This document shows, one piece after another, positions 1 through 64,000 of a stretch of DNA of 64,000 bases (positions are counted from its first letter, which is position 1; every line of letters starts with the position of its first letter). The translations under genes and the position numbers were made by a program. The DNA is from Takakia lepidozioides (Eukaryota; Plantae; Bryophyta), in contig CM060732.1 in the NCBI GenBank assembly GCA_030704615.1, positions 10,416,001-10,480,000 on the forward strand. Direction: 5' to 3'. The notes under the pieces are model-generated. The model did not search any database, was not told where the DNA came from, and saw nothing but the letters and a program-made list of their open reading frames with translations.

Positions 1-118
1 ACCAAGTGGGCAGAAGCCAAAGTGGTTAAGAGGGCCAACGCATAGCCTCTTTCATTTATGAATCTATCATTTCCCGATTCGGATGCCCAAAAGAAATAGT
101 GAGTGACAGAGGATCTTG
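1..118 (+). mobile_element. Ty3/gypsy integrase core fragment (degenerate)
   Basis: Frame 1 reads TKWAEAKVVKRANA*PLFIYESIISRFGCPKEIVSDRGS*, typical rve integrase motifs (KW.EA, RFG.P..IVSDRG) with stops. Confidence 0.8.
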
Positions 119-365
119 ATAACGGCTATGCTACGAGGGACAGACAACGAGGGTCACAACGGGACATACCGGGTAGTGATGGACGTACACTACCTGAGCC
201 ACAAGCAGAGACGGCTAAGTACGCGGTACTTAGCCAATGGCGGGACAAGGGTACATTACCACGAGAGCAGTAGTGGGTAGTGTAGTAACCGTGAGCCGTG
301 AACCACGATATCACACGGCCACCTTAGCATCGGCTTTAACCAATAGAGGGAGTAGTGGACCGTTT

Positions 366-3300
366 GAGGTTAGCTATTTCATGAGCATGAGTGGCATGAG
401 CGGCATGAGCGGAGTAGCAAGACAATCGGTTTTCATGAGCAGAAGTACAAATTTTCGAAAATAAAAAACATTATAAAACATTAATTTAATGCAATGTGTC
501 AGAAAAAACAAATATATTATTCGGCACCTTGAAGGGAAAATTGTAGTTTTGAGAGTTGTGCTCATGATATTTCGTCTTCCGCTCATGCCAATTCTCAGCG
601 ACATGTGCAAAAATGGCGCCGAATTTCGCGGTAATAGGTCTCTCTGGCGAAAAATGCCGAATTCCGCGGCTATAGGTCCCCTCATGACAGGTGTGTAAGC
701 CCAAAATTTGGAAATGTGGCGCCAAATTTCGGTACATGGTGCCGGGGATTGCATAGATGTTGGGCAGTTCTGGGCCATGTAACTGGAAATTCGGCGCCAT
801 TTTTCCAGACACAGGGGTACCAGTGCATGTTGGGACTTAGCCAGTTTTCGGCCCAAAATAGAGAAATTCGGCGCCATTTTTCCAGAAATGGCCCCACAAC
901 TGCTTCTGTTGGATCTCAGTTTGAATGGAATATTGCCTCATTCCAGGAGTTTTGGGGTGCATTTCATTACACTGCAAAAAAAGGTCTGATGCATGAAAAT
1001 ACAATTGAAAATATCCATATGGAGGATTCCCTTTGCCCCATCAATGATTTCTGGAATCCCTAAGGAGGAGTTTGTGCAGCTCGTTCACGCTCAACGCCGG
1101 TGCATGAATAAAGTCATCAATAGTCACGTTCATCCTCAACCTCTTCAGGTAAATGTAATACAGATGCTTGCACGGATAATACTTTGAACCCTTCTTTGCT
1201 TCCATCAACGAGAAGTCCGTACAATTCCAAGTCGGCTCCACTCCAATCGTAATTGTGTATACATCGTCGCGTACAGCCGAACCGGCCGTTACCATCCGAT
1301 AAACACGCCCAAGGCCGGGTGGAGGTACGTCCACGGAGCTCTGAATAGTGCAAGCCATCCCAAGAGCATTGGCAATCTGAGTCTCATTCAACTTGTTGGG
1401 AGGGTGTCATCTCTTCACTCTTCCGAATCGCATTGTGGGATGTGCAGAATTGTCCAATCCGTCTCTACTGGACCGAGCAGTCTGCAATGGTTGGGTCTGA
1501 GGAACCGGAAATGCATGGGCCGGGACGTCTATGCGTTGCACCATTCGAAATCCTACTGCAGATAGAGCATCCGCCTCATTCTGAGAGAGACTGCAACCCG
1601 GTGCAACAGGCCAGACGCCCGGAGGCTCCGGCATTCCCTGAATCCCGTACTAGGGCTTGCCAAATACACAGGTGATTATGTCGTGCCTACAGAACCAAAA
1701 CGTCTGCGTTATGGCGTGAGCAAATGTGGGAGTCAAAAATTTGCCGCTGAAACAAGGTGCATGTACAGCACCGTGTGGGTTCCTCCGAATCATCTCACCA
1801 CAGCGTGCTCTCGTATCCACCCGGATGACGCAACACTTCCCTCGAAATGCCGGCAATGTCCTTGCAATTCTCCACTGTGACTCCGACACTCTTGTCTCCA
1901 CAATGGGAATGTTGTACTGCTTTACTACAGATGGCTCGTTATGTTGCCCGGGCACGTGCCCTGTGCTCAAAGGAGATGGCGATCTTGAACGTGCAGGACT
2001 TGCGGTGCTCGACGAGACCTCCCCGGGCAACATCACAGGACCACGAGGGAGCGTGCAAATATTCTTGTCAGCTCGCCATGAATCCTCTTCTCCGTCAGGT
2101 GCCTCGTCAAGTCTTCGTCTCACTGGACGAGTATGAACATCTCCTTCCAAATGTTGGCCTCTTCGAAGCAATGGCGTGTCCCGAAGGCCCTCTCGCAAGG
2201 CCGCCGCCCACTTCCGAGGATTCTTCGATCTGGAGGCAGTCCGCATCAGCATTTCCTGTCTGTCCGGCCCCAAGCCCCACTGTTTCCCTTTCAAGAACTC
2301 GTTGTACCTGCTTTGCTGCATAATTGACCTCACAATGTCCTCCGTTGTGGCAGTGAGGATGTCCACCAGATGCGCCGCAGAGGAGGCACGCAAGGAAGAA
2401 TGCACTGATTCGGCCATGTTTGTCGTGGGCATGTCGGTGTCGGAGTCGAGACACATTTCCTGCACAAGCACATGTTGAGGTTACAAGCAAGTTACAAATA
2501 ATGCCAAGAATAATATTCAACGGGACGCGAATTCGTGCAACTCACCTCCCGCATATAGTCGCCGAACTGGAGGAAACGATAATGCCACCATGCTAGCCAA
2601 CTGACCATTGCTCCCTCGTCTGATTTCCTTACAACACCTGATGATGTCCACCAAGCCCGTATACATGCAAACTGTGTCTCTGCATCATCCAAGGTGGGAG
2701 CGCGCTTCTACGCAAGACACATGGAACGGTGCTCCTCTCTGAAATCTGGCGCCACGAGCCTGCTTGTGTACTGCGAAAGGCTCTGCAGAAAATGGAACCC
2801 ACAAGATCTCTCCTTGCCTTCCATGGGAACATTGGGGTCTTGCCTATACACCCTTCGGATGGCAGCCCAATTTGCTTGTGCGTTGTCCGCCATGAAACCA
2901 CGGAAATTGGGAGGGGGCAATCCCGCCTTGGCCATATGTTCGTTTATTCCCTGCCAAAGAAGCATCTCCGATTGTGTGTCCTCTCCTTTCATCTCACAAA
3001 TAGCAATTGTCATTAGCATCTTGCAGTGGGTGTCGTAGACATGTGCACCCATTGTCACCCACTGGTGATTTGTAATTCGCTTGATATGGTCAAACATGAC
3101 CCAACTGTTTGACAAGTCCCCACTTGTCATCCTGTCGACTAGTTCGACGCCGCTGCCAGGTCCACACGTGGACATTTTGAATACGAAACAACGATCTGCC
3201 TCAGTCCCTTGTCCTGGAAACCTACTTCCATGAATGTAGTCATATCCACATCGTCGCTTCATCTCCAGAATGGAGTGCATATCCGAGCCACGCCCAATTT

Positions 3301-4956
3301 TCTGTTTGCATGACATAATGTGGTTTCGGACATTTGGTGAACAGACGTGGGACACTGACTCCAGCAATGCCTCCATTTCCTTCTCATCGAGAGGAACTCT
3401 ATCGGAGCTGTCTTCCGACATAATTCTGGCCAACGTCATCTTATGGGCAGCTTGGAGCTGTATCTTTTTGGGTTTGGCACCCGGTCTCAACTTAACCTCT
3501 TGCTGAACAAGCTGCTCTGCCTCGTGGGCAGCCTCCCGCGAGTTCCCCCTCGCCAATTTGTGACAATGGGAACCAACGTGTATGCAAGCTCGGGTGAGGT
3601 CAGGGAAACGGTGCAACACATAGAACTGCTTGGCATTACAAACAGACATGCAGTGTGGTGGTTCTTTGCAATGCGCACACTTAAATGTGGAGTTCGGAAC
3701 CTTCTCCTGAGCTCGAAATGGTTGATGAGCTGTGCCTGTCCAATCGGTCTCGTTCCTGTGACCTCTGGATTTAAAGTGGAAGCAAGTTGGGGAGAAACAC
3801 CGCAACGCGCCAGCACAAACAACGTAGCGCACCTGCACACCATCGAGCATCTTCATGCTGGTGGTTTTGGTAACGCACCAAGGATGACCGTCATGTTTTC
3901 TATCCATATCTGTCAACATTCCGGACGCCCTCGAGTAGTCCGTCCGAGGAGGGAACTCAAAGAAGATATTATCGTCGACGTCTGCGGGAAGGCATGTAAC
4001 CGATTTAATTGCGAACTTACTGTAGTCCAGCCCGGCCAGCTCCGAGCGGTGTCCCTCCATGTGAAGCCCTCGCAGAATTTCAAGAATGGATCGAACTGCG
4101 GTGCTCGTGCTGGGAATATGACTCCCTCGTCCACTGACGTCCATTGAGGACTTGCCTGATCTCCAGGACGATATCGGAACTTCAATGACCTCGTCTGAGT
4201 CGGACAGGTTGTGAACAACCCGGTTCTCGCTCGTCTTCATTGATGGGTTCGGCTCTGGATTTACTTCGTTGCGGACTTCTCTCTTTGAGGTACCCACTCT
4301 CTGATTCGCGGATTGTTTCGTGGAAGGCGCCAGGATAGAAGGTGCATTTGGCGGGCAAATGAAGTCCCCAACAGCCCTGTATATGACGTTGTCCGATGGT
4401 GGAACTCGCCATTCCCTGCCATCGCCGAAATCATCGTGGAGCACAACAATACTCTCGACAACAACGCCGTTTGAGTCCTTCATTTCCTCCTCCAAAAAAA
4501 CCGACCCCGGTTTCAGGTGGTATCGAACGCACAGATATTTCTCCATCACACGGCAGATGTCCCCTCTGCACGGAAATGAAGCTCTATGCTCGTGAGGAGG
4601 GTAGTACACTGTAGCGCTCGGGTTTTCCGCCATGGGAGATGTGCACACAAGACTGCCAGGATGACGTGCGGGCAAGCTCCCTGGTAGAAGGGGGATGCAG
4701 CGATGGGAAGGAATGCAGTGCCGATTTGTCCGAGCGACAAAAGCCTGATCCAAATCCAGGGAGCCAACTATCTCAAAAAACCACAGTCAGAGTGTTAATG
4801 AACCTTGTCTCCGGAATGCGGCCCCTGGTCTTTGCGCAATAACTGCCAACGGTATGTAGTCGGAAAGTGGGGGGCTGCCCGGATGATGTTGGCTGAAGGG
4901 GAGAAGCCGGCACCGGGCCGTCACATTACTACCCCCGGATGGAAATTCGGCACCGA
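366..4956 (-). mobile_element. Mutator-like DNA transposon, subfamily A copy 1; one end intact, the other truncated
   Basis: Terminus GAGGTTAGCTATTTCATGAGC at 366 matches the reverse complement of the end at 47254. It contains a transposase gene and is near-identical in inverted orientation to 44410-46830 and about 46870-47254. Similarity stops at about 4956. Confidence 0.88.
1041..4633 (-). pseudogene. MULE DDE transposase with N-terminal GCM/WRKY-like Zn domain and C-terminal SWIM finger; exons 4633-2546 and 2459-1041; about 1168 aa if repaired
   Basis: Motifs VMFDHIK (D1), FMADNAQ (D2), SCGFH (CxxH), NMAESVH (E) and NCTDF...PCKHLYYIY (SWIM). There is a phase-0 GT-AG intron at 2545-2460. 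In-frame stops at 2708-2710, 1650-1652 and 1407-1409 join the listed ORFs into one frame. Confidence 0.85.
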
Positions 4957-4958
4957 GA

Positions 4959-6110
4959 ATGATTTGTGCGGAGGCATGGAAACCTGAAGGAGCAGGGATA
5001 GATTCATCCAAGTGGGCCAGATTTCAAGCACAAAATTACCTATGACTTCATGTGGATCAATAGCTACAAGAAACGTGCATGGGTAGATGGTCAATTAAAG
5101 GGAGCAGCTGCAGCGGCACAGTTGATAAAATCAGGCACCTCAACCATGACCACAGCTTCTGGAAGAGGATCAAGAGAGGGAGTCCACAATGCCTTTTTTG
5201 GCACTTCTGGGCATGTGAAGATGCTTTGTGAGGCAGGCAGACTGAAAGAGGCTCTACAAACTTTACGCTAAATGTTTTTCTACTCGACACCCTTGTCAAC
5301 ATGTATGTTAAGTGCGGGAGCATCATGGATGCTCACCAAATGTTCAATCGAATGCCTCAACGATCATTGATCACGTGATAATGTTGGCAGGATTTACCAA
5401 GCATGGATGCGGTATGAATGCTTTGGAGACCTATGAGCAAATGCTGCGCGAAGGGGTGAAGCCCAACCACATCACATTTGTTTGTGTTTGCAATGCGTAT
5501 GCAAGGCTGGGAGCTCTGGAAATGGAGGCGGGATGGAGGCTTTGGAGACCTATTATCAAATGATGGGGGAAGGGGTGAAGCCCGACCACATAACGTTTGT
5601 GTGCGTTTGCAAGCCTGGCACCCTAGAAAAGGGCAAAGAGGTGCATGGTTACATCACCAAATCTGCAATTGTACCATATGTGATTCTGAACAATTTGGTG
5701 TCATGGAACGCCATGCTTTCAGAATATGCACATCAGGGGCATGGGATGGAGGCCTTGGAGACCTATGAACAAATGATGGGGGAAGGGGTGAAGTCCACAT
5801 CACATGTGTGTGCGTTTGCAATGCTTGTGCAAGCCTGGCAGCCCCTGAATTAAGGAAGACGCTACTTCGATTCCCTGAGTCAAGATCATGGTGTCACTCC
5901 GATAGTAAAGCACTTTTGCTGCATGGTGGACTTCTTGGACGTGCGGGACAACTGGATGAGGCAGTGGACCTGATTAATAAAATGCCAACCAATCCAGATG
6001 TTGTGGTGTTGAAGGCCTTGCTTGGTGCCTGCAGAATTTATGTCAATGTGGAGGTGGCAGAACGTGCGGCAAACCATGTCGAAGTTTGCAAACCCCATGG
6101 AAGGGACGAC
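4959..6110 (+). pseudogene. PLS-class PPR pseudogene with E-domain remnant
   Basis: Fragments VSWNAMLSEYAHQGHGMEAL, GVKPNHITFVCVCNA and LLGRAGQLDEAVDLINKMP...LLGACRIY, with frameshifts and deletions. Confidence 0.88.
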
Positions 6111-6719
6111 CACAGCTAACAGAAGCTATTGAGCATATTGAGAAAAATGATGTGAAGGGACTCTTGTCCTGAAAAAACAGCACATTTTCATACACTTTAT
6201 TCATCCCTTGGTGTGCTGGATTCACAGTGGCTTCCTTGAATGAACAAAGACAACAGCAACATCAAGGAGGACTCTTTGAAACCTATACGTAGACAATTCC
6301 AGGTGTGGTCCAAGGGAAAAATTCGCAGAAAATTACTTGAGACTAGGTTCATTTGCCTCAACACGGAAAGCAGTTTACGAAGTAAGTGATCTCTGCAGAG
6401 AGAAGTATCGTTTTACATTGTAGGTCGCTCTCATCTTTATTAGTATTAGTTCCCCCAACTTCACTACAAAACAAGAGCTTGCAAGAATTATGCATTCCAC
6501 AGCTAACTCTCTACATGCCCTTCTTGCCTGGCTCTCTCTGGTCATATGGCGATTGAAAAGTCATCAATAATAGAATGGTCAAAAGTATGCAGGATTTACA
6601 TGATTGACAACCACAGCCTCAAGTGTCCCAACATGGACTAATGACCATTATGTGGATGTGACTCGTAAGGTAAGATGGGATCTCACCGAGTGTTTTGAGG
6701 TAGAAACCCTCTAGGAGGC

Positions 6720-7020
6720 TTAAGGAGTAAGATCTCCTTGTCTGGAATAGTGATGGTCCATAGGAATGTAATTGAATTGGAGATGTCGAGTGAACCTAGC
6801 CCATTCATGGTCTACTAAGGATGGGGGTTTGTGTGCGCCATTGTATGTGTGGCCGAGTAGTGCGATGTCTCTGTTGAAGTCCCCTGCTAGTATGACATGG
6901 TGGTGTTGGTATTTCGGGTGGGTAATTGTTTTAGAGATTGTGCTCAAAATTTCTATGGCATCACCCAATGTGACATCCAAAATAGCACCAATTACAGGGG
7001 TAGTCAATTTTGGCACTTTC
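6720..7020 (-). mobile_element. LINE apurinic-like endonuclease fragment, same family as 55765-56570
   Basis: HHHVILAGDFNRDIALLGHTYN...DHEWARF...HYSRQG closely parallels HHHYILASDFNRDIALSGHTYN...DQDWARF...HYSRQG in ORF 55806-56585. Confidence 0.8.
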
Positions 7021-7412
7021 CTACCTTGAACACACTTGCCAGATCTGGTAAGCCTCTCATCATTTGTCTCATCCTTGGTGAGGTTTGAAAATCTCAACTT
7101 CTCAGCAGCACAATGATCCTATCAAGATTTCGTAACAGTACACCGCTTCAAGTTAGTAGCCATCTTTACTTCAGCATTCGATCACCCTTCCTTCCAATGG
7201 TGTCACCCTGCAAATCGCCCAAAGATGTGGAGATTTTACAACACACTGTAAGGTTCGGAATGTTTGTCTGCCTTCTTTCATAGCGTGCTTAATCTTGTTC
7301 AATACAGCAACAATCTAGTGAAGAGAGAATGTTAACATCTCCAAACCTTGAAAGCTCTTTCAGGATCATATGAGCTCCACAAGAGGTGATGTGGCACAAC
7401 ATGTTTCATGTG

Positions 7413-10400
7413 TCAGGTGCCTGCTGCTGCCCAGGCCTCTCTCATCTTCCGAGCTCTTTCTTGCCATGAACCACCAGACTGCATAGTGATAACCTGCATC
7501 GGTTTCCCAAGCCCAGGGTTGATGACTGAAGCATTGTAATGTGCTACAACAAAATGAATACACCAAGTATTGCATAACTTTACAGATGAAACTTAGGGCC
7601 AGAATTATCCTGTTGCTCAACTTGTCTTCAATCATGGAAGATATATCTGACCTCTTAGACCTGGTTGTAGCAGTAGCCTTATTTGAGGGGAGAAAAGGAA
7701 AATAGCATGTCCACACCAACACACAAGGGCCCATTGGATATACTAGAACTGAAAGAGATAAAAAAGGAGTGTCAGACAAAATCTTCCCTCTTGAAGAGAG
7801 GAACATCAACTGAGAGAGAGGATGTACTGATAAGATGTTGTTTGCCATAGACTTCTGGCCATAGATCCCATGCCCAGTTTGGGCGGAACAAAAGGGACCA
7901 GACTACCTTAGTGAGGGGCTCACTCCGGTAGTGGGACTTAACCTTGGTACAAACAATTAGTTTGGGGTTTCCAGATATCCTCTAGAAAGCCCTTCACAAA
8001 AGCATCAATCTGCTGTGCATGAGTTGCCCAGCAATTAGGCTCAGCCTCGAAACTTTCGAAGTTGGTGAACAAAGGTGCAGAAACAATGTCCTTGATGTTC
8101 CTGCAGATGGTCACTCTCTGGTGAGAATACATCGGACAAGGTATCAGAAAATGGATATTCTCTTTGTACTGCCCACACATCGGGTAATTACGATCTCCTT
8201 TTCCTCTCTGCATCCGTTTTCTGTTCAAAGGTAGGCTCCCCGCCCTGAGTTTAAATTTCAGTCTAGTGCCCTCGCCCATTTCACAGACTGGAAACCAGTT
8301 CAAGGAAGTTTTATGCGTAACTTTTCATCATCGGACAGTCTTCAGGCATCCGACATGGCGTTAGACATTACAACGTCCAGGTCAGCTTATTTTGCAGGGC
8401 CAATTCATCTGGGCTAATATTTAGATACCTGAAATCTCTTCTACCCTTTTCCGCCAGGACTTAGCCTGTCTAACAGGACAGTCTTGCTTCCAAGAAATAG
8501 AGGTATGCCAAACTCGCCCTGAACACAGCCACAGTAGCTGTTCTAGAGTTTACTGAGATCCTCTCTTTGAGCACCGCAACCTGAATGGATTCTAAAGATT
8601 TAGCATGGTTGAAGTTGTCGACCCACACGGCAGATGCATACTCCAGCGCAGGCCTGATAACATTGCAAAACTGGTCCTTTTAACTTCAGTATTAATGCCT
8701 CTGCAGTGGAAAAATCAGTGAGACCCAAAGCTTTACATTTAGCTGTTGGAACCACCTGCTGTAGATGCACGTCCCAGTTGCAACTAGAGGAAAACTCACG
8801 AACACCGAGATATGTGTAGGAAGGGAGCACAGGGATCTCCAGACATCCCCATGTCCATTTGAGATCCCCTCCTCCCTCCCTACAATCATTGAAAGCCATC
8901 ACTGCACCTTTACTAACACTGGTTTCTAACCTCCACAGGTCAAAGTACCTCTTTGCGCAATCAATCAATCCTGAAGATTGGATGGAGTATCCCCTAGGCC
9001 CATCCACAAACATAAGAGCTGGAATGGTGGCATCACCCACCTTTAAACCCCTCCCTTTCCACATCTTTCAAGCAGCTGATTAATGAAAAAATTAAAGAGC
9101 AGTGGGGAGCGAGTACAGCCTTGAGCTACACCATGGTGAATATCAAAGAAGATAGACTTCTATCCATTAACCATAACACAGCTTTTGGTGTTCACATACA
9201 GGTTGTGAACCATCCTCCACATCTTCCCCCTGACCCCACAAGACCAAAGTCGAAGCCACAACCCATCTCTCGATGATTTGTCATGAGCCTTTTTGACATC
9301 CAGGAAAAAGCCAAAAGTGGGCTTTCCTTCTTTTTTTTCCTTGAATAATCTGGCTTCAGGTGAAGATATGGTCGAAGCAGCCCCTATCTCCGAAAGCCAT
9401 CCTGGCCTTCATGGGAAACAGACTCCAGATCAACCTCAAGACGGGATCTTGTCAGCCTACAAAATAGCTTGCCAACTGCGTTCAAAATTGTGATGCCGCA
9501 ATAGCTCCCAGGCTCTTCTCTGTCACATTTAGTGTGATTCAAACGTTTTTACAATCTCAACCATAGAAGTCACCACTGCACCCTTGTTATTCCTTAAAGC
9601 TGTAATTGCTGACCATTTCTCGGCCAGCATGAACGCCGTCAAGCCAACCAGAACCTTGTGATTCAAGTTAATGCCACAGTACAACTCTTCCCAATACATT
9701 TTCTGCTGAGCCTTTACTAGCTGAGTTACATCTTTTCACAGCTGATAATACTTAGACCACAGCACACTGTCATCTTTGATATTACAGCAGTCCTTATAAA
9801 GCGCCTGTCTCTCAGCGATCTTGAGCTTGATCTCATTGGTCCACCAATTTACTGCTCTTTTGCATACAATCAGTTTCCTTCCAATGATCTTATCAAATGC
9901 CAGCTCTTTCGACTTCACTTCTTGCATCACCTAACCAAGAAGGGAGATCTTGGAGTGATTGGATAAAGTGTGGGAGAGCCTCTTTCAAGGCCAGGACATA
10001 TTCTGTATTGACCTCTTCCTTCTGGAAATTTTCTATGCGCCACTTTCGAATATAACGTTTCACAGATCTCTTGGTGTTAAGAATACACCTTTTATCTCAG
10101 TCCAGACATGAAAGTGGTCAGAAGTACCAAAATCGGTTCTATCAACAACCACCTTGGAACATTGGGGAAACAACTCCTTATCCACTATGATATAATCCAC
10201 TATGGAACGTTTCCCTAGTTTGGGCTTTTTCACGAGTCCACTGCAAAGGGTCTTCTTTTGACCTATTGTTCACGGTCAGAAGCTGAATTTCTTCCAGGCA
10301 TTTGATAAGCCATTTGATATTGGAACTTTGCTCATCCTCTTCAAAAAGCCAATGACCCTTACCCACTCAGGCATTAAAGTCGTCTAACAACACCACACGG

Positions 10401-13400
10401 ACTTTGGCAAGGAACTTAGCACAGTCAAGTTCAGAGAATGTACTCTTGAGGTCATCCATGATGTTCTCCCCCATGTCACATGGAAACAAGTTCAAAGAAG
10501 TTTTCTGCCTAACTTCATTTTCATCAGACAACTTCCTGGCAACAAACATGGCTTTGGACACTACAGCCTCTAAGTCCGATTTATCCAGCAGGGTCAAGAC
10601 TTACGGACTTAGATTCAGATCCTTGAGAATCTCTTCTACCCTCTTCCGCCAGGACTTAGCCTGTTTGACAGGGCTATCCTGCTTCCAAGATATAGAGTTG
10701 ATTTAGGGTATCTGATATTAGTCATACATTGCAGCTGACCCCACCATCTGACCTTGCATTCATCTCGTCGGGAGCTTAAGGGAGGGATGCAAAACTCACC
10801 CCGAACAGCCACATTAGCTGTTTTGGAGCATGCTGACATACACTCCTTAAACACCCCCACTTGAATGGATTCTAGAGACTTAGCCTGGTTGGAGATTCAA
10901 CCCACACTGCAGATGCATACTCCAAGGCAGGCCTGAGACAGTCAAGTCCAGCGAGAGACAAACAAAGAGAGCTTCCAATGCCATGAGGAACTCTACGACC
11001 ACCCTTCTAAGGGGGGGAAAGGAATAAGCAAAACAGTCCCAGGTACCTGTTCACTAATGACACCGTTGCCAGGAGTCACCTCACCCTTGGCACTCTCTTC
11101 GTCACTAAAATTTCTTTCATTAGACCTCTTGTCACTGTCTTGTAGCCTCCGACCAGATTCTCTCTTTCCATCTCTTACTTCTGGAGTGTCAGTGGAGGGG
11201 CCCACTGGAGCCCCAAATATGGCTGCTTCATGGGCCGCTTGAATTTGAGCCTCCCTCCTAGCCTGTAAGACATGATATTACTTAGTATCAGCCGGTGTTA
11301 CTATGACAATTTCGAATATATTGCAATACCATTAACCCTCCCCTTCTTTCTGGGCCCCTTCCCTCACTACCTCCCCCTTCCTAAGCCCCCAAGATAAAAC
11401 ATGGGTACCACCAATCTGCATTTCCATCCTCCCATTAGTGCAGATGACATTCTGATCAAATACAGGGTGAATGAGCTTGTCAAAATGAAACTGGAACAAA
11501 GAAAAGAGGCCATGGGCAATTTTTTGCAAAGGAATGGTGAAGTGCTATGGCAAGTTTGCTATTGCATGTGGTTGCAACTACAAAATAATACCTGATGTGA
11601 TGTAGAAAGCAGAGTGCTACCAGTATTCCTCATGAAGCCTGTGTCATCGCGGGCCCCAGTCCCATCTGCAATTACAGCTCAATTCTTAGATGTGTCCTGA
11701 TACTCATCAACAGTCAGTCACACTCCATATCATTCAAGTTTGCATTCACAACCTGACCCCTTGAAAATCCACATGCATAGCTCTCTCTCCCACCTTACAA
11801 AATATATGGAACTTAAACAAAGACTCACTTGAAGATGTGTACTTTCCTATAAATATGGTGCCATGATCACCATGCTGGTTGCTCATGACCATGACATTAT
11901 GCTATGGCTCACACATGTAGTAGCAATCCCTTGAGAAAACAACAACCCTTGTGCTGAATTTGGATATTATAAGTATTAATAATAGCTACATACATGATGG
12001 AGCTGAGAGACACAAACCTCCAAAATAGTCAAGCTTAGCGTCATCGTCCAAGGGCGCATCCTTGTTGAATTCAAACCGCTCCCACTCTCCTGTCATTCCC
12101 TTGACTGAATCTTTTACTACTGCAAAGCCAAAGGACAAAGGAAAAGATGAGAGAAGGTGGTCTGCAACATCTTGTATGATTGCCCACTTTCAGCTCAAAG
12201 GTCCTGGAACTTCCACTTCGCACCTGCCAGGTGAAGTCTGCTATGAAATCACCTGATAACAGCTACTGAAGGAGTTACTCACATGTCTAAGAGTTTCAGA
12301 CTGGTAAAATAAAATGCTTCATATGCCATTCATAATTATGACATGCAAGAATGAAGACATACAGGGACCCAAAATGCACAGTAAATTGGCAAAAGGAAAG
12401 ATAGCTTCTTGAATTGCACAAACACAGTAAGATACTTTAGGACAGTTTGATAACACCAAGTACGGAGGACTTCAGATTGATGCTCACTATTTGGTTTAAT
12501 GAGGCGAAAAAAAGATCTGAAGAAGTTCCCAATATACACTTCACGCTCAACTGGTAGTGGTAAAAGATGTGTATACCTGTTTCAGACAGCTGCAGCTTCA
12601 TCTTGGCTTTCACTTTCTCTGCTGGTGTCTACAGTCAGGAAATAATAGTAATATCAGGGTCTGTGAAAGCTGACTCGAAACATCGGCTGTGAGAGTGCGC
12701 ACTATGGCGTGCATGAAGAGCATGAAAAGACTCGCCCACTCAGACTTTCCAAATATCCCATCCACTGGGAAGCCTAACCGAAGTTCGTCTTCAAGAACAA
12801 AACAATGAATTTGAGCATCATAACGGAAGGCACGGATGTGAGGCAAACCAAGAAATCAAAATTAGGAATCAGCTTTGCATAATCGCGTTCTGATTCTGTA
12901 ATTTTTGTTTGAGATCCATGCTGTCTTTTCGGCACTCCCTTCCCCATTACAGTCTCTGTCCTCCTATCATGCCTCCTTGAGACACCATAATGTGTACTTA
13001 GATTGGGGCTCCAGCTGCGACCTCTTTGCTCATTCCTCCACCTGCCACTCTCTCTTTCCCTCTCTTCAGTAGGAGTACGTGCCCGTCTTTTCCTTTCTCT
13101 CTCCACGGAAATGCTTCTTCTGTCTCTCCCTGTGGAAATGCTCCGTCTCCGCCGCTCTCTGCCTCTCACTGCAGGGCTGCTTCGGCCCCTTCTCCCATTG
13201 CCAGGGCCATGGCGAGGACTTCGTCTTCCAATAGGTGATAGACTTTTATCTCTCCTTTGAGACCGATCTGGTGACCTGCTGTGATCCCTCCTGTGGAATT
13301 AATCCAGGACAGCATTTCTGTTTTGAGCAATTATATCAACAAGAGAGGTCGAATCATGTCCTAGACCTAATAGTGACCATAGCTTGCAAGACACAGAGGA

Positions 13401-14415
13401 ACCCAGACAATGTTTTAGACATTCTCCAGCTCTCAACGAGGAACACTCCTGCCTTTAGCTCTAACAGATGCCTAATAACTAGGATTTCTTGTTACTAACT
13501 AGAAGGGACAACCTGGGGGAGTCATATGTGAACCAATGAGGGGTTCCGCAGACCAGCAGGTTGCTAATGTAAATGACAAAAAATGCACTGTGCAAGTATG
13601 CAACGAGAGAAATCTTATGACCTGGATAACTGTCGATGGCCTCTTCTATCCGATCTCCGTCCCTGGCCAGAATTACTACTGGACCGTCGGCGATCTCTTC
13701 TGCTTCTTTCTGTAGCACGACTGCGAGAACGATCCGGGCTTTCTCTCTGCCAAGACCTGTGGCGTTCCTTCCCGGAATTTTTGGAATCTTGGCTTGGAGA
13801 GGAGGTTCGATGCCTTCTCTTTCGTGATCTGTGGCTCCCATCTCTTGGGCTACGATCAGATGAGCTGCTATAGCCTTCACTGTCACTAGAAAGGCTTCTC
13901 CTTCGTGAACGAGGCTTGATACCCCTCCTTGAAGGCCTCTCTTGATCAAGGCTAGACGCAAGTTCTTGTTTGCGATGTCTGCAAGACGAATGAGAAATTC
14001 AGAAAGTGGAGTCAATAGAGGGTTTGTTCATAATTGGAAATGAAAATTCAAATGGTTGCAAATGTTCACTACAACATCTGTGGCAACTGCTGCTGATGTC
14101 GGCAGATCTCCCAGAGCTAAGTGCAGCCAGTATAAAGGTAAAAGACACTTGCCTGTCTTTGTCTTTGGACGGGCTCCCCTCTTTCTTCTTGAGCTTCAAA
14201 CGGATGCTCTCCACTTTAATCTCTGTCTGGATTGCCGCAGCTCTCCCGGGGCTAGCCTCCTTCACGAAATTAGTCAAAGAACCATGGGCATCACTCTTGT
14301 CGATCGAAACTTCGGACGGTTTCTTGCCAAATCCCAGGCCCTGTTTGAAGCGGGCAGCATTGCTGCCTTTGCGAAGCAACTCATCGTAGTAGGCCGCTGC
14401 TTTCTCTTCCTCCAT
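7413..14415 (-). CDS. Conserved plant RS-rich nuclear protein (SRrp53/RSRC1-like), 523 aa; exons 14415-14153, 13978-13622, 13275-12849, 12628-12577, 12119-12018, 11665-11592, 11262-11047, 7493-7413
   Basis: N-terminus MEEEKAAAYYDELLRKG..AARFKQGLGF, an RS-rich centre, then TPAEKVKAKMKLQLSET, GEWERFEFNKDAPLDDD, AAHEAAIFG and GSWQERARK. Splice phases are consistent (1572 nt, no stops in the frames read). Intron 1 has a GC donor. The family name is from recall. Confidence 0.88.
7930..10940 (-). mobile_element. Degenerate LINE (APE-RT-Zn finger) inside the last intron of the RS-rich gene
   Basis: APE remnants LLDDFNA (about 10380) and GTSDHF (about 10120), RT region IPALMFVD...YTYLGV (8600-9064) and C-terminal MCG...HFLIPCPMY (7938-8303). 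Segment about 10610-10940 repeats about 8425-8660. Confidence 0.8.
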
Positions 14416-14754
14416 GAGCTTATTCAAAGTCAGGCCTGAGATTAAAACCCAAATGAGCTCGATCTCTCTAGCAAATTGGCTGTACACATCAACTCCTACC
14501 AATACCACCCCTGCTCTGAACCCTAGCCCCTCGACAGGGCTACCGACAGATTAACGTCCAGGCCTGGCCGGGTTTCCAGAGCTACCTCCCAACCTTCCTC
14601 ACACTCCTGAACAGTGAGCGTGTTGAGGTTTTCTCAGCCACGACGGGGCAGCTGGATGTCCGACTCAAACAGCGAGAGTATGCGATACCCTTGCCACTGT
14701 TTTCGGCCTACCGTCAGAGACCACGAGGGTGGAAGCAAGGACCAGAAAACTCTC

Positions 14755-15045
14755 TCCAAAACCCTAAACCTGAGAAAGACTGCAGTGCAGACTCATGAAG
14801 ACAGCTCCTTTTTTCACAAAAGAAGTCATCATCTTGGTACTCGATGTTTCGGAGACCTGGCATGCAGCTGCAGCTAGCTATGGCTGTTGAGCAGGGTCTA
14901 CAAAACCCTAAACCTGAGAAAGACCAGACTGCAACATCATGATTTTTTGGTGAAACTTGAGACGTAATCATTCGAAACTCAGAAGCTTGTGAAGACCCTG
15001 GCCTTGCTGCTGGCAGGAGGCTGCATCTAGCTATGCCTTCTGAGA
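14755..15045. promoter_or_regulatory. Two diverged ~145-bp repeats, each with a telo-box (AAACCCTA), upstream of the RS-rich gene
   Basis: AAAACCCTAAACCTGAGAAAGAC occurs at about 14757 and about 14901, each followed by a related GCTGCA.CTAGCTATG block. Telo-boxes are common in promoters of plant RNA-processing and translation genes. Confidence 0.45.
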
Positions 15046-16859
15046 AATCGAATTGTGGATCGTGCGAGCAGCTATTTGAAAGAGAAGAGAGGGAAACAGA
15101 GAGAACCTTAGCTGTGAAACAAAGATTCCCGTCCTAGGGGGTTACTCCACCTCCTCTACGCTAATATGCTAAAAGAAATCAGTTTAGACTTCAGACCTTT
15201 TTCTTAGGGTCAAGTTGTACAACAGCAGAATCTGAGTCCAGGGACACGGAGGGTGGTCGGCAAACCGTCGTGGGTGAGGTGGGTGAGAGAGGACAGTGAT
15301 CCAATGCAACAAACAACATCACCAAAGGTTTGGGTCCTGCATTCATCTTGATCCATTGTCAGTTTCTCACTAAGAGATGGAATGAAGTATGAGAAAGGGC
15401 TTTCTCTCCTCCCGTCTCGTCACAGGGATGGCAGAGTGCTGCTCCCCTCTCCCAAGCATGAAGGGAGAGGCCATGTGTTCGTCGTGCGGTGAGCGGGCGG
15501 GAGGTCTATGTAGAAGGAGCTGAAACTGGCGTCCAACTTGGCAATGCTGGACTCGAGACCCTTGCAAGTGCTGGCTGTGACAACACCCAAACCTGCAGGA
15601 AAACCGAAGAAAGGTACTGGCTTTTATAACTCCGTCAGTATCTCCTTCGCTATACATATCTTCTTTCCATTCATTCCTGGAGGAAGGGATTCATTGCAAC
15701 GTAGCGGATGTAGGATCCCTGTTCTTGGGAAACACGCACCATGTTTTCTTTCAGGTTGAGAATTATGCTAGCTCCAGCTCACGGAATCCCGTTTCCAGCA
15801 TATTTAGATCACTTCTTGATGTAGGGATAGTGTCCCATACATGTGACGCACGTTGCGGTGGAGAGACACAATTTCGTGTCTCCTTAGGGATGTGGAAAGG
15901 GAGAGTACTCATTTTCCTCTCCGACTAATCTTGGAGGGCACAGCATTGACCGCGGTTGTGGGGTTTCTACACACGAGTGTGGAAAACGCATCCTACAAAG
16001 GCCCTAGTAATCGCTCATAGCCAACGACAATCCGATGCAGGAAATCGAGTAACCCTACAAATAAAATTGGATGCGAGGCAGGCCAAAGTAGTGCGCCACA
16101 CCCATATTTGTCTTGATTTGTTTGAGCCTAGAGGGCCTTGAGTTGAGCAGAGTACCTATTCAATGCGACAAGAATGTTCCGTCCTCACCATCATGCCCAG
16201 CGAATTGGCATGTGGATCCCTTTTTTCCAGCTGAACGAATCCACAGAGGTAAGCAGCCTACTCTCAAGTTTTGAACTTCAGCCTAGTGTCCAGCGTGGGG
16301 ATAACCTTTAGATAGTCCTTAGTTTCAGTTGTTCATCAAGGGCTGTGAACAAATTAGCTTAGATTATATTTGTGCAGGGAAAAATGTTCATAGAGCAACA
16401 AAGAGGCTCGTTTTGGGAATCTACACCAGCACATTCCTGAGTAAAACTGAGGGTCAGAGCTGCCCGACACCAGGTTGTGTGCAATCTGGCGATGGCTGTA
16501 ATGTCAATGTAACCCGTGGAGCTCGAGGGCGAGAATACAATGGGTACTGTTTTGACAATGATTTAAGGCTTCGAACTCAAACGGGTAGAATTGGTACAGT
16601 TCATTCTCAAAGTAGATATCTGCAGTTGTTTTGTAAACCGTTAGTATGTAGGAAGTAGCCTGTCCTCATGAGGAGATCTCTCTTAGGTGCTTTCAGGTGT
16701 AGTAGTGGAGTGTGAGGTTTGTAACTAAGAGTTTTAGTCGTGCAGGATGACGCGGTTGAATAAAGGCTCAGTTTTTTTGTTGGACATCAGACTGGTGGCA
16801 GAGGTAGCACCTCTACTGTAGTCACTGCTTTTGGAAGAAGATGAGGAGAGGAAGTCAAC

Positions 16860-19560
16860 AGCATCTCCCTTCCCATCCTTGGCAATGTAAGGACACTATG
16901 TAAGTCAGGACAACTGAAAGAAGCGCTGCATATTTTGAAGCAACATGGTATTGTGGCAGACTCCAATACTTATGTCTGTGTCCTGCAGGAGTGCATCAAG
17001 TTGAAAGCCCTGGCACAGGGAAAGCAGGTGCATGCCCACATTACTCAAAGTGGATTCAATCCAAATGTCTTTCTACTCAATACCCTTGTCCGTATGTATG
17101 GCAAGTGCGGGAGTGTGGTGGATGCACGTCAAGTGTTTGAGAAATGTCTGCACGAGAACTATTTACATGGAATATAATGATAGCAGGATATGCCAAGCAT
17201 GGGTGTGGTGGGGAGGCTCTTGAGATCTATAAGCAGATGCAACAGCAAGGGGTAATGCCAGACAAGGTGACATTCAGTTGCATTGTCAATGCATGTGCTA
17301 GCCTAGGAGCCCTCGAAAAGGGCAAAGAGGTCCATGGTGACATCATCAGAAGCGGGATTGTGCCAGATATCATTCTGCAGACTGCCCTTGCTGACATGTA
17401 TGCAAGATGCGGGAGTGTAAACGATGCTCATGAGGTGTTTGACAGTATGTCCGAACGAAATGTGGTCTCATGGAGTACTATGATCGCAGGATATGCCAAG
17501 CATGGGTGTGCTAGGGAGGCTTTTGAGATCTATGAGCAAATGCAAAGGCAAGGGGTGACACCAGACAATGTCACATTCAGCTGCATTCTCAATGCATGCG
17601 CCAGCCTTGGAGCCCTGGAAAAGGGTAGAGAGATCCATGCTGACATCATCAAAGGCGGGGGATCACACCAGATGTAATCCTGGAGACTGCCCTTGCTGAC
17701 ATGTATTCGAAATGTGGGAGCGTAAAGGATGCCCGTCAAGTGTTTGACAAAATGGAAACACAAGATGTGGTCGCAGGGAATGCCATGATTGCAGGATATG
17801 CTCAGCATGGGTGTGGTAGGGAGGCTTGTGAGATCTATGAGCGAATGATGCAGGAAGGGGTGAAACCCAACAAGGTCACCTTCATTTGCATTCTCAATGC
17901 GTGTGCCAGCCCTGGAGCCTTGGAGAAGGCGTAAGAGGTGTGTGATGACATTAGAAAAAATGGAATTGCATCAGACATCATTCTGGAGAATACACTGCAC
18001 ATGTACGCCAAATGCGGGAGCATGAAAGATGCACGCCAAGTGTTTGACAAAAATGGCTGAGAAAGATGTCATCTCATACAATGCCTTGATCGCTGGATAC
18101 ACCAAGCATGGGTATGGTGATGAGGCTTTTGAAATCTATGAGCAAAGCAAATGGAAGGAGTGAGGCCTGACAATGTCACATTCATTTGCATTCTCAATGC
18201 ATGTGCCAGCATGGGAGCTGTGGAAAAGGGCAAAGAGGTCCATGCTGACATCAGCGAAAGCGGGAGTGCGCCAGATATCAGTTTGGAGAATACCCTTGTG
18301 GACATGTATGCCAAATGTGGATGTGCGAAGGATGCCCGTCAAGTGTTTGACAATATGGCTCAACGTGATGTGGTTTCATGGAATGCCATGATTGCCGGAT
18401 ATACTCCGCATGGATGTGGTAGGGAGGCTTTCAAGATCTACGAGGAAATGCAACAGAAAGGGGTGACCCCCGACAAGGTCACGTTTGTTGGTATTCTCCA
18501 TGCTTGTGCCAGCCTAGTAGCATTGGAAAAGGGAAGAGAGGTTCATGCTGACATCAGCAAAAGCGGTATTGCACCAGATATCATTCTGGAGACTGCCTTG
18601 CTGACATGTATGCGAAATGTGGGAGCTTACAGGATGCCCATCTAGTGTTCAACAGTATGTCTCAACGAAATGCGGTGTCATGGAACGCAATGATCACAGG
18701 GTATGGTCAGCACGGGTGTGGTAGGGAGGCCCTCCGACTATTTGAACACATGCAACAGGAGGGCTTGAAGCCGGACGGTATAACCTTCACGTCTCTTCTC
18801 TCTGCATGTAGCCATGTGGGCCTAATGGAGGAAGGACGTCACTACTTTGATTCCATGAGTCAAGATCATGGACTCACTCCTACAGTGGAGCACTTTTGCT
18901 GCATGGTTGACCTCCTTGGCCGCGCAGGGCGAGTGAATGAGGCAGAGGACTTCATTAATAACATGCCAATCAAACCAGGTGCTTCTGTATGTGGGGCCCT
19001 GCTTGGTGCCTGCAGAGTTCATGGCCATGTGGAGGTAGCAGAACGTGCGGCCAAATGCCTTCTCAAGTGCGAGCCACAGCATGCGCCAATTTATTTGTTG
19101 CTGTCGTCGAACATTTACACCACACCTGGAAGGTGGGAGGATAAAGAGAAAAATGATGGAGGACAGAGGTGTCAGAAAGGAGCCAGGACGCAGTTGACGT
19201 CGACAACCAGGTGCATACATTTGTTGTAGAAGACAATTTGCAAATTAAACAAATTCAGCAGAGACTGTCTCGACCAATGAAGGAGGCTGGATACATGCCT
19301 GACATGCGGCTTGTAGTGCATGATGTTGACGAATAGCAAAAGCAATTTTCTCCTTGTCACCACAGTGATAGCTGGCCATTGCTTTTGGGCTGATCAGCAT
19401 GCTGCCTGGGATGCCTATCCACATCATCAAGAACCTTGGGGCTGTATGGTGACTCTCACACTGCCACCAAGTTTATGTCAAAGATTGTTGGCCTAGTACG
19501 TGATGCCATCCAACCGCTTCCACCACTTCCAAGATGGAGTCTGTTTTGAAGGGATTAAAG
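16860..19560 (+). pseudogene. PLS-E-DYW PPR RNA-editing factor pseudogene
   Basis: About five P-L-S triplets, an E domain (HFCCMVDLLGRAGR...LLGACRVHG), a PG box (GVRKEPGR), a frameshifted HSE.LAIAFGLI at about 19360 and RFHHFQDGVC at about 19515. Multiple frameshifts and stops. Confidence 0.92.
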
Positions 19561-20117
19561 CAGCAGCATGAAAGCAAGTGTGGGTCCTCCTATGGATACT
19601 GACACGTGTCCAGGACGTTCCATGGATGATCTTCAAATGAATCCTTTCGAGTTAATGACATGGATGGACGAGTTGTGAATGAATGTGGGCGCTCAAAGGA
19701 ATGAAATATACTTGGATGAATATTGAATCTTCGCCACTACTGATTCGCAAATTTGCCAATACCGTTCGAACACTTGGAACGAGGCAACCCGGGACCGGTG
19801 GGCCCGTCGCGACGCTGAGATCTCATCCCTGGCTGGCAGCGCCGCATTGGACGCCGAGTGAGGGCAGCCGCCGTGCGGGCACGTTATTGGCTGCGGGGCC
19901 CAGACTGCCGCAATTCCAGGTCCCAATTCATGGTCGCGACGGAAAAGGGCCGTGCGTGGACGACCGGACGTTCGTTCGAAGCCGTGGATGGGACCGAATT
20001 TCATTTTTAATGGATGTTTATCATCCAAAATGGGCAACAGGCATCCGCCACCTGATTTGCCACCCGTATGTACAGCTCAAAAGGTTGGAAACAGGCTAAG
20101 TGTGTTATCCACAGGGG

Positions 20118-20228
20118 ACGCGTGGCGGAGAATATTCTCCCTCCGCTGATCGTGTGGCTCAGAGCGCGTGATCTCGATTCTCAGCGTGTTAATTCGGCAC
20201 GTGTAATACCGCGGAACGCACACGTGTC
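20118..20228 (+). promoter_or_regulatory. ABRE/G-box cluster upstream of the sucrose transporter
   Basis: ACGCGTGGC at 20118-20126, CACGTG at 20198-20203 and CACGTGTC at 20221-20228, all within 300 bp of the ATG. A GA tract precedes the start codon. Confidence 0.5.
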
Positions 20229-20398
20229 CCTGCCAGCGTTGGCCCCCTCTGAGAGTGCGAAGCAAAAGGGGGAGTCTGCTGGCGGAGCTTGTAAACTACT
20301 GCAGCAATTCTGGGGGTGAGGGGGGTGAGCGGGTGTGGATCACCACAGAGCCGGCACAAGGGAGTTTTGGGAGGGAGGGAGAGAGAGAGAGAGCGAGG

Positions 20399-22021
20399 AT
20401 GGAGGGGGGTGGGGTTGTGAAGAGGAGGGGGAAAAGGGTGCCGTTGAAGGCCATAGTGCAGGTGGCGTCGGTGGCTGCAGGAGTGCAGTTTGGGTGGGCG
20501 CTGCAATTGTCGCTCTTGACCCCGTATGTGCAGGAGCTGGGGATTCCACATGCCTGGGCCAGTCTCATCTGGTTGTGCGGCCCAATCTCGGGGATGTTCA
20601 TTCAGCCGATCGTAGGACATTACAGTGATCGATATCCTGGGAAATGGGGGAGGCGTCGGCCTTTCATTGTGGGAGGGGCAACGCTTGTGGTTATTTCTGT
20701 TTTGATCATAGGGTTTTCAGCGGATTTTGGTCACATGTTCGGGGATACCATTGGCGCCGACGTTCGGCCCCGGGCCATTGTGGTTTTTGTGCTTGGTTTT
20801 TGGATGTTAGATTTGGCTAACAACACACTGCAGGGTCCCTGCCGTGCGCTGCTGGCGGATTTTTCTGGCAAGGATCAAGTAAGGACCCGAAAAGCCAATG
20901 CAAGCTATTCGCTCTTCATGGCTATTGGCAATGTGATGGGGTTTGCCACCGGGGCTTACGATGGCTGGTACAAAATATTCTCATTTACTCACACGAAGGC
21001 GTGTGACGCAGCCTGTGCCAATCTCAAGTCTGCGTTTCTCTTGGGTATCGTGGTTCTTGCGGTGACCACCATTCTGAGTATAACTGCAGCTCCAGAGATC
21101 CCGTATGATCCTGTGAAACAGATCAAAAAGTATAGTGTCACCACTGCCACTACCCCACTACTCCCTGACAAAGCCGCAGACCCGGAGGCCGCGAAGAGTG
21201 CTGCAAGTGTGTCAGGCGCTGGCGAGAATGGAGAAGACGATGACGACGATGATGAAGAGGAGGAGTCGGAGGCCTTAATCTGGGAGCTGATCGGCGCATT
21301 AAGGAACCTTCCGCGTCCGATGTGGTATATCCTCCTTGTCACTGCACTGACCTGGGTGGCATGGTTTCCCTTCATCCTCTTTGACACGGACTGGATGGGT
21401 CGTGAGGTCTTCAAGGGCGAGCCGAACTCAAAAAATCCTGTAGTTTCTGCACTGTACTCCGACGGTGTCCACATGGGATCCCTCGGTCTCATGCTTAACT
21501 CTGTAGTGCTTGGATTCAGTTCTCTGTTCATTGAGCCCTTGTGCCAATTTATGGGTTCTAGCTACTTGTGGGGCCTTGCCAACACTCTTCTGGCAGCTTG
21601 CTTTGCAGCCACCACGCCCATCACCAGAGCTGCGAGAAGAGCTCCCTTGGTGGCTGGGGGGCCACCCACCCTCGTCAAAGTCTCTTCTCTTGTAGTCTTT
21701 GCGATTCTTGGAGCGCCACTCGCGGTGACATACAGTGTACCGTATGCATTGACAGCTACCTTTACAGAAAAAGTTGGTGGAGGTCAAGGCTTGTCCATGG
21801 GAGTCCTGAATCTTGCGGTAGTGCTCCCACAAGTGTTGGTCTCTATCGGAAGTGGTCCTTGGGATGAACTCTTTGGCGGTGGTAATTTGCCTGCCTTCCT
21901 GCTGGGAGGCGTTTCAGCGTTAGTCGGTGGTATTGCTGCAGTGCTCATACTGCCAAGACCAATACCAGACTTCCGAGGTGGTAACCGACTCCGTCGCACT
22001 CGGAGCTCGCCCATGCCCTGA
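20399..22021 (+). CDS. SUT: Sucrose/H+ symporter (SUT/SUC, type III/SUT4-like), 540 aa, intronless
   Basis: AGVQFGWALQLSLLTPYVQELGIPHAWASLIWLCGP, GRRRPFI, LDLANNTLQGPCRALLAD, FDTDWMGREV, GQGLSMGVLNLAVVLPQ and GPWDELFGGGNLPAF in one uninterrupted ORF. First ATG is at 20399. Confidence 0.97.
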   Translation: MEGGGVVKRRGKRVPLKAIVQVASVAAGVQFGWALQLSLLTPYVQELGIPHAWASLIWLCGPISGMFIQPIVGHYSDRYPGKWGRRRPFIVGGATLVVISVLIIGFSADFGHMFGDTIGADVRPRAIVVFVLGFWMLDLANNTLQGPCRALLADFSGKDQVRTRKANASYSLFMAIGNVMGFATGAYDGWYKIFSFTHTKACDAACANLKSAFLLGIVVLAVTTILSITAAPEIPYDPVKQIKKYSVTTATTPLLPDKAADPEAAKSAASVSGAGENGEDDDDDDEEEESEALIWELIGALRNLPRPMWYILLVTALTWVAWFPFILFDTDWMGREVFKGEPNSKNPVVSALYSDGVHMGSLGLMLNSVVLGFSSLFIEPLCQFMGSSYLWGLANTLLAACFAATTPITRAARRAPLVAGGPPTLVKVSSLVVFAILGAPLAVTYSVPYALTATFTEKVGGGQGLSMGVLNLAVVLPQVLVSIGSGPWDELFGGGNLPAFLLGGVSALVGGIAAVLILPRPIPDFRGGNRLRRTRSSPMP

Positions 22022-22949
22022 GTGGGAATTTGCTTTGGAACCCCATTGCATCTTAGGCATGTGGAAGAGTACTCATTGATGAGGTCACTTCAATTTTTCG
22101 ATGCATTCTCTGATCACAAGTTGTAATTTTCCTGGAGGGTGAGTACTTGTAGACACTCACTGGGGGGGGGGGGGGGGGGGTTTGCAATGCTTGAGTGTTG
22201 TGGTGTGGGGGCCCTGGGTCCTGATATCTTTCTCTAATGATTGAACAAACTGGCAGGCCATTCCTCCCGTTAGATTTTCTACAACTTCCCAAGTAGACTC
22301 TGGTGGGTATAGCTGGAGTGATTTAGTTTTGCCTAGGTCAGGGCTGTATATTAGTGCATGCAATAAAATAAGAGATGATCAAACATTGCGTATGGGGTCC
22401 GGTCCCCCTTGTAGGCTGGTGGCGGTGTGATCTTAGACAAGCATTCTATAGTGTTGTCTTCGCTGACTTTTTGGTGGAGTTGCTCGCACACAGAATGCAC
22501 TGAATTCTACCTGTAGAAGAGCTTAAAAACATACCCAGGACACAATAGAAGATTCGGAAACTTAACAGAACTTTTGAGGAGAATTGTCCAATGCATCACG
22601 TCATCCACTAAAAAATCTGCACCTCTGGCTGCTGTAAAAACATACTCAGATCTGCCAAACTGGACTGTTGAATCATGTTCTTATGTTTGAAGGTTTTGTG
22701 AGAAAAATCTCACAAATCTCTTTGAAATTCCTAAACAGCTAAAGCGCCGCTGCCCATTGACCTGAGATATTTGAACCTAATACTGGAACCCAGTATGTAA
22801 ATCTCAGGTCAGTTCAAATTGAAAGGTGGAAGCAGGCTAGGCCCAAGACTGAGGAGTGGACATGCCACTATCCACTCATGGGGGAAAACAAGTAGCTATC
22901 GTCAGTTTTAGAATAAGTATATTTAAATATTTGACACCTCCCCAGGGAA

Positions 22950-25900
22950 GCGCAAATTATGAAGTCTCATAAAAAATGGGGGAGAGCTCCAGGGAGATGG
23001 TGGAGAGACGCTCAACGGTCTTCTCGTCTTCCCCGACTCGAATCGCGCAACGAGACCATCCTGTCACTAGGACGATCATTCCCCTTCTCTTCAAGCCGGG
23101 CCTAACCTTCTTTTTTATAGGATCTTCATGGTGTTTCATTGACATTCTCTCATCCTCGCCTCCATCCTCATTCTAAACCCCTCCTCATTCATCTCCATAG
23201 TCTCATCTTAAGCCACACCCCCCTTAGTGTCACCCTCGGTGCTCTATTGCTTCAGCCGCCAAACATTAATATCGTACGTCCAAAGCCCCTCTTTCTCACC
23301 CCTCGTTGTCCACCATCGTATTCGGGTCTCTCATCGTCTCTCTCCTCGCAGTCTCCCGTCAGTGTCTAATCCCTTTGGTTTAGTGAGATTAGTGGCTAAT
23401 GCTGGAGTTTAGTGTCCCTTAATCGTGGTGACCCTCCTGTCTGTATAGCCTCAAGGCAGAAGTGTGCTTGCCTCTTCAACTGTCTTTTGACCTCTCTAAT
23501 TCGGGTTGCTTTAGGGTAATTCCATCCTAAGTGCCCTCCTTTCAGTTAATCTCTGGGATTATGGGATTGAGCCTCTATATTGCTTTCAACTGTGCTTCTT
23601 AGAGTGGGGCTCTGTTAGTGCTTATTAGTGTGGTGTTCTTTTGCTGCTTCTTAGCTAGAGTGGTGCTCTTTAGTGCTTTGCCTAGTATCAATGGCTCCTC
23701 CGGCAAACGGGCAGCTCCATTTGAGAAGCCATCAGGACTCACGCTCGAGAGCCACAGCTCCTCCTCTGACGGGCAGATCCCATCCTTCTTCGGGGACAGG
23801 CTTCTTCCTTGTGCACCAAGCCCAGTCTAGGCTAGGCTCAAGCCTGGAACGAGTAAAAATTCCCTCTCCTCCCCCCTCCCCCCTCCCTCCCCCTCCCCCC
23901 CCTCAATCACCACCGCCTGAGGTTGCATTTCGCTCCATTGAAGCGGAACCCCCCTTCCCTCAACCAGAGGAGGGGTTAGACCTCACGGAATCCTCCCAAG
24001 CAAATCTCAGCAAGATGTATCCCCTAATCAAAGTGGACCTGCAAAATACGACCAAAGAAGTCCTATCTCTACATGAGCTCAACATTCTTGTTCATTTCCT
24101 AGGAAGGAAGGTAAGCAAGACTCAGGCGAGGGATTGGGCGATCAAGAACCTAGGGGGTCCGGGAGAGCTTATGCACCAATTCTGCAATGATAAAGGCAGG
24201 GGATTCTACACCATCAATTTTGAGACTCCGGAAGCTGCAGCACACGCTTTGTCTCTCAATCCTCACTCCAGGGGGTTCAATGTTAATATCTTTCCATGGT
24301 CACCAAAGATGGGACACAAAAACGGAAAACTCTGGGGCCCCAGAGTGGTTTCTGTTCCATTTCTCCCTGACCAGTACTTGATCAATCTCCCGGACATTGC
24401 CAATCATTTTGGACACTACTTAGGATGCATAGGTGTCTTTGATCCCCTAATGAGCACGGAGAAGCTCCGCAAGATTCCAGCCTAGAGTTCTGGGACTATA
24501 GCATCAAGGCTCAATGACAATGGTTGCGCAAGATTTGTCCTTATTATGCCAAATGAAGATATACTACCAGACTACATCAGGCTTCCAATCGATGAAGAAG
24601 GGAATTACCTCACAGTAAGAATCATCGAGGACAAGTCCTCTTCAGCCTGCTTCAGCTGCGGTATGCTGGGTCATATGCGCAATGAGTGTCCCAACAGTAA
24701 GAGGAAGAGATCGGAGCAACATCACTCAGCAATTGATCACCAGGCCATCTCTCAAATCAGGCCCCAGGCGACGATTCATCTCCCTGGCCAAGTCCTCTCT
24801 TCACGTGCACTCACCCTGCCACCCTCTGGGGTCATCAATCTGGACACCATACACTTGGTCCCCGGTATTAGAAGATGTCACCGCCAACAGGGATTCATTG
24901 ACCCGATGCAGATGGAAGCTCAAGCAATGCTTGACAGCTGGGCAGCACGAAACAAAGGAAAATCCAAACTGGGAGACACCTCTAGCACTGACTCCCCACA
25001 GCCACAGCCTCATGGCAAGCTGCACCCCCCACATCTGCAAGGGACTAGGTCAATCACCCCCAACCCAGACAGGATCTCGGGTATAGCGAACAATGCGATG
25101 CTGGCTAAATCTTGCCTCAAGCTAGCCTCATTCCTTGCACTGGACCTCAGGGGCTGCTCCGCCCTTGAAATCTTTGCAGAGCCTCAGGCTATTTGTGTCA
25201 CACCTCTCATTTACAGGAAGGGGGGATCCCCAACTATGCTCATCACATCAGATGACTTCTCGAACATCGAATCGCTTTGGATCACAGAAGCTGATATCAC
25301 ACACTTCAGCACCACCAGCCTACCAGGCTCCAGTCCAGAGGATCTACTCAAAAGGAAAATTCACGAATTCTTCAAAACATTCCACCCCCACTACCTCCTC
25401 CAGACATCAACCAAAGTTACGTGGGGAGCTTACCTAGAGGACCACCCAGGTTTGAACTCAACGCCATCGACACACATTCTGGCTCTTATGGAGGAGGCAG
25501 AGATTCATGCACTGCAGCCCCCAAGTAACGCGATCTGGGTCTTCGAGGAGGGACTTTCTAAGCCCTCACAAAAGTCACCGCATGCAAATCAGGACACACA
25601 ACACGCTATTCAACGGTTTCCAGTTGCTGGGAGCATTGCTGGACTCGGAACTGGAAGAAGAAAACTACAGAATGGAGCTGCAGCGTACAAGAGATTTCCT
25701 AACAGGCCAGAGACAAGTAACTCCTTCCATCTCCTCATCAAATCTAAAGGTGGGCACCGAACCCTGGATCCAAAAGAAAGATGAGGAAGAGATCTTCAAA
25801 ATCTGCAAATGGCTAGACTGGACAGGGTGTACGTCTCTTACAATTTGGTCCAGTGGACCAAAAGACATATCCAAGAACCCATTCCCCTAGGTTTCGACCA

Positions 25901-28900
25901 CGCTCCAATCCAAGCATCCATCTCTATCCCTGCAGTGCAACGCAGGGGTAGGGGTATCTTCAAGCTCAACAACCTTCTTCTTAAATCACCTGTCTTCAAG
26001 CAGGCCCTCCAACTCGCATGGACCCAGGCGGTTCTCCAACCCAAAGCCCTACGGATAGATTCTTGGCCAAACTCAAAGCTGTAAACGCTGTCAGTCAAAA
26101 GCTTAGTCTAGACATGGCAGAAGCCCGCAAAAGAAAGGTTAAAGCCCTTACCAAATGCCTCAAGATCTGCCAAGCCCGCATGGAATCAACCCGGTGTGAC
26201 GACGCTACCTTTAGAAGTTACCAGGAAGCCAGACACAACCTGGAAATCTTTCAAGACTTACGGGATCGCAAAATGAAGTTATAGGCAAGGATCAACTGGT
26301 CCACAGAAGGAGAGAAAATGACAAAATACTTCTTTGACAAAACCAGGGTGCGTAGGGCATCCCAAAACATCTCAGAACTCATTGACCAATCCTCTGGGGT
26401 CTCTGCATCATCCCCTAGGTCTCTGGCGGACTTGGCAGCCTCTCATTTTCGATCCCTATTCACCTCAGACCTTCCAGATCTCTCCCTCTCCAACCTACAA
26501 TCCCAATGCCTCTCCCACACTCCCTCTCTCCTCTCCCCCTCTGCAGGCTCGATACTGGAAGGGGAATTTACGGACCTGGAACTAGGGGCGGCCCTCAACA
26601 AATTGCAAAACAACAAATCTCCTGGAATTGATGGTCTATCGGTGGAATTCTACAAAGCTCTTTGGACTGACATCTCCCAGGACTTTACCGACATGGCAAA
26701 TCATCTTTACACCATGCAATCCATGCCACCTTGTATGTCCTAGGGGGTCATCACCCTCATCTTCAAAAAATGAGACAAGTCTAATGTTTCCAACTATAGG
26801 CCCATCACGCTCCTCAACGTCGCATACAAAATTATAGCAAAAGCTCTGGCTATGAGATTACAACCTCTGTTGCCCTCTCTAATTAGACCCAACCAATCTG
26901 GCTTCATAAAGGGTAGGTACATTCTGGACAACCTTCTCTTGGCCCAGGAGATCCCGTTCTTTGCATATCAGTCCTCCCAAGCCATAGCCCTTCTCCTCCT
27001 CGACTTTGAGAAAGCGTTTGATAGGGTAGAATGGTCTTTCCTCCTGGGAGCTTTATCCAGAATTGGCTTCCCAGAATCATTTTACCAATGGGTTAAGATT
27101 TTACTCCTTTCTTCCACAAGCAGAGTTATTATAAACGGGGCACTCTCCAAACCCTTTGAGCTCCATAGATTTGTAAGGGAGGGATGCCCCTTGGCCCCCT
27201 TCCTCTTCCTGATCGTGGCTGACTCTCTTGGCTATATGCTTCAAAACAACCCAGCCATCAAGGGCCTCTCGGTCACTAATTTCTACACCCACCAGGCAAC
27301 CCACATAGTAGATTCTATGTTTGTGGATGATACCTTCCTCATGCTCCAGGCAGATACGGCCAATCTGGACTCTACGGCAAACACACTCAACACGTTCTGC
27401 TCGGCCTCTGGGTTCAAGGTGAACTGGAACAAGACTTCAGCACTCTTGGTGGGTGACCTCACGGCTACAACCTTGGGCCCAGTACCACCTGGGGCTCCCA
27501 ACATGGCCTCAAATGGCTTCAGCCAGGTGAATCTACAATACTGCTGGGATACACCTTTGGCATTGGCCTATCGGACGATCAGAGATTTGCCCCAATCCTA
27601 GCCAATCTTAAGTGCCAGCTTTCATATTGGGGTTCTAAACATCTATCCATCTCAGGAAGAGCTCTTGCACCAAGCATATCAGGGAGATCAGAGAAGGTGA
27701 CACAGATGAGGTCGTGACGCGCCCAGGTGTTCCTGAATGCCTCGTAGATGGCCTCCGCTCCTCTTGAATTGCGTTGGATGTCTGCACAATTAGCCCAGGC
27801 CTTACGAGATTCAATACCCAGATCATAGAAGATGAGTGCCATGAATGCAGATATTGAGGTAGTGTTTCCAGAGAAGGTTTTGGTGCATCTGGCTTTCCAT
27901 AGGTGCCATAGGACGGATCCTCTAAGGGCTTTGAATACAGGGCATGGGAGAGATTTTTGTTTGGATTGAGGGTTGTAATTGAGGAGGATGTCAGTAACTG
28001 ATAGAGGCCTGGGGCTCCAGTGTCTATAAAATTCCTTTACAAGGGGCTAGATGGTACGGGGGGGTAGGCATCCCAGAAGCGCATGCTCTATGGTTTCCAG
28101 TATACCCGAAGGGCAGCATGCACAGAGGAGCGAGGAATGGAATTGAAGCCACTCTCCCACTTTCAGTACCCTGTTAGCAATCTGCCAGAGGAGGGTCGCC
28201 ACCTTGGCTGGGCGTGTCTTGATCCAAACAGATCCCTAGATAATAGTCCATTTCTCGTTAAGAAATCCGTGGTGGTGCCACCTTGTGTCCCACTTAGATT
28301 GTAATGGCTTGGCGTTCAGTAGGGCTTTGTATCCCTGCTTTGTAGAGTATGTGAAGAATGGGTGGGGACCACTGGGAAAGCTCCATGACCATTCACCCAA
28401 ATCCAGGGGAAGCTCAGCCAGAGGTCTGCCTAGGACCCAAAAGAATGTATTAACGTGCAGCCATTAGGCGGTGGTTTCCAGGGGTGGCGGAATAGGGTTC
28501 ATCTCTTTGGAAGGAAGTCTCCATCCACAGATTCTGACCGGGGTCAGGGGGGTCCAGGGAATGTAAATGATTTGATCTGAGAGGAGCTGAAGCAACATTG
28601 AGCCCTGATCGATGGAGAAGGGGAAGATGGCATGATGCGAGGCAGTGGATTCTTGTACAAAGAAGATGGAGAGGCTGCCTCGGAAGATAGCCAAAGCCCA
28701 ATGGTTGGGGCAACTTCGGTCCCAACTGCAGGGTGGTTTGCCATTGGGGAGAGATGGATCTTTTGATTTCTTCCAGGCCTTTGATGGCTCTCGCTTTATC
28801 AACCATTATGGCGATGGTGTCTAGTGATTTCCAGTCCCCCATTTGCCCATAAGTGACTGATCTGTGAAATTCCAAGGTGATCCCAGGCCGACCATCGTTT

Positions 28901-29705
28901 TGCCTCCTTCTTTTGGATAGCCGATGGAAAGTTAGAATTGAGAAAGAGGCTTTGGCGAATGGTTTCGTAGAATGATGTAGGGTCTGCCTTTTTCAGGAAT
29001 TTCCTCAGTTTGTCCCAGGCTCTCCATATGGTTTGCCAGAGCGGGGACCCTGCCAGCTTGTGTTTAAACCCTTGTGTCGCCCATCTGAAGGAGGGGTTCC
29101 ATTTGGCCTTTTTGAGGGGCGAAGCCTGTATAATGTGTGGGGCCACAAGGAACTTCCACCATCCCCCTTATGGGCCAAGAAAGCGAGGAACCCATTTCCC
29201 CAAGAGAGCCGTTATCTGGGTTTCAGGATGGACTCCTGCACCTGGCCGGAGCTTCCGCCCTTACAATGGCGAAGCAGGCGCTCGACAATCCACAGCTTCC
29301 CCGGAGTTCGACCGGGAGGATAACTGGAAACACATAAAATCCACAGCGACAGCTTCTAGGCTCAACTACCGTTGAACAATAATTAGCCTGTGGGATTGGT
29401 TAGTTGCTAATCCCTAGGATACTTCCTGATCGGATTAGCCTACTTATATCCCAGTTCTACTATTAATGGACTGATCGCTTTAGGCAGTTGGTCGCCACAG
29501 TTGTCTTGCTACATGGTCAAAGGAGTTGCTCTCCGGTTAAGTTCTCCATCCACTGATCACGGTGAGTGTGCCTTATGGCGTTTAGGGGTTTTTAATTTTT
29601 TTCCCCAAATAATCCTAAATAATGTATTAGGGCTAGCCCCCCAAAATATTTTATAATAAAGTTAACCAGGGCATATCCCCCTGTTAACCTTATAAAAAAT
29701 AAAAA
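22950..29705 (+). mobile_element. L1-clade LINE, degenerate, with internal deletion of most of the APE domain and an inverted 3' segment (about 27686-29375)
   Basis: ORF1 has a DUF4283-like region and zinc knuckle CFSCGMLGHMRNEC. ORF2 has ARLDRVYVS..DHAPI, KSPGIDG, LLDFEKAFDRVEW, VREGCPLAPFLF and MFVDD. Post-RT sequence lies on the minus strand. A-rich tail at about 29693-29705. Confidence 0.88.
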
Positions 29706-29841
29706 TCTCTTCACCCCCAAGGCCCGTTACTGCCTTCCGTTAGGAAGGTGTCCACCTTTGTGACACCAATCGGTGGATTGAACCCACAACCACTTCCGAG
29801 GTGGTATGTACCCATTACCACCGGGCTACAACTTGGTTGTC
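29706..29841 (-). mobile_element. tRNA-derived SINE-like element
   Basis: Minus strand has an A-box-like TAGCCCGGTGG (about 29818-29828) and a B-box GGTTCAATCC (29775-29784) at tRNA-like spacing, without a convincing cloverleaf. Confidence 0.55.
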
Positions 29842-29897
29842 TCGGTTTTAGAAAGTAAAGTGGGTCACAATATCATGTGGTCTATCATTGTCTAGAC

Positions 29898-30092
29898 CAG
29901 TGTTCACTACCTTTTTAAGGAACCCACCGGGTCAGGGTTTGGGTTTTCTTTTGGAACCAAGTCCGGGTCCGGATCCGAGTTTTTGAAATTTGCAAAATCC
30001 GGGTCCGGGTTCTGATCCGGGTTTTGGAACATGGACTGGGGTCCGGGTATTGGGAAATATTAGCAGATTCACGGGTTCGGATCCGGGTCAAC
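29898..30092 (+). mobile_element. Possible hAT-type terminus or MITE fragment with CCGGGT subterminal repeats
   Basis: Starts CAGTGTTC and carries about seven CCGGGT/CGGGTT motifs. No partner end was found. Confidence 0.4.
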
Positions 30093-30099
30093 TATCCAC

Positions 30100-31125
30100 A
30101 TTTAGGGGAAAGAGGAATAGACATAGGGGAATCATCTGGACCTCTTAGTCCACCAAAACCAGAGCATCACCATTGTTTGAAGATCCTAATTCTGGTGCCA
30201 CACCTTCTTACTCTTTACAAGAAAGATTAAGGGAGTTGGTGCAAGAAGAAGGTAAACCACAAGAGGAAAGACCGGAGGTGCATCCCTGGATAGAGGATTT
30301 GGGAGAAATCTTTGACCAGAGTTGGCATGGTACACCAAGGGTAGGAACTCTGATGTAGGGTTTCTGATGCACCAGCCAACGAAGGAGAGGAGGATGAGAA
30401 AGAGCCTGCTGAGAGTACAGACTCTCCAACGACGACTCCTTTAAGTTGTGTTAGTGAGGAAGAAAGAAACCAAGTCGAGGATTTGGAAGATGAAGGATAT
30501 GAGGAAGTGGAACCAACAACCACTGTTGATACTACCACTGGGACTACCCAACCTATTGTAGAAGGATCAAGTGATACATTTGGATCACTGGCAAACAAAG
30601 GTGTCGGTTCAGCGGGATTAGGCGGGCAGCTTGGATCGCCTTCTGGAGGGACAGGGAGTGTGGGAAGTAGTATAACAGTAGCTGCGGCTACTACAAGTTC
30701 TCAGGGACCTACAACTGGATTTGGGCCAACACCAACCACAAGGCCGGTAATAGTACCACAGATGGCAGAGACCACCTTTCCCAGTCTACTCAGGGAAAGG
30801 GGATCCTGATGTACACATCAATCAGTATGAGCACATGTGTATAGTGAACAATGAGAATGATGATGCAGCAAAACTCAGACTATTTCCCTGTTCACTTACC
30901 AAGAAAGCAATTGAGTGGTATGCTCGATTTCCTGATAACCATTTTACAAATTGGAATGCTCTTAGAACAACATTCCGGAACAGATTCAGGACAAGCAAAA
31001 CCATAGGAGAGGTGTACAGTAGTCTACAACAGTTGAGACAAAAGAAGCATGAAACTGTTGAGGAGTATCTGGAAAAGATGGAATTAATGGTCAGGAAACT
31101 GACTGATGTTCCACCTGAAGATTTA
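30100..31125 (+). mobile_element. Ty3/gypsy gag fragment
   Basis: KLRLFPCSLTKKAIEWY..NWNALRTTFRNRF..LQQLRQKKHETVEEYLEKM is a Retrotrans_gag signature. The frame is truncated at about 31125. Confidence 0.82.
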
Positions 31126-31669
31126 CATGGAAGTTGTGGCTGCCATGGAGTCGTAAGTGACAGTCGCCAGGCTTTGTGTGACGTGGCACCTGAGCAGCGC
31201 GCTCATAGTCATGCACGCTGGCTTTACTGAATGACTGAACGGACAGTGTAGTCCATGTCAGTGGTTGTGCAAGAGTGACACATGCTCGATACAGAAAATG
31301 ACATGTGGCAGTGTGTTCGCTCTTTATGACTGTGAACTATGACTACGGGCGTGTTAATTCGGTTGCAGCACGTGGCGCGTCGCAGTTTTTACAGTGGTCC
31401 CTTAGGAGATTGACATGTGTCATGATGGGTGTTTTATTGTGTATTTCTATACACTTGTATTTCTGCCTCGTGGTGCATTATTATTGGAGAGTGAAAATAG
31501 ATGCAGTCATTATTATGACTATGGTAGAAGTCATATATATATACATATCTAATGAACAGGGACAGAGGCCCTAGAATTTATTATTATTATATAAAGGGGG
31601 GACGAGAATTACATAAAAGACTAAAAGCCAGGGCCAAGGAGGCAGAGGCCAGGCTGCGCAATGCAGCCC

Positions 31670-31935
31670 AGCACAGAAGTGCCAGAAGAGGCATTGTGGA
31701 CTCTCTCTCTTGATCCTCTTCTAGAAGTTGTGGTCATGGTTGAGGTGTCTGATTTTGTGCCACTACAGCTGCTGCCTTTAGTTGACCATCTACCCATGCA
31801 GGTTTCTTGTAGCTATTGATCCACATGGAATCATAGGTAATCTTGTGTTGGGAAATCTGGCCCTCTTGGATGAATCTATGCCCACACTCTACCCCTGCTC
31901 CTTCAACTATCCATGCTTCTGCACAAATCATGCAT
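31670..31935 (-). pseudogene. Isolated N-terminal fragment of the PPR family at 4959 and 61500
   Basis: MWINSYKKPAWVDGQLK matches MWINSYKKRAWVDGQLK at 5050. DNA similarity to 4959-5210 and 61500-61755. Confidence 0.8.
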
Positions 31936-32218
31936 ACATCCTTGCCTTGCTGCTAGCAGTTGACAATGACAACCTAGATTTGTTCTAGAAAACACCCAAC
32001 TCAACTTATCACACTAGTTCATATGCTCAATTGCATCTGCTACTCTCTGGACCCACACTCTATCCCTGCTCCTTCAGCTATCCATGCTTCTGCACAAATC
32101 ATGCATTCATCCTTGCCTTGCTGTTAGCATCTGACAATGACAACCTAGATTTGTTCTAGGAAACACCCAACTCAGCTTATCACACTAGTTCCTATGTTGA
32201 ATTGCATCTACTACTCTC
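31881..32218. repeat. Tandem duplication, two units of ~172 bp
   Basis: CCCACACTCTA.CCCTGCTCCTTCA.CTATCCATGCTTCTGCACAAATC...ATTGCATCT.CTACTCTC begins at 31881 and again at 32053. Confidence 0.85.
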
Positions 32219-32844
32219 CAACAGGCATTCACCTTTTAGCCTCGATTGTCCATGTCGCGGCCCTTTGCCTTGAGGGCAGGGGGTCGGGACACAAGAGGGG
32301 CTGCCCTTGTGGTGGGGGCAATGGCAACAATAGGTATGGGGGCTGAAGCACCCTTGAGTACCCAAGGCACTCAAGGAGGCGGAGGCGCTCACTAGGTGGA
32401 GCCCCGCACACCGGGTTGCGGTGGGGGTGGTTCCACGAGGGGTGGTGGTAGCTTAGTGGGTCTTAGTGGGGGTGGCATAGGACTCACCATGGGGCTGAGA
32501 CCTTGTGGTGGGAGTCGTGAGGAGTCTTGGGACTCATCACGATCCATTGGGGCCGTGGTGGGTGGGCCAAGACTCACCGCGACTTATCATCGGGAATCAA
32601 GGGTCTTCGTGGTGGTTCGCCATAAAAGGACTGTGTTGTTTGTGAAATCCCCGCGGACAGTCACAGAAGTATATATAGGGAGTAGTAACTCCAAGAACGG
32701 TGCAAACCCGTTGGTGACCAAAAACTAGTGAGTAAGCGTGCGAGCCGGAAAGCGACCAAGGTGTGGGGAGCTGTTCCGGACTGCCAACAACCAAATGGAA
32801 TTTCCACTAGACCCAAAGTGTGCGAGGGTCTTGTGGAGTCTGGA

Positions 32845-33302
32845 CGGAAACGCGCCACCGTATTTCCGTCCGGACTGATAGTGGACCATCCCTTCATTTT
32901 TGGTGGGACGGAAATGCGGTGCCGCATTTCCATCTAGAAGACCACTTCAGTTTGCGTACTTGGCAGTTGAAGGGAAATGCGGCGCCGCATTTCCGTCCGG
33001 ATTGTCATTGTACATTTTCTTAATGACAGCTTCGACGGAATTGCGGTGCCGCATTCCAGGCCCGCTACCACTTACTCTGGTAGACAGGACAGCGAAACGG
33101 AAGTGTGGCACCGCATTCCCGTCGAACTTGCCAAACAACCTTTTCTTCATGATAGGATGGCCGCAAATCCAGCCATCCAGCCTTACCATCCTGAGAATAG
33201 GGACGGAAAAGCGGTGCCGTATTTCCGTCCCAGCTGCCCTCCACGCTTGCCTTCAGTAAAGAGGGTTCACGAAGGGGACGGAAATGCGGTACCGCATTTA
33301 CC
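32845..33302. repeat. Array of ~7 22-bp palindromes GGAAATGCGGCGCCGCATTTCC with non-identical spacers
   Basis: Perfect copy at 32973-32994; variants at about 32846, 32910, 33037, 33099, 33205 and 33280. Confidence 0.85.
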
Positions 33303-33420
33303 ACTGACTGCCATCCTCCCTGGCATCTTTATCCTCTTTCGTGATGCAGTAGGGAGGTATCCTGATCGAACGGCCACTAATGCCGCATCGCATTTGGTCT
33401 GTTGACTCATAGAGGCTGAA

Positions 33421-35857
33421 ATGGCAGTTGAAGGGGTCATTGCCAACACATATTCGGAGGCGGTAATGCCGGACCGTTGCATCATCACTGACTGTCCAAC
33501 AGACACTAGACCTCTATTTCTTCGAATTCAATTTTCCAGCAACGTAGGGGCCACCTGCCTCACGAGGAGACACGTAGGCCCTGACCTTTCGAATCCATAC
33601 AGTGCATCTCCGCCGTTTGATGTCATCTTTCGCTGGTGACTCTTTTACTGCTCTAACACCCCTTCCAACACCATTCTTTGCCTCATTTCTTCTCTTTAGT
33701 TTCTCTATGTTGCACAGCCTCATAGTGAGGTGGTGGAGGGATCGTAGGGCTCTGAAGACCCGCAGGACGAAAAGGAGGAAGCTACTGCAGCCCGCACACA
33801 CCCTCGACCTTCTAGCATGGGTCCTCCTGTCGGGCCTAACCTTGTGCGTTTCAAGGACGTGCTTTGGAAAGGTAAAGGTTTCAAGTCGAAAGCAGCAGAG
33901 AAAGAGGCAATTTGACGATGAAGATGATGGAGAGTCGCCAACATGGGTCGTCCCCTTCTCCAAAAAATTAAAGAGCATGAAGCATCAGGCGGTTGTTGAG
34001 GAATATACTACCCATCGGATCAGTCCCCTTCCCCTACGAAGAGCAAGAAGTAGATGGGGCGGTGGAGAATCGGACGAGAACGGAGGAGTCCCCTTCCCTT
34101 GCAAAGAATAAGAAGCAAAAGGGGGCGAAAGCAAGGGCAGAGCAGTCTCCAGCAAAACCCCTCCACATGTTGAAGCTCAGTTCTTGCAGGAGTTTCAGAA
34201 GGAAACCGGGGGCAACTCTGCAAAAGCTCGGGCAGCTGCTCCGACGACGATCTCTAGCACTCCTGTCCTGGTCGATTTTTCAGAGGATGAAGGTGTTGTT
34301 TCTTAACATGGGGAGCTCGACTTCTCCTACCTAGAATAGGACTTTTGTGATAATAGGGGAGGTATGGACGACTACATTCTCCCACATGATCTGCCCGGCT
34401 ACATTCCCAAGAATACAGGCACGGCTTTGGGTGGTCCATCTGAACAGCCCCTTCCCCCACCCCCAAAAATGTCGCAAGAGGATTTTCAGAGTGCAGAGAA
34501 TCAAATGTTGGAGGAGACTCACAACAGCATTGGCAGAGTTCTTAGGACCAAGGTCTTCCCTTGCACACTGCGAATTCCACTCTGTCGAATGGTCTCCCTC
34601 CTGATAGTGAGGCTTGCTCTCGCAAGGGATGTGGATAAGATGAAGTTCGCATTCCAAGAAGGCTATTGGCTGGGGTCTGCCGCCTTCTAATGATTTCCAT
34701 TGAGAATGAGGAGTGGATTGCATGCGGCCCGACAACCGAGAGTTAGCAGCCTAGGGTCCCCACTACCACACTCGCAACACGGAATTCAAAAAAATGCTGA
34801 AGGATGTGCGGTGTTTGGTGGCCAGCCAAAAATCCCTCTAACCCCTCTTACTATGAAAGCTGTGAAAACTGGCTCAGCAAAGAAGACCACTCTTCAACCT
34901 CCCGGGGGGGCAACCCGTGCGAGCTAGTGGAAATGAAGGGCAGGCCAAAGTTGGAGCCAAAAACAGTGATTCAGTGTGCGAATGAGAGTTTTTTGAGGGC
35001 ATTGGATGGCCGGCCGGCCGCCAAGTTAGCACACATCAAGCAAATGGAAGGCCTGAAAGCCAAAGCTCTAAGGAAGGCGACTGCAGAAGAGCCTGTAGAC
35101 ACTCCAGGATTTGTAGCCATGATGGATTTCTTTGCAATGACAAGTGAAGGGAAGAATTGCATGAGGCGTGGAAAACGGACCGACTGGTCATTGATTTGAT
35201 CATCTTTGGATATTCCAGATGGAGAGCCTCTGGAAGGACTGGATATTGTGCCCTCTTGGAGCAAGTATTTCTGAGGACTTTTGGAAGAAAGGGTTTGGGC
35301 TAGCCTGCATGGTATTGGATGACAAAGGTTGTGTGGTGGTCCTTGCCAGCAAAGGCAAAAACACAGAGGCGGGAATTGCCAAGTGGACCCGTAAGAGTGG
35401 CGTCCCAATTCTGGACCTGCATCAACTCAATGGGCCTTCGCTCCAAGGGAAACCAGATAATTACCGTACTGCCAAACAGAAACCGGTTGGCATTTGTAAC
35501 TGTGGATTGGAATGCGGTGCCAAATTCTGCTTATGAATGGGGTCCATTGGATTTCGGCGGCACGGCATCCTTGCAAAGGAATTGTGGACGATGCTACAGG
35601 AACAGTATTTCAGCACTCAGGAGACTATGTATGGAGATGAGAATGAGTTTGCAGACATTGCCCTTCATTGCTTATACTCCACAAGATATTTGATTTCCCC
35701 CCTTACAGGGACTTGCACGGATGAAGATTGGCGGCTCTATGAATGGAGCCGTTTTCAGTTTCCATCTGTGCCATGGAAACCATGCGCCGCTTTTCTCATC
35801 GGACTGTACGTACCCGGTGGAAATAAGGTGCCGCAATTGCTTTTGCGGATCCTATGA
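33421..35857 (+). pseudogene. MULE cargo gene with ParB-like N-terminal segment and permuted amino-methyltransferase-like segment
   Basis: LRIPLCRMV..IVR.AL..DVDKMKFAFQEGY..GSAAF (34568-34687). After frameshift repair: IDLII.DIPDG...VPSW...FWKKGFGLACMVLDDKGCVVVL (35190-35345). Many stops and frameshifts. Confidence 0.5.
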
Positions 35858-38800
35858 CCGCGGATAAGTACCCTATTCCTGTGGACAATCATTTCTGAAA
35901 AAAATTACTGCTCATGATTTTTTCGGCAGTTACGAGTCTGCTCATGGCTCATGCCGCTCATGGCTCATGGCTCATGAAATAGCAGCCCCCGTTGCCATCA
36001 TCCAGTGTACATCATTAGTGATAAAGACCTTTTCACATTTGGAGAGGGTTTACTCAACATGTCAATGTAGTATGTGATGCTATTATCGAATTAAATGTTC
36101 CATATGTCACAAAATAACAATTTTGATCTCCCCTAACTCCTGTGTCTATTACGGTGTTTCATTCTTCTTTCATTAGTTGGACTTTCGTACCCACCATTTG
36201 TAATACATGGAAACAACTTTGGACCCTGTTTCGAAGCCCTTCAGTTCAATCTTGGTGGCTTAAAGAATTATTTGATATGTTGCAGAAAGAAATGTCCGGA
36301 TGCATGCAAACCCATCATGACTTATGACATCGCTAGGGAGTTTATTTCTGAACAGTCTCCAGAATATCAAACCGAGCATAACTCAATATTCTATCTATTA
36401 GACAGAGTGTCCTCTTGGGGAATTAATATGCGAGGAAATCCTCCGGCCCACGTTTTTCGATTCATGTATACAGAACAAGATGAGCCTGGGGCTTTGGAGA
36501 TGGAATGCGCACATGTTTTGGGTGTGGAGATCCAGCCTGATGTTGATAATCTATATGTGGTGGTATTTCTTCAAGAGGAGGACCAGAAAGGACGGATCAT
36601 TGGGTATGCGTCAAAGACGACAAATGTGGACAAAGGCCTCATGGCTGGGTTGTTGGAATCTGGGTTTAAGTTCCCACGCGATGGAACAGTTCCGAGTGAG
36701 TCTACTTTCACTTTGGAGTGGTCCAGATTTCAGGGACGCCTCTTTATTCTAGGAAAAGAGAATGAGAAGAAAAGAGATGAGCAGGAGCCCGAACCAACTC
36801 AAAAGGAAAAAAAAACCACTCGAAAAAAAAAGTCGAAGCATCCATTGAAGACGACGATGATGAAAAAACACCATCAAAGTCAAAGAGGAAGTCCAGAGCC
36901 CCACTCGACCCTGTATTTGCAACTGACAAGAAGCCAAAACCTGGTGAAATTTTCAACAAAAACAAATGTGAGCAAATGGAAAAAGAGCTCACCAAATTTT
37001 ACGGGGATTTGTTTCCATTTGGGTCTGACGAAATCCATGATATTCCCATATTGAGCATGGAGCAAGCACCGAGGCAAATGGTTTATCGGCCACTAAATAT
37101 TAAGCACAAGGATGAAGTAAAGGCTAGATTGTTCCAGCTCCGAGTCCTCGATTCCAAGCATCCTGTCTACATTACCCCAGTACATGCCCACTAATGACAG
37201 TCAAGTTTGGGCCAACAAACCACAGTCTTGGGACGAGGTGAAGAATGCAAAATTCTTTGTGATTGGTGGGCAACACACCATAATTGTTGCCAAGGTACGG
37301 TTACCCTCCCCCTCCAAAGTCTTTGAGTCACCCACTTCGGCCTCTGTTTCGCAGTCCATGATCTAACATTGTAGAGTTGGTTACAGGAGCTTATTCATGA
37401 GGTTGACAATGATGAGTTGAAGACATACTACAGTACTTGGCCGGCCAAGATCATTTGGTCAAATGACGTCCTGAGGCTAGTGAAGATATCCAAACTCCTA
37501 AACGATCCGAACAAGGCACATAAATTTGATATCACATTTCCAGAGAAGGTGGCACATTGCAGATTATTTTACGAGCTACAAAACAGAACCAAAAAATATA
37601 ACGATTCCCACTGCCACTCGGAAAGCGCTCAATGGGTGGTAAGAAGCAAAACATTGACCTTATGTTTTTTCAAATGCTTCAATAATTGCTTCAAATGGTT
37701 CAGTTTCAAATGCTCATCGAACATGGTAGAGATGTGTCCTTACAATATGGTTCATCTCGCAGGATTTTATGCAAGCTGTCCATGTTATCATGGAGCAGAT
37801 TTCTGCGAAGGAGGCCATGGTCCTCATTTTATCATAGGAAGAAGTGTGGGAGAAGTGGAAAATGGTATTCCAAAAATGGGAGGATGGACGCCTTATCGAT
37901 AACATTGGGAAGCCTTGCAAAGGTGTACAGGTTCCAATGACTAGGTCTCAGCTAAGGACTATTCAGGGGCTATCTGGGCGGCAGCAGGGGAAAATCGCGG
38001 AAAAGCTTCTCAGTTGCAAGCTGACTGTTCACCACCCATATAAGGGCCAAGACAAGTCTATTCAGAGCACGACCAGTTATATTGAGCACATGAAGAAAAT
38101 AAGGTTTATAATTGACGACATCATGCATGTTTTTGGTTTTCCATTGCGGACAAAGGACAATACAAATCCCTATAAAAGAGAAAAATGGCATGAGGTCAAG
38201 AAGAAATACAGGATTAACAAAGTCCAGTTTGGGTCATTACGCAAGGCACTGGGATCGACGTATCTTGCCGACAAGGCAAACATGAACAAAGAGCGAACAT
38301 CCATTCCTGCAGCATTCATCACCGAGCTTCTTGCACTGAAAAAAAGTGTTGAGGAGAACGATGGGAAAGCAAAATCAATGAGATCTGACTTCAAAAAGGT
38401 CTATAGGCATGTTGGCATTGGAGCAAAAGCAGATGATATCAAGTTAAAACTCTCCTATATCCCAAAGACGAGTTTGCAAACATCAATCTTGTGTTCGTGA
38501 ATACTCTCCCAGAAGATGATTCGATAATTTGGTCCCCCTCGGATTACTCAACAATCCTCAACGCATTCCGATTCATGAAGTTTAATTGCACTGCCTTTGT
38601 TTTCATGTCAAGTCCTGCATCTTCAACTCATCTCAATTACTACATTCAAACTGGAGAGGGTGCCAAAAGATTTATTTGTGTTGAAGGTCTCTATTTTCCT
38701 GGGGCGATGGAGACTGAATACAAGTTCTGCAAGTTTGGATTGTCGGAACCATATCTTTGTCTGGACTATGTGTTTCCGGTCTCATCTATAGAGTTTGTGC

Positions 38801-40884
38801 ATCCAGAGGAGCACATTGACAGATGTCTGAGAGTCAAACCAATTCAGACTGTCTTGAGGGGTACAAATGATGAATTTACAGACCGCGAGCTGAATTTGAA
38901 GCCCTACACTCATGAGCTTCGCAGCTCTGCCTATGCGTACATCGCCTCTTCGTTTTGCACGGCAGGAATGGCGGCGGTCAATATTTTTGGAGGACCTGCA
39001 CTTTCTTGTCATCTCCATGTAAGTGCTAGTATCATTATAAATATATTCTGAGTTACAGTTTTTTTTATATCTCTTCACTTTATTTTTATATATTTGCTCT
39101 CTTTCACTTATCTCATTTTTGTTAGTTGATGACTTTGAAACAAGGTCCAAAGTCATTTTATAATTCCTGCGTAGGATGTTTAATATTTTTTCATTGTCTC
39201 TAGCTTGTATCTTTTGTCTGACACGGTTAATCATCATGTCACTAGGCTCTTCAAGTACGCGTTCTTGACTTCAACTCCCACGACCAAAAGGTGGTATGCA
39301 AACAGAAGGTAGAGGCAGAGTTTCGTCACTTAATGCTTCAAGAGAAAGGGAAAGGTCCAACCAAAGGCCAACATAGCACCGCTGGGAGTCAACATGGAGG
39401 GCGTGATCCACCACTGAACCCTATTATCCCTAGCACAATCAATCCCATAGTGGATGTTTCAGATTCCAGCGTGTCAGACGAAGACAATCAACATGGGACT
39501 AATAGTAAGGAACCACAAGACGATGTGGTCAGAAGAGTCTCACCTCAAATCACAGAAGGCAGTGCCACCCGAGGTCCAAGTACTGGTGGTATTGGTGATG
39601 GTACTAGTAGTCCTCATAACGAGGAAAATAACGAGAAATTATCGTCGTTTGAGAGGAATTTGAAACTTGGGTCTATGAATGTGATGCTGGATTACAATGC
39701 CACGGGTCATCAGGCCAATCTGGTGAATCTCGTAGATCCAATTGCGTCTGATGTGCAGGTCCCGGAAAATACCATGACAGAGTTTGTTGATGTCTTGGAT
39801 GTGGCTCTTCACAATGATGATGGTGATCGCCCACCAACAATGCAGTTTCTTGAGCCTGTCCCACATGCCATTCCGACTTATCGTGTCCAGTCAATAATGG
39901 GTGCGGTACTTGGGAGGGGTCTAATATCCCCACGTCCAGAGGAAACAAATGCCTTGGATTTGGAAAGGCTGAGCAAGATGATAGGGGTTTTGTTCCTGCA
40001 GCTAGTGATAGGCCTCTGGATTTTCAATCTCCCATCCCCACGAAGAGGCGTAGAGAAGGATCGTCTACTGGGAAAGTGAATGACGTACGTAACATCTTTG
40101 ATCAAGAAACACTGTGATTGGGTAGATGATGAGACATTGTTGAAAACCGTTGATATGAATGTCTGCAATAAATTTGAGTAATACATTCCTTGGTAAACTA
40201 TTTGATTACATGTTTGATATCCATATTTTGTAACTATTAATCTTCATGAATATAATTGTGTGTTCTAGGTTCAACTCTCAGAAACAAGGGAGATCACTAT
40301 GTCACAATCATCCTCAGAGTTACATCGGATAACTCAGACCCAAGTGGAAGTGACAAAGTCATGTTGTGATTACCAACGTTAGCCAATCAAGCTCCGACGC
40401 AGTCCTTAGCCCGTTGTCACTACAGACACACAACACTGGAGCAGCACATGCACTGGAGATGTTGTCACAGATCCAAGAGATGACACAAAAGAGGCTCCAG
40501 GAGCAGGGAATTCCCCCAGTCATTCCAAATCAACCTCAACAGTAGCAAATCAAGGAGACGAGCAATGAGCAGGGTGAAACATCTCCAAATCTGGTAAAGT
40601 GCTACTACACTATCTCTACAATTTTTCTAGATGTGTGGACTTCAAAACATGTTCCGAAGTATTGAATTCTCAAACACATAACAAAGCTAATTACATCTTA
40701 TGACCCAATGTAAGGGGCTGCTATTTCATGAGCGGCATGAGCATGAGCGGAAAAAAAAAAAAAACATGAGCAGACCATTGTAAGTCCACAGAAATAGGGT
40801 TAGGAGGCACGGAAATAGGGTCATGTGAAGTTGGAATGTGGCACCAGTGGACTTGAAATGCAACATTTTATTGTATTTACTTGC

Positions 40885-41979
40885 CGAAAATGGCTAAGTC
40901 CCAGATCTGACTAGTCCCGGAACTGGAAAAATGGCGCCGAATTTCCGATTTTGGTGCCAGTCACATCTGGGACTTAGCCATTTTAGGCCCCGAACTAGAA
41001 CAATGGCGGTTTTTTTTTTTTTTTTTCGGTGCCATTTTACCAGTTCGGGGCCTAAAATGGCTAAGTCCCAGATCTGACTGGGCCCGGAACTGGAAAAATG
41101 GCGCCGAATTTCCGATTTTGGTGCCAGCCACCCTAGGGACTTAGCCATTTTCGGCCCCAAACTGGAAAAATGGCGCCATTTTTCCAGTTCGGGGCCGAAA
41201 ATGGCTAAGTCCCAGATCTGATAGGGCGCGGAACTGGAAAAATGGTGTCGAATTTCCAGTTGCGGTTCCAGCCATCGTAGGGACTTAGCCATTTTCGGGG
41301 CCCGGAACTGGAAAAATGGCGCCATTTTTCCATTTCGGGGCCAAAAATGGCTAAGTCCCAGATCAGACTGGGCCCCGAACTGGAAAAATGGCGCCGAATT
41401 TCCGATTTTGGGTGCCAGCCAGATCTGGGACTTAGCCGTTTTCGGCCCCGAACTAGAAAAATGGCCGTTTTTTTTTTTTTTTTTCGGCGCCATTTTTCCA
41501 GTTCGGGGCCTAAAATGGCTAAGTCCCAAATCTGACTGGGCCCCGAACTGGAAAAATGGCGCCGAATTTCCGATTTTGGGTGCCAGTCAGATCTGGGACT
41601 TAGCCGTTTTCGACCCCGAACTGGAAAAATGGATTTTTATTTTTTATTTTTTTCGGCGCCATTTTTTCCAGTTCGGGGCCTAAAATGGCTAAGTCCCAGA
41701 TGTGACTGGGCCCAGAAATGGAAAAATGGCGCCGAATTTCCGATTTTGGGTGCCAGTCAGATCTGGGACTTAGCCGTTTTCGACCCCGAACTGGAAAAAT
41801 GGCGTTTTTTTTTTTTTTTTTTTTTTTTTTTCGGCGCCATTTTTCTAGTTCGGGCCGAAAATGGCTAAGTCCCAGATCTGACTGGGCCCAGAACTGGAAA
41901 AATGGCGCCGAATTTCCGATTTTGGGTGCCAGTCAGATCTGGGACTTAGCCGTTTTCGGCCCCGAACTGGAAAAATGGC

Positions 41980-42012
<33 letters not shown>

Positions 42013-42714
42013 TTTTTCCGGCGCCATTTTTCCATTTCGGGGCCGAAAATGGCTAAGTCCCAGATCTGACTGGCACCAAAATCGGAAATTCGGCGCCATT
42101 TTTCCAGTCATGCAGGTAATTCAAAGAGCGGATGGATGGAAATCCGGCGCCGGATTTCCATCCGCCAGGTAAGTCGGCGCGCAAAATTTCCGTCATGCAG
42201 GTAATTCGAAGAGCGGATGGATGAAAATCCGGCGCCGGATTTTCATCCATCCGCTCTTCGAATTACCTGCATGACTGGAAAAATGGCGCCGAATTTCCGA
42301 TTTTGGGTGCAAGTCAGATCTGGGACTTAGCCGTTTTCGGCCCTGAACTAGAAAAATGGCGTTTTTTTTTTTTTTTTTTTTTTTTTTGGCTCTTTTTCCA
42401 TTTCGTTGCCGAAAATGGCTAAGTCCCAGATCTGACTGGCACCAAAATCGGAAATTCGGCGCCATTTTTCCAGTCATGCAGGTAATTCAAAGAGCGGATG
42501 GATGGAAATCCGGCGCCGGATTTCCATCGGCCAGGTAAGTCGGCGCGCAAAATTTCCGTCATAAAGGTAATTCGAAGAGCGGATGGATGCCGGTTTTCAT
42601 CCATCCGCTCTTCGAATTACCTGCATGACTGGAAAAATGCCGCCGAATTTCCGATTTTGGGTGCCAGTCAGATCTGGGACTTAGCCGTTTTCGGCCCCGA
42701 ACTGGAAAAATGGC

Positions 42715-42751
<37 letters not shown>

Positions 42752-44440
42752 CCATTTCGGGGCCGAAAATGGCTAAGTCCCAGATCTGACTTGCACCAAA
42801 ATCGGAAATTCGGCGCCATTTTTCCAGTCATGCAGGTAATTCGAAGAGCAGATGGATGGAAATCCGGCGCCGGATTTCCATCCGCTAGCTAGGTCGGCGC
42901 GCAAAATTTCCGTCATGCAGGTAATTCGAATAGCGGATGGATGGAAATCCGGTTTCCATCCGCAAGGTTGGTCGGAGAGCGGATGGATGGAGATCCGGCA
43001 CCGGATTTCCATCCTGCAGGTAAGTGGAATCCCGGATGGATGGAAATCCGGCGCCGAATTTCCATCCTGCAGGTAATTCGAATCCCAGATGGATGGAAAT
43101 TCGGCGCCGGATTTCCATCCAGCAGGTAAGTGGAATCCCGGATGGATGGAAATTCGGCGCCGAATTTCCATCCTGCAGGTAATTCGAATCCCAGATGGAT
43201 GGAAATTCGGCGCCGGATTTCCATCCAGCAGGTAAGTGGAATCCCGGATGGATGGAAATTCGGCGCCGGATTTCCATCCTGGAGGTAATTCGAATCCCAG
43301 ATGGATGGAAATTCGGCGCCGCATTTCCATCCAGCAGGTAACTGGAATCCCGGATGGATCGAAATCTGGCGCCGAATTTCCATCCTGCAGGTACTTCCTC
43401 GCTGAGAATTACCTTCCTGCAGGTAATTCTCATCTCGGAATTACCTTCCTGCAGGTAATTCTGAGCGAGGAATTACCTTCCTACCTTCGTCGATAAGAAT
43501 TACCTGCAGGAAGGTAATTCTCAGCGATGAATTACCTGCAGGATGGAAATTCGGCGCCGGATATCCATACGCCAGCGATCCGACTTACCTGCTGGATGGA
43601 AATTCGGCGCCGAATTTCCATCCATCCGGGATTCGAATTACCTGCAGGATGGATATGCGGCGCCGGATTTCGATCGATATGGGATTTCACTTACCTGCTG
43701 GATGGAAATTTGGCGCCGGATTTCCATCCATCCGGGATTGCACTTGCCTGCTGGGTGGAAATTCGGCGCCGAATTTCCATCCGGGGGCTGGTGTCTGTCG
43801 CAGAGGTGCCGGCCTCTCCGCCGCTCTGTTGGATATTCGGTGCCGAATTTCCGTCCGGCGGTTGAAATATGACGGCCAGGTGCCGACCTCTCCCCCTCCC
43901 CGACCGCATTGGAACGGCCCCGGATTGAAATTCGGCGCCGTTTTCCTATCTGGGGAGGTTTTTATGTCGGCCAGTTTTCGGTCTGACACCCCGACAAGAC
44001 TTCCTTGGGGGGGCCCGGATGGAAATTCGGCGCCGAATCTCCATCCAGGGGATGCTGTCTGTCGAACACGTGCCGACCTCTACGCCCAAGGCGACTTCAT
44101 CCGGGCGTCCCCTGTTCGATATTCGGTGCCGAATTTCCGTCCGGGGGTTGAAATGTGACGGCCAAGTGCCGGCCTCTCCCCCCTCCCCGACTGCATCCGA
44201 ACCGCCCCGGATGGAAATTCGGCGCCGTTTTTCCATTTGGGGATGTTTTTATGCCGGCCAGTTTTCGGCCTGACCCCCCGACACGACTTCCTTTGGGGGG
44301 CCCGGATGGAAATTCGGCGCCGAATCTCCATCCAGGGGATGTTCTCTGTCGCACACGCGCCGGCCTCTGCGCCCGAGGCGACTTCATCCGGGCTTTCCCT
44401 GTTGGATATTGGGTGCCGAATTTCCATTCGGGGGTAGTAA
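40885..44440. repeat. 3.5-kb foldback and tandem array built on GGAAATTCGGCGCCGAATTTCC-type palindromes
   Basis: About 180-360-bp hairpin units with poly-T loops (40885-42960), 60-bp units (42985-43390) and their inverted counterpart (43530-43785), and ~300-bp tandem units (43770-44440). Perfect 30-bp palindrome at 43144-43173. Confidence 0.93.
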
Positions 44441-44730
44441 TGTGACGGCACGGTGCCGGCTTCTCCCCTTCAGCCGTCATCATCCGGATGGCCCCCCACT
44501 TTCTGACTGCATACCGTTGGCAGTTATTGCGCAAAGACCAGGGGCCGCATTCCGGAGACAAGGTTCATTAACACTCTGACTGTGGATTTTTGAGATAGTT
44601 GGCTCCCTACATTTGGATCAGGCTTCGTCGCTCGGACAAATCGGCATCGCATTCATTCCCATCGCTGCATCCCCTTCTACCAGGGAGCTTCCCCGCACTC
44701 CATCCTGGGAGTCTTGTGTGCACATCTCCC

Positions 44731-46817
44731 ATGGCGGAAAACTTGAGCACTACAGTGTACTGCCCTCCTCACGAGCATAGAGCTTCATTTCCGTGCAGAT
44801 GGGACACCTGCCGGGTGATGGAGAAATATCTGTGCGTTCGATACCACCTGAAACCGGGGTCGGTTCTTTTGGAGGAGGAAATGAAGGACTCTAACGGCCT
44901 TGTTGTCGAGAGTATTGTTGTGCTCCACGATGATTTCGGCGATGGCAGGGAATGGCGAGTTCCACCATTGGACAGCGTCATACACAGGGCTGTTGGGGAC
45001 TTCATTTGCCCGCCAAATGCACCTTCTATCCTGGCGCCTTCCACGAAACAATCCGCGAATCAGAGAGTGGCTACCTCAAAGAGAGAAGTCCGCAACGAAG
45101 TAAATCCAGAGCCGAACCCATCCATGAAGACGAGCAAGAACCGGGTTGTTCACAACCTGTCCGACTCAGACGAGGTCATGGAAGTTCCGAGGTCGTCCTG
45201 GAGATCAGGCAAGTCCTCAATGGACGTCAGTGGAGGAGGGAGTCATATTCCCAGCACGAGCACCGCAGTTCGATCTATTCTTGAAATTCTGCGAGGGCTT
45301 CACCTGGAGGGACACCGGTCGGAGCTGGCCGGGCTGGACTACAGCAAGTTCGCAATTAAATCGGTTACATGCCTTCCCGCCGACGTCGACGGTAATATCT
45401 TCTTTGAGTTCCCTCCTCGGGCGGACTACTCGAGGGCGTCCGGAATGTTGACAGATATGGATAGAAAACATGACGGTCATCCTTGGTGCGTTATCAAAAC
45501 CACCAGCATGAAGATGCTCGATGGTGTGCGGGTGCGCTACGTTGTTTGTGCGGGCGCGTTGCGGTGTTTCTCCCCAACTTGCTTCCACTTTAAATCCAGA
45601 GGTCACAGGAACGAGACCGATTGGACAGGCACAGCTCATCAACCATTTCGAGCTCAGGAGAAGGTTCCGAACTCCACATTTAAGTGTGCGCATTGCAAAG
45701 AACCACCACACTGCATGTCTGTTTGTAATGCCAAGCAGCTCTATGTGTTGCACCGTTTCCCTGACCTCACCCGAGCTTGCATACACGTTGGTTCCCATTG
45801 TCACAAATTGGCGAGGGGAACTCGCGGGAGGCTGCCCACGAAGCAGAGCAGCTCGTTCAGGAGGAGGTTAAGTTGAGACCGGGTGCCAAACCCAAACAGA
45901 TACAGCTCCAAGCCGCCCATAAGATGGCATTGGCCAGAATTATGTCGGAAGACGGCTCCGATAGAGTTCCTCTCGACGAGAAGGAAATGGAGGCATTGCT
46001 GGAGTCGGTGTCCCACGTATGTTCACCGAATGTCCGAAATCACATTGTCTCATGCAAACAGAAAATTGGGCGTGGCTCGGATATGCACTCCATTCTGGAG
46101 GTGAAGCGACGATGTGGATATGACTACATTCATGGAAGTAGGTTTCCAGGACAAGGGACTGAGGCAGATCGTTGTTTCGTATTCAAAATGTCCACGTGTG
46201 GACCTGGCAGCGGCGTCGAACTGGTCGACAGGATGACGAGTAGGAACTTGTCAAACAGTTGGGTCATGTTCGACCATATCAAGCGAATTACAAATCACCA
46301 GTGGGTGACAATGGGTGCACATGTCTACGACACCCACTGCAGGATGCTAATGACAATTGCTATTTGTGAGATGAAAAGAGAGGACACACAATCGGAGATG
46401 CTTCTTTGGCAGGGAATAAACGAACAGATGGCCAAGGCGGGATTGCCCCCTCCGAATTTCCGTGGTTTCATGGCGGACAACGCACAAGCAAATTGGGCTG
46501 CCATCCGAAGGGTGTACGGGCAAGACCCCAATGTTCCCATGGAAGGCAAGGAGAGATCTTGTGGGTTCCATTTTCTGCAGAGCCTTTCGCAGTACACAAC
46601 CAGGCTCGTGGCGCCAGATTTCAGAGAGGAGCACCGTTCCATGTGCCTTGCGTGGAAGCGCGCTCCTACCTTGGATGATGCAGAGACACAGTTTGCATGC
46701 ATACGGGCTTGGTGGACATCGTCAGGTGCTGTAAGGAAATCAGATGAGGGAGCAATGGTCAGTTGGCTAGCATGGTGGCATTATCATTTCCTCCAGTTCG
46801 GCGACTATATGCGGGAG
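44731..46817 (+). pseudogene. MULE transposase exon 1 (frameshift at about 45815; exon 2 deleted)
   Basis: Nearly identical to 4633-2546, but has G4 where copy 1 has G5. After the donor GTGAG the sequence jumps to the subterminal region, losing the catalytic E and SWIM. Confidence 0.92.
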
Positions 46818-47542
46818 GTGAGTTGCACGTCCGAACATGCTAAGTCCGAACTGGCTAAGTCCGAACATGCACTGGAAAAATGGCGCCGAATTACCTATCA
46901 TGAGGGGACCTATAGCCGCGGAATTCGGCACCATTTTTCGCCAGAGAGACCTATTACCGCGAAATACGTCGCCGTTTTTCAGGTTACGGACCCTATTACC
47001 GCGAAATTCGGCGCCATATTTGCACATGTCGCTGGGAATTGGCATGAGCGGAAGACGAAATATCATGAGCACAACTGTCAAAACTGCAATTTTCCCTTCA
47101 AGGGGCCGAATAATATATTTGTTTTTCCTGACACATTGCATTAAATTATTGTTTTTTATTGTTTTTTATTTTCGAAATTTGTACTTCTGCTCATGAAAAC
47201 CGATTGTCTTACTACTCCGCTCATGCCGCTCATGCTCATGAAATAGCAAACCTCCAATGTAATACATACACTTATGGATAACTCTTTAGTGTCATCTTTT
47301 ATCCACTCTTGATATAGAAGTGAGATCCAAAACTATAACCCCTTTGTCCATTGGCCCCAATGAGTCAAGAACATTATATTATGTTGTGGTTCTTTGATTT
47401 CGGAGCCAGAACCATGTGTGTATATGTACGGTATAAATAATTGTGCTTAGTTGCCTTCGTATTATTGAATGGTTATTACAATAATTGTGCATCTTCTTGC
47501 TAACTCGTTTGTTTCGGGGTTGCAACTCTCTGATTTCACCAG

Positions 47543-48027
47543 AATGAGCCTCAACGACCTCTTGGCGAGATACAGAGTGTCCAAAAATGAATGTTGATTA
47601 TATTTGACCTGAACGGTGTGCTTTGTCGCACAGAGAGAATTGAGGAGGGTATTGTTGTGAAGGAACATTCCAGTGCAAGCAAACATTTCAAACAGCCCTT
47701 AGTTATTGGCAAGAAATTGGTCTACCGACGTGAACGTTATGATCAAGTCTGGCGTTCATTAAGTGGTTCATTTGATCTAGCTATCTGGAGTTGCATGATG
47801 CTCCGAAACCTCATGCCTATTGTTAAGAGACTTTTTGAAGGTCTGCCACAACCTGTTTTTGTTATGACTCAGAACGACTGCATAGTCTGCCCCCCAAATA
47901 CTGATCCTCAGTACAAGGCAAGACAAAATCAAACAGATCATCCATCTATGTTCCTTAAGCCTCTTAGGATAGTGTGGGAGAAGTACCCAGGTCGATATGA
48001 TGAGGTCAATACTCTCATTGTTGATGA
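47543..48027 (+). pseudogene. FCP1/NIF-family HAD phosphatase exon (DLNG type), 3'-truncated
   Basis: QK*MLIIFDLNGVLC...VYRR...FDLAIWSCMM..NL...FLKPLRIVW...YDEVNTLIVD. The frame is cut at the final HAD motif by LINE sequence. Confidence 0.82.
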
Positions 48028-48029
48028 GT

Positions 48030-51000
48030 TGGTTAGGTTCGATAGCGGCGAGGAGTGTTACACCGGGTGGGAATTGTAGGAGGGGGTGGGGACTGTTGGG
48101 TAGCTTTTGGTGAGTGAGTAAAAGGATCGTGACGCTTGATGGGGAGGATTGTGTGGCCATACGGGCCCATTGGAGGGCCTCATGTGTGAGGGGGCCTGAA
48201 GGGGGGTTGGCAAATCCCTTCCCTGCCCATGCGTGTTGGGTGGCATGTCCGGTGGCTCCGAAGATGGAGTCCCGGGGGTGGGGGCTGGCAAAAGTTGTGA
48301 TTTCCATCGGGCACGTAAGCGGACTGGAATAATATGAATGAGTGAGTCCAAAAGTGGTAATGAGCAGAGAGAGGATATCCTGGGGGATGGTAGTATGAGC
48401 AAATGCTTATGTTAGTTTTGTCAGGGAACGGGGTTTTTTGGGAGGAGTGTCTTGGAGGTAGCGGGTAGCAAGCCAACTGAGTTTGGTAGCGAAGTCTTGT
48501 CGGGGGTGGGTGGATTTGAGCGTCACAGGGGAGGAAGTAGAGTATTTAGCCCATAGCCAAGCTAGTCTGTCATTGGGAATGAGGCCAAAAAAACGGCCGT
48601 TGAAGGTGTAGATAGTTGACATGTGAGGGCCGTGACAGATTGTGGGGGAGGTGTGCAGGATATCCTTATCTGGATTGCATTCAGTAATGTGTATGTGTAC
48701 GTTGGGGGCGGTAAGTGGTTGATGTACGTGTCGAGCATCTTTGGGTTGGGTTTGGGAGATATGTTGTTGGTGGGTATGTGCGAGGTAGTTAGTGTCGGTA
48801 CGTTTGTGGAATGCGGTGAGGAGTGTGAGATTGTGGGCGGGGTTGCAGTCGTCATGTGAGCCAAAGAGGTCATCCTCGATTTGCCATGAGTTATCATCAG
48901 CTGTGTAGCCGGCCCATTGGCATAGGTAATAGGTATCAATACAAGTGGCCCCATATGAGTCTGTGGAAGTTTGGGTTTTAGTACCTAGGATGGCTTCGAT
49001 AACATATGCTTCGGGGTTATCTGTGTGGTCATGATGAGTTGCAGGAGTGCCAGGTGAGGTGGGAGCTGGGGTGGAAGTAGTTTGCGTAAGAATGGCGTGT
49101 GGATGCAGGCGGGGGGGGGGGGGTCTAGGACAAGTCCCTATCCAAGTGGGGAGAGGGTATGGGGGAGGTGGATGTGGATGGGGTGTCTCTAGTTTCAAGT
49201 GTTCCTGCGGTTTGGGAGGCCTTAAGCGTGTGGAGAATAGAGGGGGATGGGCCTGATCTGTAGGCAGGTAGTAAGTCGCGTTGGGTATGAGGAAAGAGTG
49301 AGCATGGGAGATCGCATTCAAGGGTACATGATGCGGATGGGTGGCAGAGTAGAGTATGTAGGTGTTGGAGGAACCTGCATGTTTTGGCTGTGGCACGAGA
49401 ATGTTTAAGTGTGAATGCTCCCGGGGTTATAAGTTGAGTCCCTGTGACGGTGGTAAGTTGGGTGAGATGAGTGATATGCCGTTCTTTGAAATAGGTGAGG
49501 AGGGAACGCTTTTGGCGGGGATGAAGGCGTTCAAAATGGGAGAGGGAGGGTCTGGTATTTAGGGCGTGTTCCAGCTGTGGTATCATGTTATGATAGCCGG
49601 GTATGTCGGTTTGGATGTTGATACGCATTTGTCGTAGGATGAGTAGTGTACGTGCCGTGGGGGAGTGTAGGCAAGATTGGGAATGAAGAGATGGGAGGGC
49701 TTGTAGTCCATTGAATTTGTGGGCTAGGAATTTAAGAAGTCCGCCGTAAATAAGTCCTAGGCGTCCAGGGTCATTGAGTGCTTCTTGTAGCTGGGTACCA
49801 AGGGTTCGGGCATATGAAATAATCAGGGGGCTGGAGCCGACGCCGTAATAGTCTGTCGGGAGTTGGGTGAGGGCACTAGGAGTACTGGTAGGTAAGCCAC
49901 ATATTCGCTTGGTTAGTCGAGTGATGTGTTTGTCAAAGGAGCGACGTGAAAAGAGTATTGGACTTGTGGCTTAAGCACAAAGCTGATGATTGATAGTTTG
50001 GGTCTAATGGAGACAGGGGATTTAAGAAGAGCCAGGCTTTTGTTAGAGAGCTTAGCAAGTGAGGTGGTCTTTTGCACATGCCAGGTGAGTGATGGGACTA
50101 GCTGGATACCTAAGTATGTGTAAGGCTCATCGGGTCCCAAAAATGGGAAGGAGTTGTTTAGGTAATGGATGTAAAGTTTACAATGAGAAGCCATCGCAGT
50201 TTTTGTTAATTTACTGCGGTGGGTTGTTGCGGTAATGGCGCACTTGTGGAGGCTAAGTTCCATGCCAGACCATAAGTTAAAGCGGGATAACTTGCTGACT
50301 TGCCGGTTGAGGTGTTGGGGTTTGTGAGCTAGACTACCGAGGTCGTCAGCGTATGTGGCGGTGGAGATTTCATTGAGGGGGGTTTTATAGTGATAACCAA
50401 GATTCCCGCGTGCTAACCATCTTAGTAGAGGTTCTAAAAAGATAATAAAGAGGTATGGACTGAGGGTATCACCCTAGATGGTACCGCGTAGGATAGGAAT
50501 AGGGGGGGTGGTACCATAGTATGAACCGGAGTATTCCGTAGTGCTGTTGGTATAGATGTTGCCAATGTGTTGGATGGCATCGATGAGATAACCGAGGTCC
50601 GTCATGATGGCAAGTAGTCTAGCATGGTCTAAGGATCCGAAGGTATTTTAAAGTCTATATACAAGAGATAGATATATTGTTTAGTGAGCTTGGCATCTTC
50701 AAGGGCTGAGAGGACGTATTGTATTTGACGAGTTGTGCTACGTGTGGCTCGGAAGCCCTCCTGGGGGTCACTCGGAATATGGTGTTGTTCACCGTAATTG
50801 GATAGCAGCGTGGTCAGTGTGCTGGTAAACAATTTATAGATAGTATTGGCTAGGGCTATGGGTGTGTAGTTACCGAGGTTAGTTGGGTCGCCTTTCTTAA
50901 ATAGCAGGATGGTGCGGCTGTGTTTCCAAGTAGGTGGGATACGTTTGAGTTGGTAGCATAGCTTAAAAAATTTAAAGAAGAGGGTATGAAGATGGGGGTC

Positions 51001-51885
51001 GAGCGCCTGTAAGATAGCGTTAGGGATCATATCTGGTCCAGGGGCCTTTGATTTGGATAGTCCTTTAAGGCAGGAGTCATAGAGATCTAGCGTGAAAATA
51101 TCATGTATGCGGTCTATGGGTACCCCACGTTTGTCTAATGAGAAGCCGTCTAGGTCATGCCATGGGTAATGTTTGACTTTACATAAACAGTTGGGGTGGT
51201 GGTGGTCAGGGTGTGGCAGTTTGCGACAACGGGCGTATAGGAAGCGGATGCTTGGATCCATATTTCTTTGTTGATATCAGTGGGGCTTGTCAAGAAGTGG
51301 CCCAGTCGATGTTTAAGGCAGTCGATTGGTGGATTGAGCGTAGGGTTAAAGATGGCTTTGTGTGCTCTTTTAGGATGGTCATGTAGGAGCTGGCCAAAGG
51401 AGGTAATAAACTTTTTGTGGTTATCGCTAGCTTTTTGTTTGGTTATAAGATATGCGGCTTTCTTTGCGTCCCTTCCTAGCTTGGCGAGGGCAGCAACCCA
51501 GTTCAGGATGGTACTGTGGTCCATAGGAGGGGGCGAGAGGGCTTGGCATACTGGGAGAGAGTTTAGGCAAATAATGCGGGGGTCTCGTCTCCATTCTGTG
51601 TGATGATTGTTGGATGGGGAATTGGGGATGATAGTAAGGGCACGGCGTATGGTATGATGGGTGTTAAGGTGAGAGGTCCGGGCGCGTTTTTGTGAGCGGG
51701 TAAGGTATCCTCTATTTGTTTGGATCGGGTAGTCTGGGGGAGGTCCTGAGGGGCCGAACAAGTTGCCAACACGCTTTTGGTCATTTCTTGGAGGAGGGTT
51801 GTGAGGGTACGCTCGGCCTCGAACCAAGAATCCTCAAGGGATTGCGTCGTATTTGTGTCGGAAAGGGTGTAGGAGAGTTCTCGCT
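48030..51885 (-). mobile_element. LINE ORF2 3' part: RT, chromodomain and PCIF1-like methyltransferase (Dualen/RandI-like lineage suspected)
   Basis: KAPGPDMIPN, PIALANTIYKL, QEGFR, LLYIDF, GDTLSPYLF and YADD (50342-50353). Chromodomain at 48863-49009. YSSPLT...DSIFGA.G...W.GKGFANPP at about 48195-48335. Confidence 0.85.
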
Positions 51886-51887
51886 GC

Positions 51888-54800
51888 CAACATCCTGACA
51901 GCTACGCTTAACGCTACCATGCCACTCCCAGGGTTCCAATCCCCCCACTACCCACCATCTTCCTTCGCCACCACACCAGGTGTATCCCACCCCCAATCTG
52001 CATCTTCACCTACTACACCTCGCTGCCACACTCCAAACACCCCCGATCTACAGTCAGACTCCTTTAACATCACCACTTGGAATGTCGGATCCCTTGCCAC
52101 CAGTATCCAGAGTCTGATCCACCTCCTCACGGACTCCACTCCCCCACACATTATTCTCATCCAAGAAAACTCCTCTTCAAACCAATCTCAGTTTACTCTA
52201 AGCCTACTACACAGGTCTGGTCAGGGTTCATTAAGGTTGAGCTGCTACACCCGGAGGTGGATGGGCTGGCTTTGCTCCGCGGCGACAGGCCTTTCGTCCT
52301 CGAGATGGAGCCTGAGGTCATGCTACAAGGGAAAGGTGAAAAAGCATAGGACCTGCTTGCAACATCCGAGCGGCTTTCCCTCTACTTTACCGACGACATC
52401 CTGCAAGGAACGGTGGGTACCCAACTCGCAATGCACTTTATCACAGAGACTTTCGACCACGGCGACAACTTTGAAATCCACATCTACAAGCCCAACCCCG
52501 AAACTAAATTTGGCTTCATCAATCTAGCAACAGAGGATACGAGCACCCGGATCATGGACTTGGGAGTCAGGATTGATAACGTCCTCATTAAGCCCGAGGT
52601 GCGTATCCAAAAGAAAAGCAGATCCGGGGCAAAGATATCAGACCAAGAAGCCATAGCAATGTGCGATGCCCTCACCATCGTCGTCAAAAATGTAAGCTTG
52701 ATCCACACGCAGGCTGACATCCTGGGAGAACTGTATAGTCTGATTGGCCAAAGCAACATCACTCATTTCTATTTCTGTAAGATGCTCCCTCCCAAAACTG
52801 TGAAGCTCATTGGAATGCTTCATATAACGTGCAAAAATCCTACAATCTACGCCAAGTGGTGCGGAGTGCCCAATATCACCATGCATGGCAGGTATCTCAC
52901 CTTCTCACCCCACCGCCAGAGTCTCCAAGGCATCACGCCACCCTCACAGGTGCTACTGGATAAAATGCTAGTGGACAACATCAACCATGCCCTACTAGAC
53001 ACGGTGGAAACCATTGCAATCCAGCCCGCCCAAAAGCACTCTACCGGACCTGCAGATTGGATGGCCGAAATTGACAAGCGACTAGCTGCACACTCAATTT
53101 CTATCAAGACTGATCTACGCAACGATATCGCCGGCATAGAGACCCGCCTAGTAGAGTCCATTACACAACAACAGACTGAGTACCATACCTACATGGTCTC
53201 CCTTCACCAGTCCATCACTGAAAATCTTGGGCACAATCTAGCTAATTTTTATCATCATGCAGATCTGGTACTTGCAAAATTACCTCAGCTTCCAGGACCC
53301 AGCTCTTCAAGCGACCTGTGCCACACACCAATGACGGGAGCCACGGCAGTACACCTTGGCAACCGACCACCAGTCCAACCTTTTCTCCATGCGGCTCCAG
53401 AGCTCAATGCAGCGTTGCTTCGCCGGGCCTCACAAGTGCGCGCCACTACTGCTGCTGTAGCTTAGGAATAGTTTGATGAATCACTCCTCGGATACATCAC
53501 CAGCGTCCAGCCCACCTCTCTATCTCTCACTGAGTTCCCACCAAATGCTTATGTCTAGTTTCCAACACTCTAGCTCCTCTCGCTCCCTTCCTAATAGTTG
53601 CCTCCCGGCTTCCTGCCTTATGTTACCAGTAGCTCTGTGCTCATCGTGATCTCTCTGCACTATCTGTTACTCTTGTGTACCCCACGGGGCCCTCGCCCTT
53701 CTGCTTCAACCAAGACTCTACTTTTGCGTTATGACTGCACTGCCTCTCTACTCACTTCTCCACACGCTTCTCAACTTGGTTCCAACCCGACTCTACACTC
53801 TTACCTCACCACCCTGTTTCACTGAAGTCCCAACACCCACTCAGGCTGTCCTACTCACAGCCCAAAACTCCCGCTGATCCCTCGATGTCAGCCTGCACGG
53901 GCCCAATATCTGTACTCTTGGCATGACGCCACGTGGCGGCGCACGGAGCCCGCTCCAGCCACCTATCCAGTGCCCGGCACTCCATACCCCCTCACTTTTC
54001 AATTTGAATCATTCACCGAGCAAGTACTTAAGTTATCCGAAAAATCTATCATTTCCAGATTCTATCCCAACGGCTCTAGCTGATCTTATCCCCACCAACA
54101 CATGACATCTGCCCAATCCCACTCCGGGCCCCACGCCTCTTTTCCATACATGCAAATATACCACTGTCGAATAAAAGTCGTCCATCCCACCCAGCGTATA
54201 ATATACGTCCTCTATATAAATCTTAATTCTCATCCAACACTCAATAGTCTACCCCATCATCAATCCATCCTAACCTATACCCTTAGCCACGCCTGAATAA
54301 ACCCCCCACTTATATCAGTGTGCTTCCATTCACACCTACCCCCATAAGGCATACCAACTACACTCCCACACTTCCCCCAGTCCCTAGCCCCATGTTACCT
54401 TCCACTTATACCCGTTGCCTGTCACACCCTCAACCCTCAAGTACGCCACCCACCTTAATAATCTTCCCCATAGCATCCGCCCCTCAACCCCGCCAGCCTA
54501 TTTATATATCACGCACTCATACCATACTTTTTCTCAAACATCTACTATACAGCCCCTGATACTGCACCAGATTTGCAATACCCTCCCCACCAACCCACGA
54601 GACTTATCCACCCCCCACTATTCCCTACCACACCCATGGTGGGAAGGCCACAACCTTATCAATAAGCCCTAACTGGTCACAACCTTATCATTGGAACCAC
54701 CCCAAATATAAACTCACCGCACCTCTATACACATGGACACCTATGCTAACCTATGCCCATATTACCGACACCACTGTCTCCGCTCAATCAACCCGCCAAC

Positions 54801-55764
54801 CGCTCCAAATTTTCCCAATAATCTCCCCACCAAATTACTATGTCATCACTCAGCATACTTATACTTCATCCCAACTGTCATATACAACTCTCATCATTGA
54901 CAAGATACTAGGCCCAACCTATTTCCACTACCCACTATACATCTCCCCTCCCTGCGCCTGGCACACCAGCCCCACCCTAGCTTCTAACAACCATAGCCCC
55001 TTAACTTCACCGTACATCAATCCATCCTACCCTCATAAATTACCCTCTGAACTACCCAGAAAAACCCTCTCATTACTCACAGCCCAAACGGGCGCTCTCT
55101 CTACCACCCCCTAAAATCCAAACACAGCCTCCATCACCCCCCTTCACATGAAACTTATACCTCAACTTACGTATCACACTTACACTGCTCCGATGTGGGG
55201 ACATCCACCCTAACCCCGGGCCACTCACTATTTCCACCATCACGACTCAACTCCCTGCTGATGCACAAGATCGCTATACTTCCAGCCGGACACCCTATCC
55301 TTTATACACCAATACAAACATCTTGCTACCCACTTCGCCCCCTACCTCCCCAAATCACTACCCATCCCCTCCACTCACCTACAAACTGTCCCCCACTACA
55401 TTTCCACCTTTGGCCTCCCAGCCTGCCCATACCCTGCTCTCTCCCACACCCCCCACAAACTTCAAGCCTTTCCACCATACCACCTCCTCTTCTCCCTGAT
55501 TGTCCTCATCTCCCCTTTGCCCCAAGAATGTAATGACTACCTTACGTCCCAACCAGATTCCCAACTCATTTCCCTACTACATCACTTACAAGACCTACCC
55601 ACGCATACCAGCAACTACTTAGCCCCACCACATTGCTTGACTGATCTCCATGCGTCCCTAAACCTGTTACAATCACATCCCGGAGTTATACACAAAATGC
55701 TTGGTGATCATCTAGCGTTTGCACCCACCACTGTCCCAGACATCCCCACTACCATCAACAAATT
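51888..55764 (+). mobile_element. Inverted LINE pieces: APE N-terminus (to about 52167), ORF1 with RRM-like regions and coiled coil (to 53465), then a C-rich spacer
   Basis: NITTWNVGSL...HIILIQE; KFGFINL (RNP1-like), LTIVVKNVS and LRNDIAGIETRLVESITQQQ. Base skew flips at both ends. Confidence 0.7.
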
Positions 55765-58700
55765 CCCGTTTTGGGTAAGGAGTGAGGCTTGAGGTTGGAA
55801 GTGTTTTAGAAATGTGGTGATATTATGTTGGGGTAAAGGTGAGAGGAGACGGGGTTGTGGGTCTTGGGCCTGGATAGGTGGGATGGGAGGGATGGTGGGA
55901 GAGAGACAGATACTGGGTAATGGTCTGAGTTGCATATGCTATTGATATGAATATGGCTTGTAAGGTATGCGGGAATATCATTGGGTGACTTAAGATGGAA
56001 ACCATCTATAAGGCTTAGAGATGAGTAATTAAGGCCGCCTTGCCTCGAATAGTGATAGTCTGAAGGTATGTATCTGAGATGATGGTTATGTATGAAACGG
56101 GCCCAATCTTGGTCAAGAGGGGATGAGGGTTTGTGGACTCTGTTATATGTGTGGCCCGATAGAGCAATGTCCCGGTTGAAGTCGCTAGCCAGTATATAGT
56201 GGTGATGTTGGTGCGCGGGGTGCTTGATTGTGTTAGAGATTGTGTCCAAGATGTCGGGTATCAGGGATAGGTCCTCAGTATGGGATGACATATATAAGTG
56301 GATGAGAGTGATGGGCGTAAGTGCAGGGAGATGCAGCTGGACAATTTGAAGGTGAGATCGGAGAGGGATGGGTACTAGAACTTTGGTGGTGGTGCTGGAA
56401 GAGTGATGGGTGCGGAGGATGCCAAGTGCCACACCACCCCGCGTAGGACAGTATGGGGCGGAGCGACGGTAGAGACATTGTGTGGCTGTCATGGGGGTCC
56501 CATAGAGGAGGTAGTAGGCTGGTAAGAGTTTGTTAATATAGGAGCTGTTGGTGTTGTTTAGTTTAGCGTTGGGTCGCCCTGGCATGAATCACGTCCTTAT
56601 GCAATTCGACATTGGAATCAAAACGAATCATGATATGATAGGGGTTAGCAGGGGGACCAGTATCCTTGTTGATGATTGTACCTGTGGGTAGCTGCGTGAG
56701 ATGAAGAAACTGACCGTCGATACCATCAGGCCGGGTGGATGGGTACAATCTCTGAGGTACTCGTGGAAAGGCTTTTTTGCAATGAATGAGTTCCTCACAC
56801 TCGGAGGGGGGGATGCCCAAGAGAAGCAGCTGCTCCATAGTGCGGGGCTCGGTGATCCGTGGGGCGTTGTTCTCGTAAGCATACATTTCCATGTTCTGAT
56901 ACCCATACCACAGGTGAAAGGCCTTTTTTTGGCTGGTGACTTCCATTTGCTGCTGCTCGTGCTCTTCGCTGTGCTGATTACGAGATTTTTTCGAGTCCGA
57001 GGGAGCTGCCTACACTAACCTCCTGCGAGGGACGCTTGGGGCGTTGGCTTGATGATGTAGGAGTTGCCTTGATCTGGGAATAGGTGTGAGCCTCTAGTAG
57101 CGCGTCCGAGACATCTAACATATGGTGATCGCTGTGTTGAAGCTGACTTGAGGAATTGGTGCTGGGTGGCTTGGGTGGTGCTGGGGAAGAACTGTGGACT
57201 GCTGCGGTGGTGGAGTGCGTGCCAGGAGTAGGCGAGCAAGTCAAATCGATGGGTGTACCTGAATTCGCCACAAACAGTTTCTTCTTGGATGCCATGTTTT
57301 TGGGTCTGGCCTTGGGGGATGTAGAGAAAATTGGGAGAGAGGTCATGGGTGCAGGAAGTGGAGAAATACGGCGATAATGGGCTGTTACGAGTGAGGCTAA
57401 AGTACCCTGAGAGACAGCCCGGAGATATGAGAGGGGGGCAGAGGGGGGAGCAAAGAGCAGAGACGATAGATGTGAAGCCCAAGAGAGCCAGCCGCAAGTG
57501 CAAGACTGATGGAGGAGGCCAGTATTTGTGGCGTTTGGGGTCTGAAGGCAAGTTGGCGGATTTGCTGGCTTGGAGTAAAGCGTTGGCGGCTTGGGGTTGT
57601 CATGAGCGATCAATTCAGGGATGGGGGGGAGAGCCCGGGGATTAATTTTGGCTGCAAATTTACTTAGGGGCTGGCAAAAGGCATGGTGACCAAGTATGGG
57701 GATAGTGTAAGGCATGGCTGTCATACTAGCAGCAGTGGAGGCGATGGTCTGGTGAGAGGGCTGGCCGTGGGAATCAGAAATATGGCAGCATGCTGTCCAG
57801 TGAGAAGCAGCGTGAAGGGGGGCAGGGGCAGATTTTGTCTGGGCCAAGTTATACCAAGTGGGGGGGGAGCTAATTGTGGGGAGCCTGATGCAGCCAGAGC
57901 ATTGAGGAAGGGTGTTTATATGACCATTCATGATGCGTGTTTGTGGACTTGTGTGGGTGGGGCAGTAGTGATGGGAAGTGATGGTAGATCTGTAGAAGAT
58001 TAGGGCTGAGTGAAGAGGGGATGGTGTGTTGTCAAGAAGATTATGCAGGATCCAGTCTGAGAGTAAGGGTGGTGGGTGATGAGTTAGCAGATGGCAACGG
58101 GGAATTTGTGAAGGGTATGTATAGTGTGAGTGTGGATTGTGGGTAATTGTGAAGATGTATATTGGATTGTATGGTTTAACGGAGCTGGACGAGTGGTAGG
58201 GAGAAGTCCAGATTGTGTTGCGTGCACCTTGTGGGGATTGTTTATAGTAAGGGTGGTAAGTTAGTGTGGTTAGTACAATAGAGGGTTGGTATTGCCCTGG
58301 GTGTGAGTATGGAGGTTTGGGGATTGGGTGTTTGTTAATGTATGAAGGATAGGTGGGGGGTGGGTAGGGGTAAGTGTAGGTATTTGTGTGGAGTGGTATG
58401 AGGGAGTGGGCTGGGGACATGGGGAACCATGTCCGTGGGATATGTGGGCATAAAGGTGCATATCGAGTAAACATAGTGACGATGTGAGTAGACATAGTGA
58501 TAATGCGCCGGGGGTGTGATGATGCTAAGATCTGGTTGTGCATGGATTTTGGAGTATTGGTGGGCAGATGTGGGGTAACATATACTTGTGGCAGTTGGAG
58601 AAATAGGGGGAGGTGAAGGGATGGAACGGCAGGTATAGTGTCTAGACCAGAGCTGTGGATGTAGGACCATTCAAAGTATGGGGAAACCCAGTCAAGTATA

Positions 58701-60950
58701 GTGGTGTGGTGGGCGCCAGCCTGACCAATAGTCTGATTGGCATAACAAGCAAGTTGTAGAGTAGTGGGGGCCTCACAAAGTACTGAGTGTGGCATGTACC
58801 CCACTGACTTCTGACTAGGTATTGGTGATGTAGATGGATGGTAGAGACACCATGAAGATGCTGTATGTTGAGAGACACAGGAAAGGTAAGGTGGCAGTTG
58901 CTTGTGATGACAAGTGCCCAGTATGGTGAGGGCAGCCTGTTGGTGCAGGGGCAGGTCGTAGGAGACGTCTTGGCGGAGGGGGACCAGCCCCATGTCTGAC
59001 TGTGAGCTCGGAGGGCAGTGGCCACGCTTGTACGGATGGGTGCTGTCGGGTCTTGGGAGGGAGAACCACTATTAAGGGCCACCCCGGTTGTCAACCCGCC
59101 ACTGTGTACTATACGAGTAAAAAAGAATGTGTGAGTCTGGGTGAGTATGGATTGGATATACAAAAAGTAGTGGGGCAGTAGAGAAGATGGATTAGCGGGT
59201 AGCAGGGGTGGTAGTGGACAAGCAGAGATCTGGCAAGCTCTTACTCTAGTGGGTAGTAGCACGGGTGGGGGAGATGAGATTGGGTGAGGAGTAATAGATC
59301 GGGGGGCAACAAACAGTGGCAAGCGGCAGTGCTGAGGGGGAGGTACATGAGAAGTATAAGGATCAAGAGGGGTTGTGAGGACATAACCGGGGGGAGGCAT
59401 TCAGCAGAGGGTGAGATTTGGGTGTGGTAATCTTCAGCACAAGGGGTGTGGCACAGTCAGGTTGGGAATAAATCTGATAGAGGGCCCTGTGAATAATGAA
59501 CCGAGTGTTGTACAGCAAAGAAGTATTGGGGTAGTACGCATATTGGTATAGAGTATTGGTGTAGTGAACATGGGTGGACCAAGGGGGGTAGAGTACCTGT
59601 GTGGAGCTGGTGAAGCATTGGGTACCTGCGGAGTATAGAAGAGCCAGAGAAGGATGTTGGGTACAAAACATGCTGAATTGAGTGTTGCAATAAGAAGGTA
59701 GGAGGGGGGGGGGGGGGGTAGAGGTCTGTTGTGCACTTGGAGATCACAAAGAGCAGCAGGGGTTGAGTGTGGGCCTGATAGCAGTGCGTTTGAGCTGGCA
59801 GAGATGTGGCTATTGTGGCACTGAAACCAAGCAGGAGTTGGGAGGCCGGAGAAGACATCTGAGTGGTGTGGGGCCAAATGCGTTGGGTACCTGCTGAATC
59901 TGCTGAGCCCACCCCAGCAGGCAACATAGTTAGTGGTGTGGAAGGGATACGAATTGTGTAGTATTGGGGAAAACACCTTTGTATCAATTAAAAGAAATAA
60001 AGTGAATTGAGTATGGAGTGCCAGCATGGGCGTAATGAGGGGGGTGGGGGGGCAGCTCCACCTGTTGTTACTCTGATTCCAATACGTATTGATCCTGTCT
60101 AGAGTACGTTGGGTGGTTTGTGGGGGTAGAAACACATTATCTTGGGATGAGGGATCTGTAGCGAGAGGATGGGTATATAACCGATGACATAGATGGGGAT
60201 CAGTCTTGGGGGCAGGTGACCATGCAGAACTAGGCCGGCTATGGATTATTGGTTTAGGGAGGAGTTGAACACAAACATCCATAACCGTGGTGCCTGCCGG
60301 TAGAGATAGGGGCTATGGCAATAGTGGAGCTAAGCCTGCTAGAAGCAGAGATCGTGAGAGAGTACCAGAAGGTTAAGGCACTTACCTTGAGGGAGTTCGA
60401 GCCATTTCGTCCAGGGCCAGCCGCACTGGCGTAGCATAACCATGCTCTGGCAGGACCCCATAAAGGAAGGAGACAGTATGGGGCCAGTGCAAAATAAAAA
60501 TTATAACACGGGTGGTGGGAAGATTCAAGGTAGAGATACTTACAATAGTGGGGGCAGAGTGATGAGTAGTGAGCAACAAGGGAGAAAAGCGGATCGTGTC
60601 TACCTGGGGTTGCTTACAGGGGAGCCCATTTGAGGTGACGAGTTTGCGCCCTGACGAGGAAGTCCACTTGTGCACTACAAACCTTGGAAAGGGCCCTGTT
60701 GCCCTGAGAGAGATATGGGTACTGGTAGAAAGGGGGGTACCTGTTCCATGTGGTACATGTGGGGTTGTACATAGGTCGAGGAGGTTAGGAACGCTCCGTG
60801 TAGAGCCATAATGTGGAAGATGGGTGTTGATGTAACTGAATGAGAGCCTGCACTAGAAGCATTCGTGTCTTTTCCGAATCGACTGGGTGTCCGCCAACCA
60901 CTCCGGGAACCACTTGGCAGTAAGCGGGACTACTGGAGAGTCGAAACGGA
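55765..60950 (-). mobile_element. LINE 5' part: probable 5' UTR and ORF1 start, long C-rich region, ORF2 N-terminus and APE C-terminal half
   Basis: RGGVALGI, LIHLYM, ILASDFN, SLIDGF and NSDHYPV (55806-56585). Uniform sense-strand C richness. 5' limit is approximate. Confidence 0.65.
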
Positions 60951-60954
60951 CAAT

Positions 60955-61200
60955 GTGGGCCCACGGGGGCATTTCATACGGCGGGCAGAAGTGGGGTCAA
61001 CGACTCCGGAGTCGTAGCGAAAATCCGGGCTATTTAATTAATTACGGAAATACATAAAATTTGAAAAAACGGAAATTCCAAGTGGTTCTAATTACTGCAC
61101 ATGCGACTATAAATTTTCATTCATAATTTGATTAATGGAATAAAGATATTTATTCATTAAAGTGAATATGTAGTCGACTCAACGACTCCATGAACTAGTG
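60955..61200. mobile_element. DNA transposon right end (CACTA-like ...ACTAGTG, or Helitron-like hairpin plus CTAG)
   Basis: Repeated ACGACTCC/GGAGTCG motifs; ends AGTCGACTCAACGACTCCATGAACTAGTG at 61200. Confidence 0.4.
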
Positions 61201-61329
61201 CGCATTGATTGCACCCGAGATTCGGGGCCACATTTGCTGACGTGTGTTTCACAAGAACAGGTAAAGAAAATGTGGCCTTGGGGGAATAGATATTTTAATA
61301 TGTACTACCTCCACCTGGAAGTGACATGG

Positions 61330-63460
61330 AAGGTCCATGGTCCAGCTTGTAGGGTTTGTCGTTCTGAACACCGCCCTGGTGGACATGTATGCTGAATGCA
61401 GGAGCATTGAAGATGCGAAGGTAGTGTTCGACTGTGGCTCAACGAGATGTGGTGTCGTGGAGTGCGATGATCGCATTGGCAACAATGCAAGGATGTATGC
61501 ATGATTTGTGCAGAGGCAGTGATAGTTGAAAGAGCAGGATAGAGTGTGGGTCCAAGAGGGTCGGATTTCAAGCTCCAGATTACCTATGGATCCCTGTGGA
61601 AGGATAGCTACAAGAAACCTCCATGGGTACATGGTTAGCTGGAAGCGGCAGTTGTAGCGGCACAGTTGATAAAATCAGGCACCTCAACCATGACCACAGC
61701 TTCTGGAAGAGGATAAAGAGAGGGAGTCCACAATGCCTCTTCTGGCACTTATGGGCATGTGAAGATGCTTTATGAGGCAGGCAGACTGAAAGAGGCTCTA
61801 CAGATTTTAAAATAGAGGCATTTCAGCAGATGTAGATACGTATGTGTGTCTCTTGCATAAGTGCATCAAGATGAAAGGCCTAGAAGTTGGAAAGCAGGTG
61901 CACACTCACATTGTCCAAAGTGGATTCACGCCGAACGTTTTTCTACTCAACAACCTTGTCAACATGTATGTTAAGGGGAGCATCATGGATGATCACCAAA
62001 TGTTCAACACAGAATGCCTCAACGACCTGTGAGCAAATGCGCGAAGGGGTGAAGCCCAACCACATCGTGTTTGTATGTGTTTGCAATGCATGTGCAAGCC
62101 TGGAAAAGGGGAACGAGGTCCATGGTGACATCGGTCAAAGCTGGAATTGCACCGGATGTCATTCTGAACACTGCCCTGACCTGGACATGTATGCCAAATG
62201 TGGATGCATTGAGGATACAAAAGGAGTTTTCGACACTATGGCTAAATGAGATGTGGTGTTGTGGAGTGCGATGCTTGCAGGGTATGCACAACAGGGACGT
62301 GGGATGGAGGCTTTGGAGACCTATGATCCAATGATGGGGGAGGGGGTGAAGCCCGGCCACTTTGTGTGCATTTGCAATGCTTGTGCAAGCCTGGCAGCCC
62401 TGGACAAGGGCAAAGAGGTGCATGGGGATATCATCAAAGCTGGAATTGTACCAAATGTCATTCTGAACACTGCCCTGGCAGCTCTGGAAAAGGGGAAAGA
62501 GGTCCATGGCGACATCTTCAGAGCTGGAATTGTACCAAATGTCAGTCTGAACCATACCCTGGTGGACATGTATGCGAAATGTGGTGCATCGAGCCTGGAC
62601 GAGGGCAAAGAGGTGCATGGGGTATCATCAAAGCTGGAATTGTACCAAATGTCATTATGAACACTGCCCTGGCGGCTCTGGAAAAAGGGGAAAGAGGTCC
62701 ATGGCGACATCTTCAGAGATAGAATTGTACCAAATGTCATTCTGAACCATATCCTGGTGGACATGTATGCAAAATGTGGGTGCATTGAGCCCTGGACAAG
62801 GGCGAAGCGGTGCATGGGGTATCATCAAAGTGGAATTGTACCAAATGTCATTATGAACACTGCCCTAGCAGCTCTGGAAAAGGGGAAAGACGTCCATGGC
62901 GACATCTTCAGAGCTGGAATTGTACCAAATGTCATTCTAAACCATACCTTGGTGGACATGTTTGCAAAATGTGGGTGCAAAGGGATCTAGGATCTAGGAT
63001 GCAAAGGGAGTGTTCGACACTATGGCTGAACGAGATGTGGTGTCGTGGAGTGCGATGCTTGCAAGGTATGCACGGCAGGGACGTGGGATGGAGGCTTTGG
63101 AGACCTATGAGCAAAGGATGGGGGAAGCACATCATGTTTGTGTGCATTTGCAATGCTCGTGCAAGCCTGGCAGCCCTGGAGACGGGCAAGAAGTGCATGG
63201 GGCTATCCTCAAAGCTGGAATTGTGCCAAATGTCAATCTGAACACTGCCCTAGCAGCTTTGGAATAGGGGAAAGAGGTCCATGGCGACATCTTCAGAGTT
63301 GGAATTGTACCAGATGTCATTCTGAACAATACCCTGGTGAACATGTTTGCAAAATGCGGGTGCATCTAGGATGCAAAGGTAGCTTTGGAGAGCTATGAGC
63401 AAATGATGGGGGAAGCACATCATGTTTGTGTGCATTTGCAATGCTTGTGCAAGCCTGGTA
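61330..63460 (+). pseudogene. PLS-class PPR pseudogene with internal tandem duplications, cut by a MULE
   Basis: Repeated AALEKGKEVHGDIFRAGIVPNVILN..LVDMYAKCG and RDVVSWSAMLA.YA.QGRGMEAL, with frameshifts. Confidence 0.88.
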
Positions 63461-63474
63461 GCCGGCTGGAATTG

Positions 63475-64000
63475 GAGGTTTACTATTTCATGAGCGCATG
63501 AGCCCATGAGCCCATGAGCCTATGAGCTCATGAGCGGACATCCGCGGAATTGGAATTTTCCTGCCTTTATTGACGGTGTTATGTCCTCTTACCTCGGTAA
63601 TAGGGTCTATTTCTCCTGGTCCAGGATGCGGAATGAGGTATTTCGGCGCCGTTATTCCCAAGAGCAGTGTGCTAAAATGGTGTTTTGAAGACATCCACCG
63701 GGGTATTTCGGCACCGAAATTACCTCTTAAAATGTGATATAGTGTGGTATTTAATGGCGCAAAACGGGATATTTGGGCGCCGAAATACCCAAGTGGAATG
63801 TGCTGAAGTGCCTTGTGCTGAAGGCTTCCATCGTGATATTTTGGTACAGTAATTCATCCGCGGAATTTTTGAGGCCCATATAACGAAGGCGCGCATTGGG
63901 CTATTTCGGCGCCAAATTTCCCAATAGGAATGTTAGAAACGGCAGGGTTTTCATGGCTTCAAGTTCTCGGCTCGATGGTGTGCATAAATTACTTGTAGGG
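63475..64000. mobile_element. Terminus of a further Mutator-like element (subfamily C), running off the window
   Basis: GAGGTTTACTATTTCATGAGC followed by (C/T)ATGAGC repeats and palindromes of the type GGTATTTCGGCGCCGAAATACC (about 63638, 63702, 63766, 63900). Confidence 0.8.

Follow-up and report, generated by a model that had tools for sequence, protein, structure and literature searches.

The 64,000-nucleotide stretch of the Takakia lepidozioides contig CM060732.1 analysed here (the window) contains, mainly on its minus strand, a dead land-plant LINE of the Dualen/RandI type, which is decayed, rearranged and 3'-truncated. The middle of its ORF2 carries a chromodomain followed by a module with the fold of the PCIF1/CAPAM methyltransferases, and we hold both the Dualen identity and the fold to be practically certain. 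The element is apparently an undescribed variant of the Dualen clade, and the motifs of its plant PCIF1-like domain make a pseudo-enzyme the best reading, comparable to the inactive PCIF1-clade domain found in DIRS1. The features of the copy are collected in Table 1.

Table 1. Parts of the Dualen/RandI-type LINE copy, in positions of the window.
Feature	Position	Strand	Evidence or remark
3' break	48026..48028	.	contigs from both sides continue into other sequence
Rossmann-type PCIF1/CAPAM-like core, 3' end cut	48029..48406	-	motifs RD..FG, W.G
Strand-4 motif	48197..48208	-	NPPS in the window copy; no aromatic fourth residue
YSSPLT (equivalent of FASPLN)	48331-48314	-	in the PCIF1-like core
In-frame TAA	48407..48409	-	in a loop equivalent to the CAPAM active-site loop; private to the window copy
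N-terminal lobe of the PCIF1-like module	48410..48700	-	small sheet and two helices; profile alignments to 6irv/6irx
Chromodomain	48860..49006	-	closing helix to about 48790
RT thumb and following region	49227..49931	-	tblastn of L014, 36%; contains stops
RT	49937..51213	-	Pfam RVT_1; one frameshift near 50645, and stops
APE-to-RT linker	51213..51890	-	tblastn of L014, 35%; homology shown to 51743, remainder by eye
AP endonuclease (APE), N-terminal piece, inverted	52075..52167	+	45% over 31 aa to L014 APE residues 43-73
ORF1 second part, inverted	52173..53465	+	tblastn of L014, E 4e-14 and 2e-10; homology shown to 53078
2A-like peptide ending NPGP, inverted	55185..55223	+	precedes the APE in the intact relative
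APE, main part	55815..56546	-	36% over 247 aa to L014 APE residues 82-321, E 7e-43
ORF1 first part	56617..57006	-	tblastn of L014, E 2e-15
C-rich leader, probable 5' region of the element	57007..60900	-	GC skew (strand bias only)

Identity and relatives of the window copy

Dualen/RandI elements are defined by an APE and an RLE within one LINE (PMC5029228, PMC9977147). RNase H, CCHC and RLE are absent from the window copy, which is 3'-truncated at 48027, and neither RNase H nor RLE gave a match anywhere in the window. The assignment to Dualen/RandI, which an earlier note on this DNA had suspected, is upheld by the APE pieces, by the placement of the RT and by the domain order of the relatives, the nearest of which carry RNase H, CCHC and RLE.

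A near-complete plant-type element with a separate ORF1, L014, could be mapped along window positions 57006-48104, which covered ORF1, the 2A-like peptide, the APE, the RT, the chromodomain and the PCIF1-like domain. The pieces are scrambled, with part of ORF1, the 2A-like peptide and the start of the APE on the plus strand at about 51900-55790. Two overlapping inversions would explain the order found between 51890 and 56600, each piece being kept once; alternatively, this order could be an assembly error rather than the product of real inversions. A nested second LINE at 51900-55790 was rejected as the source of the plus-strand APE, ORF1 and 2A-like pieces, since the L014 mapping assigned them to the same element and no piece was duplicated. 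A 2A-like ribosome-skipping peptide 5' of the APE was also detected in L014, near 5200, and has been reported for Dualens (10.64898/2026.06.17.732966).

In the window copy, a stop and a frameshift near 49130-49095 split the RT from the chromodomain, which are parts of one ORF in the relatives; in reading broken frames, an X was set at each break. The chromodomain and PCIF1-like blocks share one minus-strand frame (49021-48030) with a single TAA, as the earlier note had described, and its claim that both domains belong to a LINE ORF2 also stands, as they lie in one ORF in the relatives. The PCIF1-like domain, however, starts about 300 nt before the TAA, so that the stop lies inside it. This TAA was missing from every covering sister contig among the public contigs of the same species (11, 14 and 3 contigs in three runs). 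None of the RNA runs contained this region, which has no bearing on its expression. At its 3' end the LINE abuts an unrelated repeat with a NIF/FCP1-like phosphatase ORF (47591-48027, plus strand, Pfam E 0.001), which is cut at the junction; as the copy ends there, the final 250 nt of the open frame lie outside the element.

Several other features were observed in the window. A solitary fragment resembling the Dualen APE lies at 6650-6953 on the minus strand, with 69% DNA identity to 55945-56255. A transposon-like element is present as two inverted copies, 94-97% identical (44400-47250 and 360-4950), with a 455-aa ORF without Pfam matches, and 40800-44500 is occupied by satellite-like arrays, in part in inverted orientation, whose units measure about 53, 170-190 and 290-360 nt. 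PPR genes or fragments were found at 5260-5840, 17000-19230 and 61300-63400, one of them with an E motif that by itself points to a land-plant host; the plant-type relative L013 adjoins a DYW-type PPR gene.

The RT was placed in a tree that held no named Repbase references, had one true outgroup only and left the backbone unresolved, and in which the window RT grouped with L005, L013 and L014 at 100/99, far from the window's other LINE. L014 carries both APE and RLE, and the window RT is thus placed with that of a dual-endonuclease element. The outgroup was the second, distant LINE of the window, with a zinc-knuckle ORF and an RT at 24546-27601 on the plus strand; the L005 RT, tried as an L1 outgroup, was rejected, being a plant-type Dualen RT. 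In L005 (3100-11915), and also in L006-L009, the 3' part of a plant-type Dualen (PCIF1-like domain, RNase H and RLE) and a plant-type Dualen APE-RT are joined tail to tail. The two may form a single element whose 3' half is inverted, and inversions may be common in this clade.

A length-limited homolog search with a piece of the window gave one match, and an unrestricted HMMER search with a 132-residue core query returned 176 proteins. In the relatives the order is APE, RT, chromodomain or PHD finger, PCIF1-like domain, RNase H, CCHC and RLE, a layout supported by P0140, P0134, P0164, P0198, P0185 and the plant-type L014, with the APE found as Pfam Exo_endo_phos. P0140 combines an APE-like start, RT, PCIF1-like domain and RNase H in a single ORF, P0164 has in addition an APE and a PHD finger, and P0198 and P0185 carry a Josephin and an OTU protease, respectively. 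The RNase H between RT and RLE, a region at which the window copy is truncated, was matched by Pfam RNase_H with E 1e-14 in P0004, P0005 and P0151. All the long relatives end in a CCHC and RLE-type region, and so do P0151, P0005 and L014, the plant-type relatives nearest to the window copy. At their C-termini the RLE of these three reads E-F-T, that of several others E-x-G and that of many relatives E-x-K; judging from these residues, RLE activity may be variable among Dualens.

A PCIF1-like domain was present in all 42 proteins of at least 1500 residues, a set that includes near-duplicates and was found by queries containing this domain. It looks, from this distribution, like a core part of the Dualen clade; it occurs across the retrieved Dualen-like proteins and is not special to land plants, and the Atlas cluster nearest to the relatives is mostly from Chlorophyta. 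A captured host gene fragment, or a chance juxtaposition at this locus, would be in line with the rearranged and truncated state of the locus and with a single-sequence Pfam score below cut-off, but the same order is found in one ORF on unrelated contigs (P0002, P0208 and L014), P0002, with chromodomain and PCIF1-like domain in a single ORF, sharing 46% identity with the window in a 303-residue alignment. Many sister copies exist as well, and we take this explanation to be refuted by the relatives, with hardly any probability left to it.

The chromodomain and the PCIF1-like module

The first block matched the Pfam chromodomain profile PF00385 with E 4.3e-6 and 27 bits, above the cut-off of 25.1, and its best PDB sequence matches were all chromodomains. 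In the relative L002, the corresponding part of the AlphaFold model matched the Rhino chromodomain (Z 8.0, rmsd 1.8). The chromodomain proposed in the earlier note was thereby confirmed, and the three cage aromatics that it had listed, Y (49006), W (48916) and Y (48907), are all present in the window. The Y-W-Y cage is likewise intact in L002; two sister loose ends read W-x-G-F, and in 12 of the 14 aligned plant-type copies P, L or H stands at the third cage position, so that the cage is lost. Therefore, methyl-lysine reading is not essential clade-wide. For the window lineage, in which the cage is intact, chromatin targeting by the chromodomain would be plausible.

Among the non-plant relatives, weak Pfam chromodomain matches were obtained in 3 of 18 (best E 0.056) with no PDB match, and none of these relatives matched the profile of the plant chromodomain. 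At the chromodomain position they have a pair of W-containing strands, in some cases with a PHD finger inserted between the two, and such fingers are clear in 3-4 of these relatives. In P0164 (2321-2368), P0194, P0190 and P0198 the finger lies between the two W-containing strands, just 5' of the PCIF1-like domain. A reader slot at this place seems to be general, with variable content.

For the second block, the PDB sequence search returned PCIF1, and the core in the window matched PF12237, which despite its name aligns to the PCIF1 methyltransferase core, with E 1.4e-4, below cut-off. Human and zebrafish PCIF1 were matched by profiles of the family over about 200-245 positions (E 2e-13 to 3e-11) and were the only natural proteins to give a significant match. 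When aligned to the family HMM made from the relatives, the window peptide scored 244 bits, whereas none of 300 shuffled versions exceeded 7.8. The structural model is that of the relative L002, which is 46% identical to the window sequence (pLDDT 88). It matched CAPAM with a Foldseek E of 1e-10 and a VIA Z of 17.8 (231 residues, rmsd 4.0); the second-best methyltransferase reached 7.9. A model of the NPEY type, with pLDDT 93, matched PCIF1 with E 8e-14 and TM 0.68. Both folds named in the earlier note, chromodomain and PCIF1 methyltransferase, were thus recovered by profile and structure, the latter in the model of L002. Phage Dam, ranked first in an Atlas feature search, was rejected as nearest kin, as the profile and structure searches favour PCIF1.

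The N-terminal lobe of the module matches the last ~55 residues of the CAPAM helical domain (human about 424-478), and is also backed by conserved columns and by the structural alignment from model residue 125. The PCIF1 match starts at about human residue 424, and no WW domain was matched in the window. The helical domain of CAPAM forms half of the cap pocket (PMC8287941), and as most of it is missing from the module, cap-specific binding is not supported.

Catalytic motif and possible role of the module

The strand-4 motif of these enzymes has the consensus [DNSH]PP[YFW], in which the target base is stacked by the aromatic residue (PMC4738411). Mutating motif positions 1 and 4 together leaves PCIF1 inactive (bioRxiv 10.1101/485862). 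The NPPS that the earlier note had taken as the catalytic motif is indeed present in the window copy and does not fit this consensus, but its N is a nearly private substitution in the window's decayed copy: at position 1 (48208) the sister copies read His in 100% of the depth in two runs and in 94% in the third. In 76 plant-type domains, near-duplicates included, N came first in 1 and H in 52, an aromatic residue was fourth in 8, and the full HPPY, which fits the consensus, was found in 4; the fourth position varies (D, N, T, H) and the second proline is frequently lost. The 106 other relatives, counted in the same way with near-duplicates, included 15 with NPEY and 4 with HPPF. Almost always lacking the stacking aromatic, and in view of the inactive PCIF1 mutants, the plant-type domain is therefore most likely catalytically dead, and it is very probable that no methyl transfer takes place in the window's lineage. 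The proposal that the element N6-methylates its RNA, its cDNA or the target DNA is accordingly not supported for a family whose motif is H-P-P-x without the stacking aromatic.

The core motifs are nevertheless conserved, with P, D and F at >=90% across 120 sequences. To judge from its codons, the PCIF1-like domain is under purifying selection, with a dN/dS of ~0.26 (dN 0.11, dS 0.42) in L014/L012, the sole unsaturated pair; in the other pairs dS was near-saturated and dN was 0.47-0.74.

To a binding role of the PCIF1-fold module combined with targeting by the chromodomain we give about even chances. The module would have descended from an active adenine-N6 methyltransferase, of which NPEY survives in scattered branches, and would now be a non-catalytic nucleic-acid-binding domain that holds the element RNA, the target DNA or the RNA-cDNA hybrid beside RT, RNase H and RLE while target-primed reverse transcription proceeds. 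A chromodomain with an intact cage would bind a methylated H3 lysine and bias insertion to heterochromatin, as in chromoviruses, the whole acting as reader plus binder and not as reader plus writer. It counts against chromatin targeting that the window copy is surrounded by PPR genes and other repeats, and against a dead enzyme that the motif tolerates His in its first position and that 4 plant-type domains read HPPY.

That the plant-family domain is an active N6-adenine (or N4-cytosine) methyltransferase, with the chromodomain as reader and the module as writer of a mark on the element RNA, cDNA or target, appears improbable to us. The Rossmann core is complete, with SPL, D..FG and W.G conserved at 75-91%, and the prevailing His does fit the consensus, also in the HPPY of 4/76 plant-type domains; yet motif position 4 is free to vary, the second proline is often lost, the N of the window is private and FASPLN has drifted to YSSPLT.

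A structural scaffold, a SAM sensor or a protein-docking domain (e.g. a PCIF1 mimic), instead of a nucleic-acid binder, is a possibility that we consider rather unlikely. The best-kept residues (S-P-L, D, F-G) surround the cofactor side, by analogy with PCIF1, and mimicry was given by Iyer et al. as an alternative for DIRS1 (PMC4738411), but a WW domain for docking to RNA polymerase II is missing and domains that handle nucleic acids flank the module in every full-length protein. We think it equally improbable as an active plant writer that the module is a plant vestige, retained for no other reason than that large deletions would disrupt the polyprotein: the loss of the catalytic motif, the loss of the chromodomain cage in many copies and a moderate dN/dS of 0.26 would suit such a vestige, but motif columns are near-invariant over RT distances of ~2 changes per site, no long relative lacks the module (42/42, in a biased search) and the model has a pLDDT of 88.

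The preferred binding role concerns the plant-type module, and the distant Dualens that keep NPEY or HPPF are candidate active enzymes. On the RT tree, with its unresolved backbone, N-x-x-Y takes 4 changes for 5 proteins, which would fit an intact ancestral motif that was lost repeatedly. HW.TP, FASPLN and NPEY motifs were observed in the Dualen-like P0184, P0189, P0190, P0192, P0196, P0197 and P0106; NPEY proteins of this kind resemble active Dam/PCIF1-type enzymes and are the best candidates for a retrotransposon adenine methyltransferase that is active. A wider reading, put forward tentatively and with limited confidence, is that Dualens ancestrally encode an active PCIF1-related adenine-N6 methyltransferase beside a histone reader (chromodomain or PHD finger), which would be functional in the NPEY/HPPF branches and would place on the RNA, the cDNA or the new insertion of the element a mark that protects or licenses it, whereas land-plant Dualens would have kept the reader while the writer became a binder. 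If so, a retrotransposon-encoded adenine methyltransferase would exist and could be a source of 6mA in green algae. Full-length ORFs that could be tested include NPEY (P0184, P0192, P0196), HPPF (P0140, P0178) and dead-type motifs and, as an active Dualen is known in Chlamydomonas (PMC9977147), the role of the module is genetically testable.

Comparison with known elements

The relatives of the window element resemble described Dualen/RandI elements in having APE and RLE in one element, and their RT, RNase H and CCHC follow each other as in those elements. An N-terminal cysteine protease (Josephin, OTU or C48) is variable in the clade, and relatives found here carry Josephin or OTU. In the cited passages of PMC5029228, PMC9977147 and PMC8226300, which give the Dualen/RandI descriptions (Kojima and Fujiwara 2005), the domains are SET, peptidase, APE, RT, RNase H, CCHC and RLE, and the reported hosts are green algae and cryptophytes. 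These descriptions, as far as the passages go, name neither a PCIF1-like domain nor a chromodomain nor a land-plant host. The plant-type L014 further differs in its separate ORF1, its RLE reading E-F-T and the absence of a visible protease, with no Pfam match to one in the scanned L014 ORFs. The literature search found no paper on a Dualen with PCIF1 or a chromodomain, nor on a land-plant Dualen, so that in the searchable literature the chromodomain-methyltransferase pair is, as the earlier note had supposed, apparently undescribed for a land-plant LINE; an annotation in Repbase/Dfam is possible. An apparently undescribed core domain is thus added to one of the oldest LINE clades, which is extended to land plants.

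Cellular PCIF1/CAPAM shares with the Dualen module the whole methyltransferase domain and the end of the helical domain, at 16-20% identity and, for the NPEY-type model, TM 0.68-0.75. It has a WW domain and the full helical domain, whereas the module has no WW domain and lacks most of the helical one, and the NPPF of PCIF1 is replaced by HPxx in plant Dualens and by NPEY/HPPF in some others. Failing on the catalytic motif and on the WW domain, the window module is not a PCIF1, despite its PCIF1-like fold.

Chromoviruses offer a parallel for the other domain, as their integrases have an HP1-type chromodomain within an integration protein, and exist, too, in cage-intact and cage-lost forms. They are Gypsy LTR elements with a C-terminal chromodomain, whereas here it is internal in a LINE ORF2, where a targeting device known mainly from LTR chromoviruses is found. 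The precedent for such targeting is Gao et al. 2008, as cited in the passage of PMC6673714 referred to here.

DIRS1 is similar in that a PCIF1-clade fold lies in a retroelement polyprotein beside RT and RNase H; its domains were judged inactive and a binding of template RNA was proposed for them (PMC4738411). It belongs, however, to a different retrotransposon order, with a tyrosine recombinase, and some Dualens keep a catalytic-type motif. Neither a tyrosine recombinase nor terminal repeats, which are DIRS1 traits, were among the Pfam matches of the window or of the relatives, where APE and RLE were found instead. The Dualen model had a TM of 0.75 to chordate PCIF1 compared to 0.49-0.51 to RT-associated Atlas clusters, which may be DIRS, and this model comparison hints that the Dualen domain was captured separately from that of DIRS1. 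A PCIF1-fold module is thus found in a second retrotransposon order besides that of DIRS1, and here too it is mostly dead, which points to a repeated use of the PCIF1 fold in retrotransposons for non-catalytic purposes.
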